From: Malacoraja senta
Taxonomy: Eukaryota
Length of the DNA: 64,000 nt
Reading direction: 5' to 3'
NCBI GenBank assembly: GCA_038087875.1
Contig: CM075992.1
Span: forward strand, 3,412,001 to 3,476,000
Part shown: positions 1-64,000 of the stretch, in pieces
How positions within the stretch are numbered: the stretch's first letter is position 1
Layout: each line of letters starts with the position of its first letter
Notes under the pieces: generated by a model
Seen by the model: the letters and a program-made list of their open reading frames with translations, nothing else
Databases searched by the model: none
Told to the model about the DNA's origin: nothing
Translations under genes and position numbers: made by a program

Positions 1-78
1 GGGCCGAAGGGCCTGTTTCGGTGCTGTATCTCTAAACGAAACAACAAATAATTTGACTCATCAAAGAAAGCCATTCAC

Positions 79-3000
79 CTCTGGCGCTCAGGCTCGTCAT
101 CTCGTCCTCAATATTCTGCTTTAACACCATCATCTCCGACTTGTGGGAAACTGAAAGAGGAGAAATAAAAACAAGCACAAGGTTAGAATTGGGAAAGTAG
201 ACTGAGGCTGGTGGCAGTGTGAGATACAGGGTTGGAAAAGGGAACTCCTTGCCTTAGTGACCCTGCCGATGGCAATGGAATGATCGGACTTTACTGGCCC
301 TATGTTGCACTGTACGTTTTTCACATTATACCCTTTATCATGTATCTGTACACTGTGGATGGCTCGATTGTAATCATGTGTTGTCTTTCCGCCGACTGGT
401 TAGCACGCAGCAAAAGCTTTTCACTGTACCTCGGTTTTTGTGACAATAAACTAAACTGAACTAAACTAGAGTGGAACCAAATCGCACCAAGTACCACATT
501 TACGAAAGTTTATAGTACATGGGAGCAAATTCAGGTAAACCACCTCCACTTCGCGTCGTGGAGTCATACAGCCACCCAACTTTTTTAGTGATACAGTTTA
601 GAGATACAGCGCGGAAACAGGCCCTTCGGCCCATCAGGTCCGCACTGACCAGCGGTCCCCGTGTGTGTAGGACGCTATCATGATATATGTATTTTTACTT
701 CTATTTATTTTTTACTGCACACACTGAAATGGACACTGGTTGAGGAACGTTTTTTTGTTTCCTCTGGGTATGCGAATACTCAGGAAATGACAATAAAGAT
801 ATACAATACAATACAATACAAAACAATTGACACTTATATTGCCAGGACCTGAGGGACTGAGCTATTGGGAGAGGTTGAGAGGGCCTTGGAGCACAGGATG
901 ATGATGGAAGATAATGCAAACAAAATGTCTTGCAGAGCCAGCAAGGATTACTTGAAGTTAGAGAAATTAATATTCATATCTCTGGGTTGACTATTGTTTT
1001 TATACTTTCGGAGCCATTTATGTTTAGGCTAGCTTCTGTTTTTTTTTGTTTGTTTTTTTCAATTCAATTTATTTGTCTTTTGGACAAATTTGTCATTTGG
1101 ACCCCTTGAGGTCCAAACGAAATGTCGTTTCTGCAGCCATACAATACAAAACGAAAAAGACCCGAGACACAACACAATTTACACATACATCCATCACAAC
1201 GCTGTGATGGAAGGCCAAAAAAAACGTATCTCTCCACTGTTGGCACATTATATTATTTTGTCTGGATATGTCTTACAGTATTATTTTGGACACTTGGGGA
1301 TGGTCATTAGTTGCACAGAGTGGCGTATATATATATGGGCATAGTGGACAGGGAATGACAGACCAGGCACAGGGGTGGAAGGTATACAGTTCTCACCAGA
1401 TCGGGAGAACAGCCAGCTACAGCTTGTATGCAGAATAAGGAAAACCTGGTGCGTTAATCTCTTTGTTTGTACAACTACTTCAATACACAACCAATTAAAC
1501 TGGAAATAACGACTGGAAAATCTGGTCTATTAGGTCTGCGTAAGATCACTCCGACTCACCTGTGTAGTCATGGCAATGGAAAAGAGGAGACTGGAAAAGT
1601 CAGAAATTTGCCATTACATACACTTTGGGACTGAGTTTATGTTCTTCTATTGATGTAGTCGGTGATAGTCCACTCACCATTAGTCATGGCCTGTGAGATC
1701 TCCTCCTTGACCTGTGATGGAAATTCCTTCACACTCCTGTTCATTTGTGAATCTTAAAAGGCAGCCAGAAATAGGTGCTGTTAGTTCCGGATGTCAAGAA
1801 GATTCCCGGCAAATTCTCCAAGCATAGTCTTTCCGCTGACTGCTTAGCACGCGACAAATGCTTTTCACTGTACCTCGGTGTACAAGACAATGCTTTTCAC
1901 TGTACCTCGGTGTACAAGACAATAAACATCTTTCAGCCCACTGGAAGAGTGGGCTGAAAGATGGCAGATGGAGTTTAATGCTGATAAGTGTGAGGTGCTA
2001 CATCTTGGCAGGACAAATCAAAATAGGACGTACATGGTAAATGGTAGGGAATTGAAGAATGCAGGTGAACAGAGGGATCTTGGAATAACTGTGCACAGTT
2101 CCCTGAAAGTGGAATCTCATGTAGATAGGGTGGTAAAGAAAGCTTTTGGTGTGCTGGCTTTTATAAATCAGAGCATTGAGTATAGAAGTTGGGATGTAAT
2201 GTTAAAATTGTACAAGGCATTGGTGAGGCCAATTCTGGAGTATGGTGTACAATTTTGGTCGCCTAATTATAGGAAGGATGTCAACAAAATAGAGAGAGTA
2301 CAGAGGAGATTTACTAGAATGTTGCCTGGGTTTCAGCAACTAAGTTACAGAGAAAGGTTGAACAAGTTAGGGCTTTATTCTTTGGAGCGCAGAAGGTTAA
2401 GGGGGGACTTGATAGAGGTCTTTAAAATGATGAGAGGGATGAGACAGAGTTGACGTGGATAAGCTTTTCCCACTGAGAGTAGGGAAGATTCAAACAAGGG
2501 GACATGATTTGAGAATTAAGGGACAGAAGTTTAGGGGTAACATGAGGGGGAACTTCTTTACTCAGAGAGTGGTGGCTGTGTGGAATGAGCTTCCAGTGAA
2601 GGTGGTGGAGGCAGGTTCGTTTTTATCATTTAAAAATAAATTGGATAGTTATATGGACGGGAAAGGAATGGAGGGTTATGGTCTGAGCGCAGGTATATGG
2701 AACTAGGGGAGAATACGTGTTCGGCACGGACTAGAAGGGTCGAGATGGCCTGTTTCCGTGCTGTAATTGTTATATGGTTATATGGTTATATGGTTAAGAT
2801 ACATGAAGATAGCCACAAAAAGCTGGAGTAGCTCAGCGGGACAGTCAGCATCTCTGGAGAGAAGGAATGGGTGACGTTTTGGGTCGAGACCCTGAAGAGT
2901 TACTGCAGCAATTTGTGTCTCTCTTCGGTTTAAACCAGCATCTGCAGTTCCTTCCTACACATTTTGACCGCTCCACTGCGAAATCTCCTCAAGATATGTC

Positions 3001-4042
3001 TACTTTGAACAAGCTCCTCCTCCTTCCGACGAGTTCAGCAGAGTCTGAAGAAGGGTCTCGAGCCGAAACGTCACCCATTCCTTCTCTCCAGAGATGCTGC
3101 CTGTCCCGCTGAGTGATTCCAGCATTTTGTGTCTATCTTCGATTTAAACCAGCATCTGCAGTTCCTTCTTACACATATCGTCAGATACACGCATCTCTTA
3201 AGAATGAATGAAGTAGGGACATGCCGACTACTTACTCTTAACGAGTCCATAGATGAAGAGGATGAGCAGGACAATCAGAATCAAGGCCTTGAGGAACGGC
3301 AACCCCTTTGCACGGAAGCACGACTTGCCTAGGTTACCTGACATTTAAAACATAGTTAAAATATCATATTAAATTCCGAAAGTCCCACAGCACAAAACAG
3401 GCCGTTCAACCCAACAAGTCCAGGCTAACCCATTCACCATCACTCCAAACTAATCCCATTGGCTACCGTTTTGGGTCGAGACCCTTCTTCAGACGCCACA
3501 CATTATAATAGAAGGTAAAGACAAAAATGCTGGAGAAACTCAGCGGGTGACGCAGCATCTATGGAGAGAAGGAAATAGGAGCCGTTTCGGGTCGAGACCC
3601 ATCTTCAGACTCTTTATAATGGTCAATTAACAAGAATACAGCTGAAACAAATGTTCAGGTTAATTTGGACATTGTTGAAGTCCCAGGAAGACATTCGTCA
3701 AGAGTCAAGAGTGTTTTATTGTCATATGTCCCAGACACAACCATGACACTCTTTTACCTGCAGCGGCAAGAATATGTGAACATAATACTATGTAAACAGT
3801 ATAATAAACAAGAAAAAAAGTTCACTGCGTATATACGCACGCTCACACACACACACACACATATATATATACATACATACACATACACACATACATACAC
3901 ACACATGCATATATATTTCTGTGTGGATGTATGTATATATATATATATGTGTGTATGTGAGTATATCTGAGTATGTGTACAGTATATACACTTGCTTTTC
4001 ATATATATACATACACACACACATATATATGCACGTATATAC

Positions 4043-4097
<55 letters not shown>

Positions 4098-4137
4098 CAT
4101 ACACACACACATATATATCAATACATATATATGAACG

Positions 4138-4187
<50 letters not shown>

Positions 4188-4226
4188 CATACACACACAC
4201 ATATATATCAATACATATATATGAAC

Positions 4227-4281
<55 letters not shown>

Positions 4282-4797
4282 CATACACACACACATATAT
4301 ATCAATACATATATATGAACACATATATATATATATATATACACACACACATACACATATATATATACATATATATGTATGTATGTATATATACACACAG
4401 ACTCACACATATACGTACATACATATATTCACAAGCACACATACGTACACATAAAACCCCCCAATAATGGTGCAATAATAACAATGATAATCTATGTAGT
4501 TCAGAGCTTATTTGGAGGTTACAGTATATTGTTTAATAGCCTAATGGCTGTAGAGAAGAAGCTAATGAAATCATAAATAAGTTCCTAACCAATACTCAAC
4601 CCTCAGCCAAAGCCAACGTGATATACATGAAGTGGACAGCTCCCATTATCTTTGGCCAAATCACCAGTGAATACAAACTCACAAAGGCACATTTCTTCTG
4701 ATCCACACTAAAAGATACCTGTTGTCCACCTGGCCTTCTGATGCTTTTGTTGATCGCCAAGGTTGAAATTTTCGAAGTCATCATAAGCAGGATCCAT
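79..4797 (-). CDS. Gene C (5' part): paralogous type II membrane lectin-like gene continuing off the left edge
   Basis: Phase-1 exons: 4797-4719 (MDPAYDDFENFNLGDQQKHQKARWTT), 3337-3236 (TM: GNLGKSCFRAKGLPFLKALILIVLLILFIYGLVK), 1752-1678 (NSQMNRSVKEFPSQVKEEISQAMTN), 150-79 (VSHKSEMMVLKQNIEDEMTSLSAR). The CTLD is not in the window. Confidence 0.8.
1945..2795 (+). mobile_element. CR1-clade LINE 3' fragment, frameshifted
   Basis: LYKALVRPILEY..QFWSP, RRRLRGDLIE, FFTQRVV; (TATATGGT)n tail. Confidence 0.9.
3830..4452. repeat. Compound (CA)n/(TA)n microsatellite in gene C intron 1
   Basis: Low-complexity run with ~60-bp higher-order periodicity. Confidence 0.95.
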
Positions 4798-4863
4798 TGC
4801 CCTTCCCGCAAGACGGGGCAGATACTGGGAGGCAGCCCACTGGCTTTAGTAGGGAGTGGCTTG

Positions 4864-4870
4864 TTTTATA
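4864..4870 (-). promoter_or_regulatory. Candidate TATA box of gene C
   Basis: TATAAAA on the minus strand ~70 nt upstream of the ATG at 4797. Confidence 0.5.
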
Positions 4871-7231
4871 AATAGTATTGCACCACCCATCCCCTTCCAA
4901 CCACACGTTGACGAATTGAAACCAGCTTTGGAAATGCTGACATGGACTATTGTAGATATTCTAAAAATATTAGGAAAGGAACAGAGATAATGCAAGATCT
5001 GTAACCCTCAGCAAAATTAAAGCAAACATTTCCGCAATGGGAACATCTCTCAATTGCCAAAGAGCGAGAGTTCCTGCCTCACAGCGGCAGAGACCCTGGT
5101 TCGATCCTGACTACGGGTACTGTCTGTGCTGTTTGTACGATCTCCCCATGACCCGTGTGGGGTTTTCTCCGGGTTCTCTGGCTTCTCCCACACTCCAAAG
5201 ACGTGCAGGTTTGTAGGCTAATTGGCTCGTGTAAAATTGGACACAGGACTGTGGATGACTTGGAAAGGAGTCAGGTTGATGGTAAACCATGCATTGGATT
5301 CTTTCGAGATTCATCAGTTACACCCAGTAACATTTCAGCAACTGATTATTAGAAACTCACATAGACAGTGTACTATTGATAGAATCACTGGATATCCTCA
5401 GGAAAAAAGGTGTGCTTACAATCTTTAGTTGTAGCTGGCAAATTCATTTCACTTGCACTTTAAGTGCAAGTGATGAATAAAACTGATATTGATATTGATA
5501 TTGGAGATAATGTGGACAAAATAAATTTCTTGCAAAGCCAGTTTAGTTTTTAGTTCAGAGATACAGCGCGGAAACAGGCCCTTCGGCCCACCGAGTCTGC
5601 ACTGACCAGCGATCCCCGCATATTGACACAATCCTACACACACTAGGGCCAATTTACACTTCCACCAAGTATACCAACCCAAGCCAATTAACTTACAAAC
5701 TTGCACATCTTTGGAGTGTGGGAGGAAACTGAAGATCTCGGAGAAAACCCAAGCGGTCACGGGGAGAACGTACAAACTCCGTACAGACAGCACCCATGGT
5801 CAGGATCGAACCCGGGTCTTTGGCGCTGTAAGCACTGCAAGGCAGCAACTCTACTGCTGAATATAATTTGTGGGGAGTGTACAGAGTGCAACATACAGAG
5901 CCTAATTGTAGGTGGCAGGTGGAGAGTGGATACAAAAAATAGAGGTGATTCACTTTGTGGGGGGGACAGAGAAATATAACTTAGTTTAGAGATACAGCGT
6001 GGAAACAGACACTTTGTCCTACTGAGTCCACGCCGTCCTTCGATCACCCATACACTAGTTCTATGTTATCCCACTTTTGCATCTTACACACCAGGGGCAA
6101 TCTACAGCGAGCAATTATTCTACAAACCTGTACGTCTTTGGAATGTGGGAGGAAACCGGAGCACCCGGAGAAAAGCCACGCGGTCACAGGGGGAACGTAC
6201 AAACTCCACACGGACAGCACCCACAGGATCAAACCCGCTCTCTGGCGCTGTGAGGCAGCAACTCTACCGCTGCACCACCTTGCCTCTCTTTCAATCAGTT
6301 CGGTAAAATACTTCAGGGTTTTTTTGGCCCAAGTTTTATGGTTATTAATTTATAGATTTAAAAAAAATGATATCCGTCTGTGTGCATTGTGTTTATGGGC
6401 CTGTTATGCTGCAAGTAAGAATATTATTGTTCCCAGAAGATCTACAGTAACTGAGTAGTTTTAATAAGTGATAGGAGTTAAAATGCAGCTGCTATGAATC
6501 AGTCAAGAGTCAATCATAGGTAGACAAAAATGCTGGAGAAACTCAGCGGGTGCAGCAGCATCTAAGGAGCGAAGGAAATAGGTAACGTTTCGGGCCGAAA
6601 CCCTTCTTCAGACTGATAGGGGGTGGGGAGAAGAAAGGAAAAAAGGAAAAAGGCGGAGGAGGAGCCTGAGGGCTGGGGGAGGGGAGGAGACAACCAGAGG
6701 GCTGATGAAGGGGAGGGGACAGCAAGGGCTAGCAGAATTGGGAGAATTCTGAGAGTCAATCATAAACGGATCAATGATATTCTTACTTGCAGCAGCTTAA
6801 TAGTCTTGTAAACACAAAACGCGCAGATCAATATAATAATAAAAAATGCTATAAATTAATAGCAATGATATTAGTGCTAAAAATTCCCCAAAGTCCGTAA
6901 TGCAACCAAAGACACAGTCCATAGTAGTTCATAGTTGAGGTTAGTGTGTTTAGAATTTAGACTTTATAGATACAGCGCGGAAACAGGCCCATCGGCCCAC
7001 CGAGTCCACACCGACCAGCGATCACACCTTATATTAACACTAACGCACACACTAGGGACAATTTACAATTTTACCGAAGTCAATTTACCTGCAAACCCGC
7101 ACGTCCTTGGAGTGTGGGAGGAAACCGGAGCAAACGCACGCGGTCACAGGGAGAACATGCAAACTCTGTACAGCCAGCACCTGTAGTCAGGATCGAACCC
7201 GTAACTATGGTGCTGTAAGGCAGCAACTCTA

Positions 7232-9608
7232 TAATAATAATAATAATAATACATTTTATTTATATAGCGCTTTTCAAGGACTCAAAGTCGCTTTACATTG
7301 AGAGTCAAAAAACAAAACAAAATAGAGCAGTAAGACAGAGATGCAAAGGGGAGGGGGACATGGGACTAAGGGTGTGCAGTGGTGGGTCTTGAGGCGGGAC
7401 TGGAGGATGGTGAGGGACTCAGAATTTCGGATCAGTTGTGGGAGGGAGTTCCAGAGCCTGGGAGCTGCCCTGGAGAAGGCTCTGCCTCCAAAAGTGCAGA
7501 GGTTGGATTTCGGAATGGAGAGGAGACCGGCTGATGTGGATCTGAGGGACCGTGAGGGTTGGTAGGGGGAGAGGAGGTCAGTGAGAAAAGGGGGGGCCAA
7601 GTGGTTGAGGGCTTTGTAGGTGAGGACCAGGATTTTGTAGATGATCCGGTGGGAAATGGGAAGCCAGTGAAGTTCTTTGAGAACTGGGGTGATGTGGTGC
7701 CAGGATTTGGTGTGGGTGATGAGTCGGGCGGCTGCATTCTGGACCAGTTGGAGTCTGTTGATGTTGCTGGAATTAATGCCAAAGAGAAGAGAGTTAGAGT
7801 AGTCCAGTCGGGAGGAGATGAAGGCATGGATGAGTCTTTCAGCAGCGGGGGGTGTGAGAGAGGGTCTGATTTTGGCAATGTTGCGGAGGTGAAAAAATGA
7901 TGTTTTGACAACATGGCGGATGTGAGGCTCAAGGGAGAGGGTTGAGTCAAAGATCACGCCAAGGTTGCGTGCCTGAGGAGATGGGGAGACAGTGGTGCCG
8001 TCAATAGTGAGAGTGGGGTTGTTAATTTTGGTAAGTGTTGATTTGGAGCCAATGAGGAGAAATTCTGTTTTGTTACTGTTTAATTTAAGGAAGTTGAGTT
8101 GCATCCAAGATTTGATGGCTGACAGGCAGGAGTTGATATGGGAGAGAGGGGGGTGGTGGGGGGACTTGGTGCTGAGATAGATCTGGGTGTCATCAGCATA
8201 GCAGTGGAAGTCCAGGTTGAAGTGACGGAGTATATGACCAAGGGGGAGGATGTAGATGATGAAGAGGAGGGGACCAAGAACGGAGCCTTGGGGAACGCCT
8301 TGAGTGACAGTGGCTGTGGCAAAGGTGTGGTTATGGAGAGAGATGAAGTGCGATCGGTTGGAAAGGTAGGAATGGAGCCAGCTGAGTGCAGAACCTTCAA
8401 TGCCAAGGTCTTTTAGTCTGGTAAGCAGGATGTTATGGTTCACGGTATCGAAGGCTGCACTCAGGTCGAGGAGGATGAGGATGTTGAGGGAGCCAGAGTC
8501 AGCAGAGGTGAGGAGGTCGTTGAGGACTTTGAGGAGAGCAGTTTCTGTGCTATGGAGGGGGCGAAAGCCAGATTGGAGGGGTTCGAATAGGTTATACGCG
8601 AGGAGGTGGGAATGAAGTTGTGACGCGACGATACGCTCCAGGGTTTTTGAAAGAAAGGGGAGGTTTGAGATAGGGCGGTAGTTAATGAGAGAGGAGGGAT
8701 CAAGACCAGGTTTCTTTAAGATTGGTGTGACAGCAGCAGTTTTGAAAGCAGAGGGGACAATTCCTTGGGACAATGAGGAGTTGAAGAGATTAGTGAGGTA
8801 GGGGCAGAGAGCGGGGAGGCAGGATTTCAGCAGGGGAGTGGGGAGAGGTTCGAGGGAGCAGGTAGTGGGTTTGGAAGAGCTGATGAGTTTGGAGATTTCA
8901 GTAGGGGTGACCGGGTCAAACTGGGAGAGGAAGCAGTGTGGAGGAGGGGTAAGGAGGTCAGTGGAGATGTTGGAAGGAGGGGCCTTGGTAGGTGGTGGAG
9001 TAGATGCTGGGGAGTCGGGTACAGGGGATAGAGATTGATAGATGGTGCTGATTTTGTCAGCGAAAAAGTGGAGGAATGAGTTGCAGAGATCCGGAGTGGA
9101 GGTAGGGAGAGTGATGGCTCGAGGCTTGAGGAGGTTGCACACTGTGGAGAAGAGGGTTCTGTGGTTTAGGCAGGGGTCGGTGAATATGGAGGAGAGGTAT
9201 GCAGATTTAACAGCAATGAGGGCATCTTTGTAGGCAGTGAGGTGGAGTTTGTAAGCTTCATGGTGGACTGTGAGAGGTGATTTCTTTATGAGTCGTTCAA
9301 GTCGGCGACCAATCTGTTTCAGCTTACGAAGTGCAGGTGTGTACCAGGGTGAAGATTTATTAAAAAGTTACGGTTCTTGTTTTGAGGGGGGCCAGAGTGT
9401 TAAGGGAGGTAGACAAGGTGGAATTGAGATGGTTTGTGAGATCATCAGGTGAGATGTGGGTTGAGTCCAGGGGGAGAGTGGTGGAGAGCAGGTCAGAGAG
9501 ATGGTGGGGGTCGATGGATTTTAGATTACGGAAGGTGATTTCTCGGAGGAAGCGGGGGCGAGGTGTCGGAGAAGGGATGGTGAACCGTATAAGCTTATGA
9601 TCAGAGAG
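7232..9608 (-). mobile_element. 5'-truncated L2-clade LINE (ORF2 reverse transcriptase) inserted in a SINE
   Basis: 622-aa ORF with NYRPISNL, LDLSAAFD, GVPQGSVLGP, YADD; (TAT)n tail; the SINE resumes at 9609. Confidence 0.92.
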
Positions 9609-10086
9609 CTCTACCGCTGCACCACTGCACGACACTAACTAAACGAGGAACTGTGAACAGTCTTTGATTGCACTGAGTACTTTGGCCTTTTTGCATTAAT
9701 ATCGAGGATTCACCCTATCGTGTGGTGTTGAAGCGTTTGATGGTTGATGGGAAGAAGCTGTTATTAAAACCTTGTGGGCACAGCATTCAGTCTCCTGTAG
9801 CTTCTGCCTGATGGCAGGAGTGAAACGAGAGTGTGGCCCGGGTGGTGTGGGTCCTCAATGATGCTGGCTGCCTTTTTGAGGCAGCGACTCGCTATAACAG
9901 CAGAGTTCATGTTGAATTATTGGTATTGGTTTATTGTTGTCACATACGTCTCGTAAAAAGCACAATGGTCTTTACCGGAATCCATGAAGAAAGAAGACCG
10001 TTTAGTTCAGTTTAGTTTAGATCATTCTACCTGCTACCTTCAGGTAGAAGGTACATGAGCCTGAGGACTGCAACGTCCAGGTTCAG

Positions 10087-10560
10087 AGAAACATAGAAAC
10101 ATAGAAAATAGGTGCAGGAGGAGGCCATTCGGCCCTTTGAGCCTGCACCGCCATTCAATATGATCATGGCTGATCATCCAACTCAGTATCCCGTACCTGC
10201 CTTCTCTCCATACCCCCTGAACCCTTTAGCCACAAGGGCCACATCTAACTCCCTCTTAAATATAGCCAATGAACTGGCCTCAACTACCCTCTGTGGCAGA
10301 GAGTTCCAGAGATTCACCACTCTCTGTGTGAAAAAGTTTTTTCTCATCTCGGTCTTAAAGGATTTCCCCCTTATCCTTAAGCTGTGATCCCTTGTCCTGG
10401 ACTTCCCCAACATCGGGAACAATCTTCCTGCATCTAACCTGTCCAACCCCATAAGAATTTTGTACGTTTCTATAAGATCCCCTCTCAATCTCCTAAATTC
10501 TAGCGAGTATAAGCCAAGTCTATCCAGTCTTTCTTCATATGAAAGTCCTGACATCCCAGG
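10087..10560 (-). mobile_element. CR1 LINE 3' fragment nested in a Rex1-like fragment
   Basis: CR1 RT C-terminus; (TTTCTATG)n tail. Confidence 0.88.
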
Positions 10561-12894
10561 ACTATTAAACTCAACTGAAACAAAACTCTGAACATTAATA
10601 GCCCATTATCTGTTTATTTGCACTTTATCTGTTTATTTATTCATGTGTGTATATATTTATATAACGGTACATGGACACACTGATCTGTTCTGTATTCATG
10701 CCTACTATGTTCTGTTGTGCTGAAGCAAATCAAGAATGTCATTGTCCTATCAGGGACACATGACAATAAACTCTCTTGACTTGATTTGACCATTATTGTC
10801 ACGTGCACCGAGATACAGTGAAAAGCTTTTTGTTGCATGCTACGCAGTCAACGGAAAGCCTATACATGACTACAATCGTGCCGTCAACAGTGTACAGATA
10901 CAGGATAAACAGAATGAATGAATGAATAAGCCTATTGGCCAAGTATATTCACCTACAAGGAATTTGCCTCGGCGCTCCGCCCGCAAGTGACAACATGACA
11001 TACAGTGACAGGTAGGAATGACACATAAAACATTAAACATTATGAATAAAACATGATCGATGTTTTATACAATAACATGTGTGGCAAGATAAAGTCCAAT
11101 AAGGTCTGAAGAAGGGTCTCAAACTGAACTGTCAGCCATTCCTTTGCTCCAGAGATGCTGCCTGTCCTGCTGAGTTACTGCCACATTTAGTGTCTACGGT
11201 GTAAACCAGCATCTGCAGTTCCTTCCAACACAGGCCTGATTCAAGATAGTTTGAAGGTCTCCAATCAGGTAGATGGGAGCGTTTAATACAATGGAGAACC
11301 ATGAATGACAAGAACAAATTGTTACAGTAGAAGATAAGAAGGACAGACTCGTCTTGAATAAAGGCATCCAACAGCATTTCACAACCATTGATGTACTTTT
11401 ATTTGAACATGTTTATTGTTATCATCTAACAAACATTACAGCAAATTTATACACAGTAAGCTCCACAAAGGACCATGTGAAATTAAGCAGATATTAGTCG
11501 TTACTAAAGCTGAGCGGAGGAGAAATACTAACCAGACCATCAGAGAGTATCTTCCCGTTAAAAAAAATATTGCTTTGATATTTGTTAACCTTAAAATTAT
11601 CTATTGACTTGCCCTCCACAGCCTTCTGTAGCAATGAATTCCATAGATTCACCACTTCTAGACAAATGAAAACACATCAATATGAAACATCTATAGTTCT
11701 GTCTGATGAAAGGTCTCTGCCCGAAACGTCACCTATTCCTTTTCTCCAGACATGTTGCCCAACCCGCTGAGTTACACCAGCATCTTCTGTCTATCTCCGG
11801 TGTAAACCAGCATCAGACTCACCATCGAGCTGTGGACTCACCATCGTGGGGCTGGCCGGCCTCGGAGCGCGGGGGGCGGTGGTGACTCGTTGCTGCGGCC
11901 CGACTCCGGAGCTCCAGCTGCAGCTGCAGACCCGTGGACTGGGACATCGGGAGCTGGCGGGTCCGGGTGAGAGACCGCTTTCCGGAGCTCCCGCAACGCA
12001 GCTTCTCCAGCTCGAGTCGCGGGGTTGGAACGACCCGGAGCGGGGCTGTAAATCGCCCAGCGCGGCTTTAATGGCCGCAGGACATTCCAGCGCCCGCCGG
12101 GGGCTCCAACTTGTGACTTTGGGCCCGGAGCGAGGCCGTACACCGCCAGGCGCGGCCTCAACGGCCGTGGGACTTAACATTGCCCGCCTGGGGCTTCAAC
12201 ATCGGGACAAAAATGGTGCAGGGGAGAGAAAAGACTTTGCCTTCCATCACAGTGAGGAGGAGATTCACTGTGATGGATGTTTTTCTGTAGATTGAATTGT
12301 TTGTGTGTCGTGTAGGAATTGTTTTGTTTGTATGGCTGTGGAAATGGAATTTCGTTTGAGCCTCTTTGAGGTTCAAATGACAAGAAATAAAATCTAATCT
12401 AATCTAAATTTGCAGTTCCTTCTTATACACTTATATTTCTTTGCCATATAACTCTAACTTTCTCAATGGGCAAGACTAGATAGGTATCTAGGTTGGCATG
12501 GGCAAGTCGGGCCGAAGGGCCTGTCTCTGTGCTGTATTATTCTATGTCTATTTTAAATGATAATTATAATCTGAATATTAAATGTCACTCATATTTCATA
12601 ATTTAAAAAAAAATGTATAATTAAAAATGCGCTAATTCCAGGAACGGTACAACCAGCTGAGATAATGTGTAGGAAGGAACTTCAGATGCTGGTTTACACC
12701 GAAGATAGACACAAAATGCTGGAGTAACTCAGCGGGACAGGCAGCATCTCTGGAGAGAAGGAATGGGTGACGTTTCCAGTCGAGACCTTTCTTCAGAGTT
12801 TGGTGCATTGTCATTTGCCTGACACTTTGTACTTCTTCCAGAGAGCGACTGCCAACGTCAGCTGGTGGCAATTTCAAGACCAGTATTGCGAAGT

Positions 12895-13027
12895 TCATGC
12901 TAGGCTTTTCTCACAAATCCATCTGAATTTGGTGTTGCAGCCGATGTCGTTCCAATATCCTCTGTTGTCAATGTGGGCACAGTCCTCACTGTTTTGGGCA
13001 TTATTGGGTTCACCGGCAGCCCAGAAC
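12895..13027 (-). CDS. Gene A CTLD exon 3 (KFWAAGEPNNAQNSEDCAHIDNRGYWNDIGCNTKFRWICEKSLA*)
   Basis: EPN and WND motifs of Ca2+-dependent mannose-type lectins; phase-2 AAG acceptor; TGA stop. Confidence 0.95.
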
Positions 13028-16000
13028 CTTAACACATAAAAGTCCACATGGTTACTGACAAGTCTGACATGGTGCATTGGCCACAAACTATCTCCACAAT
13101 CCTCCATGCCGATCATTAGCAAATCAACTCACAAATAAGCATTAAAGGAATATCCAGAATACTGCAGATGACCAAATTCTGAAACAATAATGGTTGGTAG
13201 ACAAAAATGCTGGAGAAACTCAGCAGGTGAGGCAGCATCTATGGAGCAAAGGAATAGGTGACGTTTCGGGTCGAGACCCTTCTTGCTTAACCATTAGAAA
13301 CATAGAAACATAGAAGATAGGTGCAGGAGGAGGCCATTCGGCCCTTCGAGCCAGGACTGCCATTCATTGTGATCATGGCTCATCGTCCCCTATCAATAAC
13401 CCATGCCTGCCTTCTCCCCATATCCCTTGATTCCACTAGCCCCTAGAGCTCTATCTAACTCTCTCTTAAATCCATCCAGTGACTCCATTCTTTCTTAAAC
13501 ATTTTGTCTACTCCACTGCGGCATCTCCTCAAGGTATGCCTACTTTGAAGAAGGGTCTCTCCGAAGAGGAAGAAGGGTCTCGACCCGAAACATCACCTAT
13601 TCCATCGCTCCATAGAACCCGCTGAGTTTCTCCAGCATTTTTGTCTACCTTCGATTTTTTCCAGCATCTGCAGTTCCTTCTGAAACAATAATGGTTGTCA
13701 GGCATTATCCATGAGCAGAGGTAGAGTTGCTGCCTTACCGCGTTAGAGACCCGGGTTTAATCCTGCCTGTGGGTACTGTCTGTATAGAGTTTGTATATTC
13801 TCCCTGTCAGCGCCTCTACTTCCTGAGAAGATTACGGAGAGTCGGTTTGTCAAGGAGGACTCTCTCTAACTTCTACAGGTGCACAGTAGAGAGCATGCTG
13901 ACCGGTTGCATCGTGGCTTGGTTCGGCAACTTGAGCGCCCTGGAGAGGAAAAGACTGCAGAAAGTAGTAAACACTGCCCAGTCCATCATCGGCTCTGACC
14001 TCCCTTCCATCGAGGGGATCTATCACAGTCGCTGCCTCAAAAAGGCTGGCAGCATCATCAAGGACCCACACCATCCTGGCCACACACTCATCTCCCTACT
14101 ACCTTCAGGTAGAAGATACAGGAGCCTGAAGACTGCAATGACCAGGTTCAGGAATAGCTACTTCCCCACAGCCATCAGGCTATTAAACCTGGCTCGGACA
14201 AAACTCTGAACATTAATAGCCCATTATCTGTTATTTGCAATTTTTCAGTTTATTTATTCATGTGTGTATATATTTATATAATGGTATATGGACACGCTGA
14301 TCTGTTCTGTAGTCAATGCCTACTATGTTCTGTTGTGCTGAAGCAAAGCAAGAATTTCATTGTCCTATCAGGGACACATGACAATAAACTCACTTGAACT
14401 TGAACTTGAACTTGACCGCGTGGGTTTTCTCCGGGTGCTCCGGTTTCCTCCCACACTTCAAAGATGTGCAGGTTTCGTCGATTAATTGGCTTCAGTAAAA
14501 TTATAAATTGTCCATAGTGTGTAGGATAGTGCTGGTGTATGGGAATCGCTGGAATTACACTTACACCAAGCCAATTAATCTACAACCCTGCACGTCTTTG
14601 GAGCGTGGGAGGAAGCCGGAGATCTCGGAGAAAACCCACGCAGGTCACAGGGAGAACGTACAAACTCCGTACAGACAGCACCTGTAGTCAGGATCGAACC
14701 CGGGTCTCTGGCGCTGTGAGGCAGCAACTCTACCACTGCGCCACTATGCCTTTGTTCCTCCGCACATTATACAAGGCACATAGACATCCTCCTTTGTTCC
14801 ACCTGTGATATTCTGCTGCATAAATTCTGGGTCTTACCTAGTGTCAGCTTGGCCCAGTCGAAGAAAAATGACTCCAACTTTTCCTCTGGTTAAGCACTGC
14901 TTTCTATTATAGAAAATCTCTGGTGTTCACATCCCTCCGTGTCCTTGACTTGCCCAATCTGCGTCTTTCCCCTCCAGCCCTACAACTTGATATCTCTGCA
15001 CTGTTTAATCTTGTCGTGGCTGCTGCTGAATTTAATTGCTGCATCATGACCAGCTGCCTGGATTCCGGGAACTCTCTTTCTGAACCCAATTCTTTCACTT
15101 CTCCCTCCAAGAAGTCAACAACAGTGTTATTTTTGGGGGAAGCAGAATTGAAACCAAGCAGATATTAAACTGGATGGCAGGTTATAATGGATATTTTTTT
15201 AAGGCGGAGATTGACGAATTCTTGATTAGTACGAGTGTCAGGGTTGATGGGGAGAAGGCAGGAGAATGGGGTTGAGAGGTAAAAGACAGATCGGCCATGA
15301 TTGAATGGCGGAGTAGACTCAATGGGCCGAATGGCCTAGTAATGCTCCTAGAACTATTGGACTAATGAACCTTTAGGCAGCACTTGCTAGGTGTAAGTTT
15401 CGGCAACTTATAAGGTTTATAAATCTCCGTTTCCCCTCTGATTCTTTTGCCTCCCTTCCCTAAACAGTTTCTCCTTACTTAAGGGGCTGTCCCACTTGGG
15501 CGACCTAATCCGCGAGTTCTGGCAAGTTTGCCCTCGACTCATACTCGCGGCATGGTCGACACGAGGAGGTCTTCGTAACTCTCCTTCATGCTCGAGAGTA
15601 GTCCCCGCGTACTCGAGGCCTCAGCTAGGTGGCGGCGTATTTTTCAACATGCTGAAAAATGCCCGCCAGTACAAAAAAGGTCGCCATGGAAAAAATCGAT
15701 ACTTTTTTTACTCGTAGGTTTAGTCGTAGTAGGTCGGCATGTTAGTCGTAGGTAATCTAGGGTAGTCGAAGGTAGTCGTAGATAGTCTTCATCATAGTCG
15801 AAGGGAGGTCGAAGGAGGTCGAAGGAGATCGCCTTCACTCTCCACTATTCGGTGTCCAATTTTCTCGAAATTAGTCGTAGCTAGCCGTAGCTGGTCTTCT
15901 ACATAGTCGAAGGAGGTCGAAGGAGGTCTTCAACATGACATTTTTTTCAAACTCTTCTAAACTCTTCTAAACTTGCCAATTAGGTTGCCCAAGTGGGACA

Positions 16001-19000
16001 GCCCCTTTACTCTTTGAAGCACCTTTATAATTTGCAGCGCCTCTATTACATACCCCTTTGGCTCTCTCCACTATAAGAAGTGTGAGAGATACCACTTATG
16101 TTGACAGGGGCTCAGTTAGACCGCACCTCGAATGCACTTCATATTGGGCAGGTAAATACACAGGGATACCTGTATTTGTACCTGTAATTTACACCTGTAA
16201 ACAGGTAGAAGCCCTTTTCCCCCAGACAACATCGGAGTGGAGAAATCTAATATGACTGTAGATGAAGAGATGATTCTTGCACATAGGAGAAACAGGAACT
16301 AAATGATATAAAGATCACATATTCATTAATAAATCCAAGAAAACAGGAGATAGATACAAAATGCTGGAGTAACTCGGCAAGTCAGGCAGCATCTGTGGAG
16401 AAAAGGAATAGGTGGCTTTCCGAAACGTCACCGAGTTTAGTTTAGTTTAGTTTAGTTTATTGTCACGTGTACCGAGGTACAGTGAAAAGCTTTTGTTGCG
16501 TGCTAACCAGTCAGCGGAAAGACAATACATGATTACAATCGAGCCGTCCACAGTGTACAGATACATGATGAAGGGAATAACGTTTAGTGCAAGGTAAAGC
16601 CAGCAAAGTCCGATCAAAGATAGTCCGAGGGTCACCACTATAAGGTAGATAGTAGTTCAGGACCTATTCCTTCTCTCCAGAGATGCTGCCTGACTCGCTG
16701 AGTTACTCCAGCATTTTGTGTCTATCTTCGGTGCAAGCCAGCATCTGCAGTTCCTTCCTGCACACACCAAGAATATAGGACTATGTGTTTGGCAGAATGT
16801 GGGCAGGATTGGGCAGACAGCATTATTGCAAGGCCAGCTTTTCTTGCTCATCCACAAGTGAATGCCTTGCTGGTCTTTTGCAGAGGCAAGTGAAGGGTTA
16901 ACCAGACACAGACTTCTATTCTCAAGTCACCCTTCATCCAAACCAGGTAAGGAGGGCAGACAAAATGATCTCTCATCTCCGAAGGGGATCATTAGGTCAG
17001 ATGCCATTTCATGAGGAGCTTGTGTTTCATGCTTATTCATAAGAGTCTCTCTATTTCTTATTCATAAGAGTCACTGTAACCTTTATGAAATTATGTGAAA
17101 TATAATTTTGTTGATAAGAGACTGAAGGAACTGCAGGTGCTGGTTTAAACCAAATAAAGACACAAAATGCTGGAGTAACTTAGCAGGACAGGCAGTATCT
17201 CTGGAGGGAAGGAATGGGTGACGTCTCGGGACAGTTGAGACTTATTGCAGCGAGACTTACTTTGGTGTTGAACTGTAGTCTGAACCATCCTCCCACTGCC
17301 AAACCTTTTCAGTCTCTGAGTCGGACAGGCCAATCCAATAACGATTAGGGGTTGCTTCCCTTTTAATGAAGTTCTGTGAGAAGATTTAACAGGATCGTGA
17401 GTAAACAAAAACACTCTCGCATTCCTCAGGGCATGTCGTTTCCGAAGATGGACACAGAGCGCTGGAGTAACTCAGCTGGTCATGCAGCATCTCCGGAGAG
17501 AAGGAATAGGTGGAGATGAGGTTGAGTTGAGTAAAGGGCCTGTCCCACTTGGGTGTCATTTGCGCGTCATTTACGTGACATCATTTATTCAGATTCAGAT
17601 TCAGATTCAACTTTATTGTCATTGTCCAGTGTACAGTACAGAGACAACAAAATGCAGTTAGCATCTCCCTAGATATGAGCAATAATAAATCTAATAAATC
17701 CTGGTGGGAGGAGTGTTCGGGGGGGGGGGGGTGATTGGCAGTCACCGAGGTACAGTGTTGAGAAGTGTAGCAGCCGCAGGGAAGAAGCTGTTCCTGGACC
17801 TGCTGGTCCGGCAACGGAGAGACCTGTAGCGCCTCCCGGATGGTAGGAGGGTAAACAGTCTGTGGTTGGGGTGAGAGCAGTCCTTGGCGATGCTGAGCGC
17901 CCTTCGCAGACAACGCTTGCTTTGGACAGACCCAATGGAGGGGAGTGAGGAACCGGTGATGCGTTGGGCAATTTTCATGCGTCATGACGCACGACGCGTA
18001 CGTCATGACGCGCACGTGATACGTGCATGGCGTGCATTACGCGTGCGTGGTGGGTGGTGACGTAGGCAGTGACGCGCGGTCGCTCGCAGCGCCCCAGGGT
18101 TTTGGGATTCACAAAAATCTTCGCGCGCCATTTGCGTGTCGGTCCCTGAGACACAAAGTGCTGGAGTAACTCAGCGGGTCAGACAGCGGGTCCTTCTTCA
18201 GTCCCGGCCCGAAATGTCACCCATCCTTTTTCTGCAGAGATGCTGCATGACCCGCTGAGTTACTCCAGCAATTTGTGTCCATCTTCAGTCTAAACCAGCG
18301 TCTGCGGTTCCTTCAGTCTCTTGTGAACCTGTGGTTGCGTGGGAAGGTTGGGAAACGGCTGGTGGGGATGGAAGTGTAGACCAGGGAGTTGCACATGGAG
18401 TGGTCCCTTGGTGAAGTTGAGGATGAGTCTGGAGGTGGGATCTTGCTGGATTGTAGGACCTTGCAAAGGATGATGTGTTGAATGTGGAAGCTCGTGGGAT
18501 GAAAGGTAAGGATCAGAAAACACTGTATTTTTTTGCTCAGGAAATGAGGGAGGCCAGATAAGCCGGAGGTGTGGGATACAGAGTCAAGAGTGTTTAATTA
18601 TCATATGCATCAGGAAGGGAATTATGACATTCTCGTAGATACAAGGAACTACAGATGCTGGTTTATACCATTGAAAGACACAGCTGGAGTAACTCAGCGG
18701 TTCAGGCAACATCTCTGGAGAGAAAGCAAGTCCTCAACCTTTTTCTCCAGAGATGCTAACTGACCCACTGAGATACTCCAGCCATTTGTGTCTATATGAT
18801 ATAGAGTTTGGTCGGCACGGTGGTGCAGCGGTAGAGTTGCTGCCTACAGCGCCAGAGACCCGGGTTCGATCCTGACCAAAGGAGCTGTCTGTACGGAGTT
18901 TGTACCTTCTCCCCGTGACCTGCTTGTGTTTTTACTCGGAGATCTTCGATTTCCTCCCACACTCCAAAGACGTACACGTTCCGAGGTTAATTGGCTTGGT

Positions 19001-20805
19001 ATAAAATAAATTGTCCCTAGTGTGTGTAGGATAGTGTTAGTGTGCGGGGATCGCTGGTCGGCACAGACTCGGTGGGCCAAAGGGCCTGTTCCCGCGGTGT
19101 ATCTCTGAACTAAACTAAAAAAAAACGTGACACCAGAGGATCATCATCATCTCGCAGCATCTTTCACTATTGCCAATAGCTCACAAGAGCACGTGTTTCA
19201 GTTTCAGTTCAGTTTATTGTCACGTGGACCGAGGTATAGTTTAAAGCTTACCAGTCAGCAGGAAGACAATACAATGATTACAATCGAGTCAAGTTGGGAA
19301 AAGGCAAAGTACAACGGGATCTGGGGGTCCTTGTACATCAGTCTATGAAAGTAAGCATGCAGGTACAGCAGGCAGTGAAGAAAGTGAATGGCATGTTGGC
19401 CTTTATAACAAGAGGAATCGAATATAGGAGCAAAGAGGTCCTACTGTAGTTGTACAGAGCCCTAGTGAGACCACACCTTGAGTATTGTGTGCAGTTTTGG
19501 TCCCCTAATTCTAGGAAGAACATTCTTGCTATTGAGGGAGTGCAGCATAGGTTTACAAGGTTAATTCCTGGGATGGCGGGACTGTCATATGCTGAGAGAA
19601 TGGAGCGGCTGGGCTTGTCCACTCTGGAGTTTAGAAGGATGAGAGGGGATCTCATTGAAACATATAAGATTGTTAAGGGCTTGGACACGCCAGAGGCAGG
19701 AAACATGTTCCCGATGTTGGGGGAGTCCAGAACCAGGGGCCACAGTTTAAGAATAAGGAGTAAGCCATTTAGAATGGAGACGAGGAAACACTTTTTCCCA
19801 CAGAGAGTGGTGAGTCTGTGGAATTCTCTGCCTCAGAGGGCGGTGGAGGCAGGTTCTCTGGATGCTTTCAAGAGAGAGCTAGATAGGGCTCTTAAAAATA
19901 GCAGAGTCAGGGGATATGGGGAGAAGGCAGGAACGGGGTACTGATTGGGGATGATCAGCCATGATCACATTGAATGGCGGTGCTGGCTCGAAGGGCCGAA
20001 TGGCCTACTCCTGCGCCTATTGTCTATTGTCTATTGAGCCATTTACAGTGTACAGATACATGTTGCTGTAGGAGTAGAGATTTAAGAGTGTGGAGCGATT
20101 GTGAGGTGTGAGATTGTAGATCTACTTCTGTAGTTAGCACGCAGATAGTCCCCTGGGTGGGGCGCCATCTTGGGAAGCAATTGTGCCCACTCACCTGCTC
20201 TGAAGCGCTGTTGATGGCAACCAGATGTGAATCCATGGCGGCACATTGTCCTTTGGCAAAATACCAGGAGCCTGACTTTATTGTGAGCTGGTAACAGTGC
20301 CCATTGAACCCTATCCAGTCGCTGGGACACTTGAGCCAAGAGCAATCTGAAGAGAGTGCATGGGATTGAGAATCAAGGTCAAGTACACACTTATTGTCAC
20401 GTGCACCAATTGAGGGTACAGTGATATTTGAGTCACCGTACAGCCATACAAGTAAAAAGAACACAATGCACGATAGAGATTAACAGAAACGTCCATCACA
20501 GTGGAATCAGCATTCCTCACTGTGACGGAAGGCAATAACGTTCAGTCAACCTTCCTCCTTTGTTCACCTGAGGTCGCTCTCATGCACTTATTTCAAGACT
20601 TAATAGTTTCCAACTTCCAACCAGGTTCAGGAATAGCTACTTCCCCACAGCCACCAGGCTATTAAACTTGGCTCGGACAAAACTATGAACTTTAATAGCC
20701 CATTAACTGTTATTTGCACTTTATCAGTTTATTTATTCATGTGTGTATATATTTATATAATGGTATATGGACACGCTGATCTGTTTTGTAGTCAATGCCT
20801 TCTAT

Positions 20806-20842
<37 letters not shown>

Positions 20843-23800
20843 ATTTTATTTAATTTATTCCGATTATGTGTTTTTTTGTTTTGTTGTGATTCTATGCATT
20901 GTAAGGTGTCCTTGGGTTTTAGAAAGGCGCCAGTAAATAAAATGATTATTATTATTATGTTCTGTTATGCTGAAGCAAAGCAAGAATTTCATTGTCCTAT
21001 CAGGGACACATGACAATAAACTCTCTTGAACATGAACTTGAACTTACTTCCCAGTTTCAGATTGGAGATCATGTTGGTCATGTTACCCTGCAGTTTCAGT
21101 AGTTCTTCAGACACTGGGAAACAAAAACAGATTGAAATATTAACAAGCAGAACTCCCATGCCCACAGCATGCTTGGGGACATATCTTCCATCAAGCGTCA
21201 CTCAGCGGGACAGGCAGCATCCCGTTGAGTTAAACCCCTGTCCCACTGTACGAGTTCATTCCAAGAGCTCTCCCCGAGTTTGCCCTGATTCGAACTCGGA
21301 GATTTACGGTAATGGCCACTCGTCGGTACTCGGGGCTCTCGTGGACATTTTTCAACGTGTTGAAAAATCTTCACGAGTCTTCCCGTGCTTACCTGCCGTT
21401 AGCGAGTCTTCCCGAGTACCTGCCGTTAGCGCTAAGGGACGTCCCCGAGCTCCGACGTACCCGCTACGTTCATTCTCCGTGCTTACCACGAGTTTGGTTT
21501 TTTAAAACTCGGGAGAGCTCTTGGAATGAACTCGTACCGTGGGACAGGGCTATTACTCCAGCATTTTGTGTCTGCAGTTCTTTCCTACACATATCTTCCA
21601 TCAGGTATCTAATGTGGCCCTTCCTTTGAATTGAGTCATCACTCTTTATCGAAAAGGTCAGGTTCCTATTAAATCTTTCTCCCACCCTAACCTTAAACCC
21701 AAGTGCCCTGGTTCTCGATCCCCCTACTCTGGCCAAGAGACTCTGTGAATTTACCCGATCTATTCCTCTCATGATTTTGTCCAGCTCCATAAGATCGCCC
21801 CTCATCTTCCTGCGCTTCATGGAATAGAGTCCCGGCCTGCTCAACCTCTCCCTACAGCCCATGCCCTCGAGTTCCGGCAACACCTTCGTAAATCTTCCCT
21901 GTACCCTTTCCAGCTTGACAACTTCAAGATTACAGTAGATTAGCGTCTACTCATTTTGTTAATGTTGAATTGTTTTCAAATTCAAAATAGAGGGATCTTG
22001 AGAGGGAACTTACAGAGGGGTCTTGGGGAAGCCCATTGCTCCGTCAAAGTGGCGACACAAGTAGATAGAATGATAGAGAGGGTATAAAGTATGGTGATGT
22101 TTAAACTTCATTGATATCAGGGCATTGCGTACTGGGCAGTGGGTAGTGCTGGTTAGGTGGACAAAGCTTGTGGCGCAGCGGTAGAGTTGCTGCCTTACAG
22201 TGCTTACACTGCCAGAGACCCGGGGTTCGATCCTGACTACTGTATGGAGTTAGCACCTTCTCCCCGTGACCTGCGTGGTTTCCCCCCGATATCATCGGTT
22301 TCCTCCCACACTCCAAAGACGCACAAGTTTGTAGGTTCATTGGCTCGGTATAAATGATAATTGTCCCTAGGATGTGTTAGATCTGTGTTAATGTGCGGGG
22401 ATCGCTGGTCAGTAAGGACTCGGTGGGCCAAAGGGCCTGTTTGTGTGCCGTATATCTAAACTAAACTAGAATAAACCAAGAAAGATTTGATGTTTAAGAA
22501 GGAACTGCAACTGCTGGAAAAATCGAAGGGAGACAAAAATGCTGGAGAAACTCAGCGGGTGAGGCAGCATCTATGGAGAGAAGGAATAGGCAATGTTTCA
22601 GGTCGAGACCCTTCTTCAGACTGATGTCGGGGTGGGGGGGGGGGAAGGAAGGAAGGGGCGGAGATAGGGGGATGAGGGAGAGCTGGGGGAAGGGGGAGGG
22701 GGAAGGGGGGAGGGGAGAAAGCAAGGACTACCTGAAATTGGAGAAGTCAATGTTCTTACCGCTGGGGTGTAAACTACCCAAGCGAAATATGAGGTGCTTG
22801 ATATTTAAATATTGAAACGTAAGACTTGAGGTAACTTGCTCAGTAGACCAGGCCACCCATGTGTTAATTGATTCCAACTTACTTTCCAGTTTCAGTTTTC
22901 CAGTTTCAGTTTGGAGTTCAGGTCGGTTATGTTACTCTGGGTTTTCTGTAGTTCTTCAAACACTGGGAAACAAAACAGATTGAAACATTGAAGGGAGACA
23001 AAAATGCTGGAGAAACTCAGCGGGTGAGGCAGCATCTATGGAACGAAGGAAATAGGCAACGTTTCGGGTCGAGACCCTTCTTCAGATTGAAACATTAACC
23101 AGCAAACCTCCCATCAAACTTGCCCACAGCATGTATCTTCCATCAGGTGTCTAATGCGGCTCTTCAGCGAATTGTTTAAGAAGGAACTGCAGATGCTGGA
23201 AAAATCGAAGGTAGACAAAAATGCTGGAGAAACTCAGCGGGTGAGGCAGCATCTATGGAGCGAAGGAATAGGTGACGTTTCGGGTCGAGACCCTTCTTCA
23301 GAATAGAGGGATCTTGAGAGGGAACACAGAGGGGTCTTGGGGAAGCCCATTGCTCCGTCAAAGTGGCGACACAAGTAGATAGAATGATAGAGAGGGTATA
23401 AAGTATGGTGATGTTTAAACTTCATTGATATCAGGGCATTGCGTACTGGGCAGTGGGTAGTGCTGGTTAGGTGGACAAAGCTTGTGGCGCAGCGGTAGAG
23501 TTGCTGCCTTACAGTGCTTACACTGCCAGAGACCCGGGTTCGATCCTGACTACTGTATGGAGTTAACACCTTCTCCCCGTGACCTGCGTGGTTTCCCCCG
23601 ATATCATCGGTTCCCTCCCACACACCAAAGACGCACAGGTTTGTAGGTTCATTGGCTCGGTATAAATGATAATTGTCCCTAGGATGTGTTAGATCTGTGT
23701 TAATGTGCGGGGATCGCTGGTCAGTAAGGACTCGGTGGGCCAAAGGGCCTGTTTGTGTGCCGTATATCTAAACTAAACTAGAATAAACCAAGAAAGATTT

Positions 23801-26800
23801 GATGTTTAAGAAGGAACTGCAACTGCTGGAAAAATCGAAGGGAGACAAAAATGCTGGAGAAACTCAGCGGGTGAGGCAGCATCTATGGAGAGAAGGAATA
23901 GGCAATGTTTCAGGTCGAGACCCTTCTTCAGACTGATGTCGGGGTGGGGGGGGGGAAGGAAGGAAGGGGCGGAGATAGGGGGATGAGGGAGAGCTGGGAA
24001 GGGGAGGGGAAGGAGGGAGAAAGCAAGGACTACCTGAAATTGGAGAAGTCAATGTTCATACCACTGGGGTGTAAACTACCCAAGCGAAATATGAGGTGCT
24101 TGATATTTAAATATTGAAACGTAAGACTTGAGGTAACTTGCTCAGTAGACCAGGCCACCCATGTGTTAATTGATTCCAACTTACTTTCCAGTTTCAGTTT
24201 GGAGTTCAGGTCGGTTATGTTACTCTGGGTTTTCTGTAGTTCTTCAAACACTGGGAAACAAAACAGATTGAAACATTGAAGGGAGACAAAAATGCTGGAG
24301 AAACTCAGCGGGTGAGGCAGCATCTATGGAACGAAGGAAATAGGCAACGTTTCGGGTCGAGACCCTTCTTCAGATTGAAACATTAACCAGCAAACCTCCC
24401 ATCAAACTTGCCCACAGCATGTATCTTCCATCAGGTGTCTAATGCGGCTCTTCAGCGAATTGTTTAAGAAGGAACTGCAGATGCTGGAAAAATCGAAGGT
24501 AGACAAAAATGCTGGAGAAACTCAGCGGGTGAGGCAGCATCTATGGAGCGAAGGAATAGGTGACATTTCGGGTCGAGACCCTTCTTCAGACTGGTTAGGT
24601 TAGGTTTATAGGTTCAGGTGGAAAAAAAAAAGCTGTTCATTGTTCCTCGGTATACATGTCAATAAACTAAACTGAACTGAACTGAGAAAAGGCATAGGTG
24701 ACGTTTCGGGTCGAGACCCTTCTTCAGAATAGAGGGATCTTGAGAGGGAACTTACAGAGGGGTCTTGGGGAAGCCCATTGCTCCGTCAAAGTGGCGACAC
24801 AAGTAGATAGAATGATAGAGAGGGTATAAAGTATGGTGATGTTTAATCTTCATTGATATCGGGGCATTGCGTACTGGGCAGTGGGTAGTGCTGGTTAGGT
24901 GGACAAAGCTTGTGGTGCAGCGGTAGAGTTGCTGCCTTACAGTGCTTACACTGCCAGAGACCCGGGTTCGATCCTGACTACTGTATGGAGTTAACACCTT
25001 CTCCCCGTGACCTGCGTGGTTTCCCCCGATATCATCGGTTCCCTCCCACACACCAAAGACGCACAGGTTTGTAGGTTCATTGGCTCGGTATAAATGATAA
25101 TTGTCCCTCGGGTGTGTTAGATTTTTGTTAATGTGCGGGGATCACTGGTCAGTAAGGACTCGGTGGGCCAAAGGGCCTGTTTGTGTGCTGTATATCTAAA
25201 CTAAACTAGAATAAACCAAGAAAGATTTGATGTTTAAGAAGGAACTGCAACTGCTGGAAAAATCGAAGGGAGACAAAAATGCTGGAGAAACTCAGCGGGT
25301 GAGGCAGCATCTATGGAGAGAAGGAATAGGCAAAGTTTCAGGTCGAGACCCTTCTTCAGACTGATGTCGGGGTGAGGGGGGGGGAAAGGAAGGAAGGGGC
25401 GGAGATAGGGGGATGAGGGAGAGCTGGGAAGGGGAGGGGAAGGAGGGAGAAAGCAAGGACTACCTGAAATTGGAGAAGTCAATGTTCATACCGCTGGGGT
25501 GTAAACTACCCAAGCGAAATATGAGGTGCTTGATATTTAAATATTGAAACGTAAGACTTGAGGTAACTTGCTCAGTAGACCAGGCCACCCATGTGTTAAT
25601 TGATTCCAACTTACTTTCCAGTTTCAGTTTGGAGTTCAGGTCGGTTATGTTACTCTGGGTTTTCTGTAGTTCTTCAAACACTGGGAAACAAAACAGATTG
25701 AAACATTGAAGGGAGACAAAAATGCTGGAGAAACTCAGCGGGTGAGGCAGCATCTATGGAACGAAGGAAATAGGCAACGTTTCGGGTCGAGACCCTTCTT
25801 CAGATTGAAACATTAACCAGCAAACCTCCCATCAAACTTGCCCACAGCATGTATCTTCCATCAGGTGTCTAATGCGGCTCTTCAGCGAATTGTTTAAGAA
25901 GGAACTGCAGATGCTGGAAAAATCGAAGGTAGACAAAAATGCTGGAGAAACTCAGCGGGTGAGGCAGCATCTATGGAGCGAAGGAATAGGTGACATTTCG
26001 GGTCGAGACCCTTCTTCAGACTGGTTAGGTTAGGTTTATAGGTTCAGGTGGAAAAAAAAAAGCTGTTCATTGTTCCTCGGTATACATGTCAATAAACTAA
26101 ACTGAACTGAACTGAGAAAAGGCATAGGTGACGTTTCGGGTCGAGACCCTTCTTCAGAATAGAGGGATCTTGAGAGGGAACTTACAGAGGGGTCTTGGGG
26201 AAGCCCATTGCTCCGTCAAAGTGGCGACACAAGTAGATAGAATGATAGAGAGGGTATAAAGTATGGTGATGTTTAATCTTCATTGATATCGGGGCATTGC
26301 GTACTGGGCAGTGGGTAGTGCTGGTTAGGTGGACAAAGCTTGTGGCGCAGCGGTAGAGTTGCTGCCTTACAGTGCTTACACTGCCAGAGACCCGGGTTCG
26401 ATCCTGACTACTGTATGGAGTTAACACCTTCTCCCCGTGACCTGCGTGGTTTCCCCCGATATCATCGGTTCCCTCCCACACACCAAAGACGCACAGGTTT
26501 GTAGGTTCATTGGCTCGGTATAAATGATAATTGTCCCTCGGGTGTGTTAGATTTTTGTTAATGTGCGGGGATCACTGGTCAGTAAGGACTCGGTGGGCCA
26601 AAGGGCCTGTTTGTGTGCTGTATATCTAAACTAAACTAGAATAAACCAAGAAAGATTTGATGTTTAAGAAGGAACTGCAACTGCTGGAAAAATCGAAGGG
26701 AGACAAAAATGCTGGAGAAACTCAGCGGGTGAGGCAGCATCTATGGAGAGAAGGAATAGGCAAAGTTTCAGGTCGAGACCCTTCTTCAGACTGATGTCGG

Positions 26801-29800
26801 GGTGAGGGGGGGGGGAAAGGAAGGAAGGGGCGGAGATAGGGGGATGAGGGAGAGCTGGGAAGGGGAGGGGAAGGAGGGAGAAAGCAAGGACTACCTGAAA
26901 TTGGAGAAGTCAATGTTCATACCGCTGGGGTGTAAACTACCCAAGCGAAATATGAGGTGCTTGATATTTAAATATTGAAACGTAAGACTTGAGGTAACTT
27001 GCTCAGTAGACCAGGCCACCCATGTGTTAATTGATTCCAACTTACTTTCCAGTTTCAGTTTGGAGTTCAGGTCGGTTATGTTACTCTGGGTTTTCTGTAG
27101 TTCTTCAAACACTGGGAAACAAAACAGATTGAAACATTGATGGGAGACAAAAATGCTGGAGAAACTCAGCGGGTGAGGCAGCATCTATGGAACGAAGGAA
27201 ATAGGCAACGTTTCGGGTCGAAACCCTTCTTCAGATTGAAACATTAACCAGCAAACCTCCCATCGAACTTGCCCACAGCATGTATCTTCCATCAGGTGTC
27301 TAATGCGGCTCTTCAGCGAATTGTTTAAGAAGGAACTGCAGATGCTAGAAAAATCAAAGGTAGACAAAAATGCTGGAGAAACTCAGCGGGTGAGGCAGCA
27401 TCTATGGAGCGAAGGGATAGGTGACATTTCGGGTCGAGACCCTTCTTAAGACTGATGTCGGGGGGGGGCCGGGAAAAAGAAAGGAAGAGGCGGAGACAGT
27501 AGGCTTGTGGGAGAGCTGGGAAGGGGAGGGGAAGGAGGGAGAAAGCAAGGACTACCTGAAATTGGAGAAGTCAATGTTCATACCGCTGGGGTGTAAACTG
27601 CCCAAGCGAAATATGAGGTGCTTGATATTTAAATATTGAAACGTAAGACTTGAGGTAACTTGCTCAGTAGACCAGGCCACCCATGTGTTAATTGATTCCA
27701 ACTTACTTTCCAGTTTCAGTTTCAGGTCGGTTATGTTACTCTGGGTTTTCTGTTGTTCTTCAGATTCAGATTCAGATTCAACTTTATTGTCATTGTGCAG
27801 TGTACAGTACAGAGACAACGAAATGCAGTTAGCATCTCCCTAGAAGAGCGACATTAATATGAGCAGTAAATAAATAAATCTAATAAATCCTGGTGGGAGG
27901 AGTGTCCGGGGGGGGGGGTGTGATTGGCAGTCACCGAGGTACAGTGTTGAGTAGTGTAACCGCCGCAGGGAAGAAGCTGTTCCTGGACCTGCTGGTCCGG
28001 CAACGGAGAGACCTGTAGCGCCTCCCGGATGGTAGGAGGGTAAACACTGGGAAACCAAACAGATTGAAACATTGAAGGTAGACAAAAATGCTGGAGAAAC
28101 TCAGCGGGTGAGGCAGCATCTATGGAGCGAAGGGAATAGGTGACATTTCGGGTCGAGACCCTTCTTCAGACTGGTCAGGTTAGGTTCAGGTGAAAAAAAA
28201 AGCCTTTCACTGTTCCTCGGTATACATGTCAATAAACTAACTTGTCAATGAACTGAAGTTAACTGAGGAAAGGGATAGGTGACGTTTCGGGTCGAGACCC
28301 TTCTTCAGACTGAGAGTCAGGGGAAAGGGAAAGGAGAGATATAGACAGCCATATAGAGAGATAAATGAATTAAACAAATGAATGAAAGATGTGCAAAAGA
28401 GTAATGATGATAAAGGAGACAGGCCATTGTTAGCTGTGGGCTAGGTGGGAACGAGACAATGAGACTCAACAAGACAACTTTGAAGCTAATACAACAACTT
28501 GGGTGTGGGGAGGACGATTGAGGGGGGATGCAGGGTTACTTGAAGTTAGAGAAATCAATAGTCATACCTCTGGGTTGTAGACTGCCCATTTACCACTTAC
28601 CGATAGTTTTCAGCTTAGACAGTTCACCAGCCATTTGATTTCTCTGGCCCTCTTCGGACACTGAGAAGCAAATATCAGGTTAAAACATTAATGACTGGAG
28701 GTCATGGCTCTTATTTGTAGCCTGTTCATGAATGTGCTGCTACAAAAGGAATCCCACTCACACACAATCCCTGCTACTTAAAACTTTGTTTTCTCTCTTT
28801 CTGACCCGAAACATTACCTTTCCATGTTCACCAGAGATGCTGCCTGACCCACTGAGTTACTCCAGCACTCTGTGAAACGTCACCTATCCATGTTCTCCAG
28901 AGATGCTGCCTGACCCACTGAGTTACTCCAGCACTCTGTGAAACGTCACCTATCCATGTTCTCCAGAGATGCTGCCTGACCCGCTGAGTTACTCCAGCAC
29001 TCTGTGAAACGTCACCTATCCATGTTCTCCAGAGATGCTGCCTGACCCGCTGAGTTACTCCAGCACTCTGTGAAACGTCACCTATCCATGTTCTCCACAG
29101 ATGCTGCCTGACCCGCTGAGCTACTCCAGCACTCTGTGAAACATCATCCATCCATGTTCTCCAGAGATGCTGCCTGACCCACTGAGTTACGCCAGCACTT
29201 TCTATCCCAGAGTTGAAAGCATTAACATTTCTCTCTCCAAAGATGCTGCCTGGCCTGCTGAATTCTGAATTTCAGCATTTGTAAACTTCTTAGACATTTG
29301 TTATCCAATTGTTATCTCCCAAGAAGGTTCACTCCATGGAAAATAATTTATCTGACCCTCGAAGGCATCGATGCGGCAGACAGCCAGAACCTTTTTCCCA
29401 GGGTGGAAATATCAAAGACTAGTGGGCATAGCTTAAAAGTAAGATGGATAAGGTTTAAAGGAGGTGAGCCGGGGCAAGTTTTTTTTGCATGGAGTGGTGG
29501 GTGCCTGGAACACACTGACAAAGGTGGAGACAGATAAGACAGTGGCGTTTAAGTGGGTTTTAGATAGGCACATGGATGTACAGGGAATGGAGGGATATGG
29601 ATCATGTGCTGGCCAAGGAGATTAGTTTAACGGCATCATAAAAACATAGAAACATAGAAAAAGGTGCAGGAGTAGGCCATTCTGCCCTTCGAGCCTGCAC
29701 CGCCATTCAATATGATCATGGCTGATCATTTAATATTAGTACCCCCGTTTCTGCTTTCTCCCCATATCCCTTGATTCCGTTAGCCGTAAGAGCTCTATCG

Positions 29801-32800
29801 AACTCTCTCTTGAAAACATCCAGTCAATTGGCCTCCACTGCCTTCTGTGGCAGAACATTCCACAGATTCACAACTCTCTGGGTGAAATAGTTTTTCTTCA
29901 GAGGGAGTAAAGAGAAGGTTCACCAGACTGATTCCTGGGATGGCAGGACTTTCATATGAAGAAAGACTGGATAGACTTGGCTTGTACTCGTTTGAATTCA
30001 GAAGATTGAGGGGGGATCTTATAGAAACTTACAAAATTCTTAAGGGGTTGGACAGGCTAGATGCAGGAAGATTGTTCCCGATGTTGGGGAAGTCCAGAAC
30101 AAGGGGTCACAGTTTAAGGATAAGGGGAAGTCTTTTAGGACCGAGATGAGAATTTTTTTTTTCACACACAGAGAGTGGTGAATCTGTGGATTTCTCTGCC
30201 ACAGAAAGTAGTTGAGGCCAGTTCATTGGCTATATTTAAGAGGGAGTTAGATGTGGCCCTTGTGGCTAAAGGGATCAGGGGGTATGGAGAGAAGGCAGGT
30301 ACAGGATACTGAGTTGGATGATCAGCCATGATCATATTGAATGGCGGGCAGGCTCGAAGGGCCGAATGGCCTACTCCTGCACCTATTTTCCATGTTTCTA
30401 TGTTTCATCTCAGTCCTAAATGGTCTACCCCTTGTTCTTAAACGGTGACCCCTGGTTCTGGACTCCCCCAACATGGGGAACATCGTGTTTAGCACGGACA
30501 TTGTGGGCTGAAGGGCCTATTACTGTGTATGTTCTAACCCCCGAAGCCTCTGGGTGATTTTAAAGATGAATTTCCACTTGCAGATTTGAATATTACTGCA
30601 ACATACAGCTGGGAGAATTTGTCAGAGGCTTTAGAATTCAGAGATATAGCGTGGAAAGAGGCCCTTCAGCCCACTGAGTCGGTGCTGACCGGCTATCCCC
30701 ATACACTAGCACTATCCTACACACTGGGGACAATTTACCATTTTAGCGAAACCAATTAACTTACAAACCTGTGCGTCTTTGGAGAGTGGGAGGAAACCGG
30801 AGCACCCGGAGAAAACCCACGCAGGTCACGGGGAGAAGGTACAAATTCCGTACAGACAGCACCCATGGTTAGGATCGAACCTGGGTCTCTGGCGCCGTAA
30901 GGCAGCAACTCTACCGCTGCGCCACCGTGCTGTCAGAGGTTTAGGGTAACTCACCATTTCCTTTGAACTGTGAAAGCTGCAGCATCAGCTTGTCCTGAAC
31001 TTCTTTCATTCCGGAATACATCCCTGAAACTGAGGGGGGAGAACGTTAGGCGGGAGCATGTGCAGCACGTCACTGAGGATCGACACAGAAATGCTGGAGT
31101 AACTCAGCGGGCAAGGCAGCATCTCTGGAGAGAAGGAATGGGTGCCGTTTAGGGTCGACACCCTTCTTCAGAAGGTCCTTTACAAGTGCAAAAACCCTCC
31201 GCTGGAAGAATCACTGGGTGATGCGTGTAGCAAGATGAATCAGTCTGAAGAAGGGTCTCGACCCGAGACGTCACCCATTCCTTCTCTCCAGAGATGCTGC
31301 CTGTCCCGCTGAGTTACTCCAGTAGTAAACACTGCCCAGTCCATCATCGGCTCTGACCTCCCTTCCATCGAGGGGATCTATCACAGTCGCTGCCTCAAAA
31401 AGGCTGGCAGTATCATCAAGGACCCACACCATCCTGGCCACACACTCATCTCCCTACTACCTTCAGGTAGAAGGTACAGGAGCCTGAAGACTGCAACGAC
31501 CAGGTTCAGGAATAGCTACTTCCCCACAGCCATCAGGCTATTAAACTTGGCTCGGACAAAACACTGAACTTTATTAGCCAATTAACTGTTATTTGCACTT
31601 GATCAGTATATTGATTCATGTGTGTATATATTTATAGAATGGTATATGGACACACTGATCTGTTTTGTAGTCAATGCCTACTATGTTCTGTTGTGCTGAA
31701 GCAAAGCAAGAATTTCATTGTCCTATCAGGGACACATGACAATAAACTCACTTGAACTTGAACTTTTTGTGTCTATCTGCGGGATGAACCAGCATCTGCT
31801 GTTCCTTCCCACACTTCTTACCTTCCGAACTGAGTTAACACATGTTAGCATTTCATACCTGGGACTTCAATTAAGGATAAATTCCAGCACAGTAGAGTAG
31901 GGCTGGGCACATATATATGCACGGTTGGTTTAAGCATGGAGTCTGAAGAATGGTCTCCAGAGATGCTACCTGACCCGCTGAGTTACTCCAGCTTTTTGTG
32001 TCTATCTTCAGATTAAACCAGCATAGAAACATAGAAACATAGAAAATAGGTGCAGCAGTAGGCTATTCGGCCCTTCCAGCCTGCACCGCCATTCAATATG
32101 ATCATGGCTGATCATCCAACTCAGTATCCTGTACCTGCCTTCTCTCCATACCCCCTGATCCCTTTAGCCACAAGGGCCACATCTAACTCCCTCTTAAATA
32201 TAGCCAATGAACTGGCCTCAACTACCTTCTGTGGCAGAGAATTCCAGAGATTCACCACTCTCTGTGTGAAAAATGTTTTTCTCATCTCGGTTCTAAAAGA
32301 CTTCCCACTTATCCTTAAACTGTGACCCCTTGTTCTGGACTTCCCCATCATCGGGAACAATCTTCCTGCATCTAGCCTGTCCAACCCCTTAAGAATTTTG
32401 TAAGTTTCTATAAGATCCCCCCTCAATCTTCTAAATTCTAGCGAGTACAAGCCGGGTCTATCCAGTCTTTCTTCATATGAAAGTCCTGCCATCCCAGGAA
32501 TCAGTCTGGTGAACCTTCTCTGTACTCCCTCTATGGCAAGAATGTCTTTCTGCAGTTCCTTCCTACACATGGTGGGTTTAAGTCGAAGATAGACACAAAA
32601 AGCTGGAGTAACTCAGCGGGACAGGCAGCATCTCTGGAGAGAAGGAATGGGTGACGTTTCGGGTCGAGACCCCTCTTCAGTGTAGTCTTTACCTTTCACT
32701 GTCACTATGATGAGGCTCAATAAGGCGAAGAAGGTCGAAAGAGCCACGAGACCAAAGATAAGCAGCAACCACGTCCTTTTGCTGATACAATCACCACTTG

Positions 32801-33947
32801 ACCATGCTAAAAACAATAGGAAATTTAGTTTAGTTTAGAGATACAATGTAGGACCCGGATGAGAAAAACATTTTTCACACAGAGAGTGGTGAATCTGTGG
32901 AATTCTCTGCCACAGAAGGTAGTTGAGGCCAGTTCATTGGCTATATTTAATGGCCTACTCCTGCACCTATTTTCTATGTTTCTATGTTTCAATGAAACAA
33001 GCCCATCGGCCCACCGGGCAATGATCGCCGCACACTAACAATATCCTACACACATTGGTGACAAATTACAAATTGACCATATCCAATTAACCTACAAACC
33101 TGTACATCTTTGGAGTGTGGGAGGAGATTACTCCAGCACTTTGTGTCTATCTTTGTTTTAAACCAGCATCTACAGATAGTAGCCTACACATGTGGGTAGT
33201 AGTTCTGCCCTGCTCTCTTGTTGTGGTAGGATGATTCAGTTGCCTGATAACAGCAGGGAAGAAACTGTCTCTGAATCATCTCCAGGGCCACAGGAAAGCT
33301 GCAGTTCTCCATCTCTGAGCAACTCCAGTCCCATAGCAAAGTCATAGAGTCATGATTGAATGGTGGAGTAGACTCGATGGGCCGAATGGCCAACTTCTGC
33401 TCCTCTGGCATAGAGTCATACAGTGTGGAAACATGTCCCATCTACACTAGTCCCACCTGCCAGCACTTGCCCCATATCCCTCTAAACCTGCCCTATCGAT
33501 GTACCTGTCCAAATGTTTCTTAAACATTGGGATAGTCCCTGCCTCAACTACCTCCTCCGGCAGCTCGTTCCATACACCCACCACCCTTTAAGTGAAAAAG
33601 TTACCCCTCAAGTTCTTATTAAATCTTTCCCCGCTCACCTCTGGTTCTCGATTCTCTTACTCTGGGGCAAGATGCTCTGTGCATCTACCAGATCTACTTT
33701 CACCACTGGTCCCTCTGTTCCTGCACATCTTTGAAAACTGGATCATTCTGCCTTCTTTTGCATCTGAATATTCCTCTTTCACTTCGGACACTTCATGGCA
33801 TGAGACTTTACTAAACTGGCCAAGGTTCCCCTTCCTTCTCAATCCCCACATACCTTTATCCTCATCATGCTTCCGTTCAGCTTCTGTTCTCTGCTCTTTC
33901 ACCTCTGAGCAGTCTTTGAAGTATTCGTAGCTGGACGGCTCAGGCAT
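12895..33947 (-). CDS. Gene A: type II transmembrane C-type lectin (CD209/ASGR/CLEC4-like), spliced, ~332 aa
   Basis: Phase-compatible GT-AG exons: 33947-33854, 32806-32693, 31023-30955, 28660-28601, 27111-27046, 25680-25615, 24250-24185, 21113-21048, 20346-20195, 17373-17261, 13027-12895 (999 nt with stop). Two defective neck exons must be skipped. Confidence 0.88.
13807..14414 (+). mobile_element. Rex1/Babar-like LINE 3' fragment inside a SINE (duplicate ~43186-43787; related pieces ~17586-17975 (-), ~31323-31763 (+))
   Basis: QRLYFLRRL..FYRCTVES.LT.CI.AWFG, LLPSGRRYRS, RNSYFP.AIRLLN; (ACTTGA)n tail. The clade name is from recollection. Confidence 0.75.
15482..16006. mobile_element. PIF/Harbinger-type MITE (duplicate 44855-45379)
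   Basis: TIR AGGGGCTGTCCCACTTGGG...CCCAAGTGGGACAGCCCCT; TTA target duplication. Confidence 0.88.
17261..17373 (-). CDS. Gene A CTLD exon 2 (NFIKREATPNRYWIGLSDSETEKVWQWEDGSDYSSTP)
   Basis: WIGL and W.W.DG motifs; 113 nt, phase 0-2; cag and GTAAGT; not in the ORF track. Confidence 0.95.
18814..19120 (+). mobile_element. tRNA-derived SINE (HE1/V-SINE-like), representative of many copies (e.g. 38514-38820 +, 34920-35232 -, 5540-5855 -, 30636-30930 -)
   Basis: A box TGGTGCAGCGG, B box GGTTCGATCC, CR1-like 3' end, (AAACT)n tail. Confidence 0.88.
19290..20035 (+). mobile_element. CR1 LINE 3' fragment (duplicate at ~48662-49407)
   Basis: 164-aa CR1 RT C-terminal ORF; (CTATTGT)n tail. Confidence 0.9.
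20195..20346 (-). CDS. Gene A CTLD exon 1 (NCSWLKCPSDWIGFNGHCYQLTIKSGSWYFAKGQCAAMDSHLVAINSASEQ)
   Basis: CPxxW..F.G.CY...W..A...C....HL..I.S..EQ signature; 152 nt, phase 1-0. Confidence 0.95.
21048..21113 (-). CDS. Gene A last, diverged neck exon (MSEELLKLQGNMTNMISNLKLG)
   Basis: 66 nt, phase 1-1, cag and GTAAGT; exon and upstream intron are homologous to the repeated exons. Confidence 0.85.
21233..21552. mobile_element. PIF/Harbinger-type MITE, second family (duplicate ~50609-50929; truncated copy 42419-42596)
   Basis: ~40-bp TIRs containing CCCTGTCCCAC.GTACGAGTTCATTCCAAGAGCTCTCC; TTA on both flanks. Confidence 0.85.
22883..22962 (-). pseudogene. Gene A repeated neck exon with a 14-nt internal duplication (80 nt, frameshifting)
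   Basis: tttccagtttcagt is present twice in tandem; splice sites intact. Confidence 0.8.
23805..24100 (-). mobile_element. Penelope-like element 3' fragment (GIY-YIG C-terminus plus terminal repeat), representative of many copies
   Basis: Encodes HLIFRLGSLHPSGMNIDFSNFR*, followed by the CTGAAGAAGGGTCTCGACC.GAAAC repeat. Confidence 0.75.
24185..24250 (-). CDS. Gene A repeated neck exon
   Basis: Identical 66-nt exon with the same splice sites. Confidence 0.8.
25615..25680 (-). CDS. Gene A repeated neck exon
   Basis: Identical 66-nt exon with the same splice sites. Confidence 0.8.
27046..27111 (-). CDS. Gene A repeated neck exon ([V/M]FEELQKTQSNITDLNSKLKLE)
   Basis: tttcccag acceptor, GTAAGT donor, 66 nt, phase 1-1. 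Confidence 0.8.
27707..28046 (-). pseudogene. Gene A neck-repeat exon disrupted by a Rex1-like LINE 3' fragment
   Basis: Exon start TGTTT (28046-28042) and remainder (27761-27707, with a 6-nt deletion) are separated by a ~280-bp insert ending in (TGAATC)n. Confidence 0.85.
28601..28660 (-). CDS. Gene A exon 4, neck (VSEEGQRNQMAGELSKLKTI)
   Basis: cttctcag acceptor, GTAAGT donor, 60 nt, phase 1-1; resembles the repeated neck exons. Confidence 0.75.
28822..29200. repeat. 66-bp tandem repeat, ~5.5 copies (duplicate ~56963-57340; inverted shorter array ~39886-40045)
   Basis: Unit ccatgttctccagagatgctgcctgacccgctgagttactccagcactctgtgaaacgtcacctat, derived from the Penelope terminal repeat. Confidence 0.92.
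29643..30480. mobile_element. Nested CR1 fragments: a + copy (~29900-30405) inside a - copy (duplicate at ~57783-58620)
   Basis: The minus-strand CR1 resumes after the plus copy's tail. Confidence 0.8.
30955..31023 (-). CDS. Gene A exon 3, neck (GMYSGMKEVQDKLMLQLSQFKGN)
   Basis: tttcag acceptor, GTGAGT donor, 69 nt, phase 1-1. Confidence 0.8.
32023..32550 (-). mobile_element. CR1 LINE 3' fragment (duplicate at ~60165-60692)
   Basis: CR1 RT C-terminal ORF and tail. Confidence 0.88.
32693..32806 (-). CDS. Gene A exon 2, transmembrane (AWSSGDCISKRTWLLLIFGLVALSTFFALLSLIIVTVK)
   Basis: tttttag acceptor, GTAAAG donor, 114 nt, phase 1-1; hydrophobic helix preceded by KR. Confidence 0.9.
33854..33947 (-). 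CDS. Gene A exon 1, cytoplasmic tail MPEPSSYEYFKDCSEVKEQRTEAERKHDEDK
   Basis: ATG at 33947, YEYF (YxxPhi) motif, phase-1 donor AAAG|GTATGT. Confidence 0.78.
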
Positions 33948-34528
33948 GCCGCTGATTCTTCGTTGGAGAGGGAATATACGACACAAATCTTTCGGACACT
34001 GGAGGAGCCTTGATTTAAGCAATTCCTCTGCCCAATTGAAATATCAGAAAACCACCAACTTGCACCAACTTCTCCATTTCCTCCAATTATGTAACTTAAA
34101 GATGATCATTTGCCGTGAGTTCTGCTGTGCTCAGCACATGCGAGCTTGCGACATAACAGCAAAAAAAACGCACGCCTGTAAAGAATTAAAAAACTTATGG
34201 CCAGTCTATTTTGCTCTAAACATTATTCCCTTAACATGTATCTATACACTGTAAATGGCTCGATTGTAATCACGTATTGCCTTTCCGCTGACTGTTTAAC
34301 CCGGAACAAAAAGATTGTCACTGTACCTCGGTACACGTGACAATAAACTACACTGAAACTCCTTATCAATCTTCCTGAGTTGGACAAAACTTGGCCCTTT
34401 TGTGAAAGAAAGAGTTCTGTTTCCTTTAAGAGTCAAGAGTGTTTTATTTTCATATGTCCCGGACGGGACAATGAAATTCTTACTTGCGGCAGCACAACAG
34501 AATATGTGAATATGTAAACACCTTTATT

Positions 34529-34581
34529 GTGGTGGGAGATTGCAACCTTCACGTGGTCCGCCCTGTTTCGACGAATGCAAT
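34529..34581 (+). ncRNA. Putative HDV-like self-cleaving ribozyme
   Basis: P1 GTGGTGG/CCGCCCT, P2 ATTGCA/TGCAAT, P3 ACC/GGT, L3 TTCACGT, minimal P4 T-TTCG-A, J4/2 CGAA. Confidence 0.65.
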
Positions 34582-34659
34582 CAACCCGGCGTTACAATCA
34601 AATAAGATTAAATAGAACAAGTTGTCCTACAACTTTAGGCTGTGCACACCATACGCAGC

Positions 34660-34745
34660 ATTTATTACCCTTGTAGTATTTCTATTACCCTCGTAGTATT
34701 TTTTATTACCCTTGTAGTATTTTTATTACCCTCGGAGTATTTTCC
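34660..34745. repeat. ~21-bp minisatellite, 4 copies
   Basis: tttattaccct(t/c)gtagtatt units. Confidence 0.8.
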
Positions 34746-35239
34746 ACAGCACTTTAGAAACAACAACACATGGTTGGTGAAAACCAAGACGACTCCAATT
34801 GCTGGAAATCGAAAAGGAAAACAGAAACCGCTGGAAACAATTAATAAGGCTGGGCAGAATCTGTGGATTGAGAAACTGTTAAGACTTCAGTTTGATAGCC
34901 CTTAATTTTGTTTAGTTTGGTATAGTTTAGAGATACAGCGTGGAAACAGGCGCTCCGGCCCACCGGGTCCACGCCGACCGGCGATCCCCGCACACTGACA
35001 CTATCCTACACCCACGAGGGACAAGTTTTACATTTACTAAAGCCACTTAACCGACAAACCTGTGCGTCTTTGGAGTGTGGGACGAAACTGAAGATCTCGT
35101 AGAAAACGCACGCAGGTCACGGGGAGAATGTACAAACTCCGTACAGACAGCACCCGTAGTCAGGATCGAACCCGGGTCTCCGGCGCTGCATTCGCTGTAA
35201 AGCAGCAACTCTACCGCTGCGCCACCGTGCCGCCCCAAT

Positions 35240-35619
35240 GCTCATAGTAAAGGCACAACTTTATTATGCTGGCGGGAGTGGAAGAGTCACTGTCAGTATG
35301 GTCATGTACTTACCAGCTCCTCGCGGCCCCACTCAATTATATTGTGCACAGGGAGTATACCTCTACATGAGTAGCTAATCACACAGCTAACCACATAGTC
35401 ACTTGCACCGGTTCTTATCGTGTCCAGAACAGACTTGTTTTTCTCTATCTGTGGTTCTACTTGGTTTTGTGCCTCCCTCCATCCCTGTTTACCCACAACA
35501 TCCTTTGCAGTTCTGCAGAACCACCTGTTGGTCATTAGCTGGCAATTCTAAGCAAGTAAAGCAGGCTCACTGGGGCAACATGCAATCTGTCATTGTCCAC
35601 ATTAACTCTTAAACTCACA
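35240..35619 (-). mobile_element. Candidate ERV 3' LTR (duplicate ~63382-63761)
   Basis: Downstream of env: purine tract AGAGGAGGA then TG at 35619, AATATAAT at ~35340, AATAAA at 35265-35260; 3' end unclear. Confidence 0.45.
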
Positions 35620-35885
35620 TCCTCCTCTGCATTCCTGGCAGCATCAGTGGAGGGATATAGACCTTGGGTCGGGACCCTACTTCAGTCTGGTGGGGCAGAG
35701 GAGAGATAGGGGGTGATGAGAGGTGAGCAGAAGGGGTGGGGCAAGATTTGATGATGATCAACATGATAAGCTCATTCAGAGTCCCCTTGTGGTACAAAGT
35801 GGTCAGAGACATTGAATAATGAGGATTACAGCGATGATCAGCACGAAGATAGATCCATAATGTAATGTTGATTCCCAAAGTCCAC

Positions 35886-36499
35886 CGGGGCTGTCATATG
35901 CTGAGAGAATGGAGCGGCTGGGCTTGTACACTCTGGAATTTAGAAGGATGAGAGGGGATCTTATTGAAACATATAAGATTATTAAGGGTTTGGACACGCT
36001 TCTTCTTCTTCTCGCGTATGGCGTGCACAGCCTAAAGTTGTAGGACAACTTGTTCTGTTTGATCTTATTTGATTGTGCATGCCAGGTTGATTGCATTGGT
36101 TGAAACAGGGCAGACCAAGTGAAGGTTGCGATCTCCCACCCCGTTTGGACATGCTAGAAGCAGGAAACATGTTCCCAATGTTGGGGGAGTATAGAACCAG
36201 GGGCCACAGTTTAAGAATAAGCAGTAAGCCATTGAGAAGGGAGATAAGGAAAAACTTTTTCACACAGAGAGTTGTGAGTGTGTGGAATTCTCTGCCTCAG
36301 AGGGTGGTGGAGGCTGGTTCTCTGGATGCTTTCAAGAGAGAGTTAGATAGAGCTTTTAGGGATAGTGGAGTCAGGGGATATGGAGAGAAGGCAGGAACGG
36401 GGTACTGATTGGGGATGATCAGCCATGATCAAATTGAATGGCGGTGCCGAATGGCCTATTCCTGCACCTATTGTCTGTTGTCTATTGACTATTGTCTAC
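35886..36499 (+). mobile_element. CR1 fragment splitting the ERV env, itself interrupted by a 142-bp retroposon
   Basis: CR1 RT C-terminus; env reading continues on both sides. Confidence 0.85.
36001..36142 (-). mobile_element. 142-bp non-autonomous retroposon with a 5' HDV-like ribozyme fold (other copies 34529-~34657 +, 62671-~62799 +, truncated ~40757-40836 -)
   Basis: 13-bp TSD gtttggacaYgct (35988-36000 and 36143-36155); (GAA)n tail. Confidence 0.8.
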
Positions 36500-39379
36500 T
36501 GCACCAATTAAAAGGCCACCAGCTACTTCCTTCATGAAACCCTTACGAATGACTTAGAATTTTCCTGATCTTATTAACCTCTTGGGATAGACAAAAGTGC
36601 TGGAGAAACTCAGCGGGTGCAGCAGCATCTATGGAGCGAAGGAAATAGGCAACGTTTCGGGCCGAAGCCCTTCTTCAGACTTTTGTCTACCTTCGATTTT
36701 CCAGCATCTGCAGTTCCTTCTTAACCTCTTGGGATATGTGGGCTGCCAAATTGGTTGTGTTGGAGGACTCATCAGGGATGTAGGTGCAGCATTCTTGCCC
36801 TATTATGGCACCTTTTTCGGCCAAAATAAAGTCCAAAGCCGTGCGATTCTGCAAGGCCTCGGTGCGGAGTGTAACCAGCTTGGCCGTCACAGAGGAGAGG
36901 GCCTTCTGCGTATCCGTAAGGGCATTTGCGGTTTCCTTAGCCAGTTTCTCCATAGCCGATGCCATGTTGATCAGTTCTCGTGAGGCGCGGGCCGTCCCAT
37001 AGAAGGGAAAGGCAATCATCCAAAACCGTTGAGATTCGGATATGCCTCGTTTGGACCGTAAGGGGAAGGATAACTCGGCCACCTGTACCCTAGTTCCAGC
37101 CTACACACTAGGGGACAATTTACAGACGCCAATGGGATGCAGGCAGAAGCCTCCACGTGGCGCATCCCGGGCAATGCTGACGACAGGAACTGTACCGCAG
37201 TGACCGACTGAAGCAGCCAATTCTGCAACCACCGACCGTCAACCGTCACTGACCGACCGGAAAGACGTGATGTGGAAGATGGCCGGACACGAGGAAGAAG
37301 AACAGATGCCAATTAACCTACAAACCCGCACCTCTTTGGAGTGTGGGAGAACAGCACCTGGAGTCAGGAGTTTGTACGTTCTCCCCGTGACCACGTGGGT
37401 TTCCTCCGGGTGCTCCGGTTTCCTCCCACGTCCCAAAGACGTGCGGGTTTGTAGGTTAATTGGCCCTCTGTAAATTCCCTCTAGTGTGTAGGGAGTGGAT
37501 GAGAAAGTGGGATAACGGATTACTGGCATGAACGGGTGATCGAAGGTCAGCGCGTACCCGGTGGGCCCAAGGGACCATTTTCATACAGCATCTTTCAAAC
37601 AACCAGTAGACTCAGCGATGTTAAGAAAATTAAGCGTCACTTCTTGGTCGCTTTCGACGTTTTTGTCTCGTCTATGTTGGGGGAGCAAATATAAAGCGGT
37701 TTGGCTGACAGCCGGGAACTATCCAATGAGTGACTGAAGCTAGACACAAAACGCTGGAGTAACTCAGCGGGACAGGCGGCATCTCTGGAGAGAAGGAATT
37801 GGTGACGTTTTTCGAGTCGAGCCCGAGTCTGAAGAAGGGTCTCGACCCGAAACCTCACCCATTCCTTCTCTCCAGGACTGAGATGAGAAAAACATTTTTC
37901 ACACAGAGAGTGGTGAATCTCTGGAATTCTCTGCCACAGAATGTAGTTGAGGCCAGTTCATTGGCTATATTTAAGAGGGAGTTAGATGTGGCCCTTGTGG
38001 CTAAAGGGATCAGGGGGTATGGAGAGAAAGCAGGTACAGGATACTGAGTTGGATGATCAGCCATGATCACATTGAATGGCGGTGCAGGCTCGAAGGGCCG
38101 AATGGCCTACTCCCGCACCTATTTTTCTATGTTTCTATGTTTCTATGAGATGCTGCCTGTCCCGCTGAGTTACTCCAGCATTTTGTGTCTATCTTTGGTT
38201 TAAACCAGCATCTGCAGTTCCTTCAGACACGAGTGACTGAAGCATTTGTTTAATTTACGATTGGTTGGTGGGGGAGGAAGGTTGCCATGGAGATTGATGT
38301 GTTGTCCCGCCAATGACAGGAGGATGGGGGGGCGGTGAGAGGTTGGAGACGGGGGAACGTGTGATGACTTTAGCTCCAGCTGGCAACCATTCAGTAGTTG
38401 CATTTGGGATGTCATAGACATTTGCAACACAGAGGTACGAACATCGATTTCTCTAACTTCAAGTAACCCCTGCATTCATTCCCTCTCTCTCCATCCATCA
38501 CCCACCCATGGTGGGCACGGTGAAGCAGCGGTAGAGTTGCTGCCTCACAGCGCCAGAGACCCGGGTTCGATCCTCACTACGGGTGCTGTCTGTACGGAGT
38601 TTGCACGTTCTCCCCGTGACCTGCGTGGGTTTTCTCCGAGATCTTTGCTTTCCTCCCGCACTCCAAAGACGTACAGGTTTGTGGTTAATTGGCTTGGTAT
38701 ATGTGTAAACTGTTCCTAGTGTGTTTAGGATAGTGTTAGTGTGCGGGGATCGCTGGTCGGTGCGGACTCGGTGGGCCGAAGGGCCTGTTTCCACGCTGTA
38801 TCTCTAACCTAACCTAAACCCTAGTCGTACCAGCTTCAAAGTCGTCTTATTGTTTGTAACTCGTTCTCCCCCAACAAACAGCTAACAATGACCTACTTCC
38901 TTTATTATCGTTACCTTTTTGCATATCTTTCATTCATTTGCTCTATATCTCTCTACGCCACCATCTATTTATCTCGTTCCTCTTTTCCCTGACCCTCGAG
39001 TCTGAAGAAGGGTCTCGACCCGAAACGTCACCAATTCCTTCTCTCCAGAGACGCTGCCTGTCCCGCTGAGTTACTCCAGCTTTTGATGTCTATCTTCCAG
39101 TTACCAACATATCCTCGGCACAGAGCAATGTAGCGGATGGAATGGTTGTGACAGTAACTCAAAGGGTCGATGGCCCATTAGGACTTCCTCTTCAGCCAAC
39201 CTGTCAGCTACTGTAGGATCTTCATTCCAGACATGTTCTCCCTTGGGCCAGTTCCCAGCCTCTACTGCAGTTAGAGTCGATGATGTCTACTTTGTAAGCA
39301 TTTCAGTCCCATTAACTCTCAAACTTGGATAGAAATGCTCATAAAAAAGTGCTGGAGTAACTCAGCGAGTCAGGCAGCA

Positions 39380-39885
39380 TTGAGGGAGTGCAGCGTAGGT
39401 TTACAAGGTTAATTCCCGGGATGGCGGGACAGTCATATGCTGAGAGAATGGAGCAGCTGGGCTTGTACACTCTGGAGTTTAGAAGGATGAGAGGGGATCT
39501 CATTGAAACATATAAGATTGTTAAGGGCTTGGACACGCTAGAGGCAGGAAACATGTTCCCGATGTTGGGGGAGTCCAGAACCAGGGGCCACACACAGTTT
39601 AAGAATAAGGAGTAAGCCATTTAGAACGGAGACGAGGAAACACTTTTTCTCACAGAGAGTGGCGAGTCTGTGGAATTCTCTGCCTCAGAGGGCGGTGGAG
39701 GCAGGTTCTCTGGATGCTTTCAAGAGAGAGCTAGATAGGGCTCTTAAAGATAGCGGAGTCGGGGATATGGGGAGAAGGCGGGAACGGGGTACTGATTGGG
39801 GATGATCAGCCATGATCACATTGAATGGCGGTGCTGGCTCGAAGGGCCGAATGGCCTACTCCTGCGCCTATTGTCTATTGTCTAT
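39380..39885 (+). mobile_element. CR1 LINE 3' fragment (another at ~37875-38145)
   Basis: CR1 RT C-terminus and tail. Confidence 0.85.
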
Positions 39886-42800
39886 CTGTGGAGAACATGG
39901 ATAGGTGACGTTTCACAGAGTGCTGGAGTAACTCAGCGGGTCAGGCAGCATCTGTGGTGAACATGGATAGGTGACGTTTCACAGAGTGCTGGAGTAACTC
40001 AGCGGGTCAGGCAGCATCTGTGGAGAACATGGATAGGTGACGTTTCGGTTTGGGACCCTTCAGGTTGATTGTAGCAGGGGAACGGGAGCTGGAAGTGAGC
40101 TGGGGGCAGGACAAAGGTGGATACAAAGTGCTGGAATTACTCAGCGGTTCAGGCAGCATTTCCGGAGAACATGAAAAGGTAATGTTTCCGGTCGGGACCC
40201 TTCTTCAGAATGATGCCTAAAGTAGGGTCCCTGAAATCTCACCTCTACATGTTCTCCAGAGATGCTGCCTGAGCTGCTGAGTTACTGCAGCACGACTCAG
40301 CGGGTGAGGCAGCATCTCTAGGGAACATGGTGAGGATCTTCCAGAAACCAAGAACCGCTGATGGTGGCTTTATGTAAACCAGCATTTGCAGTTCCTTGAT
40401 TCTACAAGTGATGGGTGGATACAGGTGAGGGGAGGGGTGGGGCTTCTGTAATATTTTTCACATCGCTATGTGATTGATAACTAAAGAGATGCATTGTAGT
40501 CCCTTTTACTTAAGGGGAAAGGCGGAATATAATTTACTCTTTGGTCTTCCTTAGAAGGCTTAGTAAATTCGGCATGTCGCACTGGTGTCAAAAATCATAA
40601 ATCGGGTAAACACAGTTTCTTGCCCTGAGTAGGGAAATCGAGAACCAGAGGACATAGGTTTATGGTGAGGGGGAAATGGTCCTAATAGGAACCAGTGGGA
40701 TAACTTTTTTACACAAAGGGTGGCGGGTGTATGGAGTGAGCTGGCGGAGGAGGTATCTTCTTCTTGCATATGGCGTGCACAGCCTAACAAAACACTACAT
40801 CTATTTGTTTGTGCACGTTGGGTTGATTGCATTCGTGGCATTTGAGGCAGGGACTATCGCAACGTTTAAGAAGCTTTTAGACAGGTATGTGGATAGGACA
40901 GGTTTGGAGGGATATGGGCCAAAAGCGGGCAGGTGGGACTAGTGTGGAGTGGGTGTGGTCGGCGTAGGCAAGTTGGGCCGAAGGGCCTGTTTCCGTGCAG
41001 TATCAGTCTGTGACTCTAGTGAGCAGCTACAGTGGGGGAACACTGGTTTCAAGATATCACTTGATTCACAAGCTCTGTCATTGCTCAGAAAATCTCTCGC
41101 CTCCACAATGTCACAGCTTCCACCTATGTACTCTGAGACGTCACACTCCCTCATGCTGTGCATGGTTGGGTTCCAACACCTCTCTGCCTGCCCGTTTGAG
41201 GTGACAATGTTAGCACGGACTGTTTATTTTCAGACCAGATCTGTCTTTATTTGCAACTTCCCCTCAGAGCAGCTTAGTGGGACCAAGTGAATGGGTGAAT
41301 GGGTGAAGATAGACACAGAATGCTGGAGTAACTCAGCGGGACAGGCAGCATCTCTGGAGAGAAGGAATGGGTGACGTTTCGGGTCGAGACCCTTCTTCAA
41401 ACTTTCAAATGCTTCATAGTTCACAATAAGGCCATAAGGAATAGTCGTAGATTTAGGCCATTCGGCCCATCAAGTCTACTCAGCCATTCGATCATGGCTG
41501 ATCTATCCCTCCCTCCTAACCCCATTCTCCTGCCTTCTCCCTGTAACCTCTGACCCCCGTACTAACCAAGAATGTACAGGTAATCATGAATCACGGGTAG
41601 CCAAAATGTTCATCATGCTAGTGTGCGGGCATCGCCAGTCGGCGTGGACTCTCTCGGTTGGCCAAAGGGCCTGTTTCTGCGCTGTCCCTTGAAACTAAAC
41701 CAAGCTAAATTAAAGGTAGACAAAAATGCTGGAGAAACTCAGCGGGTGAGGCAACATCTATGGAGCGAAGGATTAGGTGACGTTTCGGGTCGAGACCCTT
41801 CTTCAGACGTCTGAAGAAGGGTCTCGACCTGAAAGGTCACCTATTTCTTCGCTCCATAGATGCTGCCTCACCCGCTGAGTTTCTCCAGCATTTTTGTCTA
41901 CCTTCGATTTTTCCAGCATCTGCAGCTCTTTCTTAAACAAGCTAAGTTAAAGGTCTCCAATTTCATTACAAACTATTCCCCGTAGCTCTTGAATTGAGGA
42001 TGTTTCAAATTTATTTCATCAGGCGGTTATGAGTCAAACACATTACTTTGGACTGGAGTTCCATCACACGTGGCAATAGCACGAATCTCCTTCTCCAAGA
42101 GAGAGTTGTGGTCAAATTTGTTTTTATCAGAACCCAGTAGTTTCATGTTGACTAAACTGAGTGTAGCAGTTCCGTCCAGATTTATTTCCTTAACAGTTTA
42201 AGTTTCGAAACTGTCATAGATGCTTTGAGCCATGCAGCACAACAACGTCATCGGCCCACCAATTCTACATTAGCCATCAAGCACCCATCTCAATACTATC
42301 CCTCACGTTTTATTTTCCCTACCCTCATCGAACCCAGGTCCCTGCAGTAAACAAAATGTGTAGGAAGAAACTGCAGATGTTGGTTTAAATCAAAGATAGA
42401 CACAAAAAGCTGGAGTTATAGCCCTGTCCCACGGTACGAGTTCATTCCAAGAGCTCTCCCGAGTTTTTAAAAAATCAGCCTCGTGGTAAGCACGGAGAAT
42501 GAACGTGGCGGGTACGTCGGAGCTCGGGGACGTCTCTTAGCGGCTCATTACGCTAACGGCAGGTACTCGGGAAGACTCGCTAATGGCAGGTAAGCAACTC
42601 AGCAGGTGAGGCAGCATCTATGGAGCAAAGGAATAGGTGACGTTTCGGGTCGAGACCATTCTTGCTTAACCATTAGAAACATGGAAACATAGAAGATAGG
42701 TGCAGGAGGAGGCCATTCGGCCCTTCGAGCCAGGACTGCCATTCATTGTGATCATGGCTCATCGTCCCCTATCAATAACCCATGCCTGCCTTCTCCCCAT

Positions 42801-45800
42801 ATCCCTTGATTCCACTAGCCCCTAGAGCTCTATCTAACTCTCTCTTAAATCCATCCAGTGACTCCATTCTTTCTTAAACATTTCGTCTACTCCACTGCGA
42901 CATCTCCTCAAGGTATGCCTACTTTGAAGAAGGGTCTCTCCGAAGAGGAAGAAGGGTCTCGACCCGAAACATCACCTATTCTATCGCTCCATAAAACCCG
43001 CTGAGTTTCTCCAGCATTTTTGTCTACCTTCGATTTTTTCCAGCATCTGCAGTTCCTTCTGAAACAATAATGGTTGTCAGGCATTATCCATGAGCAGAGG
43101 TAGAGTTGCTGCCTTACCGCGTTAGAGACCCGGGTTTAATCCTGCCTATGGGTACTGTCTGTATAGAGTTTGTATATTCTCCCTGTCAGCGCCTCTACTT
43201 CCTGAGAAGATTACGGAGAGTCGGTTTGTCAAGGATGACTCTCTCTAACATCTACAGGTGCACAGTAGAGATCATGCTGACCGGTTGCATCGTGGCTTGG
43301 TTCGGCAACTTGAGCGTCCAGGAGCGAAAAAGACTACAAAAAGTAGTAAACACTGCCCAGTCCATCATCGGCTCTGACCTCCCTTCCATCGAGGGGATCT
43401 ATCACAGTCGATGCCTCAAAAAGGCTGGCAGTATCATCAAGGACCAACACCATCCTGGCCACACACTCATCTCCCTACTACCTTCAGGTAGAAGATACAG
43501 GAGCCTGAAGACTGCAACGACCAGGTTCAGGAATAGCTACTTCCCCACAGCCATCAGGCTATTAAACTTGGCTCGGACAAAACTCTGAACATTAATAGCC
43601 CATTATCTGTTATTTGCACTTTATCAGTTTATTTATTCATGTGTGTATATATTTATATAATGGTATATGGACACACTGATCTGTTTTGTAGTCAATGCCT
43701 ACTATGTTCTGTTGTGCTGAAGCAAAGCAAGAATTTCATTGTCCTATCAGGGACACATGACAATAAACTCACTTGAACTTGAACTTGACCGCGTGGGTTT
43801 TCTCCGGGTGCTCCGGTTTCCTCCCACACTTCAAAGACGTGCAGGTTTCGTCGATTAATTGGCTTCAGTAAAATTATAAATTGTCCATAGTGTGTAGGAT
43901 AGTGCTGGTGTATGGGAATCGCTGGAATTACACTTACACCAAGCCAATTAATCTACAAACCTGCACGTCTTTGGAGCGTGGGAGGAGGCAGGAGATCTCG
44001 GAGAAAACCCACGCAGGTCACAGGGAGAACGTACAAACTCCGTACAGACAGCACCTGTAGTCAGGATCGACCCCGGGTCTCTGGCGCTGTGAGGCAGCAA
44101 CTCTACCACTGCGCCACCATGCCTTTGTTCCTCCGCACATTATACAAGGCACATAGACATCCTCCTTTGTTCCACCTGTGATATTCTGCTGCATAAATTC
44201 TGGGTCTTACCTAGTGTCAGCTTGGCCCAGTCGAAGAAAAATGACTCCAACTTTTCCTCTGGTTAAGCACTGCTTTCTATTATAGAAAATCTCTGGTGTT
44301 CACATCCCTCCGTGTCCTTGACTTGCCCAATCTGCGTCTTTCCCCTCCAGCCCTACAACTTGATATCTCTGCACTGTTTAATCTTGTCGTGGCTGCTGCT
44401 GAATTTAATTGCTGCATCATGACCAGCTGCCTGGATTCCGGGAACTCTCTTTCTGAACCCAATTCTTTCACTTCTCCCTCCAAGAAGTCAACAACAGTGT
44501 TCTTTTTGGGGGAAGCAGAATTGAAACCAAGCAGATATTAAACTGGATGGCAGGTTATAATGGATATTTTTTTAAGGCGGAGATTGACGAATTCTTGATT
44601 AGTACGAGTGTCAGGGTTGATGGGGAGAAGGCAGGAGAATGGGGTTGAGAGGTAAAAGACAGATCGGCCATGATTGAATGGCGGAGTAGACTCAATGGGC
44701 CGAATGGCCTAGTAATGCTCCTAGAACTATTGGACTAATGAACCTTTAGGCAGCACTTGCTAGGTGTAAGTTTCGGCAACTTATAAGGTTTATAAATCTC
44801 CGTTTCCCCTCTGATTCTTTTGCCTCCCTTCCCTAAACAGTTTCTCCTTACTTAAGGGGCTGTCCCACTTGGGCGACCTAATCCGCGAGTTCTGGCAAGT
44901 TTGCCCTCGACTCATACTCGCGGCATGGTCGACACGAGGAGGTCTTCGTAACTCTCCTTCATGCTCGAGAGTAGTCCCCGCGTACTCGAGGCCTCAGCTA
45001 GGTGGCGGCGTATTTTTCAACATGCTGAAAAATGCCCGCCAGTACAAAAAAGGTCGCCATGGAAAAAATCGATACTTTTTTTACTCGTAGGTTTAGTCGT
45101 AGTAGGTCGGCATGTTAGTCGTAGGTAATCTAGGGTAGTCGAAGGTAGTCGTAGATAGTCTTCATCATAGTCGAAGGGAGGTCGAAGGAGGTCGAAGGAG
45201 ATCGCCTTCACTCTCCACTATTCGGTGTCCAATTTTCTCGAAATTAGTCGTAGCTAGCCGTAGCTGGTCTTCTACATAGTCGAAGGAGGTCGAAGGAGGT
45301 CTTCAACATGACATTTTTTTCAAACTCTTCTAAACTCTTCTAAACTTGCCAATTAGGTTGCCCAAGTGGGACAGCCCCTTTACTCTTTGAAGCACCTTTA
45401 TAATTTGCAGCGCCTCTATTACATACCCCTTTGGCTCTCTCCACTATAAGAAGTGTGAGAGATACCACTTATGTTGACAGGGGCTCAGTTAGACCGCACC
45501 TCGAATGCACTTCATATTGGGCAGGTAAATACACAGGGATACCTGTATTTGTACCTGTAATTTACACCTGTAAACAGGTAGAAGCCCTTTTCCCCCAGAC
45601 AACATCGGAGTGGAGAAATCTAATATGACTGTAGATGAAGAGATGATTCTTGCACATAGGAGAAACAGGAACTAAATGATATATAGATCACATATTCATT
45701 AATAAATCCAAGAAAACAGGAGATAGATACAAAATGCTGGAGTAACTCGGCAAGTCAGGCAGCATCTGTGGAGAAAAGGAATAGGTGGCTTTCCGAAACG

Positions 45801-46633
45801 TCACCGAGTTTAGTTTAGTTTAGTTTAGTTTATTGTCACGTGTACCGAGGTACAGTGAAAAGCTTTTGTTGCGTGCTAACCAGTCAGCGGAAAGACAATA
45901 CATGATTACAATCGAGCCGTCCACAGTGTACAGATACATGATGAAGGGAATAACGTTTAGTGCAAGGTAAAGCCAGCAAAGTCCGATCAAAGATAGTCCG
46001 AGGGTCACCACTATAAGGTAGATAGTAGTTCAGGACCTATTCCTTCTCTCCAGAGATGCTGCCTGACTCGCTGAGTTACTCCAGCATTTTGTGTCTATCT
46101 TCGGTGCAAGCCAGCATCTGCAGTTCCTTCCTGCACACACCAAGAATATAGGACTATGTGTTTGGCAGAATGTGGGCAGGATTGGGCAGACAGCATTATT
46201 GCAAGGCCAGCTTTTCTTGCTCATCCACAAGTGAATGCCTTGCTGGTCTTTTGCAGAGGCAAGTGAAGGGTTAACCAGACACAGACTTCTATTCTCAAGT
46301 CACCCTTCATCCAAACCAGGTAAGGAGGGCAGACAAAATGATCTCTCATCTCCGAAGGGGATCATTAGGTCAGATGCCATTTCATGAGGAGCTTGTGTTT
46401 CATGCTTATTCATAAGAGTCTCTCTATTTCTTATTCATAAGAGTCACTGTAACCTTTATGAAATTATGTGAAATATAATTTTGTTGATAAGAGACTGAAG
46501 GAACTGCAGGTGCTGGTTTAAACCAAATAAAGACACAAAATGCTGGAGTAACTTAGCAGGACAGGCAGTATCTCTGGAGGGAAGGAATGGGTGACGTCTC
46601 GGGACAGTTGAGACTTGTTGCAGCGAGACTTAC

Positions 46634-49600
46634 TTTGGTGTTGAACTGTAGTCTGAACCATCCTCCCACTGCCAAATCTTTTCAGTCTCTGAGTCGGACA
46701 GGCCAATCCAATAACGATTAGGGGTTGCTTCCCTTTTAATGAAGTTCTGTGAGAAGATTTAACAGGATCGTGAGTAAACAAAAACACTCTCGCATTCCTC
46801 AGGGCATGTCGTTTCCGAAGATGGACACAGAGCGCTGGAGTAACTCAGCTGGTCATGCAGCATCTCCGGAGAGAAGGAATAGGTGGAGATGAGGTTGAGT
46901 TGAGTAAAGGGCCTGTCCCACTTGGGTGTCATTTGCGCGTCATTTACGTGACATCATTTATTCAGATTCAGATTCAGATTCAACTTTATTGTCATTGTCC
47001 AGTGTACAGTACAGAGACAACAAAATGCAGTTAGCATCTCCCTAGATATGAGCAATAATAAATCTAATAAATCCTGGTGGGAGGAGTGTTCGGGGGGGGG
47101 GGGTGATTGGCAGTCACCGAGGTACAGTGTTGAGAAGTGTAGCAGCCGCAGGGAAGAAGCTGTTCCTGGACCTGCTGGTCCGGCAACGGAGAGACCTGTA
47201 GCGCCTCCCGGATGGTAGGAGGGTAAACAGTCTGTGGTTGGGGTGAGAGCAGTCCTTGGCGATGCTGAGCGCCCTTCGCAGACAACGCTTGCTTTGGACA
47301 GACCCAATGGAGGGGAGTGAGGAACCGGTGATGCGTTGGGCAATTTTCATGCGTCATGACGCACGACGCGTACGTCATGACGCGCACGTGATACGTGCAT
47401 GGCGTGCATTACGCGTGCGTGGTGGGTGGTGACGTAGGCAGTGACGCGCGGTCGCTCGCAGCGCCCCAGGGTTTTGGGATTCACAAAAATCTTCGCGCGC
47501 CATTTGCGTGTCGGTCCCTGAGACACAAAGTGCTGGAGTAACTCAGCGGGTCAGACAGCGGGTCCTTCTTCAGTCCCGGCCCGAAATGTCACCCATCCTT
47601 TTTCTGCAGAGATGCTGCATGACCCGCTGAGTTACTCCAGCAATTTGTGTCCATCTTCAGTCTAAACCAGCGTCTGCGGTTCCTTCAGTCTCTTGTGAAC
47701 CTGTGGTTGCGTGGGAAGGTTGGGAAACGGCTGGTGGGGATGGAAGTGTAGACCAGGGAGTTGCACATGGAGTGGTCCCTTGGTGAAGTTGAGGATGAGT
47801 CTGGAGGTGGGATCTTGCTGGATTGTAGGACCTTGCAAAGGATGATGTGTTGAATGTGGAAGCTCGTGGGATGAAAGGTAAGGATCAGAAAACACTGTAT
47901 TTTTTTGCTCAGGAAATGAGGGAGGCCAGATAAGCCGGAGGTGTGGGATACAGAGTCAAGAGTGTTTAATTATCATATGCATCAGGAAGGGAATTATGAC
48001 ATTCTCGTAGATACAAGGAACTACAGATGCTGGTTTATACCATTGAAAGACACAGCTGGAGTAACTCAGCGGTTCAGGCAACATCTCTGGAGAGAAAGCA
48101 AGTCCTCAACCTTTTTCTCCAGAGATGCTAACTGACCCACTGAGATACTCCAGCCATTTGTGTCTATATGATATAGAGTTTGGTCGGCATGGTGGTGCAG
48201 CGGTAGAGTTGCTGCCTACAGCGCCAGAGACCCGGGTTCGATCCTGACCAAAGGAGCTGTCTGTACGGAGTTTGTACCTTCTCCCCGTGACCTGCTTGTG
48301 TTTTTACTCGGAGATCTTCGATTTCCTCCCACACTCCAAAGACGTACACGTTCCGAGGTTAATTGGCTTGGTATAAAATAAATTGTCCCTAGTGTGTGTA
48401 GGATAGTGTTAGTGTGCGGGGATCGCTGGTCGGCACAGACTCGGTGGGCCAAAGGGCCTGTTCCCGCGGTGTATCTCTGAACTAAACTAAAAAAAAACGT
48501 GACACCAGAGGATCATCATCATCTCGCAGCATCTTTCACTATTGCCAATAGCTCACAAGAGCACATGTTTCAGTTTCAGTTCAGTTTATTGTCACGTGGA
48601 CCGAGGTATAGTTTAAAGCTTACCAGTCAGCAGGAAGACAATACAATGATTACAATCGAGTCAAGTTGGGAAAAGGCAAAGTACAATGGGATCTGGGGGT
48701 CCTTGTACATCAGTCTATGAAAGTAAGCATGCAGGTACAGCAGGCAGTGAAGAAAGTGAATGGCATGTTGGCCTTTATAACAAGAGGAATCGAATATAGG
48801 AGCAAAGAGGTCCTACTGTAGTTGTACAGAGCCCTAGTGAGACCACACCTTGAGTATTGTGTGCAGTTTTGGTCCCCTAATTCTAGGAAGAACATTCTTG
48901 CTATTGAGGGAGTGCAGCATAGGTTTACAAGGTTAATTCCTGGGATGGCGGGACTGTCATATGCTGAGAGAATGGAGCGGCTGGGCTTGTCCACTCTGGA
49001 GTTTAGAAGGATGAGAGGGGATCTCATTGAAACATATAAGATTGTTAAGGGCTTGGACACGCCAGAGGCAGGAAACATGTTCCCGATGTTGGGGGAGTCC
49101 AGAACCAGGGGCCACAGTTTAAGAATAAGGAGTAAGCCATTTAGAATGGAGACGAGGAAACACTTTTTCCCACAGAGAGTGGTGAGTCTGTGGAATTCTC
49201 TGCCTCAGAGGGCGGTGGAGGCAGGTTCTCTGGATGCTTTCAAGAGAGAGCTAGATAGGGCTCTTAAAAATAGCAGAGTCAGGGGATATGGGGAGAAGGC
49301 AGGAACGGGGTACTGATTGGGGATGATCAGCCATGATCACATTGAATGGCGGTGCTGGCTCGAAGGGCCGAATGGCCTACTCCTGCGCCTATTGTCTATT
49401 GTCTATTGAGCCATTTACAGTGTACAGATACATGTTGCTGTAGGAGTAGAGATTTAAGAGTGTGGAGCGATTGTGAGGTGTGAGATTGTAGATCTACTTC
49501 TGTAGTTAGCACGCAGATAGTCCCCTGGGTGGGGCGCCATCTTGGGAAGCAATTGTGCCCACTCACCTGCTCTGAAGCGCTGTTGATGGCAACCAGATGT

Positions 49601-50177
49601 GAATCCATGGCGGCACATTGTCCTTTGGCAAAATACCAGGAGCCTGACTTTATTGTGAGCTGGTAACAGTGCCCATTGAACCCTATCCAGTCGCTGGGAC
49701 ACTTGAGCCAAGAGCAATCTGAAGAGAGTGCATGGGATTGAGAATCAAGGTCAAGTACACACTTATTGTCACGTGCACCAATTGAGGGTACAGTGATATT
49801 TGAGTCACCGTACAGCCATACAAGTAAAAAGAACACAATGCACGATAGAGATTAACAGAAACGTCCATCACAGTGGAATCAGCATTCCTCACTGTGACGG
49901 AAGGCAATAACGTTCAGTCAACCTTCCTCCTTTGTTCACCTGAGGTCGCTCTCATGCACTTATTTCAAGACTTAATAGTTTCCAACTTCCAACCAGGTTC
50001 AGGAATAGCTACTTCCCCACAGCCATCAGGCTATTAAACTTGGCTCGGACAAAACTCTGAACTTTAATAGCCCATTAACTGTTATTTGCACTTTATCAGT
50101 TTATTTACTCATGTGTGTATATATTTATATAATGGTATATGGACACGCTGATCTGTTTTGTAGTCAATGCCTTCTAT

Positions 50178-50216
<39 letters not shown>

Positions 50217-53200
50217 ATTTTATTTAATTTATTCTGATTATGTGTTTTTTTGTTTGTTGTGATTCTATGCATTGTAAGGTGTCCTTGGGTTTTAGAAAGG
50301 CGCCAGTAAATAAAATGATTATTATTATTATGTTCTGTTATGCTGAAGCAAAGCAAGAATTTCATTGTCCTATCAGGGACACATGACAATAAACTCTCTT
50401 GAACATGAACTTGAACTTACTTCCCAGTTTCAGATTGGAGATCATGTTGGTCATGTTACCCTGCAGTTTCAGTAGTTCTTCAGACACTGGGAAACAAAAA
50501 CAGATTGAAATATTAACAAGCAGAACTCCCATGCCCACAGCATGCTTGGGGACATATCTTCCATCAAGCGTCACTCAGCGGGACAGGCAGCCATCCCCCG
50601 TTGAGTTAAACCCCTGTCCCACTGTACGAGTTCATTCCAAGAGCTCTCCCCGAGTTTGCCCTGATTCGAACTCGGAGATTTACGGTAATGGCCGCTCGTC
50701 GGTACTCGGGGCTCTCGCGGACATTTTTCAACGTGTTGAAAAATCTTCACGAGTCTTCCCGTGCTTACCTGCCGTTAGCGAGACTTCCCGAGTACCTGTC
50801 GTTAGCGCTAAGGGACGTCCCCGAGCTCCGACGTACCCGCTACGTTCATTCTCCGTGCTTACCACGAGTTTGGGTTTTTCAAAACTCGGGAGAGCTCTAG
50901 GAATGAACTCGTACCGTGGGACAGGGCCATTACTCCAGCATTTTGTGTCTGCAGTTCTTTCCTACACATATCTTCCATCAGGTATCTAATGTGGCCCTTC
51001 CTTTGAATTGAGTCATCACTCTTTATCGAAAAGGTCAGGTTCCTATTAAATCTTTCCCCCCCCCCCCAACCTTAAACCCAAGTGCCCTGGTTCTCGATCC
51101 CCCTACTCTGGCCAAGAGACTCTGTGAATTTACCCGATCTATTCCTCTCATGATTTTGTCCAGCTCCATAAGATCGCCCCTCATCTTCCTGCGCTTCATG
51201 GAATAGAGTCCCGGCCTGCTCAACCTCTCCCTACAGCCCATGCCCTCGAGTTCCGGCAACACCTTCGTAAATCTTCCTGTACCCTTTCCAGCTTGACAAC
51301 TTCAAGATTACAGTAGATTAGCGTCTACTCATTTTGTTAATGTTGAATTGTTTTCAAATTCAAAATAGAGGGATCTTGAGAGGGACTTACAGAGGGGTCT
51401 TGGGGAAGCCCATTGCTCCGTCAAAGTGGCGACACAAGTAGATAGAATGATAGAGAGGGTATAAAGTATGGTGATGTTTATCTTCATTGATATGATGATC
51501 GCATTGCGTACTGGGCAGTGGGTAGTGCTGGTTAGATGGACAAAGCATGTGAGGGTGTCACGGTGGCACAGCGGTGGAGTTGCTGCCTTACAGTGCTTAC
51601 ACTGCCAGAGACCCGGGTTCGATCCTGACTACGGGTGCTGTCTTGTATGGAGTTAGCACCCTTCTCCCCGTGACCTGCGTGGTTTCCCCCCGATATCATC
51701 GGTTTCCTCCCACACTCCAAAGACGCACAAGTTTGTAGGTTCATTGGCTCGGTATAAATGTAAATTGTCCCTAGGGTGTGTTAGATTTTTGTTAATGTGC
51801 GGGGATCGCTGGTCAGTAAGGACTCGGTGGGCCAAAGGGCCTGTTTGTGTGCCGTATATCTAAACTAAACTAGAATAAACCAAGAAGACTTGATGTTTAA
51901 GAAGGAACTGCAGCTGCTGGAAAAATCGAAGGGAGACAAAAATGCTGGAGAAACTCAGCGGGTGAGAAGGAATCTCACCCATCTATGGAGAGAAGGAATA
52001 GGCAACGTTTCAGGTCGAGACGCTTCTTCAGACTGATGTCGGGGGGGGGGGGGCCGGGAAAAAGAAAGGAAGAGGCGGAGACAGCAGGCTGTGGGAGAGC
52101 TGGGAAGGGGAGGGGAAGGAGGGAGAAAGCAGGGACTACCTGAAATTGGAGAAGTCAATGTTCATACCACTGGGGTGTAAACTACCCAAGCGAAATATGA
52201 GGTGCTTGATATTTAAATATTGAAACGTAAGACTTGAGGTAACTTGCTCAGTAGACCAGGCCACCCATGTGTTAATTGATTCCAACTTACTTTCCAGTTT
52301 CAGTTTGGAGTTCAGGTCGGTTATGTTACTCTGGGTTTTCTGTAGTTCTTCAAACACTGGGAAACAAAACAGATTGAAACATTGAAGGGAGACAAAAATG
52401 CTGGAGAAACTCAGCGGGTGAGGCAGCATCTATGGAACGAAGGAAATAGGCAACGTTTCGGGTCGAGACCCTTCTTCAGATTGAAACATTAACCAGCAAA
52501 CCTCCCATCAAACTTGCCCACAGCATGTATCTTCCATCAGTGTCTAATGCGGCTCTTCAGCGAATTGTTTAAGAAGGAACTGCAGATGCTGGAAAAATCG
52601 AAGGTAGACAAAATGCTGGAGAAACTCAGCGGGTGAGGCAGCATCTATGGAGCGAAGGAATAGGTGACATTTCGGGTCGAGACCCTTCTTCAGACTGGTT
52701 AGGTTAGGTTTATAGGTTCAGGTGGAAAAAAAAAAGCTGTTCACTGTTCCTCGGTATACATGTCAAATAAACTAAACTGAACTGAACTGAGAAAAGGCAT
52801 AGGTGACGTTTCGGGTCGAGACCCTTCTTCAGAATAGAGGGATCTTGAGAGGGAACTTACAGAGGGGTCTTGGGGAAGCCCATTGCTCCGTCAAAGTAGC
52901 AACACGTAGATAGAATGATAGAGAGGGTATAAAGTATGGTGATGTTTAATCTTCATTGATATCAGAGCATTGCGTACTGGGCAGTGGGTAGTGCTGGTTA
53001 GATGGACAAAGCATGTGAGGGTGTCACGGTGGCGCAGCGGTAGAATTGCTGCCTTACTGTGCTTACACTGCCAGAGACCCGGGTTCGATTCCTGACTACG
53101 GGTGCTGTCTTGTATGGAGTTAACACCTTCTCCCCGTGACCTGCGTGGTTTTCCCCCGATATCATCGGTTCCCTCCCACACACCAAAGACGCACAGGTTT

Positions 53201-56200
53201 GTAGGTTCATTGGCTCGGTATAAATGATAATTGTCCCTAGGGTGTGTTAGATTTGTGTTAATGTGCGGGGATCACTGGTCAGTAAGGACTCGGTGGGCCA
53301 AAGGGCCTGTTTGTGTGCCGTATATCTAAACTAAACTAGAAAAAAACAAGAAAGACTTGATGTTTAAGAAGGAACTGCAGCTGCTGGAAAATCGAAGGGA
53401 GAGAAAAATGCTGGAGAAACTCAGCGGGTGAGAAGGAATCTCACCCATCTATGGAGAGAAGGAATAGGCAACGTTTCAGGTCGAGACGCTTCTTCAGACT
53501 GATGTCGGGGGGGGGGGGCCGGGAAAAAGAAAGGAAGAGGCGGAGACAGTGGGCTGTGGGAGAGCTGGGAAGGGGAGGGGAAGGAGGGAGAAAGCAGGGA
53601 CTACCTGAAATTGGAGAAGTCAATGTTCATACCGCTGGGGTGTAAACTACCCAAGCGAAATATGAGGTGCTTGATATTTAAATATTGAAACGTAAGACTT
53701 GAGGTAACTTGCTCAGTAGACCAGGCCACCCATGTGTTAATTGATTCCAACTTACTTTCCAGTTTCAGTTTGGAGTTCAGGTCGGTTATGTTACTCTGGG
53801 TTTTCTGTAGTTCTTCAAACACTGGGAAACAAAACAGATTGAAACATTGAACGTAGACAAAAATGCTGGAGAAACTCAGCAGGTGAGGCAGCATCTATGG
53901 AACGAAGGAAATAGGCAACGTTTCGGGTCGAGATCCTTCTTCAGATTGAAACATTAACCAGCAAACCTCCCATCGAACTTGCCCACAGCATGTATCTTCC
54001 ATCAGGTGTCTAATGCGGCTCTTCAGCGAATTGTTTAAGAAGGAACTGCAGATGCTAGAAAATCGAAGGTAGACAAAAATGCTGGAGAAACTCAGCGGGT
54101 GAGGCAGCATCTATGGAGCGAAGGGATAGGTGACATTTTGGGTCGAGACCCTTCTTCAGACTGGTTAGGTTAGGTTTATAGGTTCAGGTGAAAAAAAAAA
54201 AGCTGTTCACTGTTTCCTCGGTATACATGTCAATAAACTAAACTGAACTGAACTGAGAAAAGGCATAGGTGACGTTTCGGGTCGAGACCCTTCTTCAGAA
54301 TAGAGGGATCTTGAGAGGGAACTTACAGAGGGGTCTTGGGGAAGCCCATTGCTCCGTCAAAGTGGCGACACAAGTAGATAGAATGATAGAGAGGGTATAA
54401 AGTATGGTGATGTTTAATCTTCATTGATATCGGGGCATTGCGTACTGGGCAGTGGGTAGTGCTGGTTAGGTGGACAAAGCTTGTGGCGCAGCGGTAGAGT
54501 TGCTGCCTTACAGTGCTTACACTGCCAGAGACCCGGGTTCGATCCTGACTACTGTATGGAGTTAACACCTTCTCCCCGTGACCTGCGTGGTTTCCCCCGA
54601 TATCATCGGTTCCCTCCCACACACCAAAGACGCACAGGTTTGTAGGTTCATTGGCTCGGTATAAATGATAATTGTCCCTAGGGTGTGTTAGATTTTTGTT
54701 AATGTGCGGGGATCACTGGTCAGTAAGGACTCGGTGGGCCAAAGGGCCTGTTTGTGTGCCGTATATCTAAACTAAACTAGAATAAACCAAGAAAGATTTG
54801 ATGTTTAAGAAGGAACTGCAACTGCTGGAAAAATCGAAGGGAGACAAAAATGCTGGAGAAACTCAGCGGGTGAGGCAGCATCTATGGAGAGAAGGAATAG
54901 GCAAAGTTTCAGGTCGAGACCCTTCTTCAGACTGATGTCGGGGTGAGGGGGGGGGAAAGGAAGGAAGGGGCGGAGATAGGGGGATGAGGGAGAGCTGGGA
55001 AGGGGAGGGGAAGGAGGGAGAAAGCAAGGACTACCTGAAATTGGAGAAGTCAATGTTCATACCGCTGGGGTGTAAACTACCCAAGCGAAATATGAGGTGC
55101 TTGATATTTAAATATTGAAACGTAAGACTTGAGGTAACTTGCTCAGTAGACCAGGCCACCCATGTGTTAATTGATTCCAACTTACTTTCCAGTTTCAGTT
55201 TGGAGTTCAGGTCGGTTATGTTACTCTGGGTTTTCTGTAGTTCTTCAAACACTGGGAAACAAAACAGATTGAAACATTGAAGGGAGACAAAAATGCTGGA
55301 GAAACTCAGCGGGTGAGGCAGCATCTATGGAACGAAGGAAATAGGCAACGTTTCGGGTCGAAACCCTTCTTCAGATTGAAACATTAACCAGCAAACCTCC
55401 CATCGAACTTGCCCACAGCATGTATCTTCCATCAGGTGTCTAATGCGGCTCTTCAGCGAATTGTTTAAGAAGGAACTGCAGATGCTAGAAAAATCAAAGG
55501 TAGACAAAAATGCTGGAGAAACTCAGCGGGTGAGGCAGCATCTATGGAGCGAAGGGATAGGTGACATTTCGGGTCGAGACCCTTCTTAAGACTGATGTCG
55601 GGGGGGGGCCGGGAAAAAAGAAAGGAAGAGGCGGAGACAGTAGGCTTGTGGGAGAGCTGGGAAGGGGAGGGAAAGGAGGGAGAAAGCAAGGACTACCTGA
55701 AATTGGAGAAGTCAATGTTCATACCACTGGGGTGTAAACTACCCAAGCGAAATATGAGGTGCTTGATATTTAAATATTGAAACGTAAGACTTGAGGTAAC
55801 TTGCTCAGTAGACCAGGCCACCCATGTGTTAATTGATTCCAACTTACTTTCCAGTTTCAGTTTCAGGTCGGTTATGTTACTCTGGGTTTTCTGTTGTTCT
55901 TCAGATTCAGATTCAGATTCAACTTTATTGTCATTGTGCAGTGTACAGTACAGAGACAACGAAATGCAGTTAGCATCTCCCTAGAAGAGCGACATTAATA
56001 TGAGCAGTAAATAAATAAATCTAATAAATCCTGGTGGGAGGAGTGTCCGGGGGGGGGGGTGTGATTGGCAGTCACCGAGGTACAGTGTTGAGTAGTGTAA
56101 CCGCCGCAGGGAAGAAGCTGTTCCTGGACCTGCTGGTCCGGCAACGGAGAGACCTGTAGCGCCTCCCGGATGGTAGGAGGGTAAACACTGGGAAACCAAA

Positions 56201-59200
56201 CAGATTGAAACATTGAAGGTAGACAAAAATGCTGGAGAAACTCAGCGGGTGAGGCAGCATCTATGGAGCGAAGGGAATAGGTGACATTTCGGGTCGAGAC
56301 CCTTCTTCAGACTGGTCAGGTTAGGTTCAGGTGAAAAAAAAAGCCTTTCACTGTTCCTCGGTATACATGTCAATAAACTAACTTGTCAATGAACTGAAGT
56401 TAACTGAGGAAAGGGATAGGTGACGTTTCGGGTCGAGACCCTTCTTCAGACTGAGAGTCAGGGGAAAGGGAAAGGAGAGATATAGACAGCCATATAGAGA
56501 GATAAATGAATTAAACAAATGAATGAAAGATGTGCAAAAGAGTAATGATGATAAAGGAGACAGGCCATTGTTAGCTGTGGGCTAGGTGGGAACGAGACAA
56601 TGAGACTCAACAAGACAACTTTGAAGCTAATACAACAACTTGGGTGTGGGGAGGACGATTGAGGGGGGATGCAGGGTTACTTGAAGTTAGAGAAATCAAT
56701 AGTCATACCTCTGGGTTGTAGACTGCCCATTTACCACTTACCGATAGTTTTCAGCTTAGACAGTTCACCAGCCATTTGATTTCTCTGGCCCTCTTCGGAC
56801 ACTGAGAAGCAAATATCAGGTTAAAACATTAATGACTGGAGGTCATGGCTCTTATTTGTAGCCTGTTCATGAATGTGCTGCTACAAAAGGAATCCCACTC
56901 ACACACAATCCCTGCTACTTAAAACTTTGTTTTCTCTCTTTCTGACCCGAAACATTACCTTTCCATGTTCACCAGAGATGCTGCCTGACCCACTGAGTTA
57001 CTCCAGCACTCTGTGAAACGTCACCTATCCATGTTCTCCAGAGATGCTGCCTGACCCACTGAGTTACTCCAGCACTCTGTGAAACGTCACCTATCCATGT
57101 TCTCCAGAGATGCTGCCTGACCCGCTGAGTTACTCCAGCACTCTGTGAAACGTCACCTATCCATGTTCTCCAGAGATGCTGCCTGACCCGCTGAGTTACT
57201 CCAGCACTCTGTGAAACGTCACCTATCCATGTTCTCCACAGATGCTGCCTGACCCGCTGAGCTACTCCAGCACTCTGTGAAACATCATCCATCCATGTTC
57301 TCCAGAGATGCTGCCTGACCCACTGAGTTACGCCAGCACTTTCTATCCCAGAGTTGAAAGCATTAACATTTCTCTCTCCAAAGATGCTGCCTGGCCTGCT
57401 GAATTCTGAATTTCAGCATTTGTAAACTTCTTAGACATTTGTTATCCAATTGTTATCTCCCAAGAAGGTTCACTCCATGGAAAATAATTTATCTGACCCT
57501 CGAAGGCATCGATGCGGCAGACAGCCAGAACCTTTTTCCCAGGGTGGAAATATCAAAGACTAGTGGGCATAGCTTAAAAGTAAGATGGATAAGGTTTAAA
57601 GGAGGTGAGCCGGGGCAAGTTTTTTTGCATGGAGTGGTGGGTGCCTGGAACACACTGACAAAGGTGGAGACAGATAAGACAGTGGCGTTTAAGTGGGTTT
57701 TAGATAGGCACATGGATGTACAGGGAATGGAGGGATATGGATCATGTGCTGGCCAAGGAGATTAGTTTAACGGCATCATAAAAACATAGAAACATAGAAA
57801 AAGGTGCAGGAGTAGGCCATTCTGCCCTTCGAGCCTGCACCGCCATTCAATATGATCATGGCTGATCATTTAATATTAGTACCCCCGTTTCTGCTTTCTC
57901 CCCATATCCCTTGATTCCGTTAGCCGTAAGAGCTCTATCGAACTCTCTCTTGAAAACATCCAGTCAATTGGCCTCCACTGCCTTCTGTGGCAGAACATTC
58001 CACAGATTCACAACTCTCTGGGTGAAATAGTTTTTCTTCAGAGGGAGTAAAGAGAAGGTTCACCAGACTGATTCCTGGGATGGCAGGACTTTCATATGAA
58101 GAAAGACTGGATAGACTTGGCTTGTACTCGTTTGAATTCAGAAGATTGAGGGGGGATCTTATAGAAACTTACAAAATTCTTAAGGGGTTGGACAGGCTAG
58201 ATGCAGGAAGATTGTTCCCGATGTTGGGGAAGTCCAGAACAAGGGGTCACAGTTTAAGGATAAGGGGGAAGTCTTTTAGGACCGAGATGAGAATTTTTTT
58301 TTTCACACACAGAGAGTGGTGAATCTGTGGATTTCTCTGCCACAGAAAGTAGTTGAGGCCAGTTCATTGGCTATATTTAAGAGGGAGTTAGATGTGGCCC
58401 TTGTGGCTAAAGGGATCAGGGGGTATGGAGAGAAGGCAGGTACAGGATACTGAGTTGGATGATCAGCCATGATCATATTGAATGGCGGGCAGGCTCGAAG
58501 GGCCGAATGGCCTACTCCTGCACCTATTTTCCATGTTTCTATGTTTCATCTCAGTCCTAAATGGTCTACCCCTTGTTCTTAAACGGTGACCCCTGGTTCT
58601 GGACTCCCCCAACATGGGGAACATCGTGTTTAGCACGGACATTGTGGGCTGAAGGGCCTATTACTGTGTATGTTCTAACCCCCGAAGCCTCTGGGTGATT
58701 TTAAAGATGAATTTCCACTTGCAGATTTGAATATTACTGCAACATACAGCTGGGGAGAATTTGTCAGAGGCTTTAGAATTCAGAGATATAGCGTGGAAAG
58801 AGGCCCTTCAGCCCACTGAGTCGGTGCTGACCGGCTATCCCCATACACTAGCACTATCCTACACACTGGGGACAATTTACCATTTTAGCGAAACCAATTA
58901 ACTTACAAACCTGTGCGTCTTTGGAGAGTGGGAGGAAACCGGAGCACCCGGAGAAAACCCACGCAGGTCACGGGGAGAAGGTACAAATTCCGTACAGACA
59001 GCACCCATGGTTAGGATCGAACCTGGGTCTCTGGCGCCGTAAGGCAGCAACTCTACCGCTGCGCCACCGTGCTGTCAGAGGTTTAGGGTAACTCACCATT
59101 TCCTTTGAACTGTGAAAGCTGCAGCATCAGCTTGTCCTGAACTTCTTTCATTCCGGAATACATCCCTGAAACTGAGGGGGGAGAACGTTAGGCGGGAGCA

Positions 59201-62089
59201 TGTGCAGCACGTCACTGAGGATCGACACAGAAATGCTGGAGTAACTCAGCGGGCAAGGCAGCATCTCTGGAGAGAAGGAATGGGTGCCGTTTAGGGTCGA
59301 CACCCTTCTTCAGAAGGTCCTTTACAAGTGCAAAAACCCTCCGCTGGAAGAATCACTGGGTGATGCGTGTAGCAAGATGAATCAGTCTGAAGAAGGGTCT
59401 CGACCCGAGACGTCACCCATTCCTTCTCTCCAGAGATGCTGCCTGTCCCGCTGAGTTACTCCAGTAGTAAACACTGCCCAGTCCATCATCGGCTCTGACC
59501 TCCCTTCCATCGAGGGGATCTATCACAGTCGCTGCCTCAAAAAGGCTGGCAGTATCATCAAGGACCCACACCATCCTGGCCACACACTCATCTCCCTACT
59601 ACCTTCAGGTAGAAGGTACAGGAGCCTGAAGACTGCAACGACCAGGTTCAGGAATAGCTACTTCCCCACAGCCATCAGGCTATTAAACTTGGCTCGGACA
59701 AAACACTGAACTTTATTAGCCAATTAACTGTTATTTGCACTTGATCAGTATATTGATTCATGTGTGTATATATTTATAGAATGGTATATGGACACACTGA
59801 TCTGTTTTGTAGTCAATGCCTACTATGTTCTGTTGTGCTGAAGCAAAGCAAGAATTTCATTGTCCTATCAGGGACACATGACAATAAACTCACTTGAACT
59901 TGAACTTTTTGTGTCTATCTGCGGGATGAACCAGCATCTGCTGTTCCTTCCCACACTTCTTACCTTCCGAACTGAGTTAACACATGTTAGCATTTCATAC
60001 CTGGGACTTCAATTAAGGATAAATTCCAGCACAGTAGAGTAGGGCTGGGCACATATATATGCACGGTTGGTTTAAGCATGGAGTCTGAAGAATGGTCTCC
60101 AGAGATGCTACCTGACCCGCTGAGTTACTCCAGCTTTTTGTGTCTATCTTCAGATTAAACCAGCATAGAAACATAGAAACATAGAAAATAGGTGCAGCAG
60201 TAGGCTATTCGGCCCTTCCAGCCTGCACCGCCATTCAATATGATCATGGCTGATCATCCAACTCAGTATCCTGTACCTGCCTTCTCTCCATACCCCCTGA
60301 TCCCTTTAGCCACAAGGGCCACATCTAACTCCCTCTTAAATATAGCCAATGAACTGGCCTCAACTACCTTCTGTGGCAGAGAATTCCAGAGATTCACCAC
60401 TCTCTGTGTGAAAAATGTTTTTCTCATCTCGGTTCTAAAAGACTTCCCACTTATCCTTAAACTGTGACCCCTTGTTCTGGACTTCCCCATCATCGGGAAC
60501 AATCTTCCTGCATCTAGCCTGTCCAACCCCTTAAGAATTTTGTAAGTTTCTATAAGATCCCCCCTCAATCTTCTAAATTCTAGCGAGTACAAGCCGGGTC
60601 TATCCAGTCTTTCTTCATATGAAAGTCCTGCCATCCCAGGAATCAGTCTGGTGAACCTTCTCTGTACTCCCTCTATGGCAAGAATGTCTTTCTGCAGTTC
60701 CTTCCTACACATGGTGGGTTTAAGTCGAAGATAGACACAAAAAGCTGGAGTAACTCAGCGGGACAGGCAGCATCTCTGGAGAGAAGGAATGGGTGACGTT
60801 TCGGGTCGAGACCCCTCTTCAGTGTAGTCTTTACCTTTCACTGTCACTATGATGAGGCTCAATAAGGCGAAGAAGGTCGAAAGAGCCACGAGACCAAAGA
60901 TAAGCAGCAACCACGTCCTTTTGCTGATACAATCACCACTTGACCATGCTAAAAACAATAGGAAATTTAGTTTAGTTTAGAGATACAATGTAGGACCCGG
61001 ATGAGAAAAACATTTTTCACACAGAGAGTGGTGAATCTGTGGAATTCTCTGCCACAGAAGGTAGTTGAGGCCAGTTCATTGGCTATATTTAATGGCCTAC
61101 TCCTGCACCTATTTTCTATGTTTCTATGTTTCAATGAAACAAGCCCATCGGCCCACCGGGCAATGATCGCCGCACACTAACAATATCCTACACACATTGG
61201 TGACAAATTACAAATTGACCATATCCAATTAACCTACAAACCTGTACATCTTTGGAGTGTGGGAGGAGATTACTCCAGCACTTTGTGTCTATCTTTGTTT
61301 TAAACCAGCATCTACAGATAGTAGCCTACACATGTGGGTAGTAGTTCTGCCCTGCTCTCTTGTTGTGGTAGGATGATTCAGTTGCCTGATAACAGCAGGG
61401 AAGAAACTGTCTCTGAATCATCTCCAGGGCCACAGGAAAGCTGCAGTTCTCCATCTCTGAGCAACTCCAGTCCCATAGCAAAGTCATAGAGTCATGATTG
61501 AATGGTGGAGTAGACTCGATGGGCCGAATGGCCAACTTCTGCTCCTCTGGCATAGAGTCATACAGTGTGGAAACATGTCCCATCTACACTAGTCCCACCT
61601 GCCAGCACTTGCCCCATATCCCTCTAAACCTGCCCTATCGATGTACCTGTCCAAATGTTTCTTAAACATTGGGATAGTCCCTGCCTCAACTACCTCCTCC
61701 GGCAGCTCGTTCCATACACCCACCACCCTTTAAGTGAAAAAGTTACCCCTCAAGTTCTTATTAAATCTTTCCCCGCTCACCTCTGGTTCTCGATTCTCTT
61801 ACTCTGGGGCAAGATGCTCTGTGCATCTACCAGATCTACTTTCACCACTGGTCCCTCTGTTCCTGCACATCTTTGAAAACTGGATCATTCTGCCTTCTTT
61901 TGCATCTGAATATTCCTCTTTCACTTCGGACACTTCATGGCATGAGACTTTACTAAACTGGCCAAGGTTCCCCTTCCTTCTCAATCCCCACATACCTTTA
62001 TCCTCATCATGCTTCCGTTCAGCTTCTGTTCTCTGCTCTTTCACCTCTGAGCAGTCTTTGAAGTATTCGTAGCTGGACGGCTCAGGCAT
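46634..62089 (-). CDS. Gene B: duplicate of gene A without its own terminal CTLD exon (partial gene or pseudogene)
   Basis: Exons 62089-61996, 60948-60835, 59165-59097, 56801-56742, [56187-55848 disrupted], 55251-55186, 53821-53756, 52356-52291, 50486-50421, 49718-49567, 46746-46634. One V->I change in CTLD exon 2. No EPN/WND exon seen between 35.9 and 46.6 kb. Confidence 0.85.
51364..56450. repeat. Tandem neck-exon array (copy B), one unit shorter
   Basis: Exon 3' ends at 52291, 53756, 55186, 55848. Confidence 0.93.
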
Positions 62090-64000
62090 GCCGCTGATTC
62101 TTCGTTGGAGAGGGAATATACGACACAAATCTTTCGGACACTGGAGGAGCCTTGATTTAAGCAATTCCTCTGCCCAATTGAAATATCAGAAAACCACCAA
62201 CTTGCACCAACTTCTCCATTTCCTCCAATTATGTAACTTAAAGATGATCATTTGCCGTGAGTTCTGCTGTGCTCAGCACATGCGAGCTTGCGACATAACA
62301 GCAAAAAAAACGCACGCCTGTAAAGAATTAAAAAACTTATGGCCAGTCTATTTTGCTCTAAACATTATTCCCTTAACATGTATCTATACACTGTAAATGG
62401 CTCGATTGTAATCACGTATTGCCTTTCCGCTGACTGTTTAACCCGGAACAAAAAGATTGTCACTGTACCTCGGTACACGTGACAATAAACTACACTGAAA
62501 CTCCTTATCAATCTTCCTGAGTTGGACAAAACTTGGCCCTTTTGTGAAAGAAAGAGTTCTGTTTCCTTTAAGAGTCAAGAGTGTTTTATTTTCATATGTC
62601 CCGGACGGGACAATGAAATTCTTACTTGCGGCAGCACAACAGAATATGTGAATATGTAAACACCTTTATTGTGGTGGGAGATTGCAACCTTCACGTGGTC
62701 CGCCCTGTTTCGACGAATGCAATCAACCCGGCGTTACAATCAAATAAGATTAAATAGAACAAGTTGTCCTACAACTTTAGGCTGTGCACACCATACGCAG
62801 CATTTATTACCCTTGTAGTATTTCTATTACCCTCGTAGTATTTTTTATTACCCTTGTAGTATTTTTATTACCCTCGGAGTATTTTCCACAGCACTTTAGA
62901 AACAACAACACATGGTTGGTGAAAACCAAGACGACTCCAATTGCTGGAAATCGAAAAGGAAAACAGAAACCGCTGGAAACAATTAATAAGGCTGGGCAGA
63001 ATCTGTGGATTGAGAAACTGTTAAGACTTCAGTTTGATAGCCCTTAATTTTGTTTAGTTTGGTATAGTTTAGAGATACAGCGTGGAAACAGGCGCTCCGG
63101 CCCACCGGGTCCACGCCGACCGGCGATCCCCGCACACTGACACTATCCTACACCCACGAGGGACAAGTTTTACATTTACTAAAGCCACTTAACCGACAAA
63201 CCTGTGCGTCTTTGGAGTGTGGGACGAAACTGAAGATCTCGTAGAAAACGCACGCAGGTCACGGGGAGAATGTACAAACTCCGTACAGACAGCACCCGTA
63301 GTCAGGATCGAACCCGGGTCTCCGGCGCTGCATTCGCTGTAAAGCAGCAACTCTACCGCTGCGCCACCGTGCCGCCCCAATGCTCATAGTAAAGGCACAA
63401 CTTTATTATGCTGGCGGGAGTGGAAGAGTCACTGTCAGTATGGTCATGTACTTACCAGCTCCTCGCGGCCCCACTCAATTATATTGTGCACAGGGAGTAT
63501 ACCTCTACATGAGTAGCTAATCACACAGCTAACCACATAGTCACTTGCACCGGTTCTTATCGTGTCCAGAACAGACTTGTTTTTCTCTATCTGTGGTTCT
63601 ACTTGGTTTTGTGCCTCCCTCCATCCCTGTTTACCCACAACATCCTTTGCAGTTCTGCAGAACCACCTGTTGGTCATTAGCTGGCAATTCTAAGCAAGTA
63701 AAGCAGGCTCACTGGGGCAACATGCAATCTGTCATTGTCCACATTAACTCTTAAACTCACATCCTCCTCTGCATTCCTGGCAGCATCAGTGGAGGGATAT
63801 AGACCTTGGGTCGGGACCCTACTTCAGTCTGGTGGGGCAGAGGAGAGATAGGGGGTGATGAGAGGTGAGCAGAAGGGGTGGGGCAAGATTTGATGATGAT
63901 CAACATGATAAGCTCATTCAGAGTCCCCTTGTGGTACAAAGTGGTCAGAGACATTGAATAATGAGGATTACAGCGATGATCAGCACGAAGATAGATCCAT

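What the first reader, a model, noticed from the sequence alone, without database searches (positions are those of the whole stretch)
42419..62089. Duplication copies the promoter and all exons except the last: two 5' cassettes, one terminal exon
Seen: homology starts at 42596=13217, about 190 bp from the acceptor of the EPN/WND exon (13027), so B has no sugar-binding exon. The junction joins a truncated MITE to the inside of a Penelope insert. A keeps both 20-bp flanking repeats (ttctgaaacaataatggttg, ~13177 and ~13678) while B keeps one, so B's edge is the derived break. B's other exons are open. Inference: B lies upstream on the same strand, so its phase-2 donor (46633) could splice ~33.6 kb to A's last exon, a variable/constant layout. 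Otherwise B makes a truncated decoy or is a pseudogene. False duplication of two haplotypes is a real alternative.
Basis: partly seen in the sequence, partly recalled or inferred. Interest (0 to 1): 0.7.

Follow-up and report, generated by a model that had tools for sequence, protein, structure and literature searches.

The report
Recent partial lectin gene duplication
A skate-like fish's sugar-binding receptor gene has a nearly identical copy next to it that lacks the last exon; it is most likely a very recent, largely dead partial duplicate (possibly an assembly error) rather than a new way of making receptor variants.

Summary
Observation confirmed. A type II C-type lectin gene (minus strand; orthologs in Amblyraja and Leucoraja) is duplicated from 13217 (copy A) to 42596 (copy B), running past the window end. 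B has every coding exon except the EPN/WND exon.

New here:
(1) The junction is in exact register with a repeat family flanking both sides (chance about 0.4%, post hoc) and has no N gap. This favours a real repeat-mediated rearrangement.
(2) A and B look like two alleles: 0 substitutions in 8.26 kb of the 5' part, 54 in 8.77 kb of the 3' part, and 4 vs 3 neck-repeat units.
(3) A is not clean either: a 14-nt duplication frameshifts one neck exon.
(4) B's 'specific' Ile codon is the ancestral state, so it is a poor marker.
(5) B's donor must skip 10 acceptors to reach the last exon, and would give A's protein except for V/I.

Best reading: a very recent 3'-truncated duplicate (SRGAP2C-type layout), probably near-null (0.58). 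False duplication 0.24, decoy 0.10, variable/constant splicing 0.08. No read-level evidence was obtained.

The parts
12895..13027 (-). Terminal exon C3 (EPN, WND, last three CRD cysteines, stop); single copy in the window
   Evidence: (Lectin_C positions 71-107, E 3e-9)
13177..13697 (.). Composite repeat insert with 20-bp flanking direct repeats (13177, 13678); A-side breakpoint at 13217
13217..35858 (-). Copy A: part matched by B inside the window
17261..17373 (-). A exon C2 (Val codon at 17304)
20195..20346 (-). A exon C1
21048..21113 (-). A neck exon N0 (66 nt)
21986..27454 (-). A neck-exon tandem array, 4 units of ~1.3-1.43 kb; exons 27111-27046, 25680-25615, 24250-24185 and 22962-22883
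22883..22962 (-). A neck exon N1: 80 nt with a 14-nt tandem duplication; frameshift, stop after 203 aa if included
27601..35858 (.). 5' part of A, identical to B 55742-64000 except three 1-base homopolymer indels
28601..33947 (-). A exons E4 28660-28601, E3 31029-30955, E2 (TM) 32806-32693, E1 33947-33854 (ATG)
42352..42596 (+). Left junction flank: host repeat up to its register site, then the 5' half of a MITE (42419-42596)
42595..42596 (.). Junction: B starts at the register position where the host repeat on the left was interrupted; no N gap
42596..64000 (-). Copy B (extends beyond the window)
46634..46746 (-). B exon C2, last exon of B; Ile codon at 46677; reading into the intron stops at once (291 aa)
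49567..50486 (-). B exons C1 49718-49567 and N0 50486-50421
51364..55594 (-). B neck-exon array, 3 units; exons 55251-55186, 53821-53756, 52356-52291, all 66 nt and open
56742..62089 (-). B exons E4 56801-56742, E3 59171-59097, E2 60948-60835, E1 62089-61996

Best explanation
B is a real, very recent 3'-truncated tandem copy of a type II C-type lectin gene. It was made by a template switch or unequal exchange between two same-orientation copies of a high-copy repeat 29.4 kb apart; a whole-gene duplication followed by such a deletion would look the same. A and B derive from two alleles of the gene, which explains the mosaic divergence and the different neck arrays. Shown: anatomy, junction register, divergence pattern, reading frames. 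Inferred: B is transcribed like A. Its transcripts end in the intron (291 aa, carbohydrate domain lacking EPN, WND and three cysteines, so unable to fold or bind sugar) or run on into A's nearer acceptors out of frame and are degraded. A makes full-length protein by skipping its frameshifted neck exon. B is thus a near-null dosage passenger, perhaps a polymorphic CNV.
For: Junction in exact register with the host repeat: 33 plus-strand register sites in 1-42595, chance about 0.4% within 2 nt, post hoc. This is the chimeric-element signature described for Alu/Alu rearrangements (PMC6071635, passages). No N in the window, whereas false duplications are most often separated by a gap (PMC9516828, passages). 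Allele-like mosaic: 0 substitutions in 8258 bp vs 54 in 8769 bp (P about 1e-16 if uniform; P 0.002 against the quietest 5.8 kb). The identical part is not repeat-poor (64% vs 52% multi-copy). Near the junction 11 changes are derived in A, 10 in B, 1 tied and 9 unpolarised, so it is not one-sided mutagenesis. 10 of 11 joins from B's donor to A acceptors stop early. The two Amblyraja models differ by exactly one 22-aa neck repeat, so skipping a neck exon has precedent in the ortholog. 3'-truncated duplicates keeping the promoter are a common class whose fusion transcripts rarely alter the ORF (PMC6169893, passages).
Against: No reads, depth or transcripts were examined, so neither the junction nor expression is shown. 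The overlap is centred on a heterogeneous tandem array and extends 8.8 kb to one side and 15.1 kb to the other (if the unit ends at the junction), as two haplotigs overlapping round a heterozygous array would. The three differences in the identical part are all homopolymer indels, typical of consensus error. Ko et al. also report gap-free false duplications from wrong gap filling. Misfolding and decay of B's products rest on general knowledge and were not tested.
Confidence: 0.58

Rival explanations
1. False heterotype duplication: the two haplotypes of one gene were placed in tandem around the heterozygous neck array and joined without a gap. The gene is single-copy with two alleles, one carrying the frameshifted neck exon.
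For: Differences are allele-sized, patchy and split between both copies. An 8.26-kb stretch differs only by three homopolymer indels. Neck arrays differ in number and sequence (B1 and B2 are 2.5-4.1% from the A units; A4 vs B3 0.23%). Boundaries of homozygous and heterozygous sequence are prone to false duplication (PMC9516828, passages).
Against: No N gap. Abutted contig ends would not fall in register with the host repeat, and the shared sequence is far too short for an overlap join (inference).
Confidence: 0.24
2. Real duplicate acting as a decoy or dominant-negative: B's intron-terminated mRNA makes a stable 291-aa protein (tail, TM, coiled neck, two thirds of the lectin domain) that oligomerises with A's product through the neck and lowers its avidity, as SRGAP2C does to SRGAP2A.
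For: B is open and stops right after exon C2. AATAAA motifs lie downstream in B's intron. The neck is intact. The class is documented (PMC6169893, passages).
Against: No sign of selection: one coding difference, and B holds the ancestral state. The same AATAAA motifs sit in A's intron. An unpaired-cysteine, half-folded domain is usually retained and degraded (general knowledge). None of the 12 near-length relatives of P0001 lacks the last exon.
Confidence: 0.1
3. Nascent variable/constant locus: B's promoter drives a ~50-kb pre-mRNA whose C2 donor splices 33.6 kb to A's last exon. Decay removes the out-of-frame joins, and B supplies full-length lectin where A's own path is frameshifted.
For: Same strand and matching phase; only C3 keeps the frame. 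The lesions in A (N1 frameshift) and B (no C3) are complementary. sDscam-beta cassettes of four exons with their own promoters splice to constant exons (PMC4835542, passages).
Against: Ten nearer, stronger-looking acceptors. The product is A's protein with V to I, so there is no diversity to select. Skipping the 80-nt exon rescues A more simply. There are only two cassettes, and they are allele-level similar.
Confidence: 0.08

Closest known systems
3'-truncated segmental duplicates (SRGAP2C, ARHGAP11B; PMC6169893, passages seen)
   Same: Keeps the 5' end and upstream DNA, lacks downstream exons, near-identical to the parent.
   Different: Here the copy is directly upstream of its parent on the same strand, lacks only one exon, and may not be fixed or even real; no function is shown.
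Chelicerate sDscam-beta 5' cassettes and clustered protocadherins (PMC4835542, passages seen)
   Same: Multi-exon 5' cassette upstream of a second one, with a shared, phase-compatible 3' exon.
   Different: Those clusters have many diverged cassettes and RNA proof. Here two cassettes differ by one residue and neck count, the 'constant' part is one exon, and no transcript is known.
Alu/Alu-mediated rearrangement (PMC6071635, passages seen)
   Same: Breakpoints in two same-orientation copies of one repeat family, joined in register.
   Different: A half MITE sits at the join, so the length of microhomology cannot be fixed from this window.
False heterotype duplication (PMC9516828, passages seen)
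   Same: Adjacent allele-like copies; one copy lacks terminal exons.
   Different: No assembly gap; junction in repeat register.
Skate group II C-type lectins XP_032868181.1 / XP_032868180.1 (Amblyraja radiata) and XP_055520006.1 (Leucoraja erinacea); CLEC4M neck VNTR (search listing and abstract starts only)
   Same: Tail-TM-neck-CRD with EPN/WND and the same 22-aa neck repeat; 69-78% identity including gaps.
   Different: Orthologs have 1-2 of these neck repeats; here there are 3-4, each its own exon in a ~1.4-kb tandem unit. CLEC4M's repeats lie within one exon (recalled).

Membership tests
Group II (type II membrane) C-type lectin | Tail, TM, coiled neck, CRD with Ca-binding EPN/WND | tested here: met
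   A model and orthologs; B lacks the EPN/WND exon
3'-truncated duplicate gene | Keeps 5' exons and upstream DNA, lacks downstream exon(s) | tested here: met
3'-truncated duplicate gene | Both copies exist on one chromosome | tested here: inconclusive
   Register junction and no gap favour it; no read evidence
3'-truncated duplicate gene | Copy is transcribed; product interferes with the parent | not tested
   No RNA reads were examined
Variable/constant cluster (sDscam-beta, Pcdh) | Cassette donor phase-compatible with the shared exon | tested here: met
Variable/constant cluster (sDscam-beta, Pcdh) | Each cassette has its own promoter | tested here: inconclusive
   Upstream 1.9 kb has no substitution; start site not mapped
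Variable/constant cluster (sDscam-beta, Pcdh) | Cassettes encode different proteins | tested here: not met
   One V/I difference plus neck count
Variable/constant cluster (sDscam-beta, Pcdh) | Upstream cassette is spliced to the shared exon in mRNA | not tested
   No RNA reads were examined
False heterotype duplication | Assembly gap between the copies | tested here: not met
   A, C, G and T sum to 64000
False heterotype duplication | Allele-like differences at a homozygous/heterozygous boundary | tested here: met
   also expected of a real inter-allelic duplication
False heterotype duplication | Haploid read depth, discordant pairs, no spanning reads | not tested
   No read-level result was obtained
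Repeat-mediated rearrangement (AAMR-like) | Same-family, same-orientation substrates joined in register | tested here: met
Penelope-like element (host repeat) | Hammerhead motif or PLE reverse transcriptase | tested here: inconclusive
   Rfam 0 matches in 12600-13720; label recalled only

The most novel reading that the evidence does not exclude
The duplication is real and the two lesions complement each other: A's own path is frameshifted at a neck exon and B lacks the last exon, so full-length lectin is made in part by B's cassette splicing over ten exons to A's terminal exon. This would be a vertebrate multi-exon variable/constant locus caught at birth.
Probability: 0.08. Interest if true: 0.7.

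Novelty: new member of a known kind. Interest (0 to 1): 0.27.

Why it matters
As most likely read, it is an ordinary young partial duplicate in an immune-lectin cluster. It is useful as a CNV or curation flag and as an example of repeat-register rearrangement and an exon-level neck VNTR in a skate. If B did splice to A's last exon, it would give a testable first step for how sDscam/protocadherin-type layouts arise from one partial duplication, with a built-in selective reason (A's frameshift).

Tried and rejected
No whole genome is held for this window, so the predicted end of B near 70.7 kb could not be read.

No reads or contigs were laid on the junction or exons, which leaves junction reality, depth and splicing open. 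The run search listed two samples of organism A holding 0.78 and 0.73 of the words of 12560-17400 (X1, X2). Other organisms hold about 0.40, probably shared repeats. None was laid, so none counts as evidence.

Protein searches with B's C2 exon (2 hits among 4 candidates) and with P0001 (12 hits among 713) found no protein identical to this gene and no form lacking the last exon; this is weak evidence.

One-sided replication mutagenesis next to the junction was rejected. Polishing noise confined to repeats was rejected as the sole cause, because the identical part is at least as repeat-rich. A second EPN exon was not found elsewhere in the window, nor by any of 17 fetched proteins in 1-12800 or 35859-42595.

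An acceptor just before A's ATG would put B in frame with A (495-628 aa, two TM segments). The only hint of an upstream exon is a GTAAGT donor at 35313, one of 31 on the minus strand, many of them unassigned; kept as a weak lead.

The literature search for this lectin (C-type lectin, skate, neck, CD209, cartilaginous, at least 4 terms) gave 2 unrelated papers. The search for cassette layouts gave only Dscam and protocadherin papers. Supplements were not read. The scan's own index returned nothing. No fold or complex job was run: exon content already shows what B lacks.
Full report
Setting. The window has no N and is rich in short repeats. The gene is a minus-strand type II C-type lectin. Its closest database relatives are skate proteins: XP_032868181.1 and XP_032868180.1 (Amblyraja radiata), XP_055520006.1 (Leucoraja erinacea) and four unnamed sequences. 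A spliced model of copy A aligns to these seven at 69-78% identity including gaps. The organism is therefore inferred to be a skate or close relative.

The duplication. A 13214-23302 matches B 42593-52694 and A 23297-35858 matches B 51359-64000, at 98.3-98.6%, so B extends beyond the window. Exons were fixed by AG/GT boundaries and ortholog alignment. A has E1, E2 (TM), E3, E4, four 22-residue neck exons, N0, C1, C2 and C3. B has the same with three neck exons and no C3. C3 covers Lectin_C positions 71-107 of 107 and occurs once.

The junction. Left of it is a host repeat, then TA, then the first ~178 nt of a MITE; right of it is A's sequence from 13217. The host repeat on the left stops at GCTGGAGT and B resumes at AACTCAGC, the next bases of the same repeat's consensus, in the same orientation. 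There are 33 such plus-strand register sites in 1-42595, so a random break would land within 2 nt of one about 0.4% of the time (post hoc). In-register chimeric elements are the mark of Alu/Alu-type template switches (PMC6071635, passages). Abutted contig ends would not be expected to show this (inference). It also means the MITE may have been truncated beforehand, so an intact MITE at ~70.7 kb is not a required prediction. The name Penelope for the host repeat is recalled; Rfam found nothing.

Divergence is a mosaic. There are 54 substitutions in 13217-21985: 31 in the first 1.58 kb, 7 in the next 5.8 kb and 16 in the last 1.4 kb. There are 0 in 27601-35858, where only three one-base homopolymer indels differ. 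That is not uniform (P about 1e-16; 0.002 against the quiet middle). The identical part is 64% multi-copy against 52% for the diverged part. Polarised against other repeat copies in the window, derived states near the junction split 11 A, 10 B, 1 tie and 9 uncalled; near the array 2 A, 8 B and 6 uncalled. In the neck array A4 and B3 differ by 0.23%, while B1 and B2 differ from the A units by 2.5-4.1%. A and B thus look like two alleles. That fits an exchange between homologues, a recent CNV with a haplotype switch or conversion, and also a false duplication. False duplications usually have a gap and haploid depth, though wrong gap filling can hide the gap (PMC9516828, passages). I put real at about 0.76.

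What each copy can make. A's exon 22962-22883 has a 14-nt tandem duplication (80 nt) and stops the frame after 203 aa if included. Skipping it gives a clean 334-aa lectin. The two Amblyraja models differ by exactly one such repeat. B read into its intron stops at once at 291 aa, without EPN, WND and three of the four core cysteines; by established C-type lectin structure this cannot bind sugar. Joined to A's acceptors, B's donor stops early in 10 of 11 cases and is in frame only with C3. That product (334 aa) is A's skipped form with Ile for Val. C3's acceptor is the weakest by a crude count. Ile is in 4 of 7 skate ortholog sequences and Val in none, so the codon proposed as a B marker is ancestral and may segregate at the intact gene.

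Comparison. The layout is that of 3'-truncated duplicates such as SRGAP2C and ARHGAP11B, which keep the parent's expression and give truncated or fusion transcripts (PMC6169893, passages). It resembles sDscam-beta, where four-exon cassettes with their own promoters splice to constant exons (PMC4835542, passages). It fails that family's test of distinct cassettes, and the splice itself is unobserved. None of the 12 near-length relatives returned for P0001 lacks the last exon. The held-library searches returned no paper on this locus.

Verdict. The feature is in the sequence and is most likely a very young partial duplicate of little function (0.58). Assembly artefact (0.24), decoy (0.10) and variable/constant splicing (0.08) are the rivals. 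The complementary lesions in A and B are the one point that keeps the bold reading alive. No read-level evidence was obtained; long reads across 42595/42596 and phased cDNA would settle it.

Noticed in passing
window:21986-27454 and 51364-55594: Exon-level neck VNTR: each ~1.3-1.47 kb unit carries one 66-nt coiled-coil exon; 4 units in A, 3 in B, against 1-2 repeats in skate orthologs.
   Followed up: yes
window:27707-28046 (B 55848-56187): A further neck exon copy is dead in both copies: 6-nt deletion and a ~290-bp repeat inserted at its 5' end.
   Followed up: partly
window:79-3337, minus strand: Exon-like pieces of a second type II membrane gene: TM exon about 3328-3236 and coiled-coil exons 1711-1678 and 150-79; one stretch matches shark lectin P0012 at E 0.002. 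Suggests a lectin cluster continuing left of the window.
   Followed up: partly
window:36723-37100, minus strand: 126-codon open stretch with a weak ENV polyprotein match (TLV_coat E 0.0024, below cut-off); probably an endogenous retroviral env remnant.
   Followed up: partly
window:7277-9367, minus strand: 697-codon open frame with a reverse transcriptase domain (RVT_1 E 2e-38), a LINE-type element.
   Followed up: partly
window:31029 and 31023: Tandem acceptors 6 nt apart at exon E3; orthologs use the upstream one.
   Followed up: yes
window:33948-33960 and 35313: Two AG sites just before A's ATG are in frame with B's last donor; a possible upstream non-coding exon donor at 35313 is not distinguishable from background.
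   Followed up: partly
window:21233-21553 and 42419: Two MITEs of one family sit at the same position of the same host repeat, suggesting a target preference or a composite element.
   Followed up: partly
window:13715-14206, plus strand: A repeat-borne open frame matches ALKBH8_N (E 5.5e-6); part of the element recurs at 31321-31765 and in B.
   Followed up: no
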